This document shows positions 1 through 47,583 of a DNA stretch of 47,583 bases, piece after piece (the first letter of the stretch is position 1; every line of letters begins with the position of its first letter). The position numbers and the translations under genes are program-made. Under the pieces are notes generated by a model that saw only the letters and a list, made by a program, of their open reading frames with translations, ran no database searches and had not been told where the DNA came from. Source of the stretch: Lysobacterales bacterium (GTDB lineage Bacteria > Pseudomonadota > Gammaproteobacteria > Xanthomonadales > SZUA-5); NCBI GenBank assembly GCA_022844165.1, contig JALHMH010000037.1, forward strand, positions 1 to 47,583, read 5' to 3'.

Positions 1-387
1 TGGAATTTGCCGCAGGCGCAGTCCAATGTCTTCTTTTGGGGCGGCCTTGGGAGCGCGCGTTATGGCGATGCAGACTTTGCGCGACACATCGGCGTACAGG
101 CCGACTACGAAACCCGCCGAATTTACGCCTCGCTGGTGAGCGAGCTTTACGAGGGCAGTGGCTTCTCGTTTCGCTTCGACACCGTGTCGGTGGGTGTTGC
201 GCCCTACAAGCACGACATGCAGCGTTTGGCGAGCTGGATTGTGCTCAAAGCGAAACACACCAGCAATGCGCAGAACACATCGCTCAAACCCGAACTCACC
301 TGGCGGATGTTCACCGCCAAATGGTGGCTGGACGCCGGAATCGACTCCGACGGCAAGCCGTCGATCAATCTCATGCTGAATTTCTAA
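1..387 (+). CDS. Hypothetical protein, 5' truncated by the window; possible outer-membrane beta-barrel
   Basis: Frame is open from base 1 (WNLPQAQSNVFFWGGLG...). Aromatic-rich amphipathic segments and a C-terminal Phe (SINLMLNF) resemble a beta-barrel signal. Confidence 0.7.
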   Translation, partial: WNLPQAQSNVFFWGGLGSARYGDADFARHIGVQADYETRRIYASLVSELYEGSGFSFRFDTVSVGVAPYKHDMQRLASWIVLKAKHTSNAQNTSLKPELTWRMFTAKWWLDAGIDSDGKPSINLMLNF

Positions 388-452
388 CGAGGTTTCGCCG
401 CAGACCGCCGAGCATGGCTGGATTCGTTCGGCAGCGTACTTGCCACAACCCT

Positions 453-482
453 GCGCGCTTCGCGCGCCCCTTTGCTCAAGGG
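453..482. repeat. Tandem short hairpins, REP-like
   Basis: gcgcgc-ttc-gcgcgc (453-467) directly followed by ccctt-tgctc-aaggg (468-482) in intergenic DNA. Confidence 0.35.
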
Positions 483-547
483 ACTGCAAAAGCGAACGCC
501 GCTCTGAAAAAAACTTGATTCAACTGATGACTCTAAGGACAACCACA

Positions 548-874
548 ATGAAGTTTCTCCGCTCTTTGCTGATCGTGACGCTGATGACGGCATCCGCCGT
601 TGCGAATGCCAGAACCATCCGCCTTGAGGTCAATGGCCTGGTGTGCGCGTTTTGTGCCAATGGCATCACCGAGGCGTTCAATCGCCGCGACGATGTCAGC
701 GATGTATTTGTCAGTCTTGAGCATCGACTGGTCGCGATTGCGATGAAGGATGGCCAGAACATCGACGATGCCGATCTTGAAAAGACGCTCACCGACGCCG
801 GATATACCGTCGTCAGCATCGCGCGCGTGGACACACCGCTCGATGCGATTCGCGCCGAGGTGGCCAATGAATGA
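548..874 (+). CDS. Periplasmic heavy-metal-associated (HMA) domain protein, MerP/CopZ-like
   Basis: ATG at 548 after AAGGA; signal peptide ending ANA; GLVCAFC metal motif; C-terminal DAGY; 108 aa. Confidence 0.85.
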   Translation: MKFLRSLLIVTLMTASAVANARTIRLEVNGLVCAFCANGITEAFNRRDDVSDVFVSLEHRLVAIAMKDGQNIDDADLEKTLTDAGYTVVSIARVDTPLDAIRAEVANE

Positions 875-1253
875 GCTGTTGCGTCCTCTGAGAACCGGTG
901 CTTGGGGCGCAACCGGCGCCCTGCTCGCGAGCGCCGGAACTCTGGTGTGTTGCGTACTGCCGGCAGCCATGGTGAGCCTTGGCGCGGGCGCCACGCTGGC
1001 CAGCCTGGTCAGTGCGGTGCCAGCGCTGATCTGGCTATCCGCGCACAAAGGCCTGGTGTTCGGCGTGGCGACAGTGTCCTTGATCATCGCGGGCGCACTG
1101 CTTTGGCGCGCGCGCAACGCGCCGTGTCCCGCAGACCCTGATCTGGCGAGAGCTTGCGCGCGCCTGCGACGATTCTCGCACGCGCTGTATATCGCCTCGG
1201 TGCTGATGACGGCAACCGGCGCGCTGTTCGCGTTTTTATTGCCGTTGTTGTAG
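867..1253 (+). CDS. MerT-like inner-membrane metal transport protein
   Basis: ATG overlaps the HMA gene end; three hydrophobic segments; Cys pair VCCVLP in the first helix and a second pair (CPADPDLARAC) in a loop. Confidence 0.75.
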   Translation: MNELLRPLRTGAWGATGALLASAGTLVCCVLPAAMVSLGAGATLASLVSAVPALIWLSAHKGLVFGVATVSLIIAGALLWRARNAPCPADPDLARACARLRRFSHALYIASVLMTATGALFAFLLPLL

Positions 1254-1803
1254 CTCGCTGCGCAGGCCCGAGGGCGGCCCGCAATTGCAATCCGCCGGTG
1301 CTCTGCACCGGCGCTGTCGTCGTCACGCATCGTCCGTGCGCGGCCGACCACGTCCTCAAATTCAACGCCGACTTGAACGCCGCGCAAAGACTCTGATCAA
1401 CATCCGAGTCGGGTTGGCTCGACTTCCTCTGTACCGTTTGCCGAACTGGCACAAGCAGATCTTTGCAACGTCGTGCATCCGATTGCGATCGTCGCTGCGT
1501 AACAGACGTGTATGCACACCCGAGCGTTGGCAGATGGGGCGATTCATGCAATTCAGATTTGCGGCCAGCATTCCTCAGCGCGACACGCAGCCATTGGGCA
1601 TGCGCCACCTCTGCAAACCGCTCTGGCATCGGGCCAACACCGCATTCGGCGCACATGGCGATTCGCCTGATCACAGGGTCCTGTCCCGCACAACTCGCGG
1701 AATGCCGCTCCATCGCCCACTGGAACGGGATTCCCGCCCGTCGAGAAAGCTTCGAAACGTTGCCGACGCATGCACTTTTGTCCACCAAAACGCGGAGCAT
1801 TGA

Positions 1804-3897
1804 ATGAAGTCTCTTGCACTGATCACACTCGGTAGCGCGCTGTTCGCCGCCCTGCCAGCCGCAGCACAAACCAGCGCCTACGCACTGCTCACGGCAGACG
1901 GCAATCTTGCCTTCGCCATCGACGGCCAACCCGACACGCCGACATCGGCGCTGCCGGTACTTGGCCTGATGACAGGCGATGTGCTCGTGGCCATCGATGT
2001 GCGCCCGCAAAACGGGCGACTATATGGCCTCGGTCAGAATCCCAAACTGGGCACGGTCCGGCTCTACCACCTTGATATCTACGGCGCCGCGGTGCGCGCA
2101 ACGTCGGTGGGCGAAGCAGGCGGTTTCGTCGACGCTAACGGCAATCCCCTGCTGATTCTCGCGCAAGCCTTCGACATCGATTTTAATCCCACGGTCGATC
2201 GTTTGCGGGTGATTGCCAGCAACGGACTGAATTTCCGCATGAATCCCAATAACGGCGCGTTGATCGATGGCAACTTCAACATCACCATGAATCCACCGGC
2301 TGGGGTCAATCCGGATGCCAGTCTCAATGGGGGTGGCGGTGGCGCCATGGGCACCGCTTACACCAACAACGCCATCAACGTCAGCGTCACCACGCAGTAC
2401 ACGCTCGATCATCTCAATGACACGTTGTACATTCAGAACCCGCCCAATGCCGGCACACTGGTGGCTGCACTGCCCATCACCAGCAACGGCGCGCCGCTGA
2501 ATTTCTCCGCCGACGGTGGCCTCGATATCGAGCCTGGCATCAGCGTCACATCCTCAGGCAGTGCCGCGCAAGGTTCAGCCGCGGCAGCGCTGACCGTTGG
2601 CGGCCAGTCGCGCCTGTACCGGATCAATCTTGCTGACGGAACGACGCAACTGCAGGGCAGTTTGGGCGGCCTCAATGTGGTCGATATTGCGGTGGTCAAC
2701 CTGCCGGCAACCGTCAATACGCTGTCACTGTCGGGTACGCAGCTGGCGCGCTTCGCGCTCGCGGCGCCGGGCGCTGTGGCAACGGCAAACGTCACGGGCG
2801 TCGTGGCCGGCGAGCGCCTCGTCGCCATCGATCAGCGACCGAACACGGCGCAGCTCTATGCGCTCGGCATTGATGCCAACAACGATCGCGGCACGATCTA
2901 TGTGCTGGAACCGCAAAGCGCTGGTGGCACCGCACTGGCGAGCCCGGTCGGTGCGCCCGGACGCATCCAGTACTTCGACGAAAACAGCGTCGCCGTCGAC
3001 CTGAGCGATCTGCCTGTCGGCCTGGATTTCAACCCTTTCGTCGACCGGATCCGCATTGTTGACGCCTCAGGCCTGAACGCACGCGCCAATCCCAACGATG
3101 GCGCGCCAATCGACGGCAACGGCAGTGTGCCGTTGGTCAATCCCGACGGCCCGGTCCAGGCGCAGGTGGGAACGCAACTGGTCGCGACGGCGTACACCTC
3201 AAACTTCACGATGCCAACTGCGACGACGCAATACACACTGGACCAGTTCGCCGCGCAATTGTTCATCCAAAATCCGCCGAACGGTGGCAATCAAACGCTA
3301 CCGCTGGCGCTCACGATCGGCGGTGCGCCGTTCGTCTTTAGTAGCGATACCGGCTTCGACATCCCGCCCGGTCCAACCAGCGCAATGCAGAACACGCCCG
3401 CGCCTGGCCTGGGTTATTTCACGGCCAACAGTCCGGCTGGCGCGGCGACGCTCTACGAAATCAACCTCGCCGATGCGGTGGTGCGCTCGCTGGGCACAAT
3501 CGGTATGGGTAGCGCATCGCTCACGGGTTTGGTGGCCTATTCGGCACCAGCCCAGGTTGCGTTCGAAACGACCTCGATCCTCGTCGACGAAAGCAATCAA
3601 CCCGCGGCCGTTCAAGTGTTGCTGCTGGGCGGTGGCAGCGCCCCGGTGTACTTCCGCACCAGCGACGGCACAGCCATCGCCGGCCAGGACTACACGGCGA
3701 CCCGCGGCACCTTGTTTTTGAGCGCGGCCAATCCGCAGGCCACGATCGAGATTCCGATCAACGTCGATGCGCTCGAGGAGCCCGACGAGACCTTCACGGT
3801 ACAGCTATCGGGCCCCTTTGTCACACCCACGACTCTCACCATCACCATTCGCAATCGCGGCGATGCCATTTTCGCCACCGGCTTTGAATCGCTGTAA
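1804..3897 (+). CDS. Secreted protein with two DUF4394 domains, a Calx-beta domain and a C-terminal DAIFATGFE tail
   Basis: GGAG RBS; signal peptide; duplicated motifs AIDxRP, DFNPxVDR, AYTxN, IQNPPN; Calx-beta signature TSDGTAIAGQDY...EEPDETFTVQLS. Confidence 0.85.
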   Translation: MKSLALITLGSALFAALPAAAQTSAYALLTADGNLAFAIDGQPDTPTSALPVLGLMTGDVLVAIDVRPQNGRLYGLGQNPKLGTVRLYHLDIYGAAVRATSVGEAGGFVDANGNPLLILAQAFDIDFNPTVDRLRVIASNGLNFRMNPNNGALIDGNFNITMNPPAGVNPDASLNGGGGGAMGTAYTNNAINVSVTTQYTLDHLNDTLYIQNPPNAGTLVAALPITSNGAPLNFSADGGLDIEPGISVTSSGSAAQGSAAAALTVGGQSRLYRINLADGTTQLQGSLGGLNVVDIAVVNLPATVNTLSLSGTQLARFALAAPGAVATANVTGVVAGERLVAIDQRPNTAQLYALGIDANNDRGTIYVLEPQSAGGTALASPVGAPGRIQYFDENSVAVDLSDLPVGLDFNPFVDRIRIVDASGLNARANPNDGAPIDGNGSVPLVNPDGPVQAQVGTQLVATAYTSNFTMPTATTQYTLDQFAAQLFIQNPPNGGNQTLPLALTIGGAPFVFSSDTGFDIPPGPTSAMQNTPAPGLGYFTANSPAGAATLYEINLADAVVRSLGTIGMGSASLTGLVAYSAPAQVAFETTSILVDESNQPAAVQVLLLGGGSAPVYFRTSDGTAIAGQDYTATRGTLFLSAANPQATIEIPINVDALEEPDETFTVQLSGPFVTPTTLTITIRNRGDAIFATGFESL

Positions 3898-3931
3898 ACG
3901 GCTCTTGCATTCCACTTCGAAGGAGATTCCC

Positions 3932-5413
3932 ATGAAAACTACGCAGCTTTGCACCGCACTGACGCTGGCCCTGTCGATCTTGGTCAGTGGCAACGCGATC
4001 GCCTCAAGCCATCGCGAAGCGCCGTTTATTTCTGAACACCCCAGAGTCGATGGCACCGACTTTTACATGTTCCGCAGCTATGAAACGGGTCGCAGCGATT
4101 TTGTCACGCTGGTGGCCAACTACTTGCCGCTGCAGGACGCTTACGGTGGTCCGAATTATTTCCAGTTGGACCCGGAAGCACTGTACGAAATCCACATCGA
4201 CAACAACGGCGATGCGATTGAGGACATCACCTTTCAATTCCGCTTCAACAACGCCTACCAGAACGCGGCCATCCCGGTGGGCGGACAGATGATCCCAGTG
4301 CCGCTGTTGGCCCTGGGACGCATCACCGGCTCGGATCCGAATTCGCAAGATTCCGTCAAGAATCTGGTCGAAACATATACCGTCGGCGTTATTCGCGGCG
4401 GCCGTCGTGCCAGCACGCCGCAGTTGGCAACAAACACCGCCACCAGTTCCACCACGTTCCGCAAGCCGCTGGACAATATCGGTGAGAAGACTTTTGCGGC
4501 CTACGAGGCATACGCAGATAACCACATCTTCCCGATTGCAGTTCCCGGCTGCGCCACGCCGGGGCGCGTATTCGTCGGTCAACGCCGCGACGGTTTCCGC
4601 ATTCCGCTCGGCGAGGTTTTCGACCTGATCAATCTCAACCCGCTTGGTCCGGCCAACGGTATTGCCGCACTCGACGATGTCATCGACAAGAACGTCACAT
4701 CGATCTCATTGGAACTTCCGATCAGCTGTCTGACCACGACACAACCGATCATCGGCGGTTGGACCACGGCCAGCCTGCGCCGCGCGCGCACGCTCAACCC
4801 CACGCCCGGCGGTACATCAACGGTGCCGAATTCGGCGGGTCCACCGGCTGCGATCGAAGGCGGAAGTTTCGTTCAAGTCTCGCGACTGGGCACGCCTTTG
4901 GTGAACGAACTGGTGATTGGACTGGGCGACAAGGATCGCTTCAACGCTTCCGAACCACGCAACGACGGTCAGTTTGCGGCCTATGTGACCAACCCGACGC
5001 TGCCGGAGCTGATCGAAATTCTGTTCGCCGCTCAAGCGCCTGATGTGTTCCCGCGCACCGACCTCGTCGCCGCCGCGCTCACCGGTGTTGCCGGCCTCAA
5101 TCAGCCACCCGGCGTCACGGCATCGGAAATGCTGCGTTTGAACACCTCAACCGCGGTCACGGCTGCAGCCATGCAGAATCGTCTGGGTGTCATCGCCAAC
5201 GACAACGCCGGTTTTCCGAACGGCCGGCGCCCAGGCGATGACGTGGTGGATATTTTGCTGCGCGTGATGATGGGCGTGCTTCTGCCGCCAGCCCAGGCGC
5301 CAGCGGGGCAATTGGCGTTGGTCGATGGCGTCGAAGTCAACGCCAGCCAGTTCCGCACGACCTTCCCATACCTCGTCACACCGGTGCCAGGCGCGGTGGG
5401 TGTGATTCCGTAG
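3932..5413 (+). CDS. DUF4331 domain-containing secreted protein
   Basis: AAGGAG RBS; signal peptide then SSHREAP, TDFYMFRS, QVSRLGTPLVNE, GFPNGRRPGDDVVD and FPYL motifs. Confidence 0.9.
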   Translation: MKTTQLCTALTLALSILVSGNAIASSHREAPFISEHPRVDGTDFYMFRSYETGRSDFVTLVANYLPLQDAYGGPNYFQLDPEALYEIHIDNNGDAIEDITFQFRFNNAYQNAAIPVGGQMIPVPLLALGRITGSDPNSQDSVKNLVETYTVGVIRGGRRASTPQLATNTATSSTTFRKPLDNIGEKTFAAYEAYADNHIFPIAVPGCATPGRVFVGQRRDGFRIPLGEVFDLINLNPLGPANGIAALDDVIDKNVTSISLELPISCLTTTQPIIGGWTTASLRRARTLNPTPGGTSTVPNSAGPPAAIEGGSFVQVSRLGTPLVNELVIGLGDKDRFNASEPRNDGQFAAYVTNPTLPELIEILFAAQAPDVFPRTDLVAAALTGVAGLNQPPGVTASEMLRLNTSTAVTAAAMQNRLGVIANDNAGFPNGRRPGDDVVDILLRVMMGVLLPPAQAPAGQLALVDGVEVNASQFRTTFPYLVTPVPGAVGVIP

Positions 5414-5429
5414 GTCTGGGTCGTCTGCT

Positions 5430-5461
5430 GAGGATCGCGCGGGTCTTCCCGCGCGATCCTC
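5430..5461 (+). terminator. Strong hairpin after the DUF4331 gene (terminator or mRNA stabiliser)
   Basis: Perfect 14-bp stem gaggatcgcgcggg-tctt-cccgcgcgatcctc; no U-tract. Confidence 0.6.
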
Positions 5462-5624
5462 GGCCGCTCAGTCAGGCGCCTTCGCCACCTGGGATTCCCG
5501 TCTATCGATCAAAGATTGCACCTTTGGACAGTCGCTCAGTCGTCGGCACCAGCCTTGGTGCCGCACCGAAATGTAATTCATATCTCCCGGGTCTACTCAC
5601 CGGTCTTATGTTTCGGTCAGTCGC

Positions 5625-6176
5625 ATGTTCAATCATTACTCGTTCGTGGGTGGCGAACATGGGCCGTGGCGGGTTGTCAGCTGCAACGGCCTCAGGGGCG
5701 AGTCGCTCCCTGTGGTGCCATCCGTGCGCTTCGTGAGCGGGCTTTCACCGCAAACGGCGACGGGGGATTCGTGGGTTTTGCGTGGTTTCACCAGCAACGT
5801 GCGCTACGCAGAGCGTCGAGAGATCGACCAACTTCGCGCGCAACAAGAGGGCCTCAATCGGCCAGCGGCGACGCGCGCAGCGCTGATCCCGATTCGCAAA
5901 AGCGCTCGATGGTGGGCACTGTCGCAGGACGAGCGCCGAACGATCTTCGAGGCGCAATCGCATCACACTGAGATCGGGCTCGCTTACCTGCCCCAGATCG
6001 CCAGACAGCTCCACCACTGCCGGGACATCGGCGAACCCTTCGACTTCCTGACATGGTTCGAGTTTGCGCCGGAGCACGCCCCTGACTTCGAATGTCTGGT
6101 GGAACAGCTGCGCAAAACACCGGAGTGGGATTATGTCGAGCGCGAAGTCGACATTCGTTTGATCAGGAAGCACTGA
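5625..6176 (+). CDS. cld: Chlorite dismutase family protein, short clade-2 type
   Basis: 183 aa; LRGFTSNVRY, IPIRKSARWW, SHH...IARQLHHCRDIGEPFDFLTWFEF and EWDYVEREVDIRL motifs. Confidence 0.85.
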   Translation: MFNHYSFVGGEHGPWRVVSCNGLRGESLPVVPSVRFVSGLSPQTATGDSWVLRGFTSNVRYAERREIDQLRAQQEGLNRPAATRAALIPIRKSARWWALSQDERRTIFEAQSHHTEIGLAYLPQIARQLHHCRDIGEPFDFLTWFEFAPEHAPDFECLVEQLRKTPEWDYVEREVDIRLIRKH

Positions 6177-6262
6177 CTCTTCCGAGTGAGCCTCGCGCCT
6201 ACTTCACGCCACTTTGGCTCTATCTGCGAAGACATTCTTTAACCACGAAGACAAATGGCAGA

Positions 6263-7531
6263 TCAGGCCGGCGGCGCTGCGACAGGAAATCTGACCCGTG
6301 CAACCAGACCGCCGCTCAGGGCGTTGCTCAGTTCCAGGCTTGCGTTGTCCGCGGCCAATGCACGCTTGGCAATGCTCAGCCCTAAACCGGCGCCCTTGCT
6401 ATTGCGTGCGGTATCGCCCCGGTAGAACGGCTCGCCGCAGCGTTGCAGCAGTTGCGGCGCCATACCTTGACCGGCATCGGCAATCTGCAGCTGTACCGCT
6501 CCCGGCGCACTGAACAATCGAATCTCGAACGGCGCTGCGCCGTGTTGTTCGGCGTTCTGCAGGAGATTATCGAGTGCGCGACGAAGGCCGATGGGTCTGG
6601 CCGCAACCCAAAGATCAGGCGTGGCGTCGATCGTCCAATTCGCCGTGCGCCGCGACGCCAGTTCCCGAATGAGCGCGCCAAGTTCGATCAATCGCTGCGG
6701 CTCGTCTTTATCGTCGCGAACAAACGCGAGACAACTCTCGATGATTCCATCCATCTCATCGATGTCTGCGATCATTGCATTACGTGGCTCAGCCGACTCA
6801 TGATCGTTCAATTCCAGCGCCAGCCGCAGGCGCGTCAACGGTGTGCGCAGATCGTGCGAGATGCCGGCGAGTATGGTCTCGCGCTCACGCTGCGTTTGTG
6901 CTGCCTGCTCTGCTGCACGAACGATCACGGCTGCAAGGGTTTGCACCTCACGTGGCGCGTCATCGAGATTGAGCTTGCCAAAGACGGCGCCAACCAACGA
7001 GTCGGCCTGGCTGGCCAGCTGCTCGATTGGGCGCACCAGCACCCGTGCGATCAGCATCGCCGCGAGCAGCGCGATGACGCACGCCGAAGCGACAATGCTG
7101 GTGACCACAAGCGCCGCGCGATCGCGAAAGCCGGCGACCGTCAGCCCGATCCATGTATCTGCCTGATGCCGGCTGCGCAGCCAAATGCGCGCATCGCTGC
7201 CGGCGGATAACAAGACCCATCGCTGATCGCCAACCATCCTGCCGACTTCGGCGCGCAGGTGCTCAAGGAACGGTTGGCTCGAGTCGCCGTTCTCCGGCAC
7301 CTGTTGCGCAAGGATGATCTGGCCGGTTTGCAATGCCGCCAGCGCCGAGCGCTGATCACCTGCCAGCAGTGCGTCGGTGGCTTCAAGCTGCGCAAAAGCC
7401 TGGCGCGCGAGCGGTGGCGCGGTGGCCCAAATGTACCAGCGCAAGCTGCCTGCGGCAGATAACAACACCAGCAACAGGGTCAGTACCTGCAGCGCCAGAA
7501 CGCGAGCATAGGTCGTCGGTAGCAGGCGCAT
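6263..7531 (-). CDS. Sensor histidine kinase, EnvZ-like
   Basis: Two TM segments, HAMP region, H-box ISHDLRTPL, N-box NAEQHG, DAGQG and GAGLGLSI G-boxes. Confidence 0.92.
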   Translation of the reverse strand: MRLLPTTYARVLALQVLTLLLVLLSAAGSLRWYIWATAPPLARQAFAQLEATDALLAGDQRSALAALQTGQIILAQQVPENGDSSQPFLEHLRAEVGRMVGDQRWVLLSAGSDARIWLRSRHQADTWIGLTVAGFRDRAALVVTSIVASACVIALLAAMLIARVLVRPIEQLASQADSLVGAVFGKLNLDDAPREVQTLAAVIVRAAEQAAQTQRERETILAGISHDLRTPLTRLRLALELNDHESAEPRNAMIADIDEMDGIIESCLAFVRDDKDEPQRLIELGALIRELASRRTANWTIDATPDLWVAARPIGLRRALDNLLQNAEQHGAAPFEIRLFSAPGAVQLQIADAGQGMAPQLLQRCGEPFYRGDTARNSKGAGLGLSIAKRALAADNASLELSNALSGGLVARVRFPVAAPPA

Positions 7532-7532
7532 T

Positions 7533-8231
7533 TCAAGTGGCCTGCGGCACAAACATGTAACCCACACCCCACACCGTTTGCAGCCATCTGGGCTGGCGCG
7601 GATCTTCCTCGATCAGCTTGCGTAACCGCACCACCATCACGTCGATGCTGCGATCGAAGGCCTCAATGCCGGCGCCTCTGGTCATACTCACCAGCTTGTC
7701 GCGTGTCATCGGTTCGCCAGGGCGGCTGGTGAGTGCGGCCAATAGCGCGCATTCGCCGCTGGTGAGTTTGAGCGGCTGACCCTCACGAGTCAGCGTGCGC
7801 GAATTGGGATCGAAGGTGTATGCACCAAAGTGCAGTGGCTCGCCCGTGACGACGCGAACCGGTGCGACGCGGCGCAACACGGCATTAATCCGCGCAACCA
7901 ATTCACGCGGATTGAAGGGTTTGCCGATGTAGTCGTCGGCACCGATCTCCAAACCAATGATGCGGTCGATCTCATCGCCTTTGGCCGTCAGCATGATGAT
8001 CGGCATGGCCACGCCCTCGCCACGTAACTGCCGACAGACGCTCAAACCGTCGCCATCAGGCAGCATCAAATCCAGCACCAGCAAATCGATATGGTGTTCG
8101 CGAAGAACCCGGCGCATGGCGGCAATATTGCTCACGCCGCGCACGCCGAATCCTTGCGAAGTCAGATAGCGCTCCAGCAGATCGCGCTGCCGTAAGTCGT
8201 CTTCGAGAATCAAGATCGAGGGCGTTTGCAT
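7533..8231 (-). CDS. OmpR-family response regulator
   Basis: Receiver motifs ILEDD, LDLMLP, MLTAK, GADDY, KPF; winged helix DRSIDV...RLRKLIE...TVWGVGY. Confidence 0.95.
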   Translation of the reverse strand: MQTPSILILEDDLRQRDLLERYLTSQGFGVRGVSNIAAMRRVLREHHIDLLVLDLMLPDGDGLSVCRQLRGEGVAMPIIMLTAKGDEIDRIIGLEIGADDYIGKPFNPRELVARINAVLRRVAPVRVVTGEPLHFGAYTFDPNSRTLTREGQPLKLTSGECALLAALTSRPGEPMTRDKLVSMTRGAGIEAFDRSIDVMVVRLRKLIEEDPRQPRWLQTVWGVGYMFVPQAT

Positions 8232-8274
8232 GACCGCAGCGTAGCCAATGGCGCAGCCGCTGAACATACGCATT

Positions 8275-8340
8275 TGTAAGCAGATGTTTCATAGCAGCCA
8301 TCCCGCATGTTTGCTCACAAACGCGTTGCAGCGCCAAACA
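8275..8340. promoter_or_regulatory. Candidate OmpR-family direct-repeat binding sites in the divergent promoter
   Basis: TGTAAG (8275) and TGTTTC (8285) 10 bp apart; TCACA, TTGCA and AAACA ending at 8319, 8330 and 8340. Confidence 0.4.
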
Positions 8341-8405
8341 ACTCCGGAGTGCGCCGCGACTAGGCTGCGCTTGCCGCAATTGGCGGCGTACCCAGGAGCA
8401 ACTCC

Positions 8406-8888
8406 ATGCGCCAATTCATTCTGATCGGTGCCACGACCCTGTTCGTGATCGGCACCAGTGCCGCGCTCGCCCAGCCGACGATGCTGAGCCCGCTGCTGCG
8501 CTTTGCCAGCGAACGGCAACAGTCGATAGCGAGCTTTGTCACCACGCTGAATTTGACCCCGGCGCAGCAGGCGCAAGCCAGAGCCTTGCAGCAATCGGCC
8601 AAAGAAACCCGCGTCGACATCCTGTTGGCAGCGACCGTCGCCGGTGAGCAGGTCAAACGAGACCTTGCCGACCCCAACGCAGACCTGCACCAAACCGCGC
8701 GATTGGTGCAAGCCACGGTCGACACGCAACTGGCGGCGCACCGCGCGTTGACCGACGAGCGACTGCGCTTCTACGACAACCTGAGCCCAAGCCAACAGGC
8801 GCTGGTGCGCGCGGAAATCGTCGAGCGCATCGAGCGCCTGGAGCGGCTGCAGCAGGTGCTCTTGGACTTCGCCGGCGATGGCATCTGA
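8406..8888 (+). CDS. Periplasmic Spy/CpxP-like helical protein
   Basis: AGGAG RBS; signal peptide ending ALA; two LTxxQ-like motifs (LNLTPAQQ, LSPSQQ); divergent from a two-component system. Confidence 0.7.
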   Translation: MRQFILIGATTLFVIGTSAALAQPTMLSPLLRFASERQQSIASFVTTLNLTPAQQAQARALQQSAKETRVDILLAATVAGEQVKRDLADPNADLHQTARLVQATVDTQLAAHRALTDERLRFYDNLSPSQQALVRAEIVERIERLERLQQVLLDFAGDGI

Positions 8889-8913
8889 GTGAGTGACCGA
8901 AAGGGGATCCACG

Positions 8914-10377
8914 ATGCATAGGACTGGGGCGGGGATGCTGCTGGCGCTGATTGCGCCAGCAGCAGTGGCAGCAACCTTTCAGGTTGACACGGTGCTGGAT
9001 GCACGCGATGCCAATCTGGCAGACGGTTTGTGCGCGAGTGCGCAGGGCAGCTGCAGTTTGCGCGCTGCGATCGAGCAGGCAAACGCGCTGGACGGCAATG
9101 ATGTGATTCAGCTGCCCAACGGAGAGTACCTGCTGACGCTGGCCGGCGCGAACGAGGACGGTTCGGCGAGCGGTGATTTGGACATCAGCAGCACCCTATC
9201 GATTCTCGCAAACGACGCGGCTGCGACCCGCATCGTGGGCAGCGGCGATCGCGTGCTGGATGTTCAACTCGGCGCGATTGCCGCCATCACGCGCGTGACC
9301 GTGACCGGTGGTGGCGGCGTCGCCGCGGGCGGCGGTATCCGCAACGCCGGAACGCTGGTGTTGACCGGCTGCGAGGTCACAGGCAACGGTGGCGACGGTC
9401 GCGCGGTGACCAACGGCGGCGGAATTTTCAATCTCGGTGTGCTGACCTTGGCCGGAGGCGTCGTTAGCTCCAACCAGGTGCAAAGCAACGGTCCGATTCC
9501 AGTCGCCGGAGCAGGCATTTATTCCACCACCGGCATGCTGCTCACCGGAGTCAGAGTCGATAACAACAACGCGGTCGGCAACAACGCGGTGGGCGGCGGA
9601 ATTCAGGCGCTGGCACCGGGCATTGTGCAAATCGTGAGCGGTAGCGTGATCGGCAATCAGGCGGCTCAGGGCGCCGGCATCCAGGTTGCAGGTGCCGACG
9701 TCAACTTGAACGGCGTAATCGTTGCGGCCAACAGCGCCACGCGCTCCGGCGCTGGCGCACGCGTGCTGAGCGGTGCGCTGGTGCTGACCAACACCACCTT
9801 CAGTGGCAACAGCGCAAATGAGGACGGCGGTGGTGTCGCGCTCAATGGCGGCAACCTGAGCGGCTACAGCGTGACCTTCGCCGACAATCTCGCCGACGCC
9901 GATCTGAATGGCAGTGGCGGCGGTGGTGGTATTGCGCAAAGCGGCGGCGCGACGGCGCAGTTGCTCAACAGCATTGTGGCCAGCAATCGGGATGGCTCGC
10001 CAACCGGCACCCCGGCCACCGATTGCCTCGGAACGCTCGGTTCCGGCGGGTTCAATCTGGTGGGTACTACACAAGGTTGCAACTTTGTCGCTTTAGACAC
10101 CGATCAAGTCAATGTCGACGCGGGCCTGGCAGCGCTGGCGAACAACGGCGGCGCAACGCCCACGCACGCGCTCCTGGTGAACAGCCTGGCGTTGGACGCG
10201 GGCGATCCAGCCGGATGTCTGGATTCCACGATGCAGGCTTTGCTCACCGATCAGCGTGGTTTGCCGCGCATTCGCGACGGCAATGCCGATGGCATGGCGC
10301 GCTGCGACAGCGGCGCGTTTGAGCTGCAGCCCGAATCAATCGACCCCATTTTTGCCAACGGATTCGAAATCCCATGA
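8914..10377 (+). CDS. Secreted CSLREA-domain beta-helix protein with choice-of-anchor Q-like region and DPIFANGFE tail
   Basis: Signal peptide; CSLRAAIEQAN; repeated GGGI..N / N.A..GGG units; NNGGATPTHALLVNSLALDAG...DQRG...CDSGAFE. Confidence 0.85.
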   Translation: MHRTGAGMLLALIAPAAVAATFQVDTVLDARDANLADGLCASAQGSCSLRAAIEQANALDGNDVIQLPNGEYLLTLAGANEDGSASGDLDISSTLSILANDAAATRIVGSGDRVLDVQLGAIAAITRVTVTGGGGVAAGGGIRNAGTLVLTGCEVTGNGGDGRAVTNGGGIFNLGVLTLAGGVVSSNQVQSNGPIPVAGAGIYSTTGMLLTGVRVDNNNAVGNNAVGGGIQALAPGIVQIVSGSVIGNQAAQGAGIQVAGADVNLNGVIVAANSATRSGAGARVLSGALVLTNTTFSGNSANEDGGGVALNGGNLSGYSVTFADNLADADLNGSGGGGGIAQSGGATAQLLNSIVASNRDGSPTGTPATDCLGTLGSGGFNLVGTTQGCNFVALDTDQVNVDAGLAALANNGGATPTHALLVNSLALDAGDPAGCLDSTMQALLTDQRGLPRIRDGNADGMARCDSGAFELQPESIDPIFANGFEIP

Positions 10378-12179
10378 AACGTAGAGAATTTATTGCGAGC
10401 AGCATCGCGATGAGCGCAACGCCGCTAACCGCCAGCGCCATGGACCCGATCTTGAGCAACGGTTTCGAGTTGCCGCGAAAACCCAATATCTTGTTCATTC
10501 TGGTCGATGAAATGCGTTTTCCAATGCACTTCCCGATGCCCGGAATGACCTGGCAGCAGTTCATCGCCAACACCATGCCCAACCTTTGGCGAGTCTGGTC
10601 GCAAGCGGTGAGTTTCAATGATCATCACACCGCCGCGACCGCCTGCACACCATCGCGCGCCTGCCTGATGACCGGGCTTTACGCGCACCAGCACTTTCAA
10701 CTCACCACACTCGCGCCGAACACCGCCTCGCAAGGCAGTGGACTTGGTCCACAACTGCCTGTGGATTACCCAACCCTGGGCACCATCATGGCTGACTTGG
10801 GATACAGCAACTGGTATTTCGGCAAATGGCATTTGTCGTTTTCCGGCAATGATCCGGCGCTCGATGCCGGCGGCGCCAGCTACCTCACGCCTTACACTTA
10901 CCCAGGTAGCAGCTATCTGAGCGACTATGGTTTCAATGGCGGCTGTTATCCCGATCCGGATGGCCACACGCCAGCTTCGGCGGCTCAAGGCGATCCGCAT
11001 ATCGTCGATGGATTCTTGCGCTGGTATCAGCAGACGCGCCCGAGCTTGAGCGCGCCCTGGTTTGCCACTGTGTCGCTGCTGAACCCACATGATATGCAAT
11101 TCTTCTGGGACGGTCCCTTTGATGACCCCACGCGCACCACTCGACGCGATGGCACTGGCAGCGAATGGGTGCCATTGGACTTGGCGTCGATCCCGACTTT
11201 GTATCAGGAGCGTGCACCGAATTGGCAAGTGCAACCACAGGCCGGGGCGCCCGCAGTGATCGGCGATACCGCACGCTTGCAAGACATCATCAACGGCGCG
11301 ATCAGTGCCAGTGGCGATGGTTTTGCCGTGGCCTCGATTTCGCCACCGCTCAACGTGCCGAACGCGCCCACCACCTACACGATCGCGCCGCAAAGTTATT
11401 GGACGCGCGCGCTCGACTATTACTGCGCGCTGATGACGCAACTCGACGGTGAAATCGGTCGCGTACTCGATGCGGTGGCCAACACCGACACACTGATCGT
11501 GTTCACCTCCGACCACGGAGATTTCGCTGGATCGCACGGCCTGATCGGCAAAGGCTACAGCGGTTACCGCGAGAGCACGCATGTGCCGTTTTTTGTCTAC
11601 GATCCGCGCGGCCAGTACACGGGCGAAACCAACGTCCCAAGAACTGGATTGACTTCTAGCGTCGACGTGCTGCCGATGATTGCCACTCTCGGCAATCGCG
11701 GCAGCACCTCCTGGCGCGATGGCAACGTGCGTTATGCGCAGCTCTTTGGCACTCGCCATAACGTTTTTGCGATGCTGCGCTCAGCCAGTGCCAACGGGCG
11801 CAGTTTTGTATTGCAGACCTACGATGAGCCTCTGGGGACGATGAACGCCGCACACGTCATTTCTTTGCGCACCGCGACCGGGCTCTATGTGGGGTACTAC
11901 AACTGGCCAACGATCGGGGGCCCACTACCGGCGCCAAGCAGCGAGCAGTATTTCGCTGCCAGCGATGTTTTGGAACTCAACAATCTGGCTGGCAGTCCGG
12001 CTGCGATCAGCGCCGCGCAACAGCTGACGGACTTGATCAACACCGAGCTGCGCGCGCCACTGCCGCTCAACCTACAGCCCGTTCGAGCGCAAATGATCAA
12101 TCGCTACGAGCAGTACAGCACCATCGTTGCGCCCTCGAATTTCCTGGGGATCATGGTCTTCAACCAGGTGAACTGGTAA
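10374..12179 (+). CDS. Tat-exported formylglycine-type sulfatase family protein
   Basis: KRREFI twin-arginine motif; KPNILFILVDE; CTPSRACLMTG; GKWHL; FTSDHG; ATGA overlap with the upstream stop. Confidence 0.9.
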   Translation: MKRREFIASSIAMSATPLTASAMDPILSNGFELPRKPNILFILVDEMRFPMHFPMPGMTWQQFIANTMPNLWRVWSQAVSFNDHHTAATACTPSRACLMTGLYAHQHFQLTTLAPNTASQGSGLGPQLPVDYPTLGTIMADLGYSNWYFGKWHLSFSGNDPALDAGGASYLTPYTYPGSSYLSDYGFNGGCYPDPDGHTPASAAQGDPHIVDGFLRWYQQTRPSLSAPWFATVSLLNPHDMQFFWDGPFDDPTRTTRRDGTGSEWVPLDLASIPTLYQERAPNWQVQPQAGAPAVIGDTARLQDIINGAISASGDGFAVASISPPLNVPNAPTTYTIAPQSYWTRALDYYCALMTQLDGEIGRVLDAVANTDTLIVFTSDHGDFAGSHGLIGKGYSGYRESTHVPFFVYDPRGQYTGETNVPRTGLTSSVDVLPMIATLGNRGSTSWRDGNVRYAQLFGTRHNVFAMLRSASANGRSFVLQTYDEPLGTMNAAHVISLRTATGLYVGYYNWPTIGGPLPAPSSEQYFAASDVLELNNLAGSPAAISAAQQLTDLINTELRAPLPLNLQPVRAQMINRYEQYSTIVAPSNFLGIMVFNQVNW

Positions 12180-12218
12180 GGATATGGTTGCGATCAGATG
12201 TTTGTCCCCCATCGATCA

Positions 12219-13037
12219 CTACGATGGCCGATCCGAACGGGCATTGCTACGGAACGGAAACCACAATTGCGCCCAATAGCCTTTGGGCACGGGCGGTGCA
12301 TCGACACCGAAGCGCTTCGGTGTCACGCCCGCGGGCATATGAAAGGTTCCGAACAACAAATCCCATAGCGGCAGCAGGCCGGCAAAATTCTTGTCGCGAC
12401 CTTCGGCTTCGCTGGTGTGATGCCAGCGATGAAATGCCGGGGTCGCGATCAGATATTGCAGCGGCCCAAAATCGGCGCGCACATTGGCATGCAGAAAGAT
12501 CGCGTACAGCGTCAAGAAGGGCTGGTAAGCGGCGACCGCAATCGGCGAAAAACCTAATCCTGCTAACACCACGGCTTAAGCCACACGGTTGCCTAGATCG
12601 TTGAGCGGATGCACACGAACTGCGGCCAGCCAGTCCAGGTGCTCGCTCGAATGATGCACGGCGTGCACGCGCCACAGCCATCCGCGATGGAAAAGGCGAT
12701 GCGTCCAATAGCCGACAAAGTCACCCAGCACGATGATCGCAATGGCCTGCATCGGCAGCGACCATTGCGCCAAAGGCCCATAACCAGCGAGAACGCTTTC
12801 GCGCGTCAGTGGCCTGCCGAGCAGTGCGAACAAGGGAATCAGCGCCAACACCATACCGATGCGCGTGACTGAACGCGTCAGCAGGGGGGTGGTCAACCAG
12901 TAGATCACGTCGGTGCCATAGCCCGGCCGCAACATCCGTTGCCCGACAATCGCCGGTCGCAAACGTTCGATCACACCGAACACCAGTGCTAAGATGCCGA
13001 AGGCGATCAAGGTGCCCAGTAAGGTGGGATCCCGCAT
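12219..13037 (-). pseudogene. Sterol desaturase / fatty acid hydroxylase family gene with one in-frame TAA
   Basis: ORFs 12576-13043 and 12219-12572 are in the same frame, separated by TAA at 12576-12578 (NRVA*AVVLAG). His boxes HRLFH and HAVHH lie before the stop, HAN and HRWHH after it. Confidence 0.85.
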
Positions 13038-13082
13038 GCGCACTCGCGTTCTAAATCGGGTGTCGGGTTCGGATCGAACTTC

Positions 13083-14489
13083 TCAGGGTTGCGAGGTGCA
13101 ATTCGGTGGCTGAGAAACGTTGAAGCTTTGCACCACTGCGCCCGGCGAACGGCCGGCAAGCCAATCGGCAAGTACGTTGAGCATCGCAAGTCTGCGCCCG
13201 TCGGGCAGCACCACCAAGTCGTTAAACATGGGCTCATTGTGCTGCAAGGCTTCGTGCGCTCCGCATTGCGGGCCAAAGCTGGCGGGCCGCGCCAATGGGC
13301 CCGGTGGGCGCGGCTCTTCGGTCTGTGTGAGCAAGGGCAAACGTCGCAACTGCAGCTCATGCAGGCTTCCGTACAGTGCTCTATCGATGGGCACGCCCAT
13401 GAAGGAAAATCCGGTCTCGATCGTGTTGCCCATGACCAGCCGGTCTTGCAAATCGGCACGGGCAAACACCGGCGTCGTTAGATGATTTTCGATGACATAG
13501 CCGTCGTCCGCGCAACGCCACGCATCGCCACGGGCTTCGTGAATGCGCACGCAAGATTCATCGGCCAATCCGCGACGGAAGTTGATCTGCGTTTCTTCCC
13601 AGCGAAAACGCATGCTGCGCTCGTAGCTGCAGTTCGCAGGATCTTCCACCCCGCACGCGCTGGTGTTGGCGTGATCGAGTTCTCTAGTCGACAGTCCATA
13701 AGATGCATCCAGAACCGCGGCGTAAGTGAGTGGGCACGACGGACCTGGGCAACCCAGGCGCGCCGCGTGCAATTGCTCGCCAATGCGGTCTGCGTTGGCC
13801 CGCACACCATTACCACCGGCAGAGGATCCGGCGAAGAGTAAGGTGTCGGCCTGATCCAGATCCGGCAAGGTCCGTCGCACACCGTTAGCTTCGTTGTAGC
13901 TCACGCTACCGCTGCGCAGAAAGTCGAAAACCGCATCGACGATATGGGCGCCCATCAGATGCAAACGGTATGTGGTGGGCACGCCTTGATGATTCGCTTC
14001 AACAACCTGATCGCGCGCACGACCGCTCCAACCGTCGGAGCTGCAGTAGTAGACAAACACTTGATTCCAGGTCGCGAAAGGATTGCGCGGATCGCGCCCG
14101 CCTATGCCGCCCGTTGCCATGCCACCGGTTGGCGCAAAACGCGCCGAAAGTTTGTCAGCGCCAAAATTTCCGTCCCGGCCGCGCCAGCGTGCATGGCAGT
14201 CCTCGCCGGAGTTGCACGAGCCGCCGCCCTGCAGGAACACCACCCATTTGTTCCGGCTCGCCGAAACTGACGCTGAGCGTACGAATATCGGTGGCACCGT
14301 GCCATCGGCGCACAGCGCATCCGGGTAGCGCTCGGAGGGTAGTTCGACACGCAGCAGATCCGACCCACGCGCGACGCCACCCGCAGCACCCGCGATGCCG
14401 GGTCCGAAGGCTTCTGGCAACGTCGGGGCGGCGCCGTGTAGTGCCTGGACCGGTAGAAGCAAAAGAGCAAACAGCAACGGGCGGAACAT
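13083..14489 (-). CDS. Secreted pectinacetylesterase / Notum-family hydrolase
   Basis: Signal peptide; CADGT, FLQGGGSC, YCSSDGWSG, GSSAGG nucleophile elbow; Cys-rich. Confidence 0.8.
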   Translation of the reverse strand: MFRPLLFALLLLPVQALHGAAPTLPEAFGPGIAGAAGGVARGSDLLRVELPSERYPDALCADGTVPPIFVRSASVSASRNKWVVFLQGGGSCNSGEDCHARWRGRDGNFGADKLSARFAPTGGMATGGIGGRDPRNPFATWNQVFVYYCSSDGWSGRARDQVVEANHQGVPTTYRLHLMGAHIVDAVFDFLRSGSVSYNEANGVRRTLPDLDQADTLLFAGSSAGGNGVRANADRIGEQLHAARLGCPGPSCPLTYAAVLDASYGLSTRELDHANTSACGVEDPANCSYERSMRFRWEETQINFRRGLADESCVRIHEARGDAWRCADDGYVIENHLTTPVFARADLQDRLVMGNTIETGFSFMGVPIDRALYGSLHELQLRRLPLLTQTEEPRPPGPLARPASFGPQCGAHEALQHNEPMFNDLVVLPDGRRLAMLNVLADWLAGRSPGAVVQSFNVSQPPNCTSQP

Positions 14490-14585
14490 GGCGAACTCCG
14501 GGTCTGTGCGCAACTCGGTCAACGCATGACCGCAGCTCTCGTTGACATCCGATTTGCGGGACCTCGCAGATGCGGCCGAATCGCG

Positions 14586-15491
14586 TCAGTCGACGGGTTC
14601 AGCACCCGCGTGCCCTCGCACATGCTCCACGATCCCCGCGGCGATCTGATCGAGTGCCCACAGCGGCAAGTCGTGGCCCATGCCTTCGATCCACTGCAAC
14701 CGCGATCCGGCAATGCACGATTGCAGCGTCGTGGCAGCCGGTGGCGGCACGAGTGGATCGACGCTGCCGTGCATGATCAGCGTTGGCGTGGCCAGCTTTC
14801 GCAGTTGCGCACGACGGTCCGGCGCGGCGCACACGGCGAGCAGTTGCCGGGCCGTGCCGCGCGGGCGATAAGCGCGCCGGATGGATCGATCCAGGCGCTG
14901 TCGCAACCGGTCGATTTCGGTGGAGTCGCGGTGTGCGCCGAGCACCGTAAACAGCTGCACATAGTGCTCGACAATGTGTTTGTGAGTCGCGTTTGCAGGC
15001 GGGGCGCTGAGCATCTTGCGCAACACCGCCAACCGCGGAAACGGCGCCGCGCGCGGTCCTGCGCTCGACATGATCGATATATGCGTTAGCACCCGGTGCG
15101 GCGCGCGCAGGCACATTTGCTGAGCAATCATGCCGCCCATGCTGGCGCCAGCAACATGACAGGTTTGCACACCAAGCGCATCGAGCAACGCCAGCGTGTC
15201 GTCCGCCATGTCGTCGAGCGTGTACGGCGCGCGAACAGGCAGTCCCATCGCGTAACGCAGCCCTTCGCGAGGGACGTTCGCGGTGTATTGATCGAATCCG
15301 CCGGACAAACCGATATCGCGATTGTCGAAGGTCAGCACACGCAACCGGTTTCCAGTCAAACGCTCGATCAGCGGCTGTGGCCAGGCCAACCGCTGCATCC
15401 CCAGGCCCATGATCAGTACCAGCACTGGACCGCTGGTCGCGTGCCACTCCGCGTCGATGTGCAGGTGTCGCTGTGGCAGTTCGATCCGCAT
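14586..15491 (-). CDS. Alpha/beta fold hydrolase
   Basis: LIMGLGMQ, FDNRDIGLS, GASMGG, HGSVDPLV, GMGHDL. Confidence 0.92.
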   Translation of the reverse strand: MRIELPQRHLHIDAEWHATSGPVLVLIMGLGMQRLAWPQPLIERLTGNRLRVLTFDNRDIGLSGGFDQYTANVPREGLRYAMGLPVRAPYTLDDMADDTLALLDALGVQTCHVAGASMGGMIAQQMCLRAPHRVLTHISIMSSAGPRAAPFPRLAVLRKMLSAPPANATHKHIVEHYVQLFTVLGAHRDSTEIDRLRQRLDRSIRRAYRPRGTARQLLAVCAAPDRRAQLRKLATPTLIMHGSVDPLVPPPAATTLQSCIAGSRLQWIEGMGHDLPLWALDQIAAGIVEHVRGHAGAEPVD

Positions 15492-15617
15492 CGCTCGCGT
15501 TCCCGAATCCTCGTGCGTTGCGCTACAGCGCGAAGCTTCTTGCCGTACCCAGCCGACGCTTCGACTCGAGCAGCGGCAACAGACGTTCGATCTGCTTGCG
15601 GCAAAGAGCCACGCCAA

Positions 15618-17087
15618 TCAATCCGCTGGCACCGTGCGTTCGGCCGCCCAGGCGCGCAACGACGAGACCTTCTCCGCCATCACGACCGACAGTGGCCGCG
15701 TTTGCCGCAATTCATCGAGCAAGTGCCGCTGATCGAGCGTCGCATTTTCGCCATGCGCAGCGTAGAGCGAAGCGACAATGGCTTGTTCGATTTCCGCGCC
15801 AGAAAAACCCTCGCTGGCCGTTGCGAGTTCGGCAAGATTGAACTGCTCGACGGGCAAATTGCGGCGCTGCAAGTGCACACGTAGCAATTCCTCACGCATC
15901 TCGGCGCTCGGCAAATCGACAAAAAAGATCTCATCGAAGCGACCCTTGCGCAGCAACTCCGGCGGCAGCTGGTCGATGGCGTTGGCCGTCGCGACAAGGA
16001 AAATTTTCGCCTTGCGCTCGCTCATCCACGTCAGAAAGTAACCCAGAATTCGCCGCGAAACACCATCGTCGCTGCTGGACGTGGCGAAGGCTTTTTCGAT
16101 CTCGTCGATCCACAGCACGCAGGGCGCCATCAGTTCCGCCTGACCCAAACTCTGGCGCAGGTTCTTTTCCGTTTCGCCGTGATATTTGTTGTAGATGCTG
16201 CCCATATCCAGCCGCAGCAGCGGCACTTGGAATCCACCCGCGGTGGCTTTGGCAGCAAGGCTCTTGCCGGTTCCCTGCACACCCAGCAGCAGGATGCCCT
16301 TCGGCGGATCAAGCTGCGAGGGCGCGGTACCGAGAAAGACCGGCCGGCGCTGTTCGATCCAGCGTTTCAGTCGGCGCAGACCAGCGACCTCGTTGAAGCC
16401 GACGGACTCGTACTCAAAGCTGAGCACGCCGGATTTGTTCAACAGGTCGAATTTGGCCTTGGCAACGGCCGGCAAATCGGCATCGGTGATCATGCCATCG
16501 GTCGCGATGATGCGCCGCGCGATGCGTCTGGCGTCGGATGCTCCCAGCCCCTTCAGATTACGAACCACGGCTTTGAGTGCGCTGGCATGGACCTGCACCC
16601 GCTTGCCGGCATTCTCGCGCGAGTACTGCGTGGCTTCTTCGCGCACGATGCGGTCGAGTTCCTGATCGTTCGGCAGTTCCAGTTTGAAGTTGACCGCTAG
16701 TGCTTCAATGTCCTTGGGAATCTCCAACTGCGCACCGATCAACGCCACGGTATGCGCTGCGGTTCCATGCCGCAGCGCAATCTCGCGCATTTGCCGGAGC
16801 GTGACCACGTATTTCAGGAACGGCGTGTAGTCGAGCAGCAGAAACACGCTTTTCTGCGACGTCTGGGTGATGACGTCGAGTACCTCAGACGAACTCATCG
16901 GCTTGGCCGGCGCATCCATATCGAGCCGGCGCAACCCGGTGGTGATGCTCCAGATGTACAACGGCCTGAGTATTTGTTGAAGCGCACGCTGAAACGCGGC
17001 GATCGCTTCCATTTCTTCCTGGGTTTCGAGCGCCAGTAGCGGCGTCTCCGCGCGCAGCAAAGCAGCAAGGTCTTGATGTTCGTTCAT
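15618..17087 (-). CDS. AAA family ATPase, Ycf46-like
   Basis: Walker A GVQGTGKS, Walker B WIDEIEK, ATAN...LLRKGRFDEIFFVDLP, GFSGAEIEQ. Confidence 0.92.
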   Translation of the reverse strand: MNEHQDLAALLRAETPLLALETQEEMEAIAAFQRALQQILRPLYIWSITTGLRRLDMDAPAKPMSSSEVLDVITQTSQKSVFLLLDYTPFLKYVVTLRQMREIALRHGTAAHTVALIGAQLEIPKDIEALAVNFKLELPNDQELDRIVREEATQYSRENAGKRVQVHASALKAVVRNLKGLGASDARRIARRIIATDGMITDADLPAVAKAKFDLLNKSGVLSFEYESVGFNEVAGLRRLKRWIEQRRPVFLGTAPSQLDPPKGILLLGVQGTGKSLAAKATAGGFQVPLLRLDMGSIYNKYHGETEKNLRQSLGQAELMAPCVLWIDEIEKAFATSSSDDGVSRRILGYFLTWMSERKAKIFLVATANAIDQLPPELLRKGRFDEIFFVDLPSAEMREELLRVHLQRRNLPVEQFNLAELATASEGFSGAEIEQAIVASLYAAHGENATLDQRHLLDELRQTRPLSVVMAEKVSSLRAWAAERTVPAD

Positions 17088-17210
17088 CGAATCAGCATAG
17101 CGGGGTTACTTGAAGAGTGGTTGGGTACTGCTGGTCTTTGTTTGCCTGTTGCCGTTGGTACGTCGTGGAATGGCGAGATGAAGGACGGTGAAATGACGCC
17201 GAGCATGGGT

Positions 17211-17240
17211 TTGACTGTCCGGCGCAGGCCCGGCTATGCT
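17211..17240 (+). promoter_or_regulatory. Sigma70 promoter of rpsT
   Basis: TTGACT, 18 bp spacer, TATGCT, about 40 bp upstream of the start. Confidence 0.7.
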
Positions 17241-17281
17241 CCGCGGTCTTTTTCGCCCTTTACAGCTTTGGAGTTTCATTC

Positions 17282-17557
17282 GTGGCCAATATCAAGTCAG
17301 CAAAGAAGCGCGCACGTCAGGCCGACAAGCGCAATGCGCATAACGCCAGCGTCCGTTCGATGCTGCGCACTGCGATCAAGAAAGTGGTCAAAGCCATCGA
17401 CGGCGGCGACGCAACAGCGGCGACGGAAGCGCTCAAGAGTGCAACGCCGATCATCGATCGAATCGCTGCGCATGGCCATATCCATCGCAACAAGGCAGCG
17501 CGCCATAAGAGCAGGCTGACGATCGCAATCCGAAAGTTGAGCCAACCGGCTGCCTGA
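17282..17557 (+). CDS. rpsT: 30S ribosomal protein S20
   Basis: GTG start, GGAG RBS; [13 protein letters not shown]...[12 protein letters not shown]. Confidence 0.98.
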
Positions 17558-17573
17558 TCGACAGTTATTGGGC

Positions 17574-17603
17574 AAAAAAAGCCGGCTCATCGCCGGCTTT
17601 TTT
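17574..17603. terminator. Bidirectional intrinsic terminator between rpsT and pilE
   Basis: A7-gccggc-tcatc-gccggc-T6 between convergent genes. Confidence 0.9.
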
Positions 17604-17626
17604 GTGCACCAAGATTGCTTCGGCGT

Positions 17627-18040
17627 TTACCAGCAGGACCCGTTCGTATCGTCCCCGCTCTGACCCTTCGCGCCCGCATTATTGACGGTCAGATTGCCGC
17701 ACTTGTCGCTGACTTGCCTGCCCTGCGGTACAACTTCCAGCAAAAAGGTCTGGTCGCCAGCACCGAGGATAACGCGGGCGGTGTAAAAGCCTTGCTCAGA
17801 GAGGTTGGTCAGAGATAATCCGGCAGCCCCAGTGATGTCCGCGGTGTAGCGGTTGAAGTTCGTATAGAAGCGTTCTTGAGCCGCCGCAACACGCATTCCG
17901 AATTCGCGACCATCTGCGCGATTGGCCCGAAGTACATAGTTCGTGTAGCTCGGATACGCCAGCGCCGCCAGAATAGCAACGATGCCGACAACAACGATGA
18001 GTTCGATGATTGTGAAGCCGGTCTGGCGAGACGAGTTCAT
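17627..18040 (-). CDS. pilE: Type IV minor pilin PilE
   Basis: Prepilin site G/FTIIE; AYPSY..YV.RA.R; QERFY; C-terminal Cys pair ending CW. Confidence 0.92.
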   Translation of the reverse strand: MNSSRQTGFTIIELIVVVGIVAILAALAYPSYTNYVLRANRADGREFGMRVAAAQERFYTNFNRYTADITGAAGLSLTNLSEQGFYTARVILGAGDQTFLLEVVPQGRQVSDKCGNLTVNNAGAKGQSGDDTNGSCW

Positions 18041-18060
18041 AGTTCCACCCTGAGAATTCC

Positions 18061-18090
18061 AAAACCGCGCTGACCGATCGGCCAGCGCGG
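18061..18090 (-). terminator. Hairpin plus short U-tract between pilY1 and pilE
   Basis: Minus strand ccgcgctggccgatcggtcagcgcgg followed by TTTT. Confidence 0.55.
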
Positions 18091-18101
18091 GCATCCAACC
18101 C

Positions 18102-21100
18102 CTACTCTTCGTTCACCAACTCGCGCCATGCGCCGCGGTGCCAGATGTTGTCGGCCGCCGAGAACGCAGATGTGATTGCGTCTCTCAATACTGCCGGGAG
18201 CCCTGGTGGCAATGGCGCCGGCGTAATCGAACCTGGGCCACCCCCGCGACGCGATACCGGATCGCCGATGGGTCGGTTCGAGCTCAGCACCGCGCCCACA
18301 ACACGATTTACGGCATTAGTGCTGGTGTCGGTCGGATTCACTCGAGCCGACCCAGTGGCGGCATCGACGACCAACAATCCGAATCGAGCACCTGGGTCGC
18401 ACGGGTCAACGCCTTTGGGAATGATCGAGCGCAAGAGTACCGTATTGGAGCTAAAGAACGGGAACGCCCGATCACCCGCGCGCTCTCCCGGCTCGGACGC
18501 GATGTTCATTGGGATACGCCAGCCTCTGAACGCTGCCGTGACCGGCGCATTGTTGGTGGCATTTGAGGGCAACGAACGCACGCCGTCTGCGTTTTGCGAC
18601 AGCTGTCGGGTCACAAGCTGATCAACGCGTATCGGATAGTTGGTACATGCAAGCGGACTATTGCTGCACGAGCCGTAGTCTCGAATTCCGTAAAAGTTCT
18701 GCAGTGGAATCGCTGCGGTACGGTCTGGCGCACCAATGAACTTGCCAGAACCGAATACGAAAATCGGTCCGAGTGTCACGGGATCACGCAGCGCTTGTGG
18801 CGCAAACGCGATCGGTTGGTCGCCCGGATTCGCCGCCCCGCCATTGCCGTACGTCTTGAACATCAAGTCCACCGACCATTCCGATGGATTGCTGGACGAA
18901 AGATCGAAGCGCCAGAGATTTCCCGCGAGATCGCCAGCGACGGCGATATCGGCAATCTGGTCATTACCGAAGTCATACACGATCGGCTGGGACAAGCCGA
19001 ACGTTCTTGCGGCCGAGGCAAACTGCGGCGCGATGCTGGTCGAAATCTCTCGGATCAGGGTGCCATTCTCTAAATCGACAACCATGAGCGAAGTCCGATT
19101 CGCTTTTGTGGAATCGGATGCCGGATCGAGCGTATCGGTCGGAAAGTAGCCACTGGAAATCAGCGCGACCCACTTGTCGTTATATCGAATACGCGTCGGA
19201 TTGGCGGACTCATAGGTGTAACCCAAGGAAGAGCAGAAACTCGCGCCCGGCGAACAATCCGTCCCGACAGATTCAGCCGTCTGCTCCCCGGTAAACTCCC
19301 ACATTGCCAGTGGGCTGCCCTCGGTCACGCCGGAAGGATTCGTCACGTCGATTGCGTAAACGGCGCGCCCTCCCAATCGCAGCCCACCCACAATGATTGT
19401 CCGCCACCGACCGCCCAAGAAGGCGTCGTACTGCAACGGACGATCATCCGCAGTAGGCACCAGACCCACTTCGAACTGTGTCGACTTCACGAGCCGATAG
19501 TTTTCGAACAAGATGTTTGGCACATAGGCAAACCGTTCGTCGCCGGTTTGCGCATCAAACGCATGAATCATTCCATCATTCGCAGCGACAAAAACATGCG
19601 GGCGACGAGCGCGCTGATCATTCTGATAGCGCGCGTAGCTGTTGCCGCCTTCTGCAGCAACCTGCTCAGGCGAGCCCAGCGGGAAAGAGTCACGGTGCCC
19701 GGTGATTGGCGACGACACATACACCGGTTGGCCGCGAATCACCGCACCAACGAGCGAACTTCGAACTCGGAACCGCGGCGTTTCGGTGGTTTCGTTGGTG
19801 CGGACACCACGCAGGTAATCCAAGCGCTGCTGGCCGAAAGCATCGGCATCAATCACCTGAGGCACCAAGTCGAGGCGCAGAGTATTCGGTCGGATGTTAA
19901 GCCGCTGAGTCTGTGTTGGACTCAGGCTGCTCCAGCGGAAAGGCTTGGACGTGCCGGGGCGACCATCGGACGTGATGATGACACGCGTGTTCGGGTCGCG
20001 AACTGGCAGACCCGTTTGCGCTGTCGATGGGCATGCCCCACCGGTCAGAATACAGGCCGCATCCCACTCGATCGCCACCACATCGCCCGTGACTGGGTCT
20101 AAACGATCTCGGGTCAAAAAACCGGACCAGTCGCTGGTATCAAACCCCGCCGAGTAACCGGCCGTCCCATCGGTCAAAAGCGGCAAAGATACCGATGTCG
20201 CGGTCGCACCGGCTCGTCGGGCGATGATGCTGGCTACCACCTCCTGCAGTGCCTGGATCAGTTCATTGGGATCCTGCGCGGTGAAAAAGCGTCCGCGACT
20301 GTTGATGGCAGCGTGCCACATGTCATCAATGTTGGCCACCACGTTGGCAGAAGTTGCTGGCCATTGGATCAAGTTGCGGCGAAGGCGATTTAAGTTAGCC
20401 CCTGTTTGCGGAATCGTCCCGTTAACACCGAAACTCACCATAAAATTGACCATATGCGACCAAGTCGCCGGGTCGTTCGCGGGGTTCCAATAAATTTCTT
20501 GATGGTCAAGTGCAGCCTGACCGGATGCAAGCGGCGGCCCAAACACATTGGTGCTCCGGTCGGGCAAAAATGGCGCAACTTTGTTTCGCGTAGCCGCATT
20601 CAGCGCAAAATCGGGCCGCAAGTTAGTCGCCCAATAGCGCCAGGCGATGTCTGCCAGAGACACGGTTGTTCCGCCGGTACCCGCATCAGCACCGTAGATC
20701 CGTGACTCCGCCTGAGCAGAATTGTATCCACGAGCGTCAGGAAGTGTCTGCGTTGCAGGCGCATTGTCGCGCGGAACCACTGTTGCGACCCCCGGGGGAG
20801 TCTGATTCCAAAAACCGTCCGAAATATTAAAGTGAAAGTTCTGACGGCAGCTGAGTTCGCGATTCAGATCTCGATCCCAATACGGATTGCCGTCATTGGC
20901 TCCCGCAAACGTGCCTCCGTTGCCTCGTTGATAAAATTGCCCGGCCCGAATCGTGGCGTCAAGCGTCGGAGTTCCTCCGCCTACACGAATCAGGAACAAC
21001 CAATCGTAGAAGCGATTCCGCACATCTGCATTAATCGGCTCGTTCTTGAATTTATACATCAGCATCGCGTTGCTCAGCTGATTGCTATTCAAGTTCTGCC

Positions 21101-21917
21101 AGGCAACTCGAATGTTTTCGTCGAATGCCGCAAAACCCAGCGACATCGAAGACGCTGCTGTGAGCGCTCGCGTGTGGTAATACGACCACCAGATCGCGAA
21201 GTTTGTCAGATCCCCGCCAAGCACAGGGACAAACTCCCAGTTAGCGGCGTTATAAAGGTCGCCCGTGTTGGTGATACGCCCGTTAACGTCGGTCAAGAGT
21301 GCGGGCGCCGTTGAGCGGTAGCGGTAATAACCCGGGCCGATGTTCACTGTCGTTGAAGTTGTGCAGAACTGGGCAGTGAGCAGATTTCGGGCGCCGTACG
21401 CGTTCGCGGTGCCGATGGCCGGGATCGCCATCGTTGTTTCAGGCGCCACTGGCCGGAAACGGATGATGCCGTTGTTAGGCACCAGCGCCAGATTCGTGGG
21501 CGTCGGAAATCTGGTCACACCATCGGCATATAGCGGTGTTGCGTAGCTAATGTTGGGATTATAATAAACGCCATTCATCGCGAACGAACGCGGGTTTGCC
21601 GGATCCGTGACACGCGGATCTATCACGGCGGCGCAGAGCCATGGTGTATTGTAGTTGTAGCGGTTGTTGTGGTGATTTGACTGATCGTCCCGAGCACCCC
21701 AGCCGCCGTTATCGAAGGGCCGCTGATCAGGCATAAAATGGCGACCCATAGATCCTGAATCGTCCAACGTGGCAATCACATTGGGAGCAACGCTAGACGT
21801 GAGATCAGGCGGTGTCGCAAGCAAATCGACAGTACCATCGGCCGCGCCCCATGCGGGTCCATTGGCAAACGCCAGAAACGCCGCGATCCAGACACCCGAC
21901 TTAATAAACGCTTTCAT
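18102..21917 (-). CDS. pilY1: Type IV pilus tip adhesin PilY1
   Basis: 1271 aa; signal peptide; vWA-like DDSGSM and GGTPT; DDMWHAAINSRG; ANDGMIHAFDA; AGDLAGNLWRFDL propeller; position in the cluster. Confidence 0.93.
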   Translation of the reverse strand: MKAFIKSGVWIAAFLAFANGPAWGAADGTVDLLATPPDLTSSVAPNVIATLDDSGSMGRHFMPDQRPFDNGGWGARDDQSNHHNNRYNYNTPWLCAAVIDPRVTDPANPRSFAMNGVYYNPNISYATPLYADGVTRFPTPTNLALVPNNGIIRFRPVAPETTMAIPAIGTANAYGARNLLTAQFCTTSTTVNIGPGYYRYRSTAPALLTDVNGRITNTGDLYNAANWEFVPVLGGDLTNFAIWWSYYHTRALTAASSMSLGFAAFDENIRVAWQNLNSNQLSNAMLMYKFKNEPINADVRNRFYDWLFLIRVGGGTPTLDATIRAGQFYQRGNGGTFAGANDGNPYWDRDLNRELSCRQNFHFNISDGFWNQTPPGVATVVPRDNAPATQTLPDARGYNSAQAESRIYGADAGTGGTTVSLADIAWRYWATNLRPDFALNAATRNKVAPFLPDRSTNVFGPPLASGQAALDHQEIYWNPANDPATWSHMVNFMVSFGVNGTIPQTGANLNRLRRNLIQWPATSANVVANIDDMWHAAINSRGRFFTAQDPNELIQALQEVVASIIARRAGATATSVSLPLLTDGTAGYSAGFDTSDWSGFLTRDRLDPVTGDVVAIEWDAACILTGGACPSTAQTGLPVRDPNTRVIITSDGRPGTSKPFRWSSLSPTQTQRLNIRPNTLRLDLVPQVIDADAFGQQRLDYLRGVRTNETTETPRFRVRSSLVGAVIRGQPVYVSSPITGHRDSFPLGSPEQVAAEGGNSYARYQNDQRARRPHVFVAANDGMIHAFDAQTGDERFAYVPNILFENYRLVKSTQFEVGLVPTADDRPLQYDAFLGGRWRTIIVGGLRLGGRAVYAIDVTNPSGVTEGSPLAMWEFTGEQTAESVGTDCSPGASFCSSLGYTYESANPTRIRYNDKWVALISSGYFPTDTLDPASDSTKANRTSLMVVDLENGTLIREISTSIAPQFASAARTFGLSQPIVYDFGNDQIADIAVAGDLAGNLWRFDLSSSNPSEWSVDLMFKTYGNGGAANPGDQPIAFAPQALRDPVTLGPIFVFGSGKFIGAPDRTAAIPLQNFYGIRDYGSCSNSPLACTNYPIRVDQLVTRQLSQNADGVRSLPSNATNNAPVTAAFRGWRIPMNIASEPGERAGDRAFPFFSSNTVLLRSIIPKGVDPCDPGARFGLLVVDAATGSARVNPTDTSTNAVNRVVGAVLSSNRPIGDPVSRRGGGPGSITPAPLPPGLPAVLRDAITSAFSAADNIWHRGAWRELVNEE

Positions 21918-21950
21918 GAAAATCTCCTTTCGACGGCAAGTTTCAGACCG

Positions 21951-22595
21951 TCAAGGGTTAAACCCGGTATTTGTCAAATCCATTGCCGAGAAGACGCTCT
22001 CGGTCACGCTGATTGCGGCGTCCGAACCACCTTGACTGCGTGCCGTGATTCGGTAGTAGGTACGCTTACCCACGAGCGATGTCGTCTCAGGGTTGACCCC
22101 GCCAATTTGCTGCCCGGACCCAGGTGGAAGATCTGGCCCAACGTTCTCGATGATGAAGCGCGGTGCGGATGCGAGTTTTGCCGTCTCATCGGCCCCTCCG
22201 AGACCTTCGAGGCCGGCCGTATAAGACCTGCCGCCGTCCGATGCCGGGTCTATCCACTCCTTCGCTGTGCGAAAGCGCTGCGCGACTGGAGACAACAGGC
22301 CACTGGGCAGCGGAAGGTAAACACAGTCGGAGCCCGCGCCGACGCACGGTGGCAGCGGCTGTTGACTGTTGAAGCTGATGTTCCATAACGCCGCTTCTGC
22401 GCCACGCAGCGCGGACTCTGCGCCCTGGAAACTGAGATTTTGGTTGCGCATTCCTCCGATCATCCGCTCTTGCAGGATCGAGGAATTCGCGGCAACAACT
22501 GCGATCAACGACATGATCACGAGAATGACAAGCGCAAAAAACAGCACAGCACCCTTTTGAGATCTCGGAATCTGGTTTCTTTGGCGGTCGTTCAT
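21951..22595 (-). CDS. pilX: Type IV minor pilin PilX
   Basis: QKG/AVLFF leader lacking Glu5; QERM, AESALR, YRITARS. Confidence 0.9.
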   Translation of the reverse strand: MNDRQRNQIPRSQKGAVLFFALVILVIMSLIAVVAANSSILQERMIGGMRNQNLSFQGAESALRGAEAALWNISFNSQQPLPPCVGAGSDCVYLPLPSGLLSPVAQRFRTAKEWIDPASDGGRSYTAGLEGLGGADETAKLASAPRFIIENVGPDLPPGSGQQIGGVNPETTSLVGKRTYYRITARSQGGSDAAISVTESVFSAMDLTNTGFNP

Positions 22596-23926
22596 GGATT
22601 CGCATTCCGTGCGGCAACTTGGGCGATGAACTCACGACGAGGCATGCTTCTCGATTGAATCGTCGAAGGCAGTGGCGTCGTCAATGCTGCGGGCGAGGTG
22701 GTTACGCCCATATAAGTAAAGGTCCGGGAAGCCGCATCCAGACCCACGATGTCGTCGACCGAATTCACCAACAGATGAGCTTCGATTCTTCGAACTGAAC
22801 GCCACAAACAGCCCGGCTCCATTTGCAGGGGATTGGCGGGATCAGGCGCGACCAACTCAGGCTTCAATGGGCAGTTGATTGCACCGCCCAATCGGTTGTC
22901 GACCTGCGCGGCCGTCAGGAAGCGCATTTCGCCCGCTCGGTCGAGCACGCCGTACCGAAACGTCAAGTTATCGACGCCGCGAACGATTTCGTTTTCGATG
23001 CCGTTTTCCCGTCGAATCAACGTTGGAATCAGTCGCCCCGCCGGCGAATTCGGTATCGCCTCTGGGTTATCGTCCAGCCGAAACGCCAGGTAGTAGGAGA
23101 TGGTGACGAAGTCCTGTGAGAAGTTGAACACGCGCACGTCGCGCGCACCTTGAGCATTGCACGAAGGCGCTGTGCCCGCGCCCGGCAACAAGGGCCCAAT
23201 CGTCAAAACGTTCCCGGCAACACCTGAAATCGGAACCAGTGCCGGCGACTGACAATCCGAAACGAACGCGATATTGCCCACTGCGAAACTGACCGGATCG
23301 TCACCCGGTTGTGGTGCGAGCGTGATCGAATCTCCAGATCCGCAATTACTCAGCCCGGTGACGGGCCACCCCGTTCCCCTCTGGTATCGCACCGTCAGGA
23401 TTTCTGTATTGGGCACGCGGTTGTTGTTCGCCAGACCGGCCGTGGGAAAAGTGCCAGCCGTCGGCAACCCAGGTGTGCACGTACTTCCTGTTGCGCACGC
23501 ATAGCCCTGAACAAAGAACCGGGGCGACAGAGCGTATCGGAGCGTGGCGGGGCTTGTGGCGCGCGCACCGGTTGCAAGATTGACACTGCGCATCCCGCCC
23601 GAGTCCGGCAAGTTGAGATCTGGCGCATACACGACCGGCGGTCGCCCCGACCACATGGGCCGGGCGGCTCCGACATGTGAGTTTCCGGAGTAGTTACTGC
23701 AAAATTGAGCAGAAGCCATGCGCAGATCGTATTCGAGCTGGGTCACTGCGAAGCGCCCATTCTCTTGCAACCGCGCCAGCCCGCTTTGAAGCCGATTAAC
23801 GCGGCCCGACGTGTCGAACAGTGTGACGATTCCTATGGTGATCAGAAAGCCGATCAGCATGGCGATCATCAGTTCGATGATGGTGAATCCTGCTACGCGT
23901 GATTTGGGTCTGCGAGAGACTGTCAT
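22592..23926 (-). CDS. pilW: Type IV minor pilin PilW
   Basis: G/FTIIELMIA; LQENGRFA...DLRMA; GVDNLTFRYG. Confidence 0.88.
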   Translation of the reverse strand: MTVSRRPKSRVAGFTIIELMIAMLIGFLITIGIVTLFDTSGRVNRLQSGLARLQENGRFAVTQLEYDLRMASAQFCSNYSGNSHVGAARPMWSGRPPVVYAPDLNLPDSGGMRSVNLATGARATSPATLRYALSPRFFVQGYACATGSTCTPGLPTAGTFPTAGLANNNRVPNTEILTVRYQRGTGWPVTGLSNCGSGDSITLAPQPGDDPVSFAVGNIAFVSDCQSPALVPISGVAGNVLTIGPLLPGAGTAPSCNAQGARDVRVFNFSQDFVTISYYLAFRLDDNPEAIPNSPAGRLIPTLIRRENGIENEIVRGVDNLTFRYGVLDRAGEMRFLTAAQVDNRLGGAINCPLKPELVAPDPANPLQMEPGCLWRSVRRIEAHLLVNSVDDIVGLDAASRTFTYMGVTTSPAALTTPLPSTIQSRSMPRREFIAQVAARNANP

Positions 23927-24438
23927 GGCTGGAAGACCCAGGAAAAAGTCTGAACGTTCGGAGTAGCCGTGGTGTTCTTATTCAATGCGGCTTCGTCCCA
24001 TTGGATACGGATCGTGCACATGCCGTTGAACGGTGCTGCGCCAGCCTGCACTGGTGTGCCAAGGAGAACGCCGTTGCAATTCACATTCGCCGATGAGTTG
24101 GGTAGAAACTGGAACAGCTGGCCTCGCAAGGCCGCAATGTCGCGCGTCGCCTGAACTGCAGCGGTGCAAACGACGCCACCGGTGCAAGGATCCGGCCCCG
24201 CCGCCGCCGCACTGTGATTGCCGTTGTATGCAAGCACTTGAGCGCGATTGGACCTGATCCGATCAATCGTGCCTCTGGCAACAAACTCCGCCTGCGTCCG
24301 CAGATAGGCGCTCTGGTTGGTCTTGACCGAAATCAGCAACAGACCGGCCATGCCTGCCAAACCGATCGCCACGACGAGAATCGCGATCAGGGATTCGATG
24401 AGGGTAAAACCCAGCTGTTGGTTGAGTGGCTTCTTCAT
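23923..24438 (-). CDS. pilV: Type IV pilus modification protein PilV
   Basis: G/FTLIESLIA; SAYLRTQA; DRIRSN; IQWDE. Confidence 0.9.
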   Translation of the reverse strand: MKKPLNQQLGFTLIESLIAILVVAIGLAGMAGLLLISVKTNQSAYLRTQAEFVARGTIDRIRSNRAQVLAYNGNHSAAAAGPDPCTGGVVCTAAVQATRDIAALRGQLFQFLPNSSANVNCNGVLLGTPVQAGAAPFNGMCTIRIQWDEAALNKNTTATPNVQTFSWVFQP

Positions 24439-24959
24439 GAACAAGGTCCCGCTGGCGATCCGGTGACATTCGCTCTGGTTCGGGTGCTACCTGCTGCCGC
24501 CACCGTGATTCGGCGCGATTTGGCGATATCGGCATGTGCCGTCGGGCGGCAGACATTGAAGTCGAATCCCAGACCGTCGGCCAGAGCGCCGGACGGCCCG
24601 AACGTGACGGTCGTATTGTTGCCGGAGCCGCCAGTCATTGCGCCGGTGATCGTGAACCCATCTGCCAGCGGCCCGCGTGTGCTCAATACCTCAAGCGGAT
24701 TGTCGACTTGGACTTGCCACCCATCGGTCCATGCACCGTTAGCGACGACCGAGACTGCCCGGCCGCGACGCGCAGCCTCGGCGCGCGCAGACGTGATGGC
24801 CTGCACCAGCTCATTGACATTTGTGCGCACCGTATTGTTGATCGACAATTCACGGAAACTCGGCATCGCGATTCCGGCCAGGATCATCAAGAGGGCGACT
24901 GAAATGAGCAGTTCGAACAACGTGAAGCCTTCGTTGCGAGATCTCACAAGCACCACCAT
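24435..24959 (-). CDS. fimT: GspH/FimT-family minor pilin
   Basis: G/FTLFELLI; AMPSF; ARAEAARRG; WTDGW; first gene of the cluster (could also be named fimU). Confidence 0.85.
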   Translation of the reverse strand: MVVLVRSRNEGFTLFELLISVALLMILAGIAMPSFRELSINNTVRTNVNELVQAITSARAEAARRGRAVSVVANGAWTDGWQVQVDNPLEVLSTRGPLADGFTITGAMTGGSGNNTTVTFGPSGALADGLGFDFNVCRPTAHADIAKSRRITVAAAGSTRTRANVTGSPAGPCS

Positions 24960-25067
24960 TTGTTGGTTGATCGCAGTTTAGTGTTGCACAAAAGAAATGC
25001 GCGGGATATCCGATGACCGGCAAGTTCTGCCGGAGGAGTGCAGGCGTGCCCTGGTGCAAGCGCGACA

Positions 25068-25619
25068 TCAGCGGTGCTGCCGTTCCCAGAGGACCTCATT
25101 GCCACCATCGGCGCGCGCCAGAACACGGGCAATGACGAACAACAGATCCGAGAGGCGATTGAGGTAGCGAATGGCCTGTGGACGCACGAATTCTTGACGC
25201 GAGAGTGCGATCGTGTCGCGTTCGGCGCGACGCACGACGGTGCGGGCGACATGGCAAGCGGCGGCCGATGGCGAACCGCCGGGCAGAATAAAGTCTTTGA
25301 GCGGCGGCAGTGGATCGTTGAAGCCGTCGAGATCGAGCTCCAGAGCGTCGATGTCGGCGTCGAAAATCAACTCCATGCCGGGAATACACAGTTCGCCGCC
25401 GAGATCGAACAGCTGATGTTGCACGCGGGTCAAACAGCGGCGAATGGCTTCTGCAACAGAGGCCTGGGCGAGCACAACGCCAATGCAGCTGTTGGCTTCA
25501 TCGACGGTACCGTAGGCGTTGACGCGCAAACTGTCTTTGCCGACACGATTGCCATCGCCCAATCCGGTGCTGCCGTCATCGCCGGTGCGTGTATAGATCT
25601 TCGAAAGGCGGTTACCCAT
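25068..25619 (-). CDS. ATP:cob(I)alamin adenosyltransferase, PduO type
   Basis: KIYTRTGDDG, AYGTVDEANS, FILPGG, ARTVVRRAER, YLNRLSDLLF. Confidence 0.96.
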   Translation of the reverse strand: MGNRLSKIYTRTGDDGSTGLGDGNRVGKDSLRVNAYGTVDEANSCIGVVLAQASVAEAIRRCLTRVQHQLFDLGGELCIPGMELIFDADIDALELDLDGFNDPLPPLKDFILPGGSPSAAACHVARTVVRRAERDTIALSRQEFVRPQAIRYLNRLSDLLFVIARVLARADGGNEVLWERQHR

Positions 25620-25930
25620 GATTGTGATTGCTCAGGATGAGATGCGAAGAGATGTTGGCGGCTTGAGCGCCCGGCGCAAGTGTTGAATGCAAGCCGATGG
25701 CCTCGGAAGCATCTCATACGAGGACATGAAAGAAGCAAGAACGTCGGCTTCGCCGCGCTGCGTGCGGTGATTGAAGTTGCGTACGCGACGATTGTTGTGT
25801 GAGCACTGGTGGGAACAGCTAACGGCGTCGTGCTATAGCGCGACCCACAACGTTGGCGTGCGAAAAGGGGATTCGTCGCGCTGAGCAATCAATCTCGCGC
25901 GCGACGGACTGCCTCTGGAACTCTTCGTGA

Positions 25931-26464
25931 TCAAGTTGAGAGTCGTGCCTGTCCACGGCGAAGAAGCGCCATACCGCCAAACATCAGTGTCGAATACACA
26001 GCCATGCCCAATAGCGTCCATTGAAAGAACGGCAGTGCGGCAACGTAACAAGCGACCAGGCCGCTCAAATCGCGGGTGTAACCCAGGCCGCCGCCGCTTG
26101 CCCAGACAAAGAGGTTACTGACAACGAAGAACAACGTGGCAGCGAAGAGCCCGTAACCCGCGATGCGCGCGCCGGTGGGATTTGGGCCAAGCTTGAAGCC
26201 CAAGGCCACGTTGATGGCAATCAAACCGTAGATCACCCACATACCGCTATGCAAACCCAGAACGACATCAGAAATCGCCATTGCAACCAGCGGAACGATC
26301 AGCGCCAGTCGACGATCTGCCAGATACGCGCCGGCGAACAAGCCGATGGCCTCGATTGGCGTGAAGTTCGGTGGGTGCGGCAACAAACGCGAAAGCGCAG
26401 CCAACAAGATGAGGCCGATGATCAGCGTCGTGCGCGGATTCAGGCGCGCCGCGAGTTGGGTCAT
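25931..26464 (-). CDS. Small membrane transporter, BtuM/DUF6580-like (putative cobalamin uptake)
   Basis: GGAG RBS; about six TM segments; RLLPHPPNFTP, FFVVSN and CYVAALPF motifs; flanked by cobalamin genes. Confidence 0.7.
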   Translation of the reverse strand: MTQLAARLNPRTTLIIGLILLAALSRLLPHPPNFTPIEAIGLFAGAYLADRRLALIVPLVAMAISDVVLGLHSGMWVIYGLIAINVALGFKLGPNPTGARIAGYGLFAATLFFVVSNLFVWASGGGLGYTRDLSGLVACYVAALPFFQWTLLGMAVYSTLMFGGMALLRRGQARLST

Positions 26465-26498
26465 GCGATGTCTCCAGTTTCGATGTGGATTGCGACGC

Positions 26499-27083
26499 TC
26501 AGGGAATCGTCCCTTGGAAGCGCTCGGAATTGACATAGCATACGTCAATGCGGTCGTCGCTCTTGTGCAATAGCGTGACACTGGCGTAGTCGATGCGAAA
26601 TCGGAAGGCATGTCTGAGCGGCAGGCCTAACGCGTGACATAACAATGCACGAACCACGCCCGCGTGGCATACGGCGATCGTTGGACGGTCTGACGGCAGT
26701 TCAGTCAATACGTCGACTGCGCGCGCCTGCATATCGAGGAACCGTTCGCCACCCGGCGCACGCTCGGTGTCGAAGGCCGCCATGAACCGTTGCCAGCGCT
26801 CGCCGTCGGTCGATGCAATGTCGTCGAAGCGTTGGCCATCCCACGCCCCAAAGTGCATTTCGCGCAAACGCGGGTCAGTCTGGAATTCGACGCCAAAGGC
26901 TGCAGCCGTGCGTGTTGCGCGAATCAGATCCGATGAGATCAAGTGAGCTGCGCCACGCCAGCTGCGTGCCAGGCGGTCGGCGGCCAGAACACCCGACGCT
27001 GAAAGCGGCACGTCGGTATGTCCAAGCCCGCGGCCCACGGCGCCCTCCGGTTCTGCGTGTCTGACCAGATAGACGTGACTCAT
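26499..27083 (-). CDS. Histidine phosphatase family protein, CobC-like
   Basis: LVRHA, SSDLIRA, LREMHFGAWDG, PGGE, CHAGVVR. Confidence 0.85.
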   Translation of the reverse strand: MSHVYLVRHAEPEGAVGRGLGHTDVPLSASGVLAADRLARSWRGAAHLISSDLIRATRTAAAFGVEFQTDPRLREMHFGAWDGQRFDDIASTDGERWQRFMAAFDTERAPGGERFLDMQARAVDVLTELPSDRPTIAVCHAGVVRALLCHALGLPLRHAFRFRIDYASVTLLHKSDDRIDVCYVNSERFQGTIP

Positions 27084-27103
27084 CGATGGCTGACCGCCCA
27101 GCA

Positions 27104-27889
27104 TCAGGCTGGCAAGCGAAAAAAGCGCTGCGCTGTTGCGGCGCTCGAATGTGCCAAAGCTGCCTCGGACTCGCCGCGCGCGGCGGCCACAGCTTGCAAA
27201 ACAGCCGTGAGGTACCGCGGCTCATTGCGGTGCGTTTTTGGCTTCGGCTTCAGCGTTCGCGGCAGCAAATACGGCGCGTCAGTTTCGATCATCAGCCGCT
27301 CGCTTGGAATGCTCTTCATTAGTGGCAATAAATGCGTGCCGCGGCGTTCGTCGCAAATCCAGCCCGTGATACCAATATGGCAGTCCAGATCCAAGCACTC
27401 GAACAGCTCACGTTTGTCGGCCGTGAAGCAATGCACCACGCAATCGCTGAGGCGATCGCGAACCTGGCGCAAGATGGCGACAAAATCGTCGTGAGCGTCA
27501 CGCTGATGCAAAAACACGGGCTTGCCACACGCGATCGCCAGTTCCAACTGTTGTTCGAATGCGAACCGCTGCGTTGCGCGGGGCGAAATATCGCGGAAGT
27601 AATCCAGCCCGGTTTCGCCGACGGCGACGACCACGTGTTGCCGATGCAGACCAGCGAGTGTGGCATGCGTTGCGCTCGTGTAGTCGGCCGCGTGGTGTGG
27701 ATGAACGCCTGCGGTGGCGTACAAAAACCTGGGCCATCGCATCGCGAGTGCGTGCGCGTCGACGCTGCCCTGCTCGCTCGCGCCGGTGACGATGATCTCG
27801 GTGATGCCGACGGCGCGCGCGTGATCGAGCACGTTCGAGAGATCGTGCGCAAAGGACTCGTGGGTGAGATTGGCGCCGATGTCGATCAT
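27104..27889 (-). CDS. tatD: TatD-family nuclease
   Basis: DIGANL, TAGVHPH, VGETGLDY, LHQRDA, HCFT, IETDAPYL. Confidence 0.95.
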   Translation of the reverse strand: MIDIGANLTHESFAHDLSNVLDHARAVGITEIIVTGASEQGSVDAHALAMRWPRFLYATAGVHPHHAADYTSATHATLAGLHRQHVVVAVGETGLDYFRDISPRATQRFAFEQQLELAIACGKPVFLHQRDAHDDFVAILRQVRDRLSDCVVHCFTADKRELFECLDLDCHIGITGWICDERRGTHLLPLMKSIPSERLMIETDAPYLLPRTLKPKPKTHRNEPRYLTAVLQAVAAARGESEAALAHSSAATAQRFFRLPA

Positions 27890-28027
27890 GGATGTCGTGA
27901 GTAGCGATTCATGTTGCGAAGATTGCCAGAGTAAAGGTGTCTCGTGCGCACGCGCGCCTAACTGCTAACATCCGCGGCTGACGCTTCGTTGTTGATGCCA
28001 CGTGATGCACAGGGATCACACATTGCC

Positions 28028-29458
28028 ATGAACGAATCGGTTGTGCCGAAGCCTTTGCCCACCCGGCGTCGGCGCATGACGATCGGGCGACGCTTGTTCT
28101 ACACGCATCTGCTCGTCGCCTTGCTCGTTGCCGTCGCGCTAGGTTCGTATTGGCATTTTGCCGCCGAATCCGAGCTGCGCGATGAAATCCGGACACGCCT
28201 TCGCGACAACGCTCAACTCACCGCTCAGGCGCTCGACAACCGCAATTGGGACGGAATCCATCGCCCCGCCGATGCCGAGACGCCCACCTATCAGGCACTT
28301 CTGAACAAGCTCCAGGCAATTGCGACGACGAATCCGAGCGTGACCCGACTGTTGGTTTTCCGCACGACCGATGGCGCTGTTGTGCTGGCCGATTCGGTGG
28401 GCGCCACGAGCGGGTACTCCCCGGGCGATCGACTCACATCGCTCGATCCCTTGACAGCACGGCTTGACAAGGAACCGCTCCTGGAATCGAAGCTGCCGCC
28501 GTTTAATGTGCTGTTGGCGATACCCGGCAATGCCGACTATGGCCTGGCGCTTCAGGTGCAAACCAATGACCTCGCGACCAAACTGCAGAAATTGCGCCTG
28601 AATTCCGCTGTTGCCTTTATTTTTGCGGTCGGGCTGGCACTGGCGATGAGCCTGTGGCTGGCGTCGTCGGCACGCGCGATTCTGGATCGTTTCCAGACAC
28701 GATTACGCGATATCGCGGATGGCAAGCCGGGACAGGCGCTGGATATCGACGTTGACGACGAGTTTTCGGATCTGGCCGTTGCCATCGACGACATGGCGAC
28801 GCGTCTTGATCTGTCTCAGCGCGAGCGTGAGCAAGCGTTACTGGATCTCAACGGCACACGTGAGCGCCTGGAGGACATGGTGCGCCAGCGCAGCGCAGAG
28901 CTGGACAAGCTCAACGTCATGCTGCGCAACGAGATCGAGCAGCGTTGCCAACTGGAAGCGGCGCTGGCTGAAGCTGCCGCGACCGATACGATGACGCTTT
29001 TGCTGAATCGACGCGGCATGGTCGAAGCACTCGACCACGCCGTCGAACAGGCAAAGCGACATCGGAATTCGTTCATCATTGCGATCGCCGATGTTGATCA
29101 TTTCAAACGCATCAACGATCAATACGGACACTCGGTGGGAGATCAGGTGTTGATTGCGCTGGGCCGACGGCTCAAGAACTCTCTTGGCCATAGCGACGTG
29201 GCAGCGCGCTGGGGCGGTGAGGAGTTTTTGTTGTTATGGCCGCGCATCAACATCACCGAAGCGGAACAACGCGCCAATGCGCTGCGCCAGGTGCTCGGGG
29301 AAGTGCCCATTTACCCGGGCGGCCCGCAGATCACTTTGAGTTTTGGCGTTGCCGAATTCACCGGCCTGGACAACCTGGACCGATGCATTAACCGCGCAGA
29401 CAAGGCGCTTTATCGTGCCAAACAGGACGGACGCAATCGCGTCATGGTTGCGGTTTAG
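28028..29458 (+). CDS. Membrane-bound HAMP-GGDEF diguanylate cyclase
   Basis: Two TM segments, HAMP (DEFSDLA), coiled coil, DHFKRINDQYGH, RWGGEEF, ALYRAKQDGRN. Confidence 0.92.
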   Translation: MNESVVPKPLPTRRRRMTIGRRLFYTHLLVALLVAVALGSYWHFAAESELRDEIRTRLRDNAQLTAQALDNRNWDGIHRPADAETPTYQALLNKLQAIATTNPSVTRLLVFRTTDGAVVLADSVGATSGYSPGDRLTSLDPLTARLDKEPLLESKLPPFNVLLAIPGNADYGLALQVQTNDLATKLQKLRLNSAVAFIFAVGLALAMSLWLASSARAILDRFQTRLRDIADGKPGQALDIDVDDEFSDLAVAIDDMATRLDLSQREREQALLDLNGTRERLEDMVRQRSAELDKLNVMLRNEIEQRCQLEAALAEAAATDTMTLLLNRRGMVEALDHAVEQAKRHRNSFIIAIADVDHFKRINDQYGHSVGDQVLIALGRRLKNSLGHSDVAARWGGEEFLLLWPRINITEAEQRANALRQVLGEVPIYPGGPQITLSFGVAEFTGLDNLDRCINRADKALYRAKQDGRNRVMVAV

Positions 29459-29553
29459 GATGATCCCAATGGCATTGCGCTACATCGGTATTTGAGCCGC
29501 GCACCGAGACAACGCTTGCCCCAAAGACCCGACCTGCGTTAAGTTTCGCGTCC

Positions 29554-29805
29554 ATGACGACTGCTGCCACCGACATCGCGCCAAAGAGCGCCATTGCTGA
29601 CTTTGAGAAGTCGCTGGACGAACTCGAGTCACTGGTCAACCGCATGGAAAAGGGCGACTTGACCTTGGAAGATTCGGTCAAAGCCTTCGAGCGCGGCATG
29701 TACTTGTATCAGAACTGCACCTTGGCGCTCGACGAGGCGGAACTGCGCGTTGACATGCTGCTTAAGGGTGGCGAACGCACACGTTTCGATCCGGAAACAC
29801 CGTAG
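29554..29805 (+). CDS. xseB: Exodeoxyribonuclease VII small subunit
   Basis: FEKSLDELESLV.RME.G.LTLEDS..AFERG; directly upstream of ispA. Confidence 0.96.
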   Translation: MTTAATDIAPKSAIADFEKSLDELESLVNRMEKGDLTLEDSVKAFERGMYLYQNCTLALDEAELRVDMLLKGGERTRFDPETP

Positions 29806-30699
29806 GTGTTTGCACTGGCCGAGCGTGCGCTGGCGCGAAGCGCCGAGCGCGCCGAACAAGCGCTCGCACTTGCCTTGCCCGGCGCGACGCAGCCGCCGGA
29901 AGTGCTGCATCGCGCGATGCGCTATAGCGTGCTCGGTGGCGGCAAACGGCTGCGCCCAGCGCTGGTCTACTGCACGGCGCAGGCGCTCGGTTGCGACGAC
30001 GCAGCGCTCGATGCACCGGCGATCGCGGTCGAGATCATCCACGCCTATTCGCTGATTCACGACGATTTGCCGGCGATGGACGACGACGCTCTGCGCCGCG
30101 GCAAGCCCACGTGCCATATCGCCTTTGGCGAAGCACTCGCGATTTTGGCAGGCGATGCTTTGCAGGCACTGGCTTTCGAAGTTCTTGCCAAAGAGCACGC
30201 CTGGCCTGCGGCGAATCAAATAGCGATGCTGCGCCGACTGGCCGCAGCCTGCGGCTCGCTGGGTATGGCGGGTGGCCAGGCAATCGATCTTTCCGCGGTA
30301 GGCAAGAGCCTGACTTTGCCTGAGCTTGAGCGCATGCACCGATTCAAAACCGGGGCCCTGATCCGATGCGCCGTCAATCTTGGAGCGTTGGCATCGGGTT
30401 TCGATGAGCAGCAACCGACGTTTCAATCTCTCGACGCCTACGCCGACGAGCTGGGCATTGCGTTTCAAATTCACGATGACGTACTGGATGTCGTTGGCAT
30501 CACCGCAGTGATCGGCAAGCCGCAAGGCTCCGACCAGCTCAGCGGCAAACCAACCTATCCGGCCATCATCGGATTGGACGCGTCGCGGGACTTGGCGCGA
30601 ACGCACGCCGATCGGGCTATCGCTGCGCTGGCGTCTTTTGGCCGCGAGGCAGACACGCTGCGCGCGCTGGCGCGATATGTGGTGGAACGAGAAACTTAG
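29806..30699 (+). CDS. ispA: Farnesyl diphosphate synthase
   Basis: GGKRLRP, HDDLPAMDDD.LRRGKPT, GGQAID, KTG, FQIHDDVLD; GTG start is approximate. Confidence 0.95.
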   Translation: MFALAERALARSAERAEQALALALPGATQPPEVLHRAMRYSVLGGGKRLRPALVYCTAQALGCDDAALDAPAIAVEIIHAYSLIHDDLPAMDDDALRRGKPTCHIAFGEALAILAGDALQALAFEVLAKEHAWPAANQIAMLRRLAAACGSLGMAGGQAIDLSAVGKSLTLPELERMHRFKTGALIRCAVNLGALASGFDEQQPTFQSLDAYADELGIAFQIHDDVLDVVGITAVIGKPQGSDQLSGKPTYPAIIGLDASRDLARTHADRAIAALASFGREADTLRALARYVVERET

Positions 30700-30809
30700 C
30701 GAGGCTTCGCCTCAGACCGACGAGCATTGCTGGATTCGTCCGACAGCGTGCAACCTCGCTCACCGCATCGGCTAGACTGGCGACCTGAGTCCAACAGCCG
30801 GGAGGCGTT

Positions 30810-31865
30810 ATGCGCATTGGTGTACCGAAAGAGACCAAAACTTTGGAAGGCCGCATCGCGCTGGTACCGGCTGCCTGCGGCGATCTGGTGCGTGCCGGGC
30901 ACGAGGTGTACATCGAGTCCGGCGCAGGCATCAAGAGCGGTTTTGTCGATGAGGCGTTCACCAAAGTCGGCGTCAAAATTGCCCCGGATGCCGCCGCACT
31001 GTACGAAAAGGGCGAGTTGATCGTCAAAGTCAAAGAACCGATCGCCGGGGATTTATCGCACCTGAAATCGCACCACCTGCTGTTCTGCTATCTGCACCTG
31101 GCGCCAGAGCCGGAACTGACCAAACGCCTGCTCGATATTGGCCTTTGTGGTGTGGCGTTTGAGAGCGTCGAAGATGATCAGGGCGGATTGCCGCTGCTGG
31201 CACCGATGAGCGTGATCGCGGGGCGAATTGCGGTACAGGTGGGTACACACTTGTTGCATCAGCCAGCCGGTGGCAAAGGCATTTTGCTCGGTGGTTTGCC
31301 CGCTGCGGAACGGGGCAAAGTCGTCGTACTGGGCGCCGGTGCTGCCGGTGGCAACTCGGCATCGCTGGCCGCAGCGATGGGTGCGCAGGTGGTGGTGTTT
31401 GATAAACGCCCGGATCGCCTGGAGCAGATGATGGCGCTCGGTGCCAACGTCACCGCGCTGTATCCCTATGAGAGTTATGTTGCGCGCGAAGTGGCGACGG
31501 CCGATATGGTTGTTGGCGCCGTTCTGGTGCCCAGCGCCCGCGCCCCGCGTGTCGTCACCACCGAGATGATCAAGTCGATGGAACCAGGTAGCGTCATCGT
31601 CGATATTTCCATCGATCAGGGCGGGTGCGTGGAGGGCATACGCCCAACCACATACGCTGCGCCGACCTATGTCGAACACGGCGTCACCCATTTCGCTGTC
31701 ACCAATATGCCGGGCGCCGTGCCGCAAACTTCCAGTCAGGCAATCTCGGCTGCGATTCTGCCGTACACGATGCGCCTGGCCAGCGGCAATTGGCGCGACT
31801 ACGAACCGCTCAAGCGCGGCATCAACGTCGACGCAGGCAAGGTGGTGCATCCGGCGTTGCTCTAG
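30810..31865 (+). CDS. ald: Alanine dehydrogenase
   Basis: GGAGG RBS; MRIGVPKE, VKVKEP, YLHLA, LLAPMS, IDQGGC, NMPGAVP. Confidence 0.96.
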   Translation: MRIGVPKETKTLEGRIALVPAACGDLVRAGHEVYIESGAGIKSGFVDEAFTKVGVKIAPDAAALYEKGELIVKVKEPIAGDLSHLKSHHLLFCYLHLAPEPELTKRLLDIGLCGVAFESVEDDQGGLPLLAPMSVIAGRIAVQVGTHLLHQPAGGKGILLGGLPAAERGKVVVLGAGAAGGNSASLAAAMGAQVVVFDKRPDRLEQMMALGANVTALYPYESYVAREVATADMVVGAVLVPSARAPRVVTTEMIKSMEPGSVIVDISIDQGGCVEGIRPTTYAAPTYVEHGVTHFAVTNMPGAVPQTSSQAISAAILPYTMRLASGNWRDYEPLKRGINVDAGKVVHPALL

Positions 31866-31888
31866 CAGGCTGTTTCTCAACAGCCTGC
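31865..31888. terminator. Hairpin between the convergent ald and permease genes
   Basis: gcaggctgtt-tctc-aacagcctgc, 10-bp perfect stem, no clear U-tract. Confidence 0.55.
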
Positions 31889-31960
31889 CAGTGGCGTTGC
31901 GGTCCTCGCGGCTCGATGCGATGCGGGCGTATCGCAATACGGTCGTGTCGTTCCGTAACG

Positions 31961-34321
31961 TCACTCCCGTGTCTTCAATACTTCGATCAAATCCAACTGC
32001 CGCACGCGCCACGCGACGATCGCCGCTGCGGCACTTGCGGCGATCAGGATGACCAGTGTCGCACTGCCATAGGTCGCTGCGGACAAATACCCCGGTACGC
32101 GATACAGCTCGCTTTGCAGACCCGCCGAAATCACTTGCGCCAGCGCGTAGCCGACGATCCAGCCTGCGGGGATGGCAAGCAAAGTCAGTATCGCCAACTC
32201 GCCAATCAGCACATACGCGACTTCACCTCGGGTGAAGCCCAGCACGCGCATGGATGCCAGTTCACGGCCACGCTCGGAGAGATGGATGCGCGCGGTGTTG
32301 TACAGCACGCCAAACGCGATCAGGCCTGCAAGCAAGGTGGCGATGCCAGTGAAGATCAGCAGACTCTCTGCCATGGTGTCGTAGAAGTTCTGGATGGCCG
32401 CTTTGCGCGCGCCAACGCTGGCGACGTGCGGGCGTTCCTCCAACAGCGCGAACAACGCCGTTTGTGCTGGCGGATCGATATCCAGCAGCACGTGCGTCAG
32501 CAGCTCGCCATCGGCGAGCGCCCGATTGAGCGCATCGAGTTCCATGTACGCGGCAATACCAATCGCTTCGGAAACGGTGCCGGCGACGGGCAACCCAACC
32601 ACCTGCCGGGCGCCTTGCTGCACCTCAATGATGACGCGATCGCCGCGCGCCACACCCAACATGCCGGCCAGATAGTCGGTGAGCAGCAGGCCATTCGCTG
32701 GCGGCGCCACCGGGGCGCCGTCCGCATCCAGCACACGCTTAAGACGGGCATTCGCGGGCAGTCCTTCAAGCACCGTCAACACACTGCGCGGCCCGGCGCG
32801 CAGACGCACACCAAGGGAACGCAGCGGCTCGGCATGTTGTACGCCAGGCAGTGCAGCGATCTCGATCAACGCATCGCGGCCGCGTGGCTCGTTGAAGCTC
32901 ACGGATAAATCGTTGCGCTGGGCGAGCGCGAACTGGCGATCGACCATGAAGTTCAGTGCATCTTGTTGGAACATGCCGATGGTCAGGACGCCGGAAGCCA
33001 GCGCAATCCCGAGTACGGTGAACAGCGCTTTGCGTCGGCGACGCGACAAATTGCGCAGAATCATGCGCGTTGGTTGGTCGAGCCAGCGGCTCGGCAATGC
33101 CCGTTCGAGCAAGGAGCGCGAGAAACGCCCCGGTGATTCCGGGCGCATCGCTTCTGCAGGCGGCAAGACAATCGCAGCGCGCAATGATATCGCGCCACCC
33201 AGCACAGCCGCTGCCGTTGCGATGCCCAGCGCAGCGAATACGGCACTCGGTGCAAGCACAAAGTCCAGATACGGAAATCGGTAAAAGCTCATGTACAAAC
33301 CGCCCAACATGCGCCCGAGCCAAACCCCTCCCAGCACGCCGCAGGCGCTTCCGAGCGCAACAATGCTCATCACCATGGCCGTGTAATGCGCGCCGATCTG
33401 AGTGTTGCGGTATCCGAAGGCCTTGAGGATCGCGATCTGATCCCGCTGGGTGGCGATCAAACGCGAGAACACCACATTCAGCAGGAACGCGGCCACGGTC
33501 ATAAACACGGCGGGAAACACCGTTGCCATGGTTTTGAGCTGATCGAATTCTGCGCTCAGAAATTTGTGCGAAAGCTGATCCTCGCGCTCGATGGCGCCCA
33601 AACCCCCGTATAGATCCAGCAGAGGATCGAGCCGCTCGACGACCTCTCGCCCATTGGCACCCGGCGCCAGGGTCAACGCAACGCTGTTAAACGCGCCGTC
33701 CATCCCGTATGCCGCCTCGACTGCACGCCTTGAACCCCAGGCCACCACATAACGCTTGAAATCCGGGAAGGCGGCGCCCGCCTGAATTTGATAGACGTAC
33801 TCTGGCGAGATGGCGATGCCAACGATACGAAATGGCTGCAAACGGCCGTTGACGACGGCGCTCAGGTTTGCGCCGGGCAATAATTGCTGCGCGGTTGCGA
33901 ACGCTTCGCTGACGACGATTTCGTCGAGCGCATATGCCGCCGGCATTCGCCCAGTGCGAAGGTACAACCGGTTGAGGGGCTTGGGGCCATCCTCCGGTAT
34001 GGAAATCAACAGTCCACGAATCGGGTCGTCGAACCCCTCCAGACGCACACGCATCGGCGCTCGGATGGACAACTCCACTTCGCCCACACCATCGATCGCT
34101 TCAATGTCCTGGCCGATCGAAAGCGGCGCCCGTTTCAGGTGCGAAAACACATCGGCAAAACGATACTCGCGATAGAAACGGTCGCGCGTGGCGACCAGCG
34201 AATCCAGATTCGAAATCGCCATCAAGTAGGTGGCGATGCCGCTGGCCATCACGAGCACGATCGCCAACACCTGCCCACGCAGATGCCAAAGATCGCGGAT
34301 CAGTTTTTTGTTCAGGACCAT
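31961..34321 (-). CDS. MacB/FtsX-type ABC transporter permease (786 aa)
   Basis: KKLIRDLW N-terminus; two FtsX halves (QIAILKAFGY, RELASMRVLGF). The upstream ORF extension to 34690 is spurious. Confidence 0.9.
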   Translation of the reverse strand: MVLNKKLIRDLWHLRGQVLAIVLVMASGIATYLMAISNLDSLVATRDRFYREYRFADVFSHLKRAPLSIGQDIEAIDGVGEVELSIRAPMRVRLEGFDDPIRGLLISIPEDGPKPLNRLYLRTGRMPAAYALDEIVVSEAFATAQQLLPGANLSAVVNGRLQPFRIVGIAISPEYVYQIQAGAAFPDFKRYVVAWGSRRAVEAAYGMDGAFNSVALTLAPGANGREVVERLDPLLDLYGGLGAIEREDQLSHKFLSAEFDQLKTMATVFPAVFMTVAAFLLNVVFSRLIATQRDQIAILKAFGYRNTQIGAHYTAMVMSIVALGSACGVLGGVWLGRMLGGLYMSFYRFPYLDFVLAPSAVFAALGIATAAAVLGGAISLRAAIVLPPAEAMRPESPGRFSRSLLERALPSRWLDQPTRMILRNLSRRRRKALFTVLGIALASGVLTIGMFQQDALNFMVDRQFALAQRNDLSVSFNEPRGRDALIEIAALPGVQHAEPLRSLGVRLRAGPRSVLTVLEGLPANARLKRVLDADGAPVAPPANGLLLTDYLAGMLGVARGDRVIIEVQQGARQVVGLPVAGTVSEAIGIAAYMELDALNRALADGELLTHVLLDIDPPAQTALFALLEERPHVASVGARKAAIQNFYDTMAESLLIFTGIATLLAGLIAFGVLYNTARIHLSERGRELASMRVLGFTRGEVAYVLIGELAILTLLAIPAGWIVGYALAQVISAGLQSELYRVPGYLSAATYGSATLVILIAASAAAAIVAWRVRQLDLIEVLKTRE

Positions 34322-34471
34322 GGATTGAGTGTAGTGCTTCTCGGAAAACGAAACGACACTCGGCGTTTCTCTCTCTGCTCGTCTGTCGGATTGCTGGTCT
34401 TCCTGGCGCATGCCTGTGACATTCGACCGTGTATCTTCAACCTTCGAACCACGCCTTCCAAAGCGCGAACC

Positions 34472-36478
34472 ATGCGAACCGCCTTGCCTGCTGCCATTCT
34501 CACACTCACCGCTTGCGCCACACAGGAGCCTGCTTCCATGTCCGATCGTATCACCGCACCCTACGGCAGTTGGCCGAGCCCGATCGGCGCCGCGAGTCTG
34601 GCGGAAGCGGGGGTAGCGATGAGCGACTTGCGCGTGCATGGGAGTGACGTGTACTGGCGCGAAAGCCGACCGAAGGAACGCGGTCGGCAAGTGCTGATGC
34701 GACTACGCGGGGGCTCGATCGAAGAGCTCACACCAGCCGATTTCAACGTGCGCACGCGGGTCCACGAGTACGGCGGTAACTCGTACGTGGTGTTCGATAG
34801 CGGTATCGTGTTCGCCAACTTCGCCGATCAGCGCTTGTACTTTCAAAGCGACACGACCGCCCCTGTGCCGATCACGCCAAGCGACTTTCAGTACGCTGAC
34901 GGCACTGTCGACCTGGCGAATCGACGCATGCTTTGGGTACGCGAAGACCATCGACCCAGCACCAAAGCAGCCAACGGCGAGGAGCGCAACGAAATCGTCG
35001 CGCTACCGCTGCCACCGAGCGACGAAAATGCCGGTGCGGTGCTGGTCACCGGCAGCGATTTTGTCGCCCATCCGCGGCTAACCACCGACGGCAAACAACT
35101 GGCCTGGATCGAATGGAACCATCCGTCGATGCCCTGGGATCGCACTCGCCTGAAAACCGCAACGCTCGACGATGTGCAACTCCATGACGTCACGACACTG
35201 ATCGATGATGCGAAGATCGCCGCACTCGAACCCAGTTTCGTCGGCGGCGAGTTGTATGCGGTCGCCGATGTTGGCGACTGGTGGAATCTGTATCGCTGGC
35301 GCGACGGCCAGCGCTCGGAAGTAACGCCCATGGCTCGCGAGTGGTCCGGGCCGTTGTGGCAACTGGGTACGCAGAGCTTCGACGTGAATACACGCGGCGA
35401 GATCGTCGCGCGCACCAGCAAAGCTGCCGTCGATGAATTGGGCATCGTGAAACCGGACGGAGGCTATCGACGCCTGGATTTGCCTTACCAGAGTTTCGGT
35501 GAAGTCGCATGGCGCGACGACAAGACAGTCGTGGCATTCGCCAATGCGGCAGACGATACCGGCGCTCTGATCGAAATCGACGTCGCCAGCGGAACGCATC
35601 GGGTTGTGCACCAGCCATCGACCCTCCCCGTCGAAAGACGCTTTTTGTCGGTACCCACAGCCATCGAGTTCCCATCCAAGGCCGGCAATGCTCACGCGTG
35701 GTTCTATCCGCCGACGCATCCCACGCACCAAGGACCGAGCGGCACCAAACCGCCGCTGATTGTCACGATCCACGGCGGACCAACGTCGGTATCCAAGGCA
35801 ACCCTGAACCTCTCGCGTCAATACTGGACCAGCCGCGGTTTTGCGCTGGTGGATGTCAACTATGGCGGCTCGACAAGCTACGGGCGTGCTTATCGTGAAC
35901 GCCTGAACGGCCAATGGGGCATCGTCGATGTCGACGACGCGATTGCAGCCGTGGACTATCTGGTCGCGCAGGGTTTAGTCGACGAAGGCAAAGTGGCAAT
36001 ACGCGGCGGCAGCGCTGGCGGTTTCACGACGTTGGCTGCGCTGGCTTTTCACGATCGCTTCAAAGCGGGCACCAATCTGTATGGCGTCGCGGACATCGCA
36101 GGACTGGCGGCCACCAGTCACAAGTTCGAACGCAAGTACGATGTGTCGCTGGTCGGCGAACCCAACGAAGCGCTGTATCGCGCCCGTTCGCCGATCTTCC
36201 ATCTCGAGGGATTCACCGAACCGCTGCTCACCTTGCAGGGCAGCGAAGACAAAGTCGTACCGCCCGAACAGTCGCGCATGATTGTCGCTGCGCTCGAAGA
36301 ACGAGGAGTACCGCATGCGTACATCGAGTTTGCTGGCGAACAACACGGATTCCGCCAAGCCGGAAACATCATTCGCGCACAGGAGGCGGAGCTGTACTTC
36401 TACTCGCAGATTTTCGGTTTCGAGCTGTCCGAAGCGATTGAGCCGGTGGAGATTCGGCGTTGGCCGCGGGGAGGGTGA
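34472..36478 (+). CDS. S9 family (prolyl oligopeptidase-like) peptidase, probable lipoprotein
   Basis: LTAC lipobox; APYGSWPSPI; HGGPT; GGSAGG; EDKVVP; EQHGF. Confidence 0.93.
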   Translation: MRTALPAAILTLTACATQEPASMSDRITAPYGSWPSPIGAASLAEAGVAMSDLRVHGSDVYWRESRPKERGRQVLMRLRGGSIEELTPADFNVRTRVHEYGGNSYVVFDSGIVFANFADQRLYFQSDTTAPVPITPSDFQYADGTVDLANRRMLWVREDHRPSTKAANGEERNEIVALPLPPSDENAGAVLVTGSDFVAHPRLTTDGKQLAWIEWNHPSMPWDRTRLKTATLDDVQLHDVTTLIDDAKIAALEPSFVGGELYAVADVGDWWNLYRWRDGQRSEVTPMAREWSGPLWQLGTQSFDVNTRGEIVARTSKAAVDELGIVKPDGGYRRLDLPYQSFGEVAWRDDKTVVAFANAADDTGALIEIDVASGTHRVVHQPSTLPVERRFLSVPTAIEFPSKAGNAHAWFYPPTHPTHQGPSGTKPPLIVTIHGGPTSVSKATLNLSRQYWTSRGFALVDVNYGGSTSYGRAYRERLNGQWGIVDVDDAIAAVDYLVAQGLVDEGKVAIRGGSAGGFTTLAALAFHDRFKAGTNLYGVADIAGLAATSHKFERKYDVSLVGEPNEALYRARSPIFHLEGFTEPLLTLQGSEDKVVPPEQSRMIVAALEERGVPHAYIEFAGEQHGFRQAGNIIRAQEAELYFYSQIFGFELSEAIEPVEIRRWPRGG

Positions 36479-36550
36479 ACCTGGAGTTCTTACGGGCGTT
36501 TGTAGCACTAACGGGTCAAAAGAAACGCCGCATACCGCAATGCGACCTCA

Positions 36551-36655
36551 ATGCAGCGTTCTTTCAGAACGCATCGAAAATCGCATCCCTAACCCAGGGT
36601 TGCACCCTGGGACGCACCGCCGACACCATTCCTGCGTTCTGAAGGAACGCCGCAT
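36551..36655. repeat. Composite palindromic element (REP/REPIN- or MITE-like)
   Basis: 23-bp inverted arms at 36551-36573 and 36633-36655 (2 mismatches), each self-palindromic, around cccagggt-tgc-accctggg (36593-36611). Confidence 0.75.
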
Positions 36656-36904
36656 AGCACTTAGATGCGCCGCACGCTACTGCTAACGACATTACTGCTG
36701 GTCGGAAGCGGAGCAATCGCGACGATTGCTGCTGTGCATCAGGCGGCGCGGCAACAGTTGCGCAACATCGCCGCGCCAATGAGATCTGTGGCCTCTATGA
36801 CGTACCGCCGGATGCAGGCATCTGGCGCGAAAAACCCAGTACTTCGGTCTGCTCAGCAGCTGACACGCCGCAAGGCCAAAACGCCGTTGCGATTGTTGTA
36901 CGAA

Positions 36905-37282
36905 CTACTCGGCTCGCCGCTTCATGTGTGAGCTCACACGCAACGGTGGCTCGTAAGGCTCGGGCCAATAGTCGGTGACTGCAACAATTCTGGATCCGTC
37001 GAGTTCAAAGATCGAAATGCCGACGACGACTTCGGCACCGATCGCAAAATCGATGACGCAAACTGCGCTTGCTTCTTCGCAGATCAACTTTTGGATCGTG
37101 GCTGTCCAAGCGCCCGGCCAGGTGCGGAACATATCGAGATAGCCCTCGCCAGACTCGATGTACTCGCGTGTCTGAGGTACCTCATACCGCAGCGCGGGAT
37201 CCAGGAGACGCGCAAAGTTCGACCAGTCCCGGTGATTGGCGAAGGCCCAGTGTTGCTGAATGATCTCGCGAGCGGTACTCAT
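36905..37282 (-). CDS. NTF2-like / SnoaL-like protein
   Basis: 125 aa; N.RDW..F..LL, PQTRE.I, DYWPEPYEPP. Confidence 0.8.
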   Translation of the reverse strand: MSTAREIIQQHWAFANHRDWSNFARLLDPALRYEVPQTREYIESGEGYLDMFRTWPGAWTATIQKLICEEASAVCVIDFAIGAEVVVGISIFELDGSRIVAVTDYWPEPYEPPLRVSSHMKRRAE

Positions 37283-37564
37283 GTTCGTGCGTCGATTCAA
37301 TACAGTGATGCGCGGAGCTGTATCAAGACTATACCGCCGCCTGCATCACGGGTTGCCTGGCACTGATCCCTACTTCCTCAGCTCCCCGCGCAAAAACTAC
37401 ACGCTCTCGAACGCCGCGCACTCGAAGACGAATTTCCGGCCCGGCGGCACAGCGGCAGGTCGTTCGGATCGGCACACGCGTTTCGTGTAAGCGCCGGTCC
37501 TCAGCTGGCTACAAAAGCCAAAGCCGCTCGAAGAAACAGAGTCATTTGTCGAGATCCGGCTCCG

Positions 37565-38197
37565 TCAAAGGCTATGGGGCGCCCCACCGGATAATTTGCT
37601 CGCGATCGACATCAGGCGCAATACGCACGTCAATGCCGAGCCAAGCACGATCACCGCCAGCGTTGTCGGCAAAACCATCGTCGTCGCCAGCCAGCTCTGC
37701 TCGATGGCCGCGAGAATCAGTCCCAGCGTCATCACCGCCATTCGGTGCGGTTTGGCTTGCGGGCCGCGAAAATCTTGTGGGTACCCGAGCGATCCTCCAA
37801 GCAGTCGAATGTAAGCCGTGAATGCCGCCAGCAACGCGGCCAACCAGCCCACCCAGCCCAGTCCAGCGGCATAACCCAGAGCAACCAGGAAAACACTGTC
37901 TGCAATCCGATCCGGCACTTCGTTATACAAAACGCCCGTCGCCGTGCCTTTTTTGCCTTCCACCGCAACCATGCCATCGAGCAGATTACACAGCAGGCGC
38001 AGTTGTACGCACAGCGCGCAAAAGACAAATGTGACCGGCGATGGCCACTTCGCGATCGCCGCCGCGCCGATCGTCGCAAATACGATGCTCAGGACCGAGA
38101 TTTGGTTCGGCGTGATCGGCGTTGCGGTCAATGCGCGCGCCAGGGCCCATGCCCACGCAGTGCTGCGCGACTTGAGCGGGCGGCGAGCATCGGTCAT
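37565..38197 (-). CDS. CDP-alcohol phosphatidyltransferase family protein
   Basis: ITPNQIS; NLLDGMVA...G...NEVPDRIAD signature. Confidence 0.92.
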   Translation of the reverse strand: MTDARRPLKSRSTAWAWALARALTATPITPNQISVLSIVFATIGAAAIAKWPSPVTFVFCALCVQLRLLCNLLDGMVAVEGKKGTATGVLYNEVPDRIADSVFLVALGYAAGLGWVGWLAALLAAFTAYIRLLGGSLGYPQDFRGPQAKPHRMAVMTLGLILAAIEQSWLATTMVLPTTLAVIVLGSALTCVLRLMSIASKLSGGAPHSL

Positions 38198-38303
38198 TGG
38201 CGGCGTCCTGTACTTGTACGAGCTGAGTCGATGCTATCGCGCCTGCTCGCGAAGTGCCGCCATCTCTGCGATAAAGCAGCAATCTCTACTGTCCGCCTGA
38301 CCG

Positions 38304-38927
38304 ATGCTCGAATCCGTTGCAAGGTCTTTGATGCTGGGTGCCGCACGATGGCTGACTGGCGTACGCGCGGTCTGGCCAGAGGGTGGACTTCCGAGCGGCC
38401 CGTGCGTGTTCTTCGGCAACCACGTCAGCCACGGCGACTTCGCGTTGATCTGGTCGGTGCTGCCACTGTCGTTGCGCGATCGTACGCGACCCGTTGCAGG
38501 TGCCGATTATTGGGAGAAAGACGCGCTGCGCCGTTACGTTGGGCGGCGTGTCGTGCGCGGCGTGTTGATCGAGCGCGACCCGGCAAAGCGCACTCTGGAT
38601 CCGATCGCACAAATGAGCGACGTCTTGCGCGCCGGCGAATCGCTGATCTTGTTCCCAGAGGGCACGCGCAACTTGACTGACGCGCCGCTATTGCCACTGA
38701 AAAGCGGTTTGTTTCATCTGGGCAAAATGCATCCGGAGATACCCTTGGTACCGGTCTGGATCGACAACTTGCATCGCGTTCTGCCCAAGGGCGAGTTATT
38801 GCCGGTGCCGCTGTTGTGCACAGCCCGCTTCGGCGCGCCGATCGATATTGGCAACGACGACAAGGAGACGTTCCTGTCCCGCGCTGCTGCCGCGATGTTG
38901 GACTTGCGGCCCGCCTCAGCACATTGA
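38304..38927 (+). CDS. Lysophospholipid acyltransferase (PlsC family)
   Basis: NHVSHGD (HxxxxD) and FPEGTR. Confidence 0.92.
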   Translation: MLESVARSLMLGAARWLTGVRAVWPEGGLPSGPCVFFGNHVSHGDFALIWSVLPLSLRDRTRPVAGADYWEKDALRRYVGRRVVRGVLIERDPAKRTLDPIAQMSDVLRAGESLILFPEGTRNLTDAPLLPLKSGLFHLGKMHPEIPLVPVWIDNLHRVLPKGELLPVPLLCTARFGAPIDIGNDDKETFLSRAAAAMLDLRPASAH

Positions 38928-38931
38928 TGGC

Positions 38932-39942
38932 TTAGATTGCTGCCAGCCCAAGCGCGGCGACCGTAGGCACCATGCGTCCCGTTTCCTCCGCTTGAGTGCT
39001 GGAGGCGTTGCCCTGCAGCGCCCGTTTGGCGACGCCTTGAGCGATCGCCGCCAGGCGGAAAAAGTTGAAGGCGAGTATGAAGTTCCAATGTTCGACGCGT
39101 CGACCGCTGGCTGCCTCGTAGGCGGCAATCAACTCAGCCTCGCTGGGCAATCCCAGCGCCTCGCGATCCAGTCCCATCAAACCGGGAATCACTGGATTGC
39201 GCGGCAGCCGCAGCGCCATACAAAAGTAACCGAGGTCGGCAAACGGATGGCCCAGCGTCGCCAGTTCCCAGTCGACGATTGCCCGTATCCGCGGCGCGTC
39301 GGCTGCGAAGATCAGATTGTCGATCCGCCAATCGCCGTGCACCAACGAAACCGCGCCATCGTCTGCGGGCACATTTTCGCCCAGCCAATCGATGAGTTGC
39401 TCCATCGGCTCGATGCGATGTACTTCGCTCAAGCGATATTGCTCGCTCCAGCGTTTCAGTTGTCGTGCAAAGTAGCTGCCGGGTTTGCCGAAGTCAGTCA
39501 ACCCCACGGCGGCAACATCGACGCGGTGCAACGCCGCGAGCGTGCGCACGATGGCGTCATAAAAGCTACGTCGCTCGCCGCGCACGACGTCGGGCAGCGA
39601 CGGATCCCAGAAGATTCTTCCTGGTTCATGGCTCATCACGTAAAACATCGAGCCGATGACGGATTCGTCGCGGCACAGAAGCAACCCCTGTGCAACCGGT
39701 ACGTCGCTCGCGGCAAGCGCCAGCAAAACTCGAAACTCGCGATCTACCGCGTGAGCAGAAGCCAGCAGCTGCCCTGGCGGTTTGCGCCGCAGTACGTAAT
39801 GACCACTTCGCGCCGTCAGCAGATACGTTGGATTGGATTGACCACCCTTGAACTTCTGGCTCGTGAGCGGGCCTTCGAATCCATTGAGGTGTTGGGTCAA
39901 ATACGACGCAAGCGCAGTATCGGGGAGAGCGAATGCATCCAT
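38932..39942 (-). CDS. Phosphotransferase family protein (APH fold, ACAD10/11 N-terminal-like)
   Basis: GGQSNPTY, VLRRKP, AHAVDRE, HGDWRIDN, DWELATLGHP. Confidence 0.9.
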   Translation of the reverse strand: MDAFALPDTALASYLTQHLNGFEGPLTSQKFKGGQSNPTYLLTARSGHYVLRRKPPGQLLASAHAVDREFRVLLALAASDVPVAQGLLLCRDESVIGSMFYVMSHEPGRIFWDPSLPDVVRGERRSFYDAIVRTLAALHRVDVAAVGLTDFGKPGSYFARQLKRWSEQYRLSEVHRIEPMEQLIDWLGENVPADDGAVSLVHGDWRIDNLIFAADAPRIRAIVDWELATLGHPFADLGYFCMALRLPRNPVIPGLMGLDREALGLPSEAELIAAYEAASGRRVEHWNFILAFNFFRLAAIAQGVAKRALQGNASSTQAEETGRMVPTVAALGLAAI

Positions 39943-40003
39943 CGTCAAGACCGAGGTATGTGACCCGCGCATGATGGCAGAACAGATTCTGCGGCGGTGT
40001 TTC

Positions 40004-40534
40004 CTATCCCTCGCGCAAGTATTCGTCTTTGAGCTTGACGTAATTTTGCGCCGAGTAATACAGCGACTCGATCTCGGTGTCGGTCAGTTTGCGTACAAAG
40101 CGCGCCGGGTTACCTACCCAGAGCGAACCCTCTTCGACGATCTTTCCGGGCGACACCACAGCGCCGGCACCGATCAACGCGTGTTTGCCGATGACAGCTT
40201 TGTCCAGCACCACAGAGCCCATACCAATCAGGCAACCATCGCCAATCGTGCACGCGTGCAGGATGACACCATGGCCCACGGTCACATCGTCCCCGATCAG
40301 GAGCGGCGCGCCACCGGGCGTATAGCGGCCGTCGTGCGTCACGTGCAGCACCGAGTTGTCCTGGATGTTGCTGCGTGCGCCGATGTCGATGCTGTTCACG
40401 TCGCCGCGCGCCGCCACCAATGGCCAGATCGAAACATCGTCGCCCAATGTGATGCGGCCCACCAATTGCGCGGACGGGTCGACGAACACACGTTGGCCGA
40501 GTGTTGGATAAATGGAACGGAAAGATCGGAGCAT
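40004..40534 (-). CDS. Gamma carbonic anhydrase family protein (YrdA-like)
   Basis: RGDVN, NIQD..VLH, TVGH..ILHAC; hexapeptide repeats. Confidence 0.93.
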   Translation of the reverse strand: MLRSFRSIYPTLGQRVFVDPSAQLVGRITLGDDVSIWPLVAARGDVNSIDIGARSNIQDNSVLHVTHDGRYTPGGAPLLIGDDVTVGHGVILHACTIGDGCLIGMGSVVLDKAVIGKHALIGAGAVVSPGKIVEEGSLWVGNPARFVRKLTDTEIESLYYSAQNYVKLKDEYLREG

Positions 40535-40565
40535 GAGCGAATAGTGGCTGTTGGCGTGTTTGGGT

Positions 40566-41585
40566 TTACGGAAGCCGGCAACAAAACTGTGGCGACCAGT
40601 GTCGATGTTGCCGCGTTCGGGTGACACTGCGGCGCATCACTGCCGTGAGGTGCGTGGGTTTCCATTCGCCGCGGTCGATGCCGCTTTCGTCGCGCGCGTG
40701 GATGGCATCGATTCGGGCGCGATCATCCGCGTTTTCCGGATCGAAGTGGTGACCGAAACTACGATCGACAAACACATCGATGATGTTGCCCCAGGCCAAA
40801 AAAGTGTCGAAGGCAAAACGTTCCTTCAGCAGCGGCAAAATGTCCTGCGCGCGAATTCCCTCAAATCCTGCTACCGAACAGTCCCAGTCGAGAAACGCTC
40901 TCTCGAGGCGTCTAAGCTGCAGGTTGTAGCGGTAGCGCTCAGGTAGCGTAGCCCAGATCTCGCCAACCGCCTGCAGCGCTTCGGGCCAGCGTTGATGGCC
41001 ATTGCGGCCGATCATGTCGCAGGTCAGAAAGACGCCCTCGTCGCCGATGCCCGCATGTATCGCATCGAACAGATGTTCCAGCTCGACGACGTGATGCAGC
41101 GACTGATTGGCCATGACAACATCGGCCCGATCGCGCCAAGTGTTGAAGTCGCCCAGTAGCGGCACAACGACCTCGCTCAGATCCTGAGCCGAAGCATCGT
41201 TGGCGCAGCGGGCGAGCATGGCCGGATTGATATCGAGGCACTCAATACGAACGCCATCGACACCGCGCTCGCGGAGCAGGCCCGCGATGCGTAATTCGCT
41301 GTCGCCGTTCCCGGCGCCCAGGCTCACGACGCGGATGGGGCGAGCCCGTTCGGTGCGCGCGCGCGCGATCTCGCGGGCAAAGAAATCCTCAGGATGCGAG
41401 TAGCCGAATGCCTCAAACATCGGACGCAGATAACGATTCGACCAATAGTGAAAGATCGGCGGAAGATCGTGCACATTGACCTGATCCTCGAAGGTCGCAA
41501 TTTCCGCCTGAAGCCGCGCGGCATAGTCGTCGCCGGCCAGGCGAGCCCTGGCGCGAGCGATCAGCGGGCGAAGACGGTTGAACAT
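40566..41585 (-). CDS. Class I SAM-dependent methyltransferase
   Basis: SLGAGNG motif I; LDIN; NQSLHHV. Confidence 0.8.
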   Translation of the reverse strand: MFNRLRPLIARARARLAGDDYAARLQAEIATFEDQVNVHDLPPIFHYWSNRYLRPMFEAFGYSHPEDFFAREIARARTERARPIRVVSLGAGNGDSELRIAGLLRERGVDGVRIECLDINPAMLARCANDASAQDLSEVVVPLLGDFNTWRDRADVVMANQSLHHVVELEHLFDAIHAGIGDEGVFLTCDMIGRNGHQRWPEALQAVGEIWATLPERYRYNLQLRRLERAFLDWDCSVAGFEGIRAQDILPLLKERFAFDTFLAWGNIIDVFVDRSFGHHFDPENADDRARIDAIHARDESGIDRGEWKPTHLTAVMRRSVTRTRQHRHWSPQFCCRLP

Positions 41586-41623
41586 TCGATTGGGTCTCAG
41601 ATCAGGCGGTTGCGGGTTTGGAA

Positions 41624-43300
41624 TCAGCTTTCGGCCATCGGCACAGTCAAGCCTTGTTGCGCGGCACATTCCCTGGCGATGTCGTAACCGGCATCCAGAT
41701 GCCGATACACACCCATCGCCGGATCGTTCCACAGCACACGTGCCAGTCGCGCATCGGCTGCCTCTGAGCCGTCGCAAACAATGACGATGCCGGAGTGCTG
41801 CGAATACCCCATTCCGACACCGCCGCCATGGTGCAGAGACACCCAGGTTGCGCCGCCAGCGACGGCGCCCATGGCATTCAACAACGGCCAGTCGGAGACC
41901 GCGTCGGAACCATCGAGCATGGCTTCGGTTTCACGATTGGGGCTGGCCACCGACCCTGAATCCAGATGATCTCGACCGATCACGATCGGCGCCTTCAACT
42001 CGCCGCTGCGCACCATCGCATTGAACGCAAGCCCGAGGCGATGTCGTTGACCCAGACCGACCCAACAGATCCGCGCCGGCAGGCCTTGAAATGCGATTCG
42101 TGCGGCCGCCATGTCGAGCCAACGATGCAGATGTTTGTCGTCAGGGATCAATTCCTTGACCTTGGCGTCGGTGCGTGCGATGTCCGCAGGATCGCCGGAC
42201 AATGCGACCCAGCGGAACGGGCCGATACCGCGACAAAACAGGGGTCGAACATAGGCCGGTACAAAACCCGGAAAATCGAACGCACGCGCCAAGCCTTCGT
42301 CCTTCGCCATCTGCCGGATGTTGTTGCCGTAGTCGAACACGGGAATGTTGCGATCCTTGAACGCCAACATTGCCTCAACGTGATCGCGCATGGACGCCCT
42401 GGCGGCAGCCGCCGTGCCTTGCGGGTCGGAAACGCGCTGTTGAAACCAGCGCTCGACGCTCCAGCCGCGCGGTAGGTAACCGTTCACCGGATCGTGCGCT
42501 GAGGTCTGGTCCGTCACGGCGTCCGGCCGCACGCCGCGTTGCACCAACTCTGGCAGTAGCTCTGCGGCATTCCCAAGCAGACCAACGCTGATCGCCCTGC
42601 CCTCGCCTGCGTAACGTTCGATGCGTGCCAGTGCATCGTCCAAATCCGCTGCCTGCTCGTCCAGGTAACGCGTGCGCAGGCGCATGTCGATCCTGCTTTG
42701 TTGGCATTCGATATTCAGCGACGAAGCACCCGCCATCGCCGCCGCCAGGGGCTGGGCACCGCCCATTCCGCCCAGACCTGCCGTCAGAATCCACTTGCCC
42801 GTCAGATCGCCGCCGTAGTGCTGCCGGCCCATCTCGACAAAAGTCTCGTAGGTACCTTGAACGATTCCCTGCGTGCCGATGTAAATCCAACTGCCTGCGG
42901 TCATCTGGCCGTACATCATCAGGCCCTTCCGATCGAGCTCGTGGAAGTGTTCCCATGTTGCCCACTTTGGCACGAGATTCGAGTTCGCCAGGAGCACTCG
43001 CGGCGCATCGCTGTGAGTGCGCAGGACGCCCACGGGTTTGCCGGATTGCACCACCAGCGTTTCCTCGTCGCTGAGTTCGCGCAGGCAGCGCACGATGGCG
43101 TCGTAGCTCGCCCAGTCGCGCGCCGCACGGCCGATCCCGCCATAGACCACCAACGCGGAAGGGTCCTCCGCTACTTCCGCGTCGAGGTTGTTCATCAACA
43201 TGCGCAAAGCCGCTTCGGTTTGCCAATTGCGGCAACTTCTACTGCTGCCCCGCGGCGCGCGAATGTGGCGGCTCGGGTCGCGTCGATCTGCTGTGTTCAT
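41624..43300 (-). CDS. hutU: Urocanate hydratase
   Basis: [50 protein letters not shown]. Confidence 0.98.
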
Positions 43301-43437
43301 CGGGTCGCTCTTTGTGCGGCGGTCGCCCAGTATAGAAGCGCGATGTCGATGTTCGGGAATCGGGACCGGCAAGCCGACCGCGCCGTTCGCCGCGGTAGCT
43401 ACACCAAAACGGCAGCCCGTCGCCGATGCCGCAACGC

Positions 43438-43938
43438 CTATGCAGCCAGTGCCAAACCCTCGTCTGCCGCGAGGTTCGGGCGATAGACCTCATAGACGAT
43501 GACCGGAATGCCAAGCTCGCCCAGATGATGTTCGATGAGCGGCTTCACATCGTCCCAATCAAGGCCGCCGACGCCGGTCGCCAGACGCGGCAGTGCCACA
43601 CTGCTCCAACCTACCTGGCGCACTTCCCTGGCGAGCGCCTTGAGCGCGTGATTGACGTTGGCGGTGCTCGCCTTGCCCGGTTTCGCGCCGTGACCGTAGG
43701 CACCCTCCTGGGTGAACAGCGCGACCAGTCGTGGACCTTCGGCGCCGCCCCAGGTCCACAGCCCGCCGGGCTTTGGGTGCTGACTCTGGCAGTAGTGGCG
43801 AAAGTCTTTGTACATGGCGGGCAGATGTTCGCGCAGCGTATGCGCCAGCCCTTGCCCGAAGTCGTCGTTCGGCGCTACGCCATGCGCAATCGCCTTGGCA
43901 TTGCTCATCAAAATATCTCCGCTCACATAACGAATCAT
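43438..43938 (-). CDS. Macro domain-containing protein
   Basis: AGGAG RBS; [32 protein letters not shown]. Confidence 0.85.
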
Positions 43939-44009
43939 AAAAATCTCCTGGGCTCGTACGCCGCGTTCCTAAGTCGGTTGCAGTTTGCGCGCGTGTGGCA
44001 TGGCCGGGG

Positions 44010-44023
44010 TTGATATGGGTCAA
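44010..44023. promoter_or_regulatory. Candidate FNR/ANR box
   Basis: TTGAT-ATGG-GTCAA, 9/10 match to TTGAT-N4-ATCAA, in the divergent macro-metF intergenic region. Confidence 0.55.
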
Positions 44024-44109
44024 CCTCTGCGATCCGGTCGCTGGAGAGCTTGCGATGCCCACCCACTTGCGGCGAGCATCCAGTCTTCCGATCAGACGTC
44101 TACACATCC

Positions 44110-44931
44110 ATGCTGCCCATCAGTTTCGAGTTTTTCCCGCCCAAAACCGAAGAACAGCGCAGCAATTTGCATCGCAGCGTGCAACGGCTCATCGCTCATG
44201 TTCCGGACTATGTCAGCGTCACCTTCGGCGCCGGTGGCTCGACGCTGAGTTACACCTACGCAACGGTTGCCGAATTGAAGGCACAGCATGGCTTGGATGT
44301 CGCGCCGCACCTGTCGTGCATGGGCGGCACGGCGGCCGAGATTCGCGAGCTGTTGCAGCGATATGTGGAACTGGGCGTCAGGCGACTCGTGGCGCTGCGC
44401 GGCGATTTGCCGTCTGGGATGGCGACAGCCGGCGAGTTTCGGCATGCCATCGACCTGGTTCGCTTCGTTCGCGCCGAATTCGGCGCGCATTTCCGCATCG
44501 AAGTTGCCTGTTATCCAGAGTGCCATCCGCAGGCGCGATCCGCTGAGGACGATCTCAAGCACTTTGCGGCGAAGATCGCGGCCGGCGCAGATGGCGCGAT
44601 CACGCAGTACTTCTTCAACGCCGATGCATACGAGCAGTTTGTCCGCGAAGCACAACGCGCTGGCGTCTCGGCGCCGATCGTCCCCGGCATCATGCCGATC
44701 TCGAACTTCAGCCAGCTCAAGCGCTTTTCAGACCTGTGCGGCGCCGAAATACCGCGCTGGCTGGAAAAGCGCATGCAGAGCTATGGCGATGATGCAGACA
44801 GCGTGCAAGCACTGGGTGCGGACGCTGTCGCGGCGCTATGCCATCGGCTCAAGAACCTTGGCGCCCCAGGATTCCATTTTTACACGCTCAATCGGGCCAA
44901 GGCCACGCAAGCGGTGATCGAGCGGCTGTGA
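44110..44931 (+). CDS. metF: 5,10-methylenetetrahydrofolate reductase
   Basis: [42 protein letters not shown]. Confidence 0.97.
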
Positions 44932-45635
44932 TGCAAGCGGTATTCAGCGCCCGGCAGCTGACGCGCATCTACCGAACAGGTGATGTGGAGATTTACGCGT
45001 TGCGTGGCGTCGACGTCGATCTCTACGCAGGCGAGTTTGTGGTCTTGCTCGGGCCATCGGGGAGCGGCAAATCAACGCTGCTCAACATTCTGGGCGGCCT
45101 GGACATTCCGAGCAGCGGTACTGTGCGCTACCAGGATCGCGAACTGACCTTGGCCACTGATGCCGAGCTGACCTTGTTTCGGCGGCGCCACGTCGGCTTC
45201 GTTTTTCAGTTCTACAATCTGATTCCGAGCCTGACAGCACGGGAAAACGTCGAGGTCGTTACCGAGATTGCCGAACGCCCGATGTCGGCCATGGCCGCTT
45301 TAGGTCTGGTGGGTTTAGAGGATCGGGCGGATGCGTTTCCTGCGCAGCTTTCTGGTGGTCAGCAGCAACGTGTGGCGATTGCGCGAGCGATCGCCAAACA
45401 ACCGGACGTTCTGCTCTGCGACGAGCCTACCGGCGCACTCGATTCGCAAACCGGCGTGCGGGTACTTGAGGCCCTGACCGACGCCAACGAACGGCTGGGA
45501 ACAACGACCGTGGTCATAACGCACAATGCGGCGATCGCACAGATGGCGCATCGCGTCATTCACTTGTCGGACGGCCGGATTGCCCGAATCGATCGCCCAA
45601 CCCAGCGCCTCAGAGCAGCGGAGATTCGCTGGTAA
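44931..45635 (+). CDS. ABC transporter ATP-binding protein (LolD/MacB-like)
   Basis: [42 protein letters not shown]; TGATG overlap with metF. Confidence 0.95.
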
Positions 45636-45665
45636 GCAAACGTTCCGGTGACTGCCCGCGATTTT

Positions 45666-46763
45666 TCAGCGATTCAGGCGAAGCAACGAGACGTTGTCGA
45701 CGCCACCCTTACCCGACAACCGGCTGAGGCTATTGTTGTCAAAGCGCGCCAATTCAGCGCCGTTGACCAACAGACGGCAGGACCGCGGCGGGCCATCGCG
45801 GCGCAAAAGATCGATGGCGCAAATCAACTCGGCGCCGCGTGCCGTATCAACGAGGACAGCCTCGCTCGACGTGGAGCGCGCTGTCGAGTAGACAAGATCG
45901 AGCACCATCGGAGCCGTTTGTGCGCTGAACGAGGTTGTCGAGAAACTCCACGCGCCCTGCAGTCCTTTGCCATCCGATTCGTACGCGAAATTCAATCGAC
46001 GAATCGAAATGGGCATCAAGTCGAGCGGCGCCAGTATGCCCTCATCAACCGCCTTGCCGAACCACATGACAGCCTGACCGTCATTCAAAAATTCAACGTC
46101 CAAAAGCCCGGTTGGCTCGATACCCTGCGGGCCGCGGTAGATACCCCAGAGCGGCTGACCGCCGACGCTGCGCAATACATCGCCGCGATACACGGAGCCT
46201 GAGAACGGGCCAGCGGACAGGTACCAGGTGGCCGCACCGGATGCCAGATAGGCATTTGCGGTGATCGCCAAACTTGCGCCCTGGCGCTCGAACAAGAATC
46301 CGATACCGGAGCCACTGGTTTGATACTCGCCAGCACCATCGGCGCCCCAGAACCCCGGCTCGGGATCAACCGAGCGCGTACCTGAAGCCTGCACATCCAC
46401 TAAACGAAATGCCAGCAACTTTTGCTCGACGCCCACATTTCGCAACCACAACCGCACGCGGTAATCGCGGGCGGCGGGAAAGCCCGCGGCAATATTGGAC
46501 AAATCCACAATCTGGCTATACGGCGTCAGTGCATCGCCGCACACGGAATCTGTTTGACGCAACGCCAGATCGATGTTCGCGCCGTCGACCGATGGCGGCA
46601 GAAATTGCGGCCCACAGGTATTCGGCCAGGTGCCAGAAACACGCAGTTGCAAGCCTTGACCCGGTTGCGGCGCCGCGGACATCGTTTCGATCTTGTGGTA
46701 CGGCACTTGGGCGCACAAGCCCATCGGCGCAAAAGCCAGGACCAGCAATAGACGATTCCACAT
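45666..46763 (-). CDS. Secreted hypothetical protein
   Basis: GGAGG RBS; signal peptide; 365 aa, beta-rich, two Cys pairs. Confidence 0.75.
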   Translation of the reverse strand: MWNRLLLVLAFAPMGLCAQVPYHKIETMSAAPQPGQGLQLRVSGTWPNTCGPQFLPPSVDGANIDLALRQTDSVCGDALTPYSQIVDLSNIAAGFPAARDYRVRLWLRNVGVEQKLLAFRLVDVQASGTRSVDPEPGFWGADGAGEYQTSGSGIGFLFERQGASLAITANAYLASGAATWYLSAGPFSGSVYRGDVLRSVGGQPLWGIYRGPQGIEPTGLLDVEFLNDGQAVMWFGKAVDEGILAPLDLMPISIRRLNFAYESDGKGLQGAWSFSTTSFSAQTAPMVLDLVYSTARSTSSEAVLVDTARGAELICAIDLLRRDGPPRSCRLLVNGAELARFDNNSLSRLSGKGGVDNVSLLRLNR

Positions 46764-46822
46764 GAGGTCACCTCCGTTCGGTTGGCCGGTTGGTCCGGCT
46801 TTATTGTTCTTAAAGTCGCTCA

Positions 46823-46850
46823 AGAATGTCCGTTGAACGGTATTCGTCAA
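46823..46850 (-). promoter_or_regulatory. Candidate sigma70 promoter with a palindromic spacer
   Basis: Minus strand TTGACG, 16 bp spacer, CATTCT; the spacer holds ccgtt-g-aacgg (46830-46840). Confidence 0.4.
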
Positions 46851-46918
46851 GTCGCTTGTTGTGATGCCTGTCTGCGAGCTAGTTTACTCGCCATTGGCGC
46901 CTCTTGCGTAGTACTTTT

Positions 46919-47583
46919 ATGAACAAAGTCATCACAATTATTCGCGGCGATGGCATCGGGCCTGAGATCAGCGATGCCACGCTTCGGGTCCTGGCGGCGC
47001 TCAATACGGGATTGAGTTTCGAAGAGGCGGCTGCCGGCCTCGCTGCGTACGAAAGCTCCGGAGAACTATTGCCTGCCGCTACGCTGGCCTCGATTTCACG
47101 CACTCGTGTCGCACTCAAGGGTCCGTTGACAACTCCGGTCGGTGAGGGTTTCTCTTCTCTCAATGTCGAGCTGCGTCGGCGTTTTGATCTATATGCCAAT
47201 GTCCGACCTGCGCGCTCGTTCCCGAACACGCGTTCGCGCTATGCGAACATCGATCTGCTGACCGTGCGCGAAAACACGGAGGGCGCTTATCGCAGCGAAG
47301 GTCAGACGCTTTCGGCCGACGGCGAACAAGCTCAATCGCTGATCCAGGTAACGCGGCGCGGCTCAGAGCGGATCGCTCGTTACGCCTTCGACCTGGCGCA
47401 ACAGACCGGCCGCAAGCGCGTCACGATCGTCCATAAGGCGAATATCCTGAAGACGACATCCGGTTTGTTCCTGAAGACTGCGCGCGCTGTCGCTGCCGAC
47501 TATCCTGGGATCGCCTTCAACGAGATGATCGTCGACAACGCCTGCATGCAACTGGTGATGGATCCGCAGCAGTTCGATGTGAT
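46919..47583 (+). CDS. Isocitrate dehydrogenase (isocitrate/isopropylmalate dehydrogenase family), 3' truncated
   Basis: Manual translation, absent from the ORF track: MNKVITIIRGDGIGPEI...ALKGPLTTPVGEGFSSLNV.LR..FDLYANVRP...RENTEG...VHKANILK...IVDN.CMQLV..P.QFDV. Confidence 0.93.
   Translation, partial: MNKVITIIRGDGIGPEISDATLRVLAALNTGLSFEEAAAGLAAYESSGELLPAATLASISRTRVALKGPLTTPVGEGFSSLNVELRRRFDLYANVRPARSFPNTRSRYANIDLLTVRENTEGAYRSEGQTLSADGEQAQSLIQVTRRGSERIARYAFDLAQQTGRKRVTIVHKANILKTTSGLFLKTARAVAADYPGIAFNEMIVDNACMQLVMDPQQFDV

Follow-up and report, generated by a model that had tools for sequence, protein, structure and literature searches.

Several kinds of terminal signals are known to direct exported bacterial proteins. 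The tripartite C-terminal sorting signals (LPXTG/sortase, PEP-CTERM/exosortase, GlyGly-CTERM/rhombosortase and MYXO-CTERM/myxosortase) are short signatures found on dozens of unrelated exported proteins per genome. Each is lineage-restricted and stands many-to-one with a machinery, and in each the signature is followed by a hydrophobic transmembrane helix and a basic cluster. The type IX secretion C-terminal domain (CTD) of Bacteroidota is a folded beta-sandwich domain of tens of residues on many large secreted or surface proteins that carry Sec signals. In type II secretion systems (T2SS), such as EpsC-VesB of Vibrio cholerae and the Out system of Dickeya and Pectobacterium, substrate selection is unresolved and the PDZ domain of GspC is needed only for a subset of cargo (PMC12369372, PMC7949064). 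The secretion information can be grafted (PMC12369372), flexible segments of the cargo matter, and the signals are thought to be structural rather than linear (PMC7949064). The known determinants lie in a folded Ig-like domain or in several loops. The C-terminal beta-signal of outer-membrane proteins and the YxF C-termini sensed by the DegS PDZ domain are aromatic-rich extreme C-termini read in the periplasm by beta-strand addition.

Here we describe a peptide of seven to nine residues ending in Gly-Phe-Glu which caps about eighty unrelated, mostly exported proteins in a Lysobacterales bacterium and its relatives. Like the tripartite signals, it occurs on dozens of unrelated proteins per genome, is lineage-restricted and is found on the same cargo classes, including choice-of-anchor, FG-GAP and Calx-beta proteins, subtilases and nucleases. 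However, it has no transmembrane helix and no basic tail because the protein simply ends at the motif, and N-terminal and linker copies exist. No Pfam or NCBIfam model covers it, and literature searches for the motif or for a sorting signal in these bacteria, which did not extend to supplementary files and were in part swamped by an unrelated word, found no description of it. A paper on tripartite signals (10.1101/2023.06.07.544157) contains none of the terms GFE, Xanthomonad or Lysobacter.

The GFE peptide in the window and in the genome

The window is the whole stretch of 47,583 nucleotides that was analysed (contig JALHMH010000037.1 of assembly GCA_022844165.1). The initial annotation had noticed D-x-I-[FL]-x-x-G-F-E at a terminus of three exported proteins sharing no other domain, and this observation is confirmed at the positions in Table 1. 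P0001 ends in RGDAIFATGFESL-stop, P0002 ends in IDPIFANGFEIP-stop, and P0003 reads MKRREFIASSIAMSATPLTASA/MDPILSNGFELPRKPN. A degenerate DNA pattern for D-x-h-[FL]-x-x-G-F-E matched the window three times, exactly at these places, whereas 100 dinucleotide-preserving shuffles gave a mean of 0.01 and none reached three. The three proteins share no domain. Our signal-peptide heuristic found a signal on all three, with MKSLALITLGSALFAALPAAA/QTS predicted in P0001 and cleavage near ASA/M in P0003, whose signal looks Tat-like (KRREFI).

Table 1. Positions of the tagged genes, their tags and the candidate reader gene.
Feature	Position	Strand	Description
P0001 gene	1804-3897	+	697-aa exported protein; DUF4394 x2 (E 1e-86) and Calx-beta (E 2e-15)
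P0001 tag	3862-3894	+	C-terminal DAIFATGFE (3862-3888) plus SL; stop codon 3895-3897
P0002 gene	8893-10377	+	CSLREA / choice-of-anchor Q beta-helix protein; ORF runs from GTG at 8893, but the database twin P0004 has 480 aa, so the true start is probably at 8935
P0002 tag	10342-10374	+	C-terminal DPIFANGFE (10342-10368) plus IP, 5 residues after the choice-of-anchor Q domain (residues 409-479)
P0003 gene	10374-12179	+	601-aa sulfatase (E 1e-43); Tat-like signal peptide, residues 1-22 (10374-10439)
P0003 tag	10443-10469	+	DPILSNGFE at the mature N-terminus, between the signal peptide and the first beta-strand of the sulfatase fold (PNILFILVDE)
Candidate gspC	25002-25919 of contig C16, same genome		GspC with T2SSC region and sub-threshold PDZ

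Of 50 six-frame matches to D.[ILVM][FLYM]..GF[ED] in the whole genome (G000), 40 lie 0-3 residues from the stop of an ORF of at least 100 aa and 3 follow a signal peptide. The other 7 are internal, in short ORFs, or in a cytoplasmic-looking protein. GFE is the second commonest C-terminal tripeptide of ORFs of at least 100 aa (69 of 21236, against 3.8 expected from the frequency of GFE). Of 3192 called genes, 76 end in h-x-x-G-F-[ED] plus 0-4 residues; 57 of them stop exactly at GFE and 19 carry only 1-4 further residues. The position profile of those 57 is D at -9 (28), L/V/I/M at -7 (53), F (44) or L (10) at -6, A at -5 (34), and N (35), D (13) or S (7) at -4. Wobble positions and all three stop codons vary and a reversed-pattern control gave 0-1 matches, indicating that selection acts on the protein and not on a DNA repeat.

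The carriers are long and mostly have signal peptides. With a score of at least 3.5, our heuristic was positive for 67 of 76 tagged genes as compared to 966 of 3116 untagged genes. By our own permissive heuristic, 72 of 76 tagged proteins have a predicted signal peptide, unlike cargo of type I secretion, which lacks one and is exported in one step. Of 44 C-terminally tagged proteins scanned, 30 hit at least 18 families, including S8, M14, M28 and M12B peptidases, Endonuclease I, esterase, CotH, FG-GAP, beta-helix, Sortilin/BNR, Calx-beta and Big_3_5, and 14 hit nothing. An alignment of 36 tails shows no conservation upstream of the motif.

The 39-aa tails had no relevant hit in Pfam or NCBIfam at E <= 10, and NCBIfam found no CTERM model on P0001 or P0002. 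With no helix and basic cluster after the motif, the tag does not fit the PEP-CTERM, GlyGly-CTERM, MYXO-CTERM, LPXTG and IPTL-CTERM pattern, and with a tail that is unstructured in the model of P0002 it does not fit the folded T9SS CTD. The tag is not an outer-membrane beta-signal, because the last residue is Glu in 57 of 57 exact-terminal copies and the carriers are hydrolases and repeat proteins rather than beta-barrels. P0002 does belong to the choice-of-anchor Q proteins (NF041518, 59.3 bits against a cut-off of 25), in which the domain is followed by a variable sorting tail.

The tag was not modelled as an integral strand of either fold examined. The AlphaFold model of P0002 is a beta-helix with mean pLDDT 89.9, but residues 488-494 have pLDDT below 50, so the tag does not pack on the fold. 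In P0003, residues 10-28, including the first five residues of the N-terminal tag, have pLDDT below 50, and no secondary structure is modelled before residue 38. Out of 120 sulfatases (the query plus 119 homologues), only P0003 and its 60%-identical homologue P0243 (SIFRDGFEP) carry the N-terminal copy.

Phyletic range and dialects

In a sample of 301 genomes of the class, the motif is abundant only in the window's own order, Lysobacterales/Xanthomonadales (named relatives are Dokdonella, Ahniella, Rudaea, Marinicella and others). The position-free motif occurs in 99 of 149 genomes of the order, with the control at 0 in all 149. Outside the order the maximum is 1 per genome, in 8 genomes.

In homologues from other lineages, including other phyla, the same position holds other tails. 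Among 119 homologues of P0002, 25 have GFE-like tails, at least 24 have short [YF]LP[LI]xx[RK] tails and 2 have TM tails. Among 119 homologues of P0001, the counts are 58, at least 15 and 1, respectively. Thus the tag occupies the slot of other sorting tails. To see whether the cargo persists without the tag, we sought P0001, P0003, a tagged protein of genome G434 and the choice-of-anchor Q family in tag-free genomes of families f2 and f12; none was found, and the comparison could not be made there.

One genus (g14) uses F-x-D-R-F-[EDQ] instead. Orthologues of a tagged protein end there in ..IFWDRFD and ..IFRDRFQ, and Arg replaces Gly in 12 of 16, 15 of 19 and 8 of 12 terminal matches. The pattern h-F-x-D-R-F-[DEQH] occurs 102 and 78 times against 2 and 1 for the control, and about 23 of 30 sampled copies lie 0-8 residues from the stop. 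This lineage-wide change in many unrelated proteins argues for a shared reader acting in trans. Records named Wenzhouxiangella are the commonest recurrent carriers of the DRF form.

The concerted change, and the all-or-none presence of the tag between genomes of one genus (see below), would not be expected if the motif were a cis-acting end-piece, that is, a small cap or linker convention protecting the ends of exported beta-rich proteins, for example from tail-specific proteases, without a dedicated reader. The motif does sit at domain ends, and when not terminal it is followed by Pro-rich linkers, as between the LPMO_10 and fn3 domains at residue 294 of locus L167. AlphaFold does not pack it on either fold tested, and we consider this reading unlikely. 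Equally unlikely is a processing site at which a secreted or periplasmic protease cuts at or after GFE, trimming short extensions, removing N-terminal propeptides and separating domains. It would unify the C-terminal copies with 1-10 extra residues, the N-terminal copies and the internal copies followed by another 185-213 residues. However, in 57 of 76 copies in G000 nothing is left to cut after Glu, and no protease candidate was found.

Co-occurrence with a canonical type II secretion system

The initial annotation had stated that the window holds no receptor or processing enzyme; it was right about the receptor, and a candidate system lies elsewhere in the genome. Analysis of the neighbours of tagged genes in G000, in 113 loci from other genomes and in 20-kb flanks of genomes G026 and G434 showed no sorting enzyme, but only ECF sigma and Ser/Thr-kinase pairs and transposases. 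Sortase, exosortase, rhombosortase and myxosortase families were not searched for as such; none appeared among the recurrent neighbours. We compared genomes with and without the motif, an approach proposed at the outset, and found that within the order the tag tracks a canonical gspC(PDZ)-gspD-gspE system and occurs almost only in genomes carrying this second T2SS.

The G000 GspC matches T2SSC (PF11356) with 69.7 bits against a cut-off of 27. Its PDZ models score 20.7-22.4 bits, below their cut-offs, but match at the same place in three homologues. In 20 genomes examined, gspC is followed directly by a gspD secretin in 19, and in most of them by gspE. These features identify the protein as GspC. 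It was found in 92 of 149 genomes of the order. Against tag presence, 82 genomes have both, 44 neither, 13 the tag only and 10 GspC only. Nine of the 10 GspC-only genomes belong to the DRF-dialect genus, and 4 of the 13 tag-only genomes do have GspC when a query from their own family is used. Within family f2, only G434 has tags and only G434 has GspC (1 of 19 genomes).

This association predicted the same pattern in genomes not yet examined, and we tested it in a new, denser sample of 131 genomes of family f12. All 32 genomes with at least 6 motif copies have GspC, and 92 of 99 without the motif lack it. This includes a split inside genus g306, where 3 genomes have both and 4 have neither. 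The families searched for comparison do not track the tag, and the Xps-type system is universal in the order. The Xps marker T2SSM_b (PF10741) is present in 147 of 149 genomes and ECF sigma PF07638 in 149 of 149, so both are found in tag-free genomes and were rejected as partners. The patchy T6SS VipA is present in 16 of 149, 12 of them tag-free.

The association has exceptions. Six of 19 genomes of family f8 have 3-11 tag copies but no GspC with the G000 query, and PF11356 found none in three of them. Genomes G030, G447 and G454 (completeness 96%, 90% and 99%) have tags but no GspC was found. GspC occurs without tags in G394 and in genus g341 (7 of 7 genomes), and a 400-kb sample of G521 from that genus showed no tag-like tail. 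Canonical T2SSs are also common in other orders where the motif is not found. The system is thus at most necessary for the tag, not sufficient. Moreover, related genomes are not independent; we see roughly 3-5 independent gain or loss events, and tag-free genomes also lack the cargo families tried, so any gene tied to that cargo or lifestyle would co-vary in the same way. No tagged gene was seen next to gsp genes.

Possible readers and roles of the tag

We propose, with moderate confidence, that h-[FL]-x-[NDS]-G-F-E, often preceded by D three residues earlier, is a short portable address tag on proteins that have already crossed the inner membrane by Sec or Tat. It lies at a free end of the folded protein, nearly always the extreme C-terminus, rarely the mature N-terminus and occasionally a linker, and a shared component of the cell envelope would read it in trans. 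The most likely reader is the canonical Gsp-type T2SS (gspC, gspD, gspE and further genes), carried in addition to the Xps-type system. In this view, the tag marks a large set of hydrolases and adhesin-like repeat proteins as cargo of that system, for release or for display on the surface. The cargo types are typical of T2SS, but dependence of export on a T2SS was not measured here. Binding of the tag to GspC has not been shown, and the binding, route and fate of the tag were not tested. Our data establish that the tag exists, where it sits, which proteins and lineages carry it and in which dialects, that it co-occurs with GspC, and that it is not modelled as part of two folds; recognition in trans, the T2SS as reader, and the part that touches the tag (PDZ, HR domain, secretin N-domains or pseudopilus) are our inference.

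The initial interpretation, a portable terminal tag on unrelated exported proteins that fits no membrane-anchored sorting class and no known family, is supported on each of these points, although its suggestion of secretion or surface docking is still only inferred.

A classical PDZ ligand needs a free C-terminus. The 57 exact-terminal tags of G000 provide one, but the other 19 of 76, most tags in genome G349 (1-10 extra residues) and in g14, and the N-terminal and linker copies do not, and these observations do not tell us whether the tag is a PDZ ligand. Co-folding of the peptide with candidates had been suggested as a test; complex prediction of the GspC PDZ region (residues 196-305) with a 40-residue tail profile gave scores of 0.07 and 0.00 and no answer, which counts neither for nor against binding. 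A link between the f7-type PDZ strand (PVN-GGGFRVRP against PVM-xx-GKxxGVRL) and the DRF dialect was considered, but we take no position on it because other f7 genera with that PDZ type show some GFE copies.

A more far-reaching and only tentative reading is that the GFE tag (DRF[EQ] in one genus) is the first linear, portable targeting signal for a T2SS, read by the GspC-GspD module of the second, canonical system. A cell with two T2SSs could thus route about 80 proteins to one of them, and co-evolution of tag and reader would give the dialects. No T2SS has a described consensus tag. Short terminal tags have repeatedly led to new protein-sorting machineries, and this one marks about 2% of the genes in an order of environmental and plant-associated bacteria. 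How T2SSs choose their cargo is a long-standing question, and a grafting-ready tag of seven to nine residues, a natural G to R switch and genus-level presence/absence contrasts would make it directly testable. The tag could also be used to annotate the extracellular proteome of these bacteria from sequence alone.

Alternatively, the tag may be a retention or docking signal. The proteins would leave the periplasm by some route, possibly the T2SS, and the tag would then hold them non-covalently on an outer-membrane protein, on LPS or on a surface scaffold. The anchoring tails at the same position in other lineages and the choice-of-anchor domain of P0002 are consistent with this possibility, and the concerted dialect change fits any shared receptor. 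However, no receptor candidate was found, the tag has no obvious lipid-binding or carbohydrate-binding character, and the co-occurrence with GspC would then be indirect. We regard this reading as possible but less likely than the first.

Very unlikely, in our view, is that the tag is a ligand for the periplasmic TPR domains of the membrane Ser/Thr kinases (Pkinase + TM + TPR) that pair with ECF sigma factors, reporting export of the tagged proteins. The PF07638 sigma factors are not confined to tagged genomes, there are 76 tags for 44 kinases in G000, and all tags share one motif. Nevertheless, 14 of the 44 kinase paralogues have a tagged gene within three genes, against about 6 expected, and kinase genes lie in 21 of the 113 loci from other genomes.

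Occurrence and position of the terminal tag

The initial annotation pointed to a shared D-x-I-[FL]-x-x-G-F-E peptide at the termini of three unrelated exported proteins, and all three copies were found where it had placed them. A degenerate DNA pattern for the motif matched the window three times, at exactly these places, against 0.01 expected from shuffled sequences. The three proteins share no domain. Comparison with existing family models had been suggested as a test of novelty, and neither Pfam-A nor NCBIfam 20.0 has a model that covers the tails, even at E <= 10.

Coordinates of the features described in the text (genome G000 is the genome to which the window belongs; C numbers are its contigs)
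Location	Strand	Feature
Window 1804-3897		P0001, DUF4394 x2 + Calx-beta; ends in DAIFATGFE-SL
Window 3767-5413, 5625-6176, 6263-8273	+, +, -	DUF4331 protein directly behind the DUF4394 gene, followed by a chlorite-dismutase-like protein; histidine kinase / response regulator pair between the two tagged genes
Window 8893-10377		P0002, CSLREA + choice-of-anchor Q; ends in DPIFANGFE-IP
Window 10374-12179		P0003, sulfatase; DPILSNGFE follows a Tat-like signal peptide
Window 17627-23977	-	Type IV pilus minor-pilin cluster
Window, about 18019 and 23890	-	GFTIIEL motif of two prepilin-like genes
Window 18102-21950	-	1282-aa ORF flanked by the two prepilin-like genes
G000 C3:210351-221733		Xps-type T2SS cluster, including XpsD
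G000 C16:22858-25919		GspD secretin directly behind a GspC with a C-terminal PDZ region
G000 C8:112202-115147 and C8:27146-27727		Example loci of the membrane Ser/Thr kinases that are often paired with PF07638 ECF sigma factors
G000 C41:24767-27226		L167, LPMO_10 (residues 103-282) - fn3 (311-393) - GH18 (405-791) protein; tag LLFANGFE at residue 294
G000 C22:2066-6763		L168, Rhs-repeat protein with a C-terminal NucA/NucB nuclease domain; motif copy SIFGNGFE at residue 1224

The tag is genome-wide. The window lies on contig C37 of a 4.68-Mb genome with 60.5% G+C. Of 50 six-frame matches to D.[ILVM][FLYM]..GF[ED] in this genome, 40 lie 0-3 residues from the stop codon of an ORF of at least 100 aa, and 3 lie directly behind a signal peptide. 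The other 7 are internal, in short ORFs, or in a cytoplasmic-looking protein. GFE is the second commonest C-terminal tripeptide of long ORFs (69 of 21236, against 3.8 expected). With a crude gene caller of our own (3192 genes), 76 genes end in [FLIMVWY]..GF[ED] plus 0-4 residues, and 57 of these end exactly at GFE. The profile of the 57 copies is D at -9 (28), L/V/I/M at -7 (53), F (44) or L (10) at -6, A at -5 (34), and N (35), D (13) or S (7) at -4, followed by G-F-E. Upstream of this there is no conservation.

The tagged proteins are long (median 711 aa against 348 aa). At a heuristic signal-peptide score of at least 3.5, 67 of 76 tagged genes are positive as compared to 966 of 3116 untagged genes; because the heuristic is permissive, only the contrast is meaningful. 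We scanned 44 C-terminally tagged proteins against family libraries. Thirty hit at least 18 different families, including S8 (x2), M14, M28 (x2) and M12B peptidases, Endonuclease I, an esterase, CotH, FG-GAP, beta-helix/NosD, Sortilin/BNR, Calx-beta, Big_3_5, PKD, DUF4394, DUF7452 and others, and fourteen hit nothing. This mixture of degradative enzymes and adhesin-like repeat proteins is what other phyla decorate with sorting tails.

Beside the C-terminal copies there are 3-4 copies at the mature N-terminus. About ten full-motif copies are internal, and most of these are followed by Pro/Gly/Thr-rich linkers. One lies exactly between the LPMO_10 and fn3 domains of the chitinase fusion L167, which looks as if a tagged stand-alone gene had been fused to the next gene while keeping the full tag at the end of the LPMO part. 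In the Rhs-repeat protein L168, on which our heuristic found no signal peptide, the copy precedes the C-terminal toxin-like part. The N-terminal copy on the sulfatase is an add-on. Of 120 sulfatases (P0003 and 119 homologues), only P0003 and one homologue with 60% identity have it, and in the others the signal peptide runs straight into the first strand, PNILFILVDE.

One of the conditions that the initial annotation had named as counting against a portable tag is that the peptide is an integral strand of each fold. AlphaFold2 models show that neither copy examined is part of the fold. P0002 is modelled as a confident beta-helix (mean pLDDT 89.9), but its residues 488-494 are below 50. In P0003, residues 10-28 are below 50 and nothing is structured before residue 38.

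Phyletic range, exchange of tails and dialects

The DNA pattern for F-x-[NDSG]-G-F-E-stop occurs 47 times in the genome and the reversed control occurs 0 times. Wobble bases and all three stop codons vary, so this is not a DNA repeat and selection acts at the protein level. The pattern is present in all 22 other genomes of the window's family and in most families of its order, with 3-75 copies per genome. In a sample of 301 genomes of the class (including the unpublished G074, on which nothing rests), genomes outside the order have 0-4 matches, which is like the control. A position-free pattern for D-x-h-F-x-[ND]-G-F-E matched 99 of the 149 genomes in the order sample, with a control of 0 in all 149. 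Outside the order, only 8 genomes of the class sample matched, with one copy each. Other classes and phyla were not sampled systematically. In an unrestricted but not exhaustive scan of about 185,000 species genomes, the matches examined bear almost only names from Lysobacterales (Dokdonella, Ahniella, Aquimonas, Rudaea, Tahibacter, Pseudolysobacter, Chiayiivirga, Marinicella and Rhodanobacteraceae), and a few MAGs carry other labels. In 113 loci collected from other genomes, 130 ORFs of at least 120 aa end in the tag.

The same slot holds other tails elsewhere. After the choice-of-anchor Q domain (..CD.GAFE), the 119 listed homologues of P0002 end in GFE-like tails (25), in a different short tail [YF]-L-P-[LI]-x-x-[RK] (at least 24), in a TM helix plus basic residues (2), and the rest in other ways or with nothing. 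Among the 119 homologues of P0001, an unrelated family, the corresponding counts are 58, at least 15 and 1. The second tail, [VIL]-[YF]-L-P-[LI]-x-x-[RK]-stop, was seen in homologues from other phyla (P0022-P0123 and P0162-P0240), whose named sources include Roseiflexaceae, Herpetosiphonaceae, Ardenticatenia and Dehalococcoidia MAGs. It is too short for a TM helix and may be another undescribed tag. Tail swapping at a fixed position on conserved bodies is how other sorting signals were recognized.

One genus of the order, g14, looked tag-free in the GFE censuses (0 of 9 genomes). However, its orthologues (50-53% identity) of a tagged G000 protein end in ..DAIFWDRFD and ..DRIFRDRFQ, and a Calx-beta protein ends in ..DLLFDDRFEN. 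Among terminal F-x-[ND]-x-F-x-stop matches in three g14 genomes, the -3 residue is Arg in 12 of 16, 15 of 19 and 8 of 12. The pattern h-F-x-D-R-F-[DEQH] occurs 102 and 78 times, against 2 and 1 for the control. About 23 of 30 sampled copies lie 0-8 residues from the stop, one follows a signal peptide, and the rest are internal or spurious. In a scan of the genome collection the commonest recurrent name for this form is Wenzhouxiangella, although many other matches there look like chance hits. In family f4 of the order, Ser or Gln at -3 is a frequent minority form. In genome G349 the motif is usually followed by 1-10 extra residues, and 21 of 29 copies lie within 10 residues of the stop. A change of one motif position in about a hundred unrelated proteins of one lineage, including orthologues of G-type proteins, is hard to explain without a shared reader whose specificity changed.

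Co-occurrence with a second type II secretion system

We next searched for a candidate reader. Recurrent neighbors of tagged genes are regulatory only, being ECF sigma factors (PF07638) and membrane Ser/Thr kinases. G000 has about 44 paralogues of this kinase (Pkinase, one TM helix and about 500 aa of periplasmic TPR), often paired with a PF07638 sigma factor, and 14 of them have a tagged gene within three genes. The same pairing occurs in 21 of the 113 loci from other genomes. That sigma family is present in all 149 genomes, so it does not track the tag.

The genome has three secretins: PilQ, XpsD inside an Xps-type T2SS cluster, and a GspD directly behind a GspC. Further genes of this second, canonical T2SS are dispersed, with a second gspE on contig C7 and gspI/J/K-like genes on C46. 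The Xps marker T2SSM_b is universal in the order (147 of 149). GspC is not universal. With the G000 protein as query it was found in 92 of 149 genomes, distributed by family as f1 13/13, f3 7/7, f4 18/19, f5 2/2, f6 2/2, f7 18/19, f9 9/10, f10 15/19 and f8 0/19. In f2 it was found in 1 of 19, and that one is G434, the only tagged f2 genome. In f12 it was found in 6 of 19, which are exactly the motif-rich f12 genomes. In 19 of 20 genomes from nine families, gspC is directly followed by gspD, and mostly by gspE as well.

Scored against tag presence (at least 3 copies in either census), 82 genomes have both, 44 have neither, 13 have the tag only and 10 have GspC only. Nine of the ten GspC-only genomes belong to the DRF-dialect genus. 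Four of the thirteen tag-only genomes (family f10) do have GspC when an f10 query is used, at E 1e-50 to 1e-84. We then made a prediction and tested it on a new, denser sample of family f12 (131 genomes, 28 genera). The motif is present in all sampled genomes of genera g293, g19, g303, g336 and g338, and in 3 of 7 genomes of g306. GspC is present in exactly those 32 genomes plus all 7 genomes of another genus, g341, and is absent from the other 92. Inside g306 the split is perfect, with 3 genomes having both and 4 having neither. As a patchy control system, T6SS VipA was found in 16 of 149 genomes, 12 of them tag-free.

The association has exceptions in both directions. Six f8 genomes have 3-11 tags and no detectable GspC, and G030, G447 and G454 also have tags without a detected GspC. 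Conversely, genome G394 and the g341 genomes (G472, G489, G505, G521, G536, G551 and G566) have a divergent GspC without the GFE motif, and a 400-kb sample of G521 showed no tag-like tail of any dialect. Canonical T2SSs are also common elsewhere without this motif. So the system is at most necessary, not sufficient. Related genomes are not independent, and we count only a handful of independent transitions. Tag-free genomes also lack the cargo families that we tried, so genes linked to that cargo for other reasons would co-vary in the same way. A PDZ domain normally needs a free C-terminus, which the extended, N-terminal and internal copies do not offer. The reader, if it is the T2SS, may be another part of the system. 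In an alignment of GspC sequences (columns about 480-500), the PDZ strand reads PVM-xx-GKxxGVRL in most families. In the three f7 sequences, two of which come from the DRF-dialect genus, it reads PVN/PVS-GGGFRVRP or GGYKVFP with a 3-4 residue deletion, which could be co-variation with the tag or plain phylogeny.

Relation to known sorting signals and other genes in the window

T2SS substrate selection is described as poorly understood. In Vibrio cholerae the EpsC PDZ domain is needed only for VesB, whose Ig-like domain carries graftable information (PMC12369372). In the Out systems the signal is composite and partly disordered (PMC7949064). A preprint listing C-terminal sorting signals contains none of the terms GFE, Xanthomonad or Lysobacter, and our other literature searches, which speak only for the library and the terms used, found no description of the tag.

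The finding is real, far beyond chance, and not covered by the family libraries or papers that we could search. Its existence, position, range and dialects, and its co-occurrence with GspC, are shown, whereas a reader and its identity are inferred. The peptide behaves like a sorting signal, and the interpretation in the initial annotation, of a portable tag on exported proteins that fits no membrane-anchored type, is supported. It differs from every described class by being only 7-9 residues long, lacking a membrane anchor, and tolerating either terminus. The best-supported mechanism is recognition in trans, tied to the second, GspC-PDZ-bearing T2SS of these bacteria, although no binding has been shown. 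The main rival is a surface-docking role after secretion. For Wenzhouxiangella AB-CW3, 37 of 45 signal-peptide proteases were expressed and no proteolytic activity was released into the medium; the authors assumed outer-membrane anchoring and mentioned the T2SS as a possible route (PMC7691419).

Other genes noticed in the window are listed in the table. In the type IV pilus minor-pilin cluster, the long ORF, on which no family scan was run, occupies the place where PilY1 usually lies.
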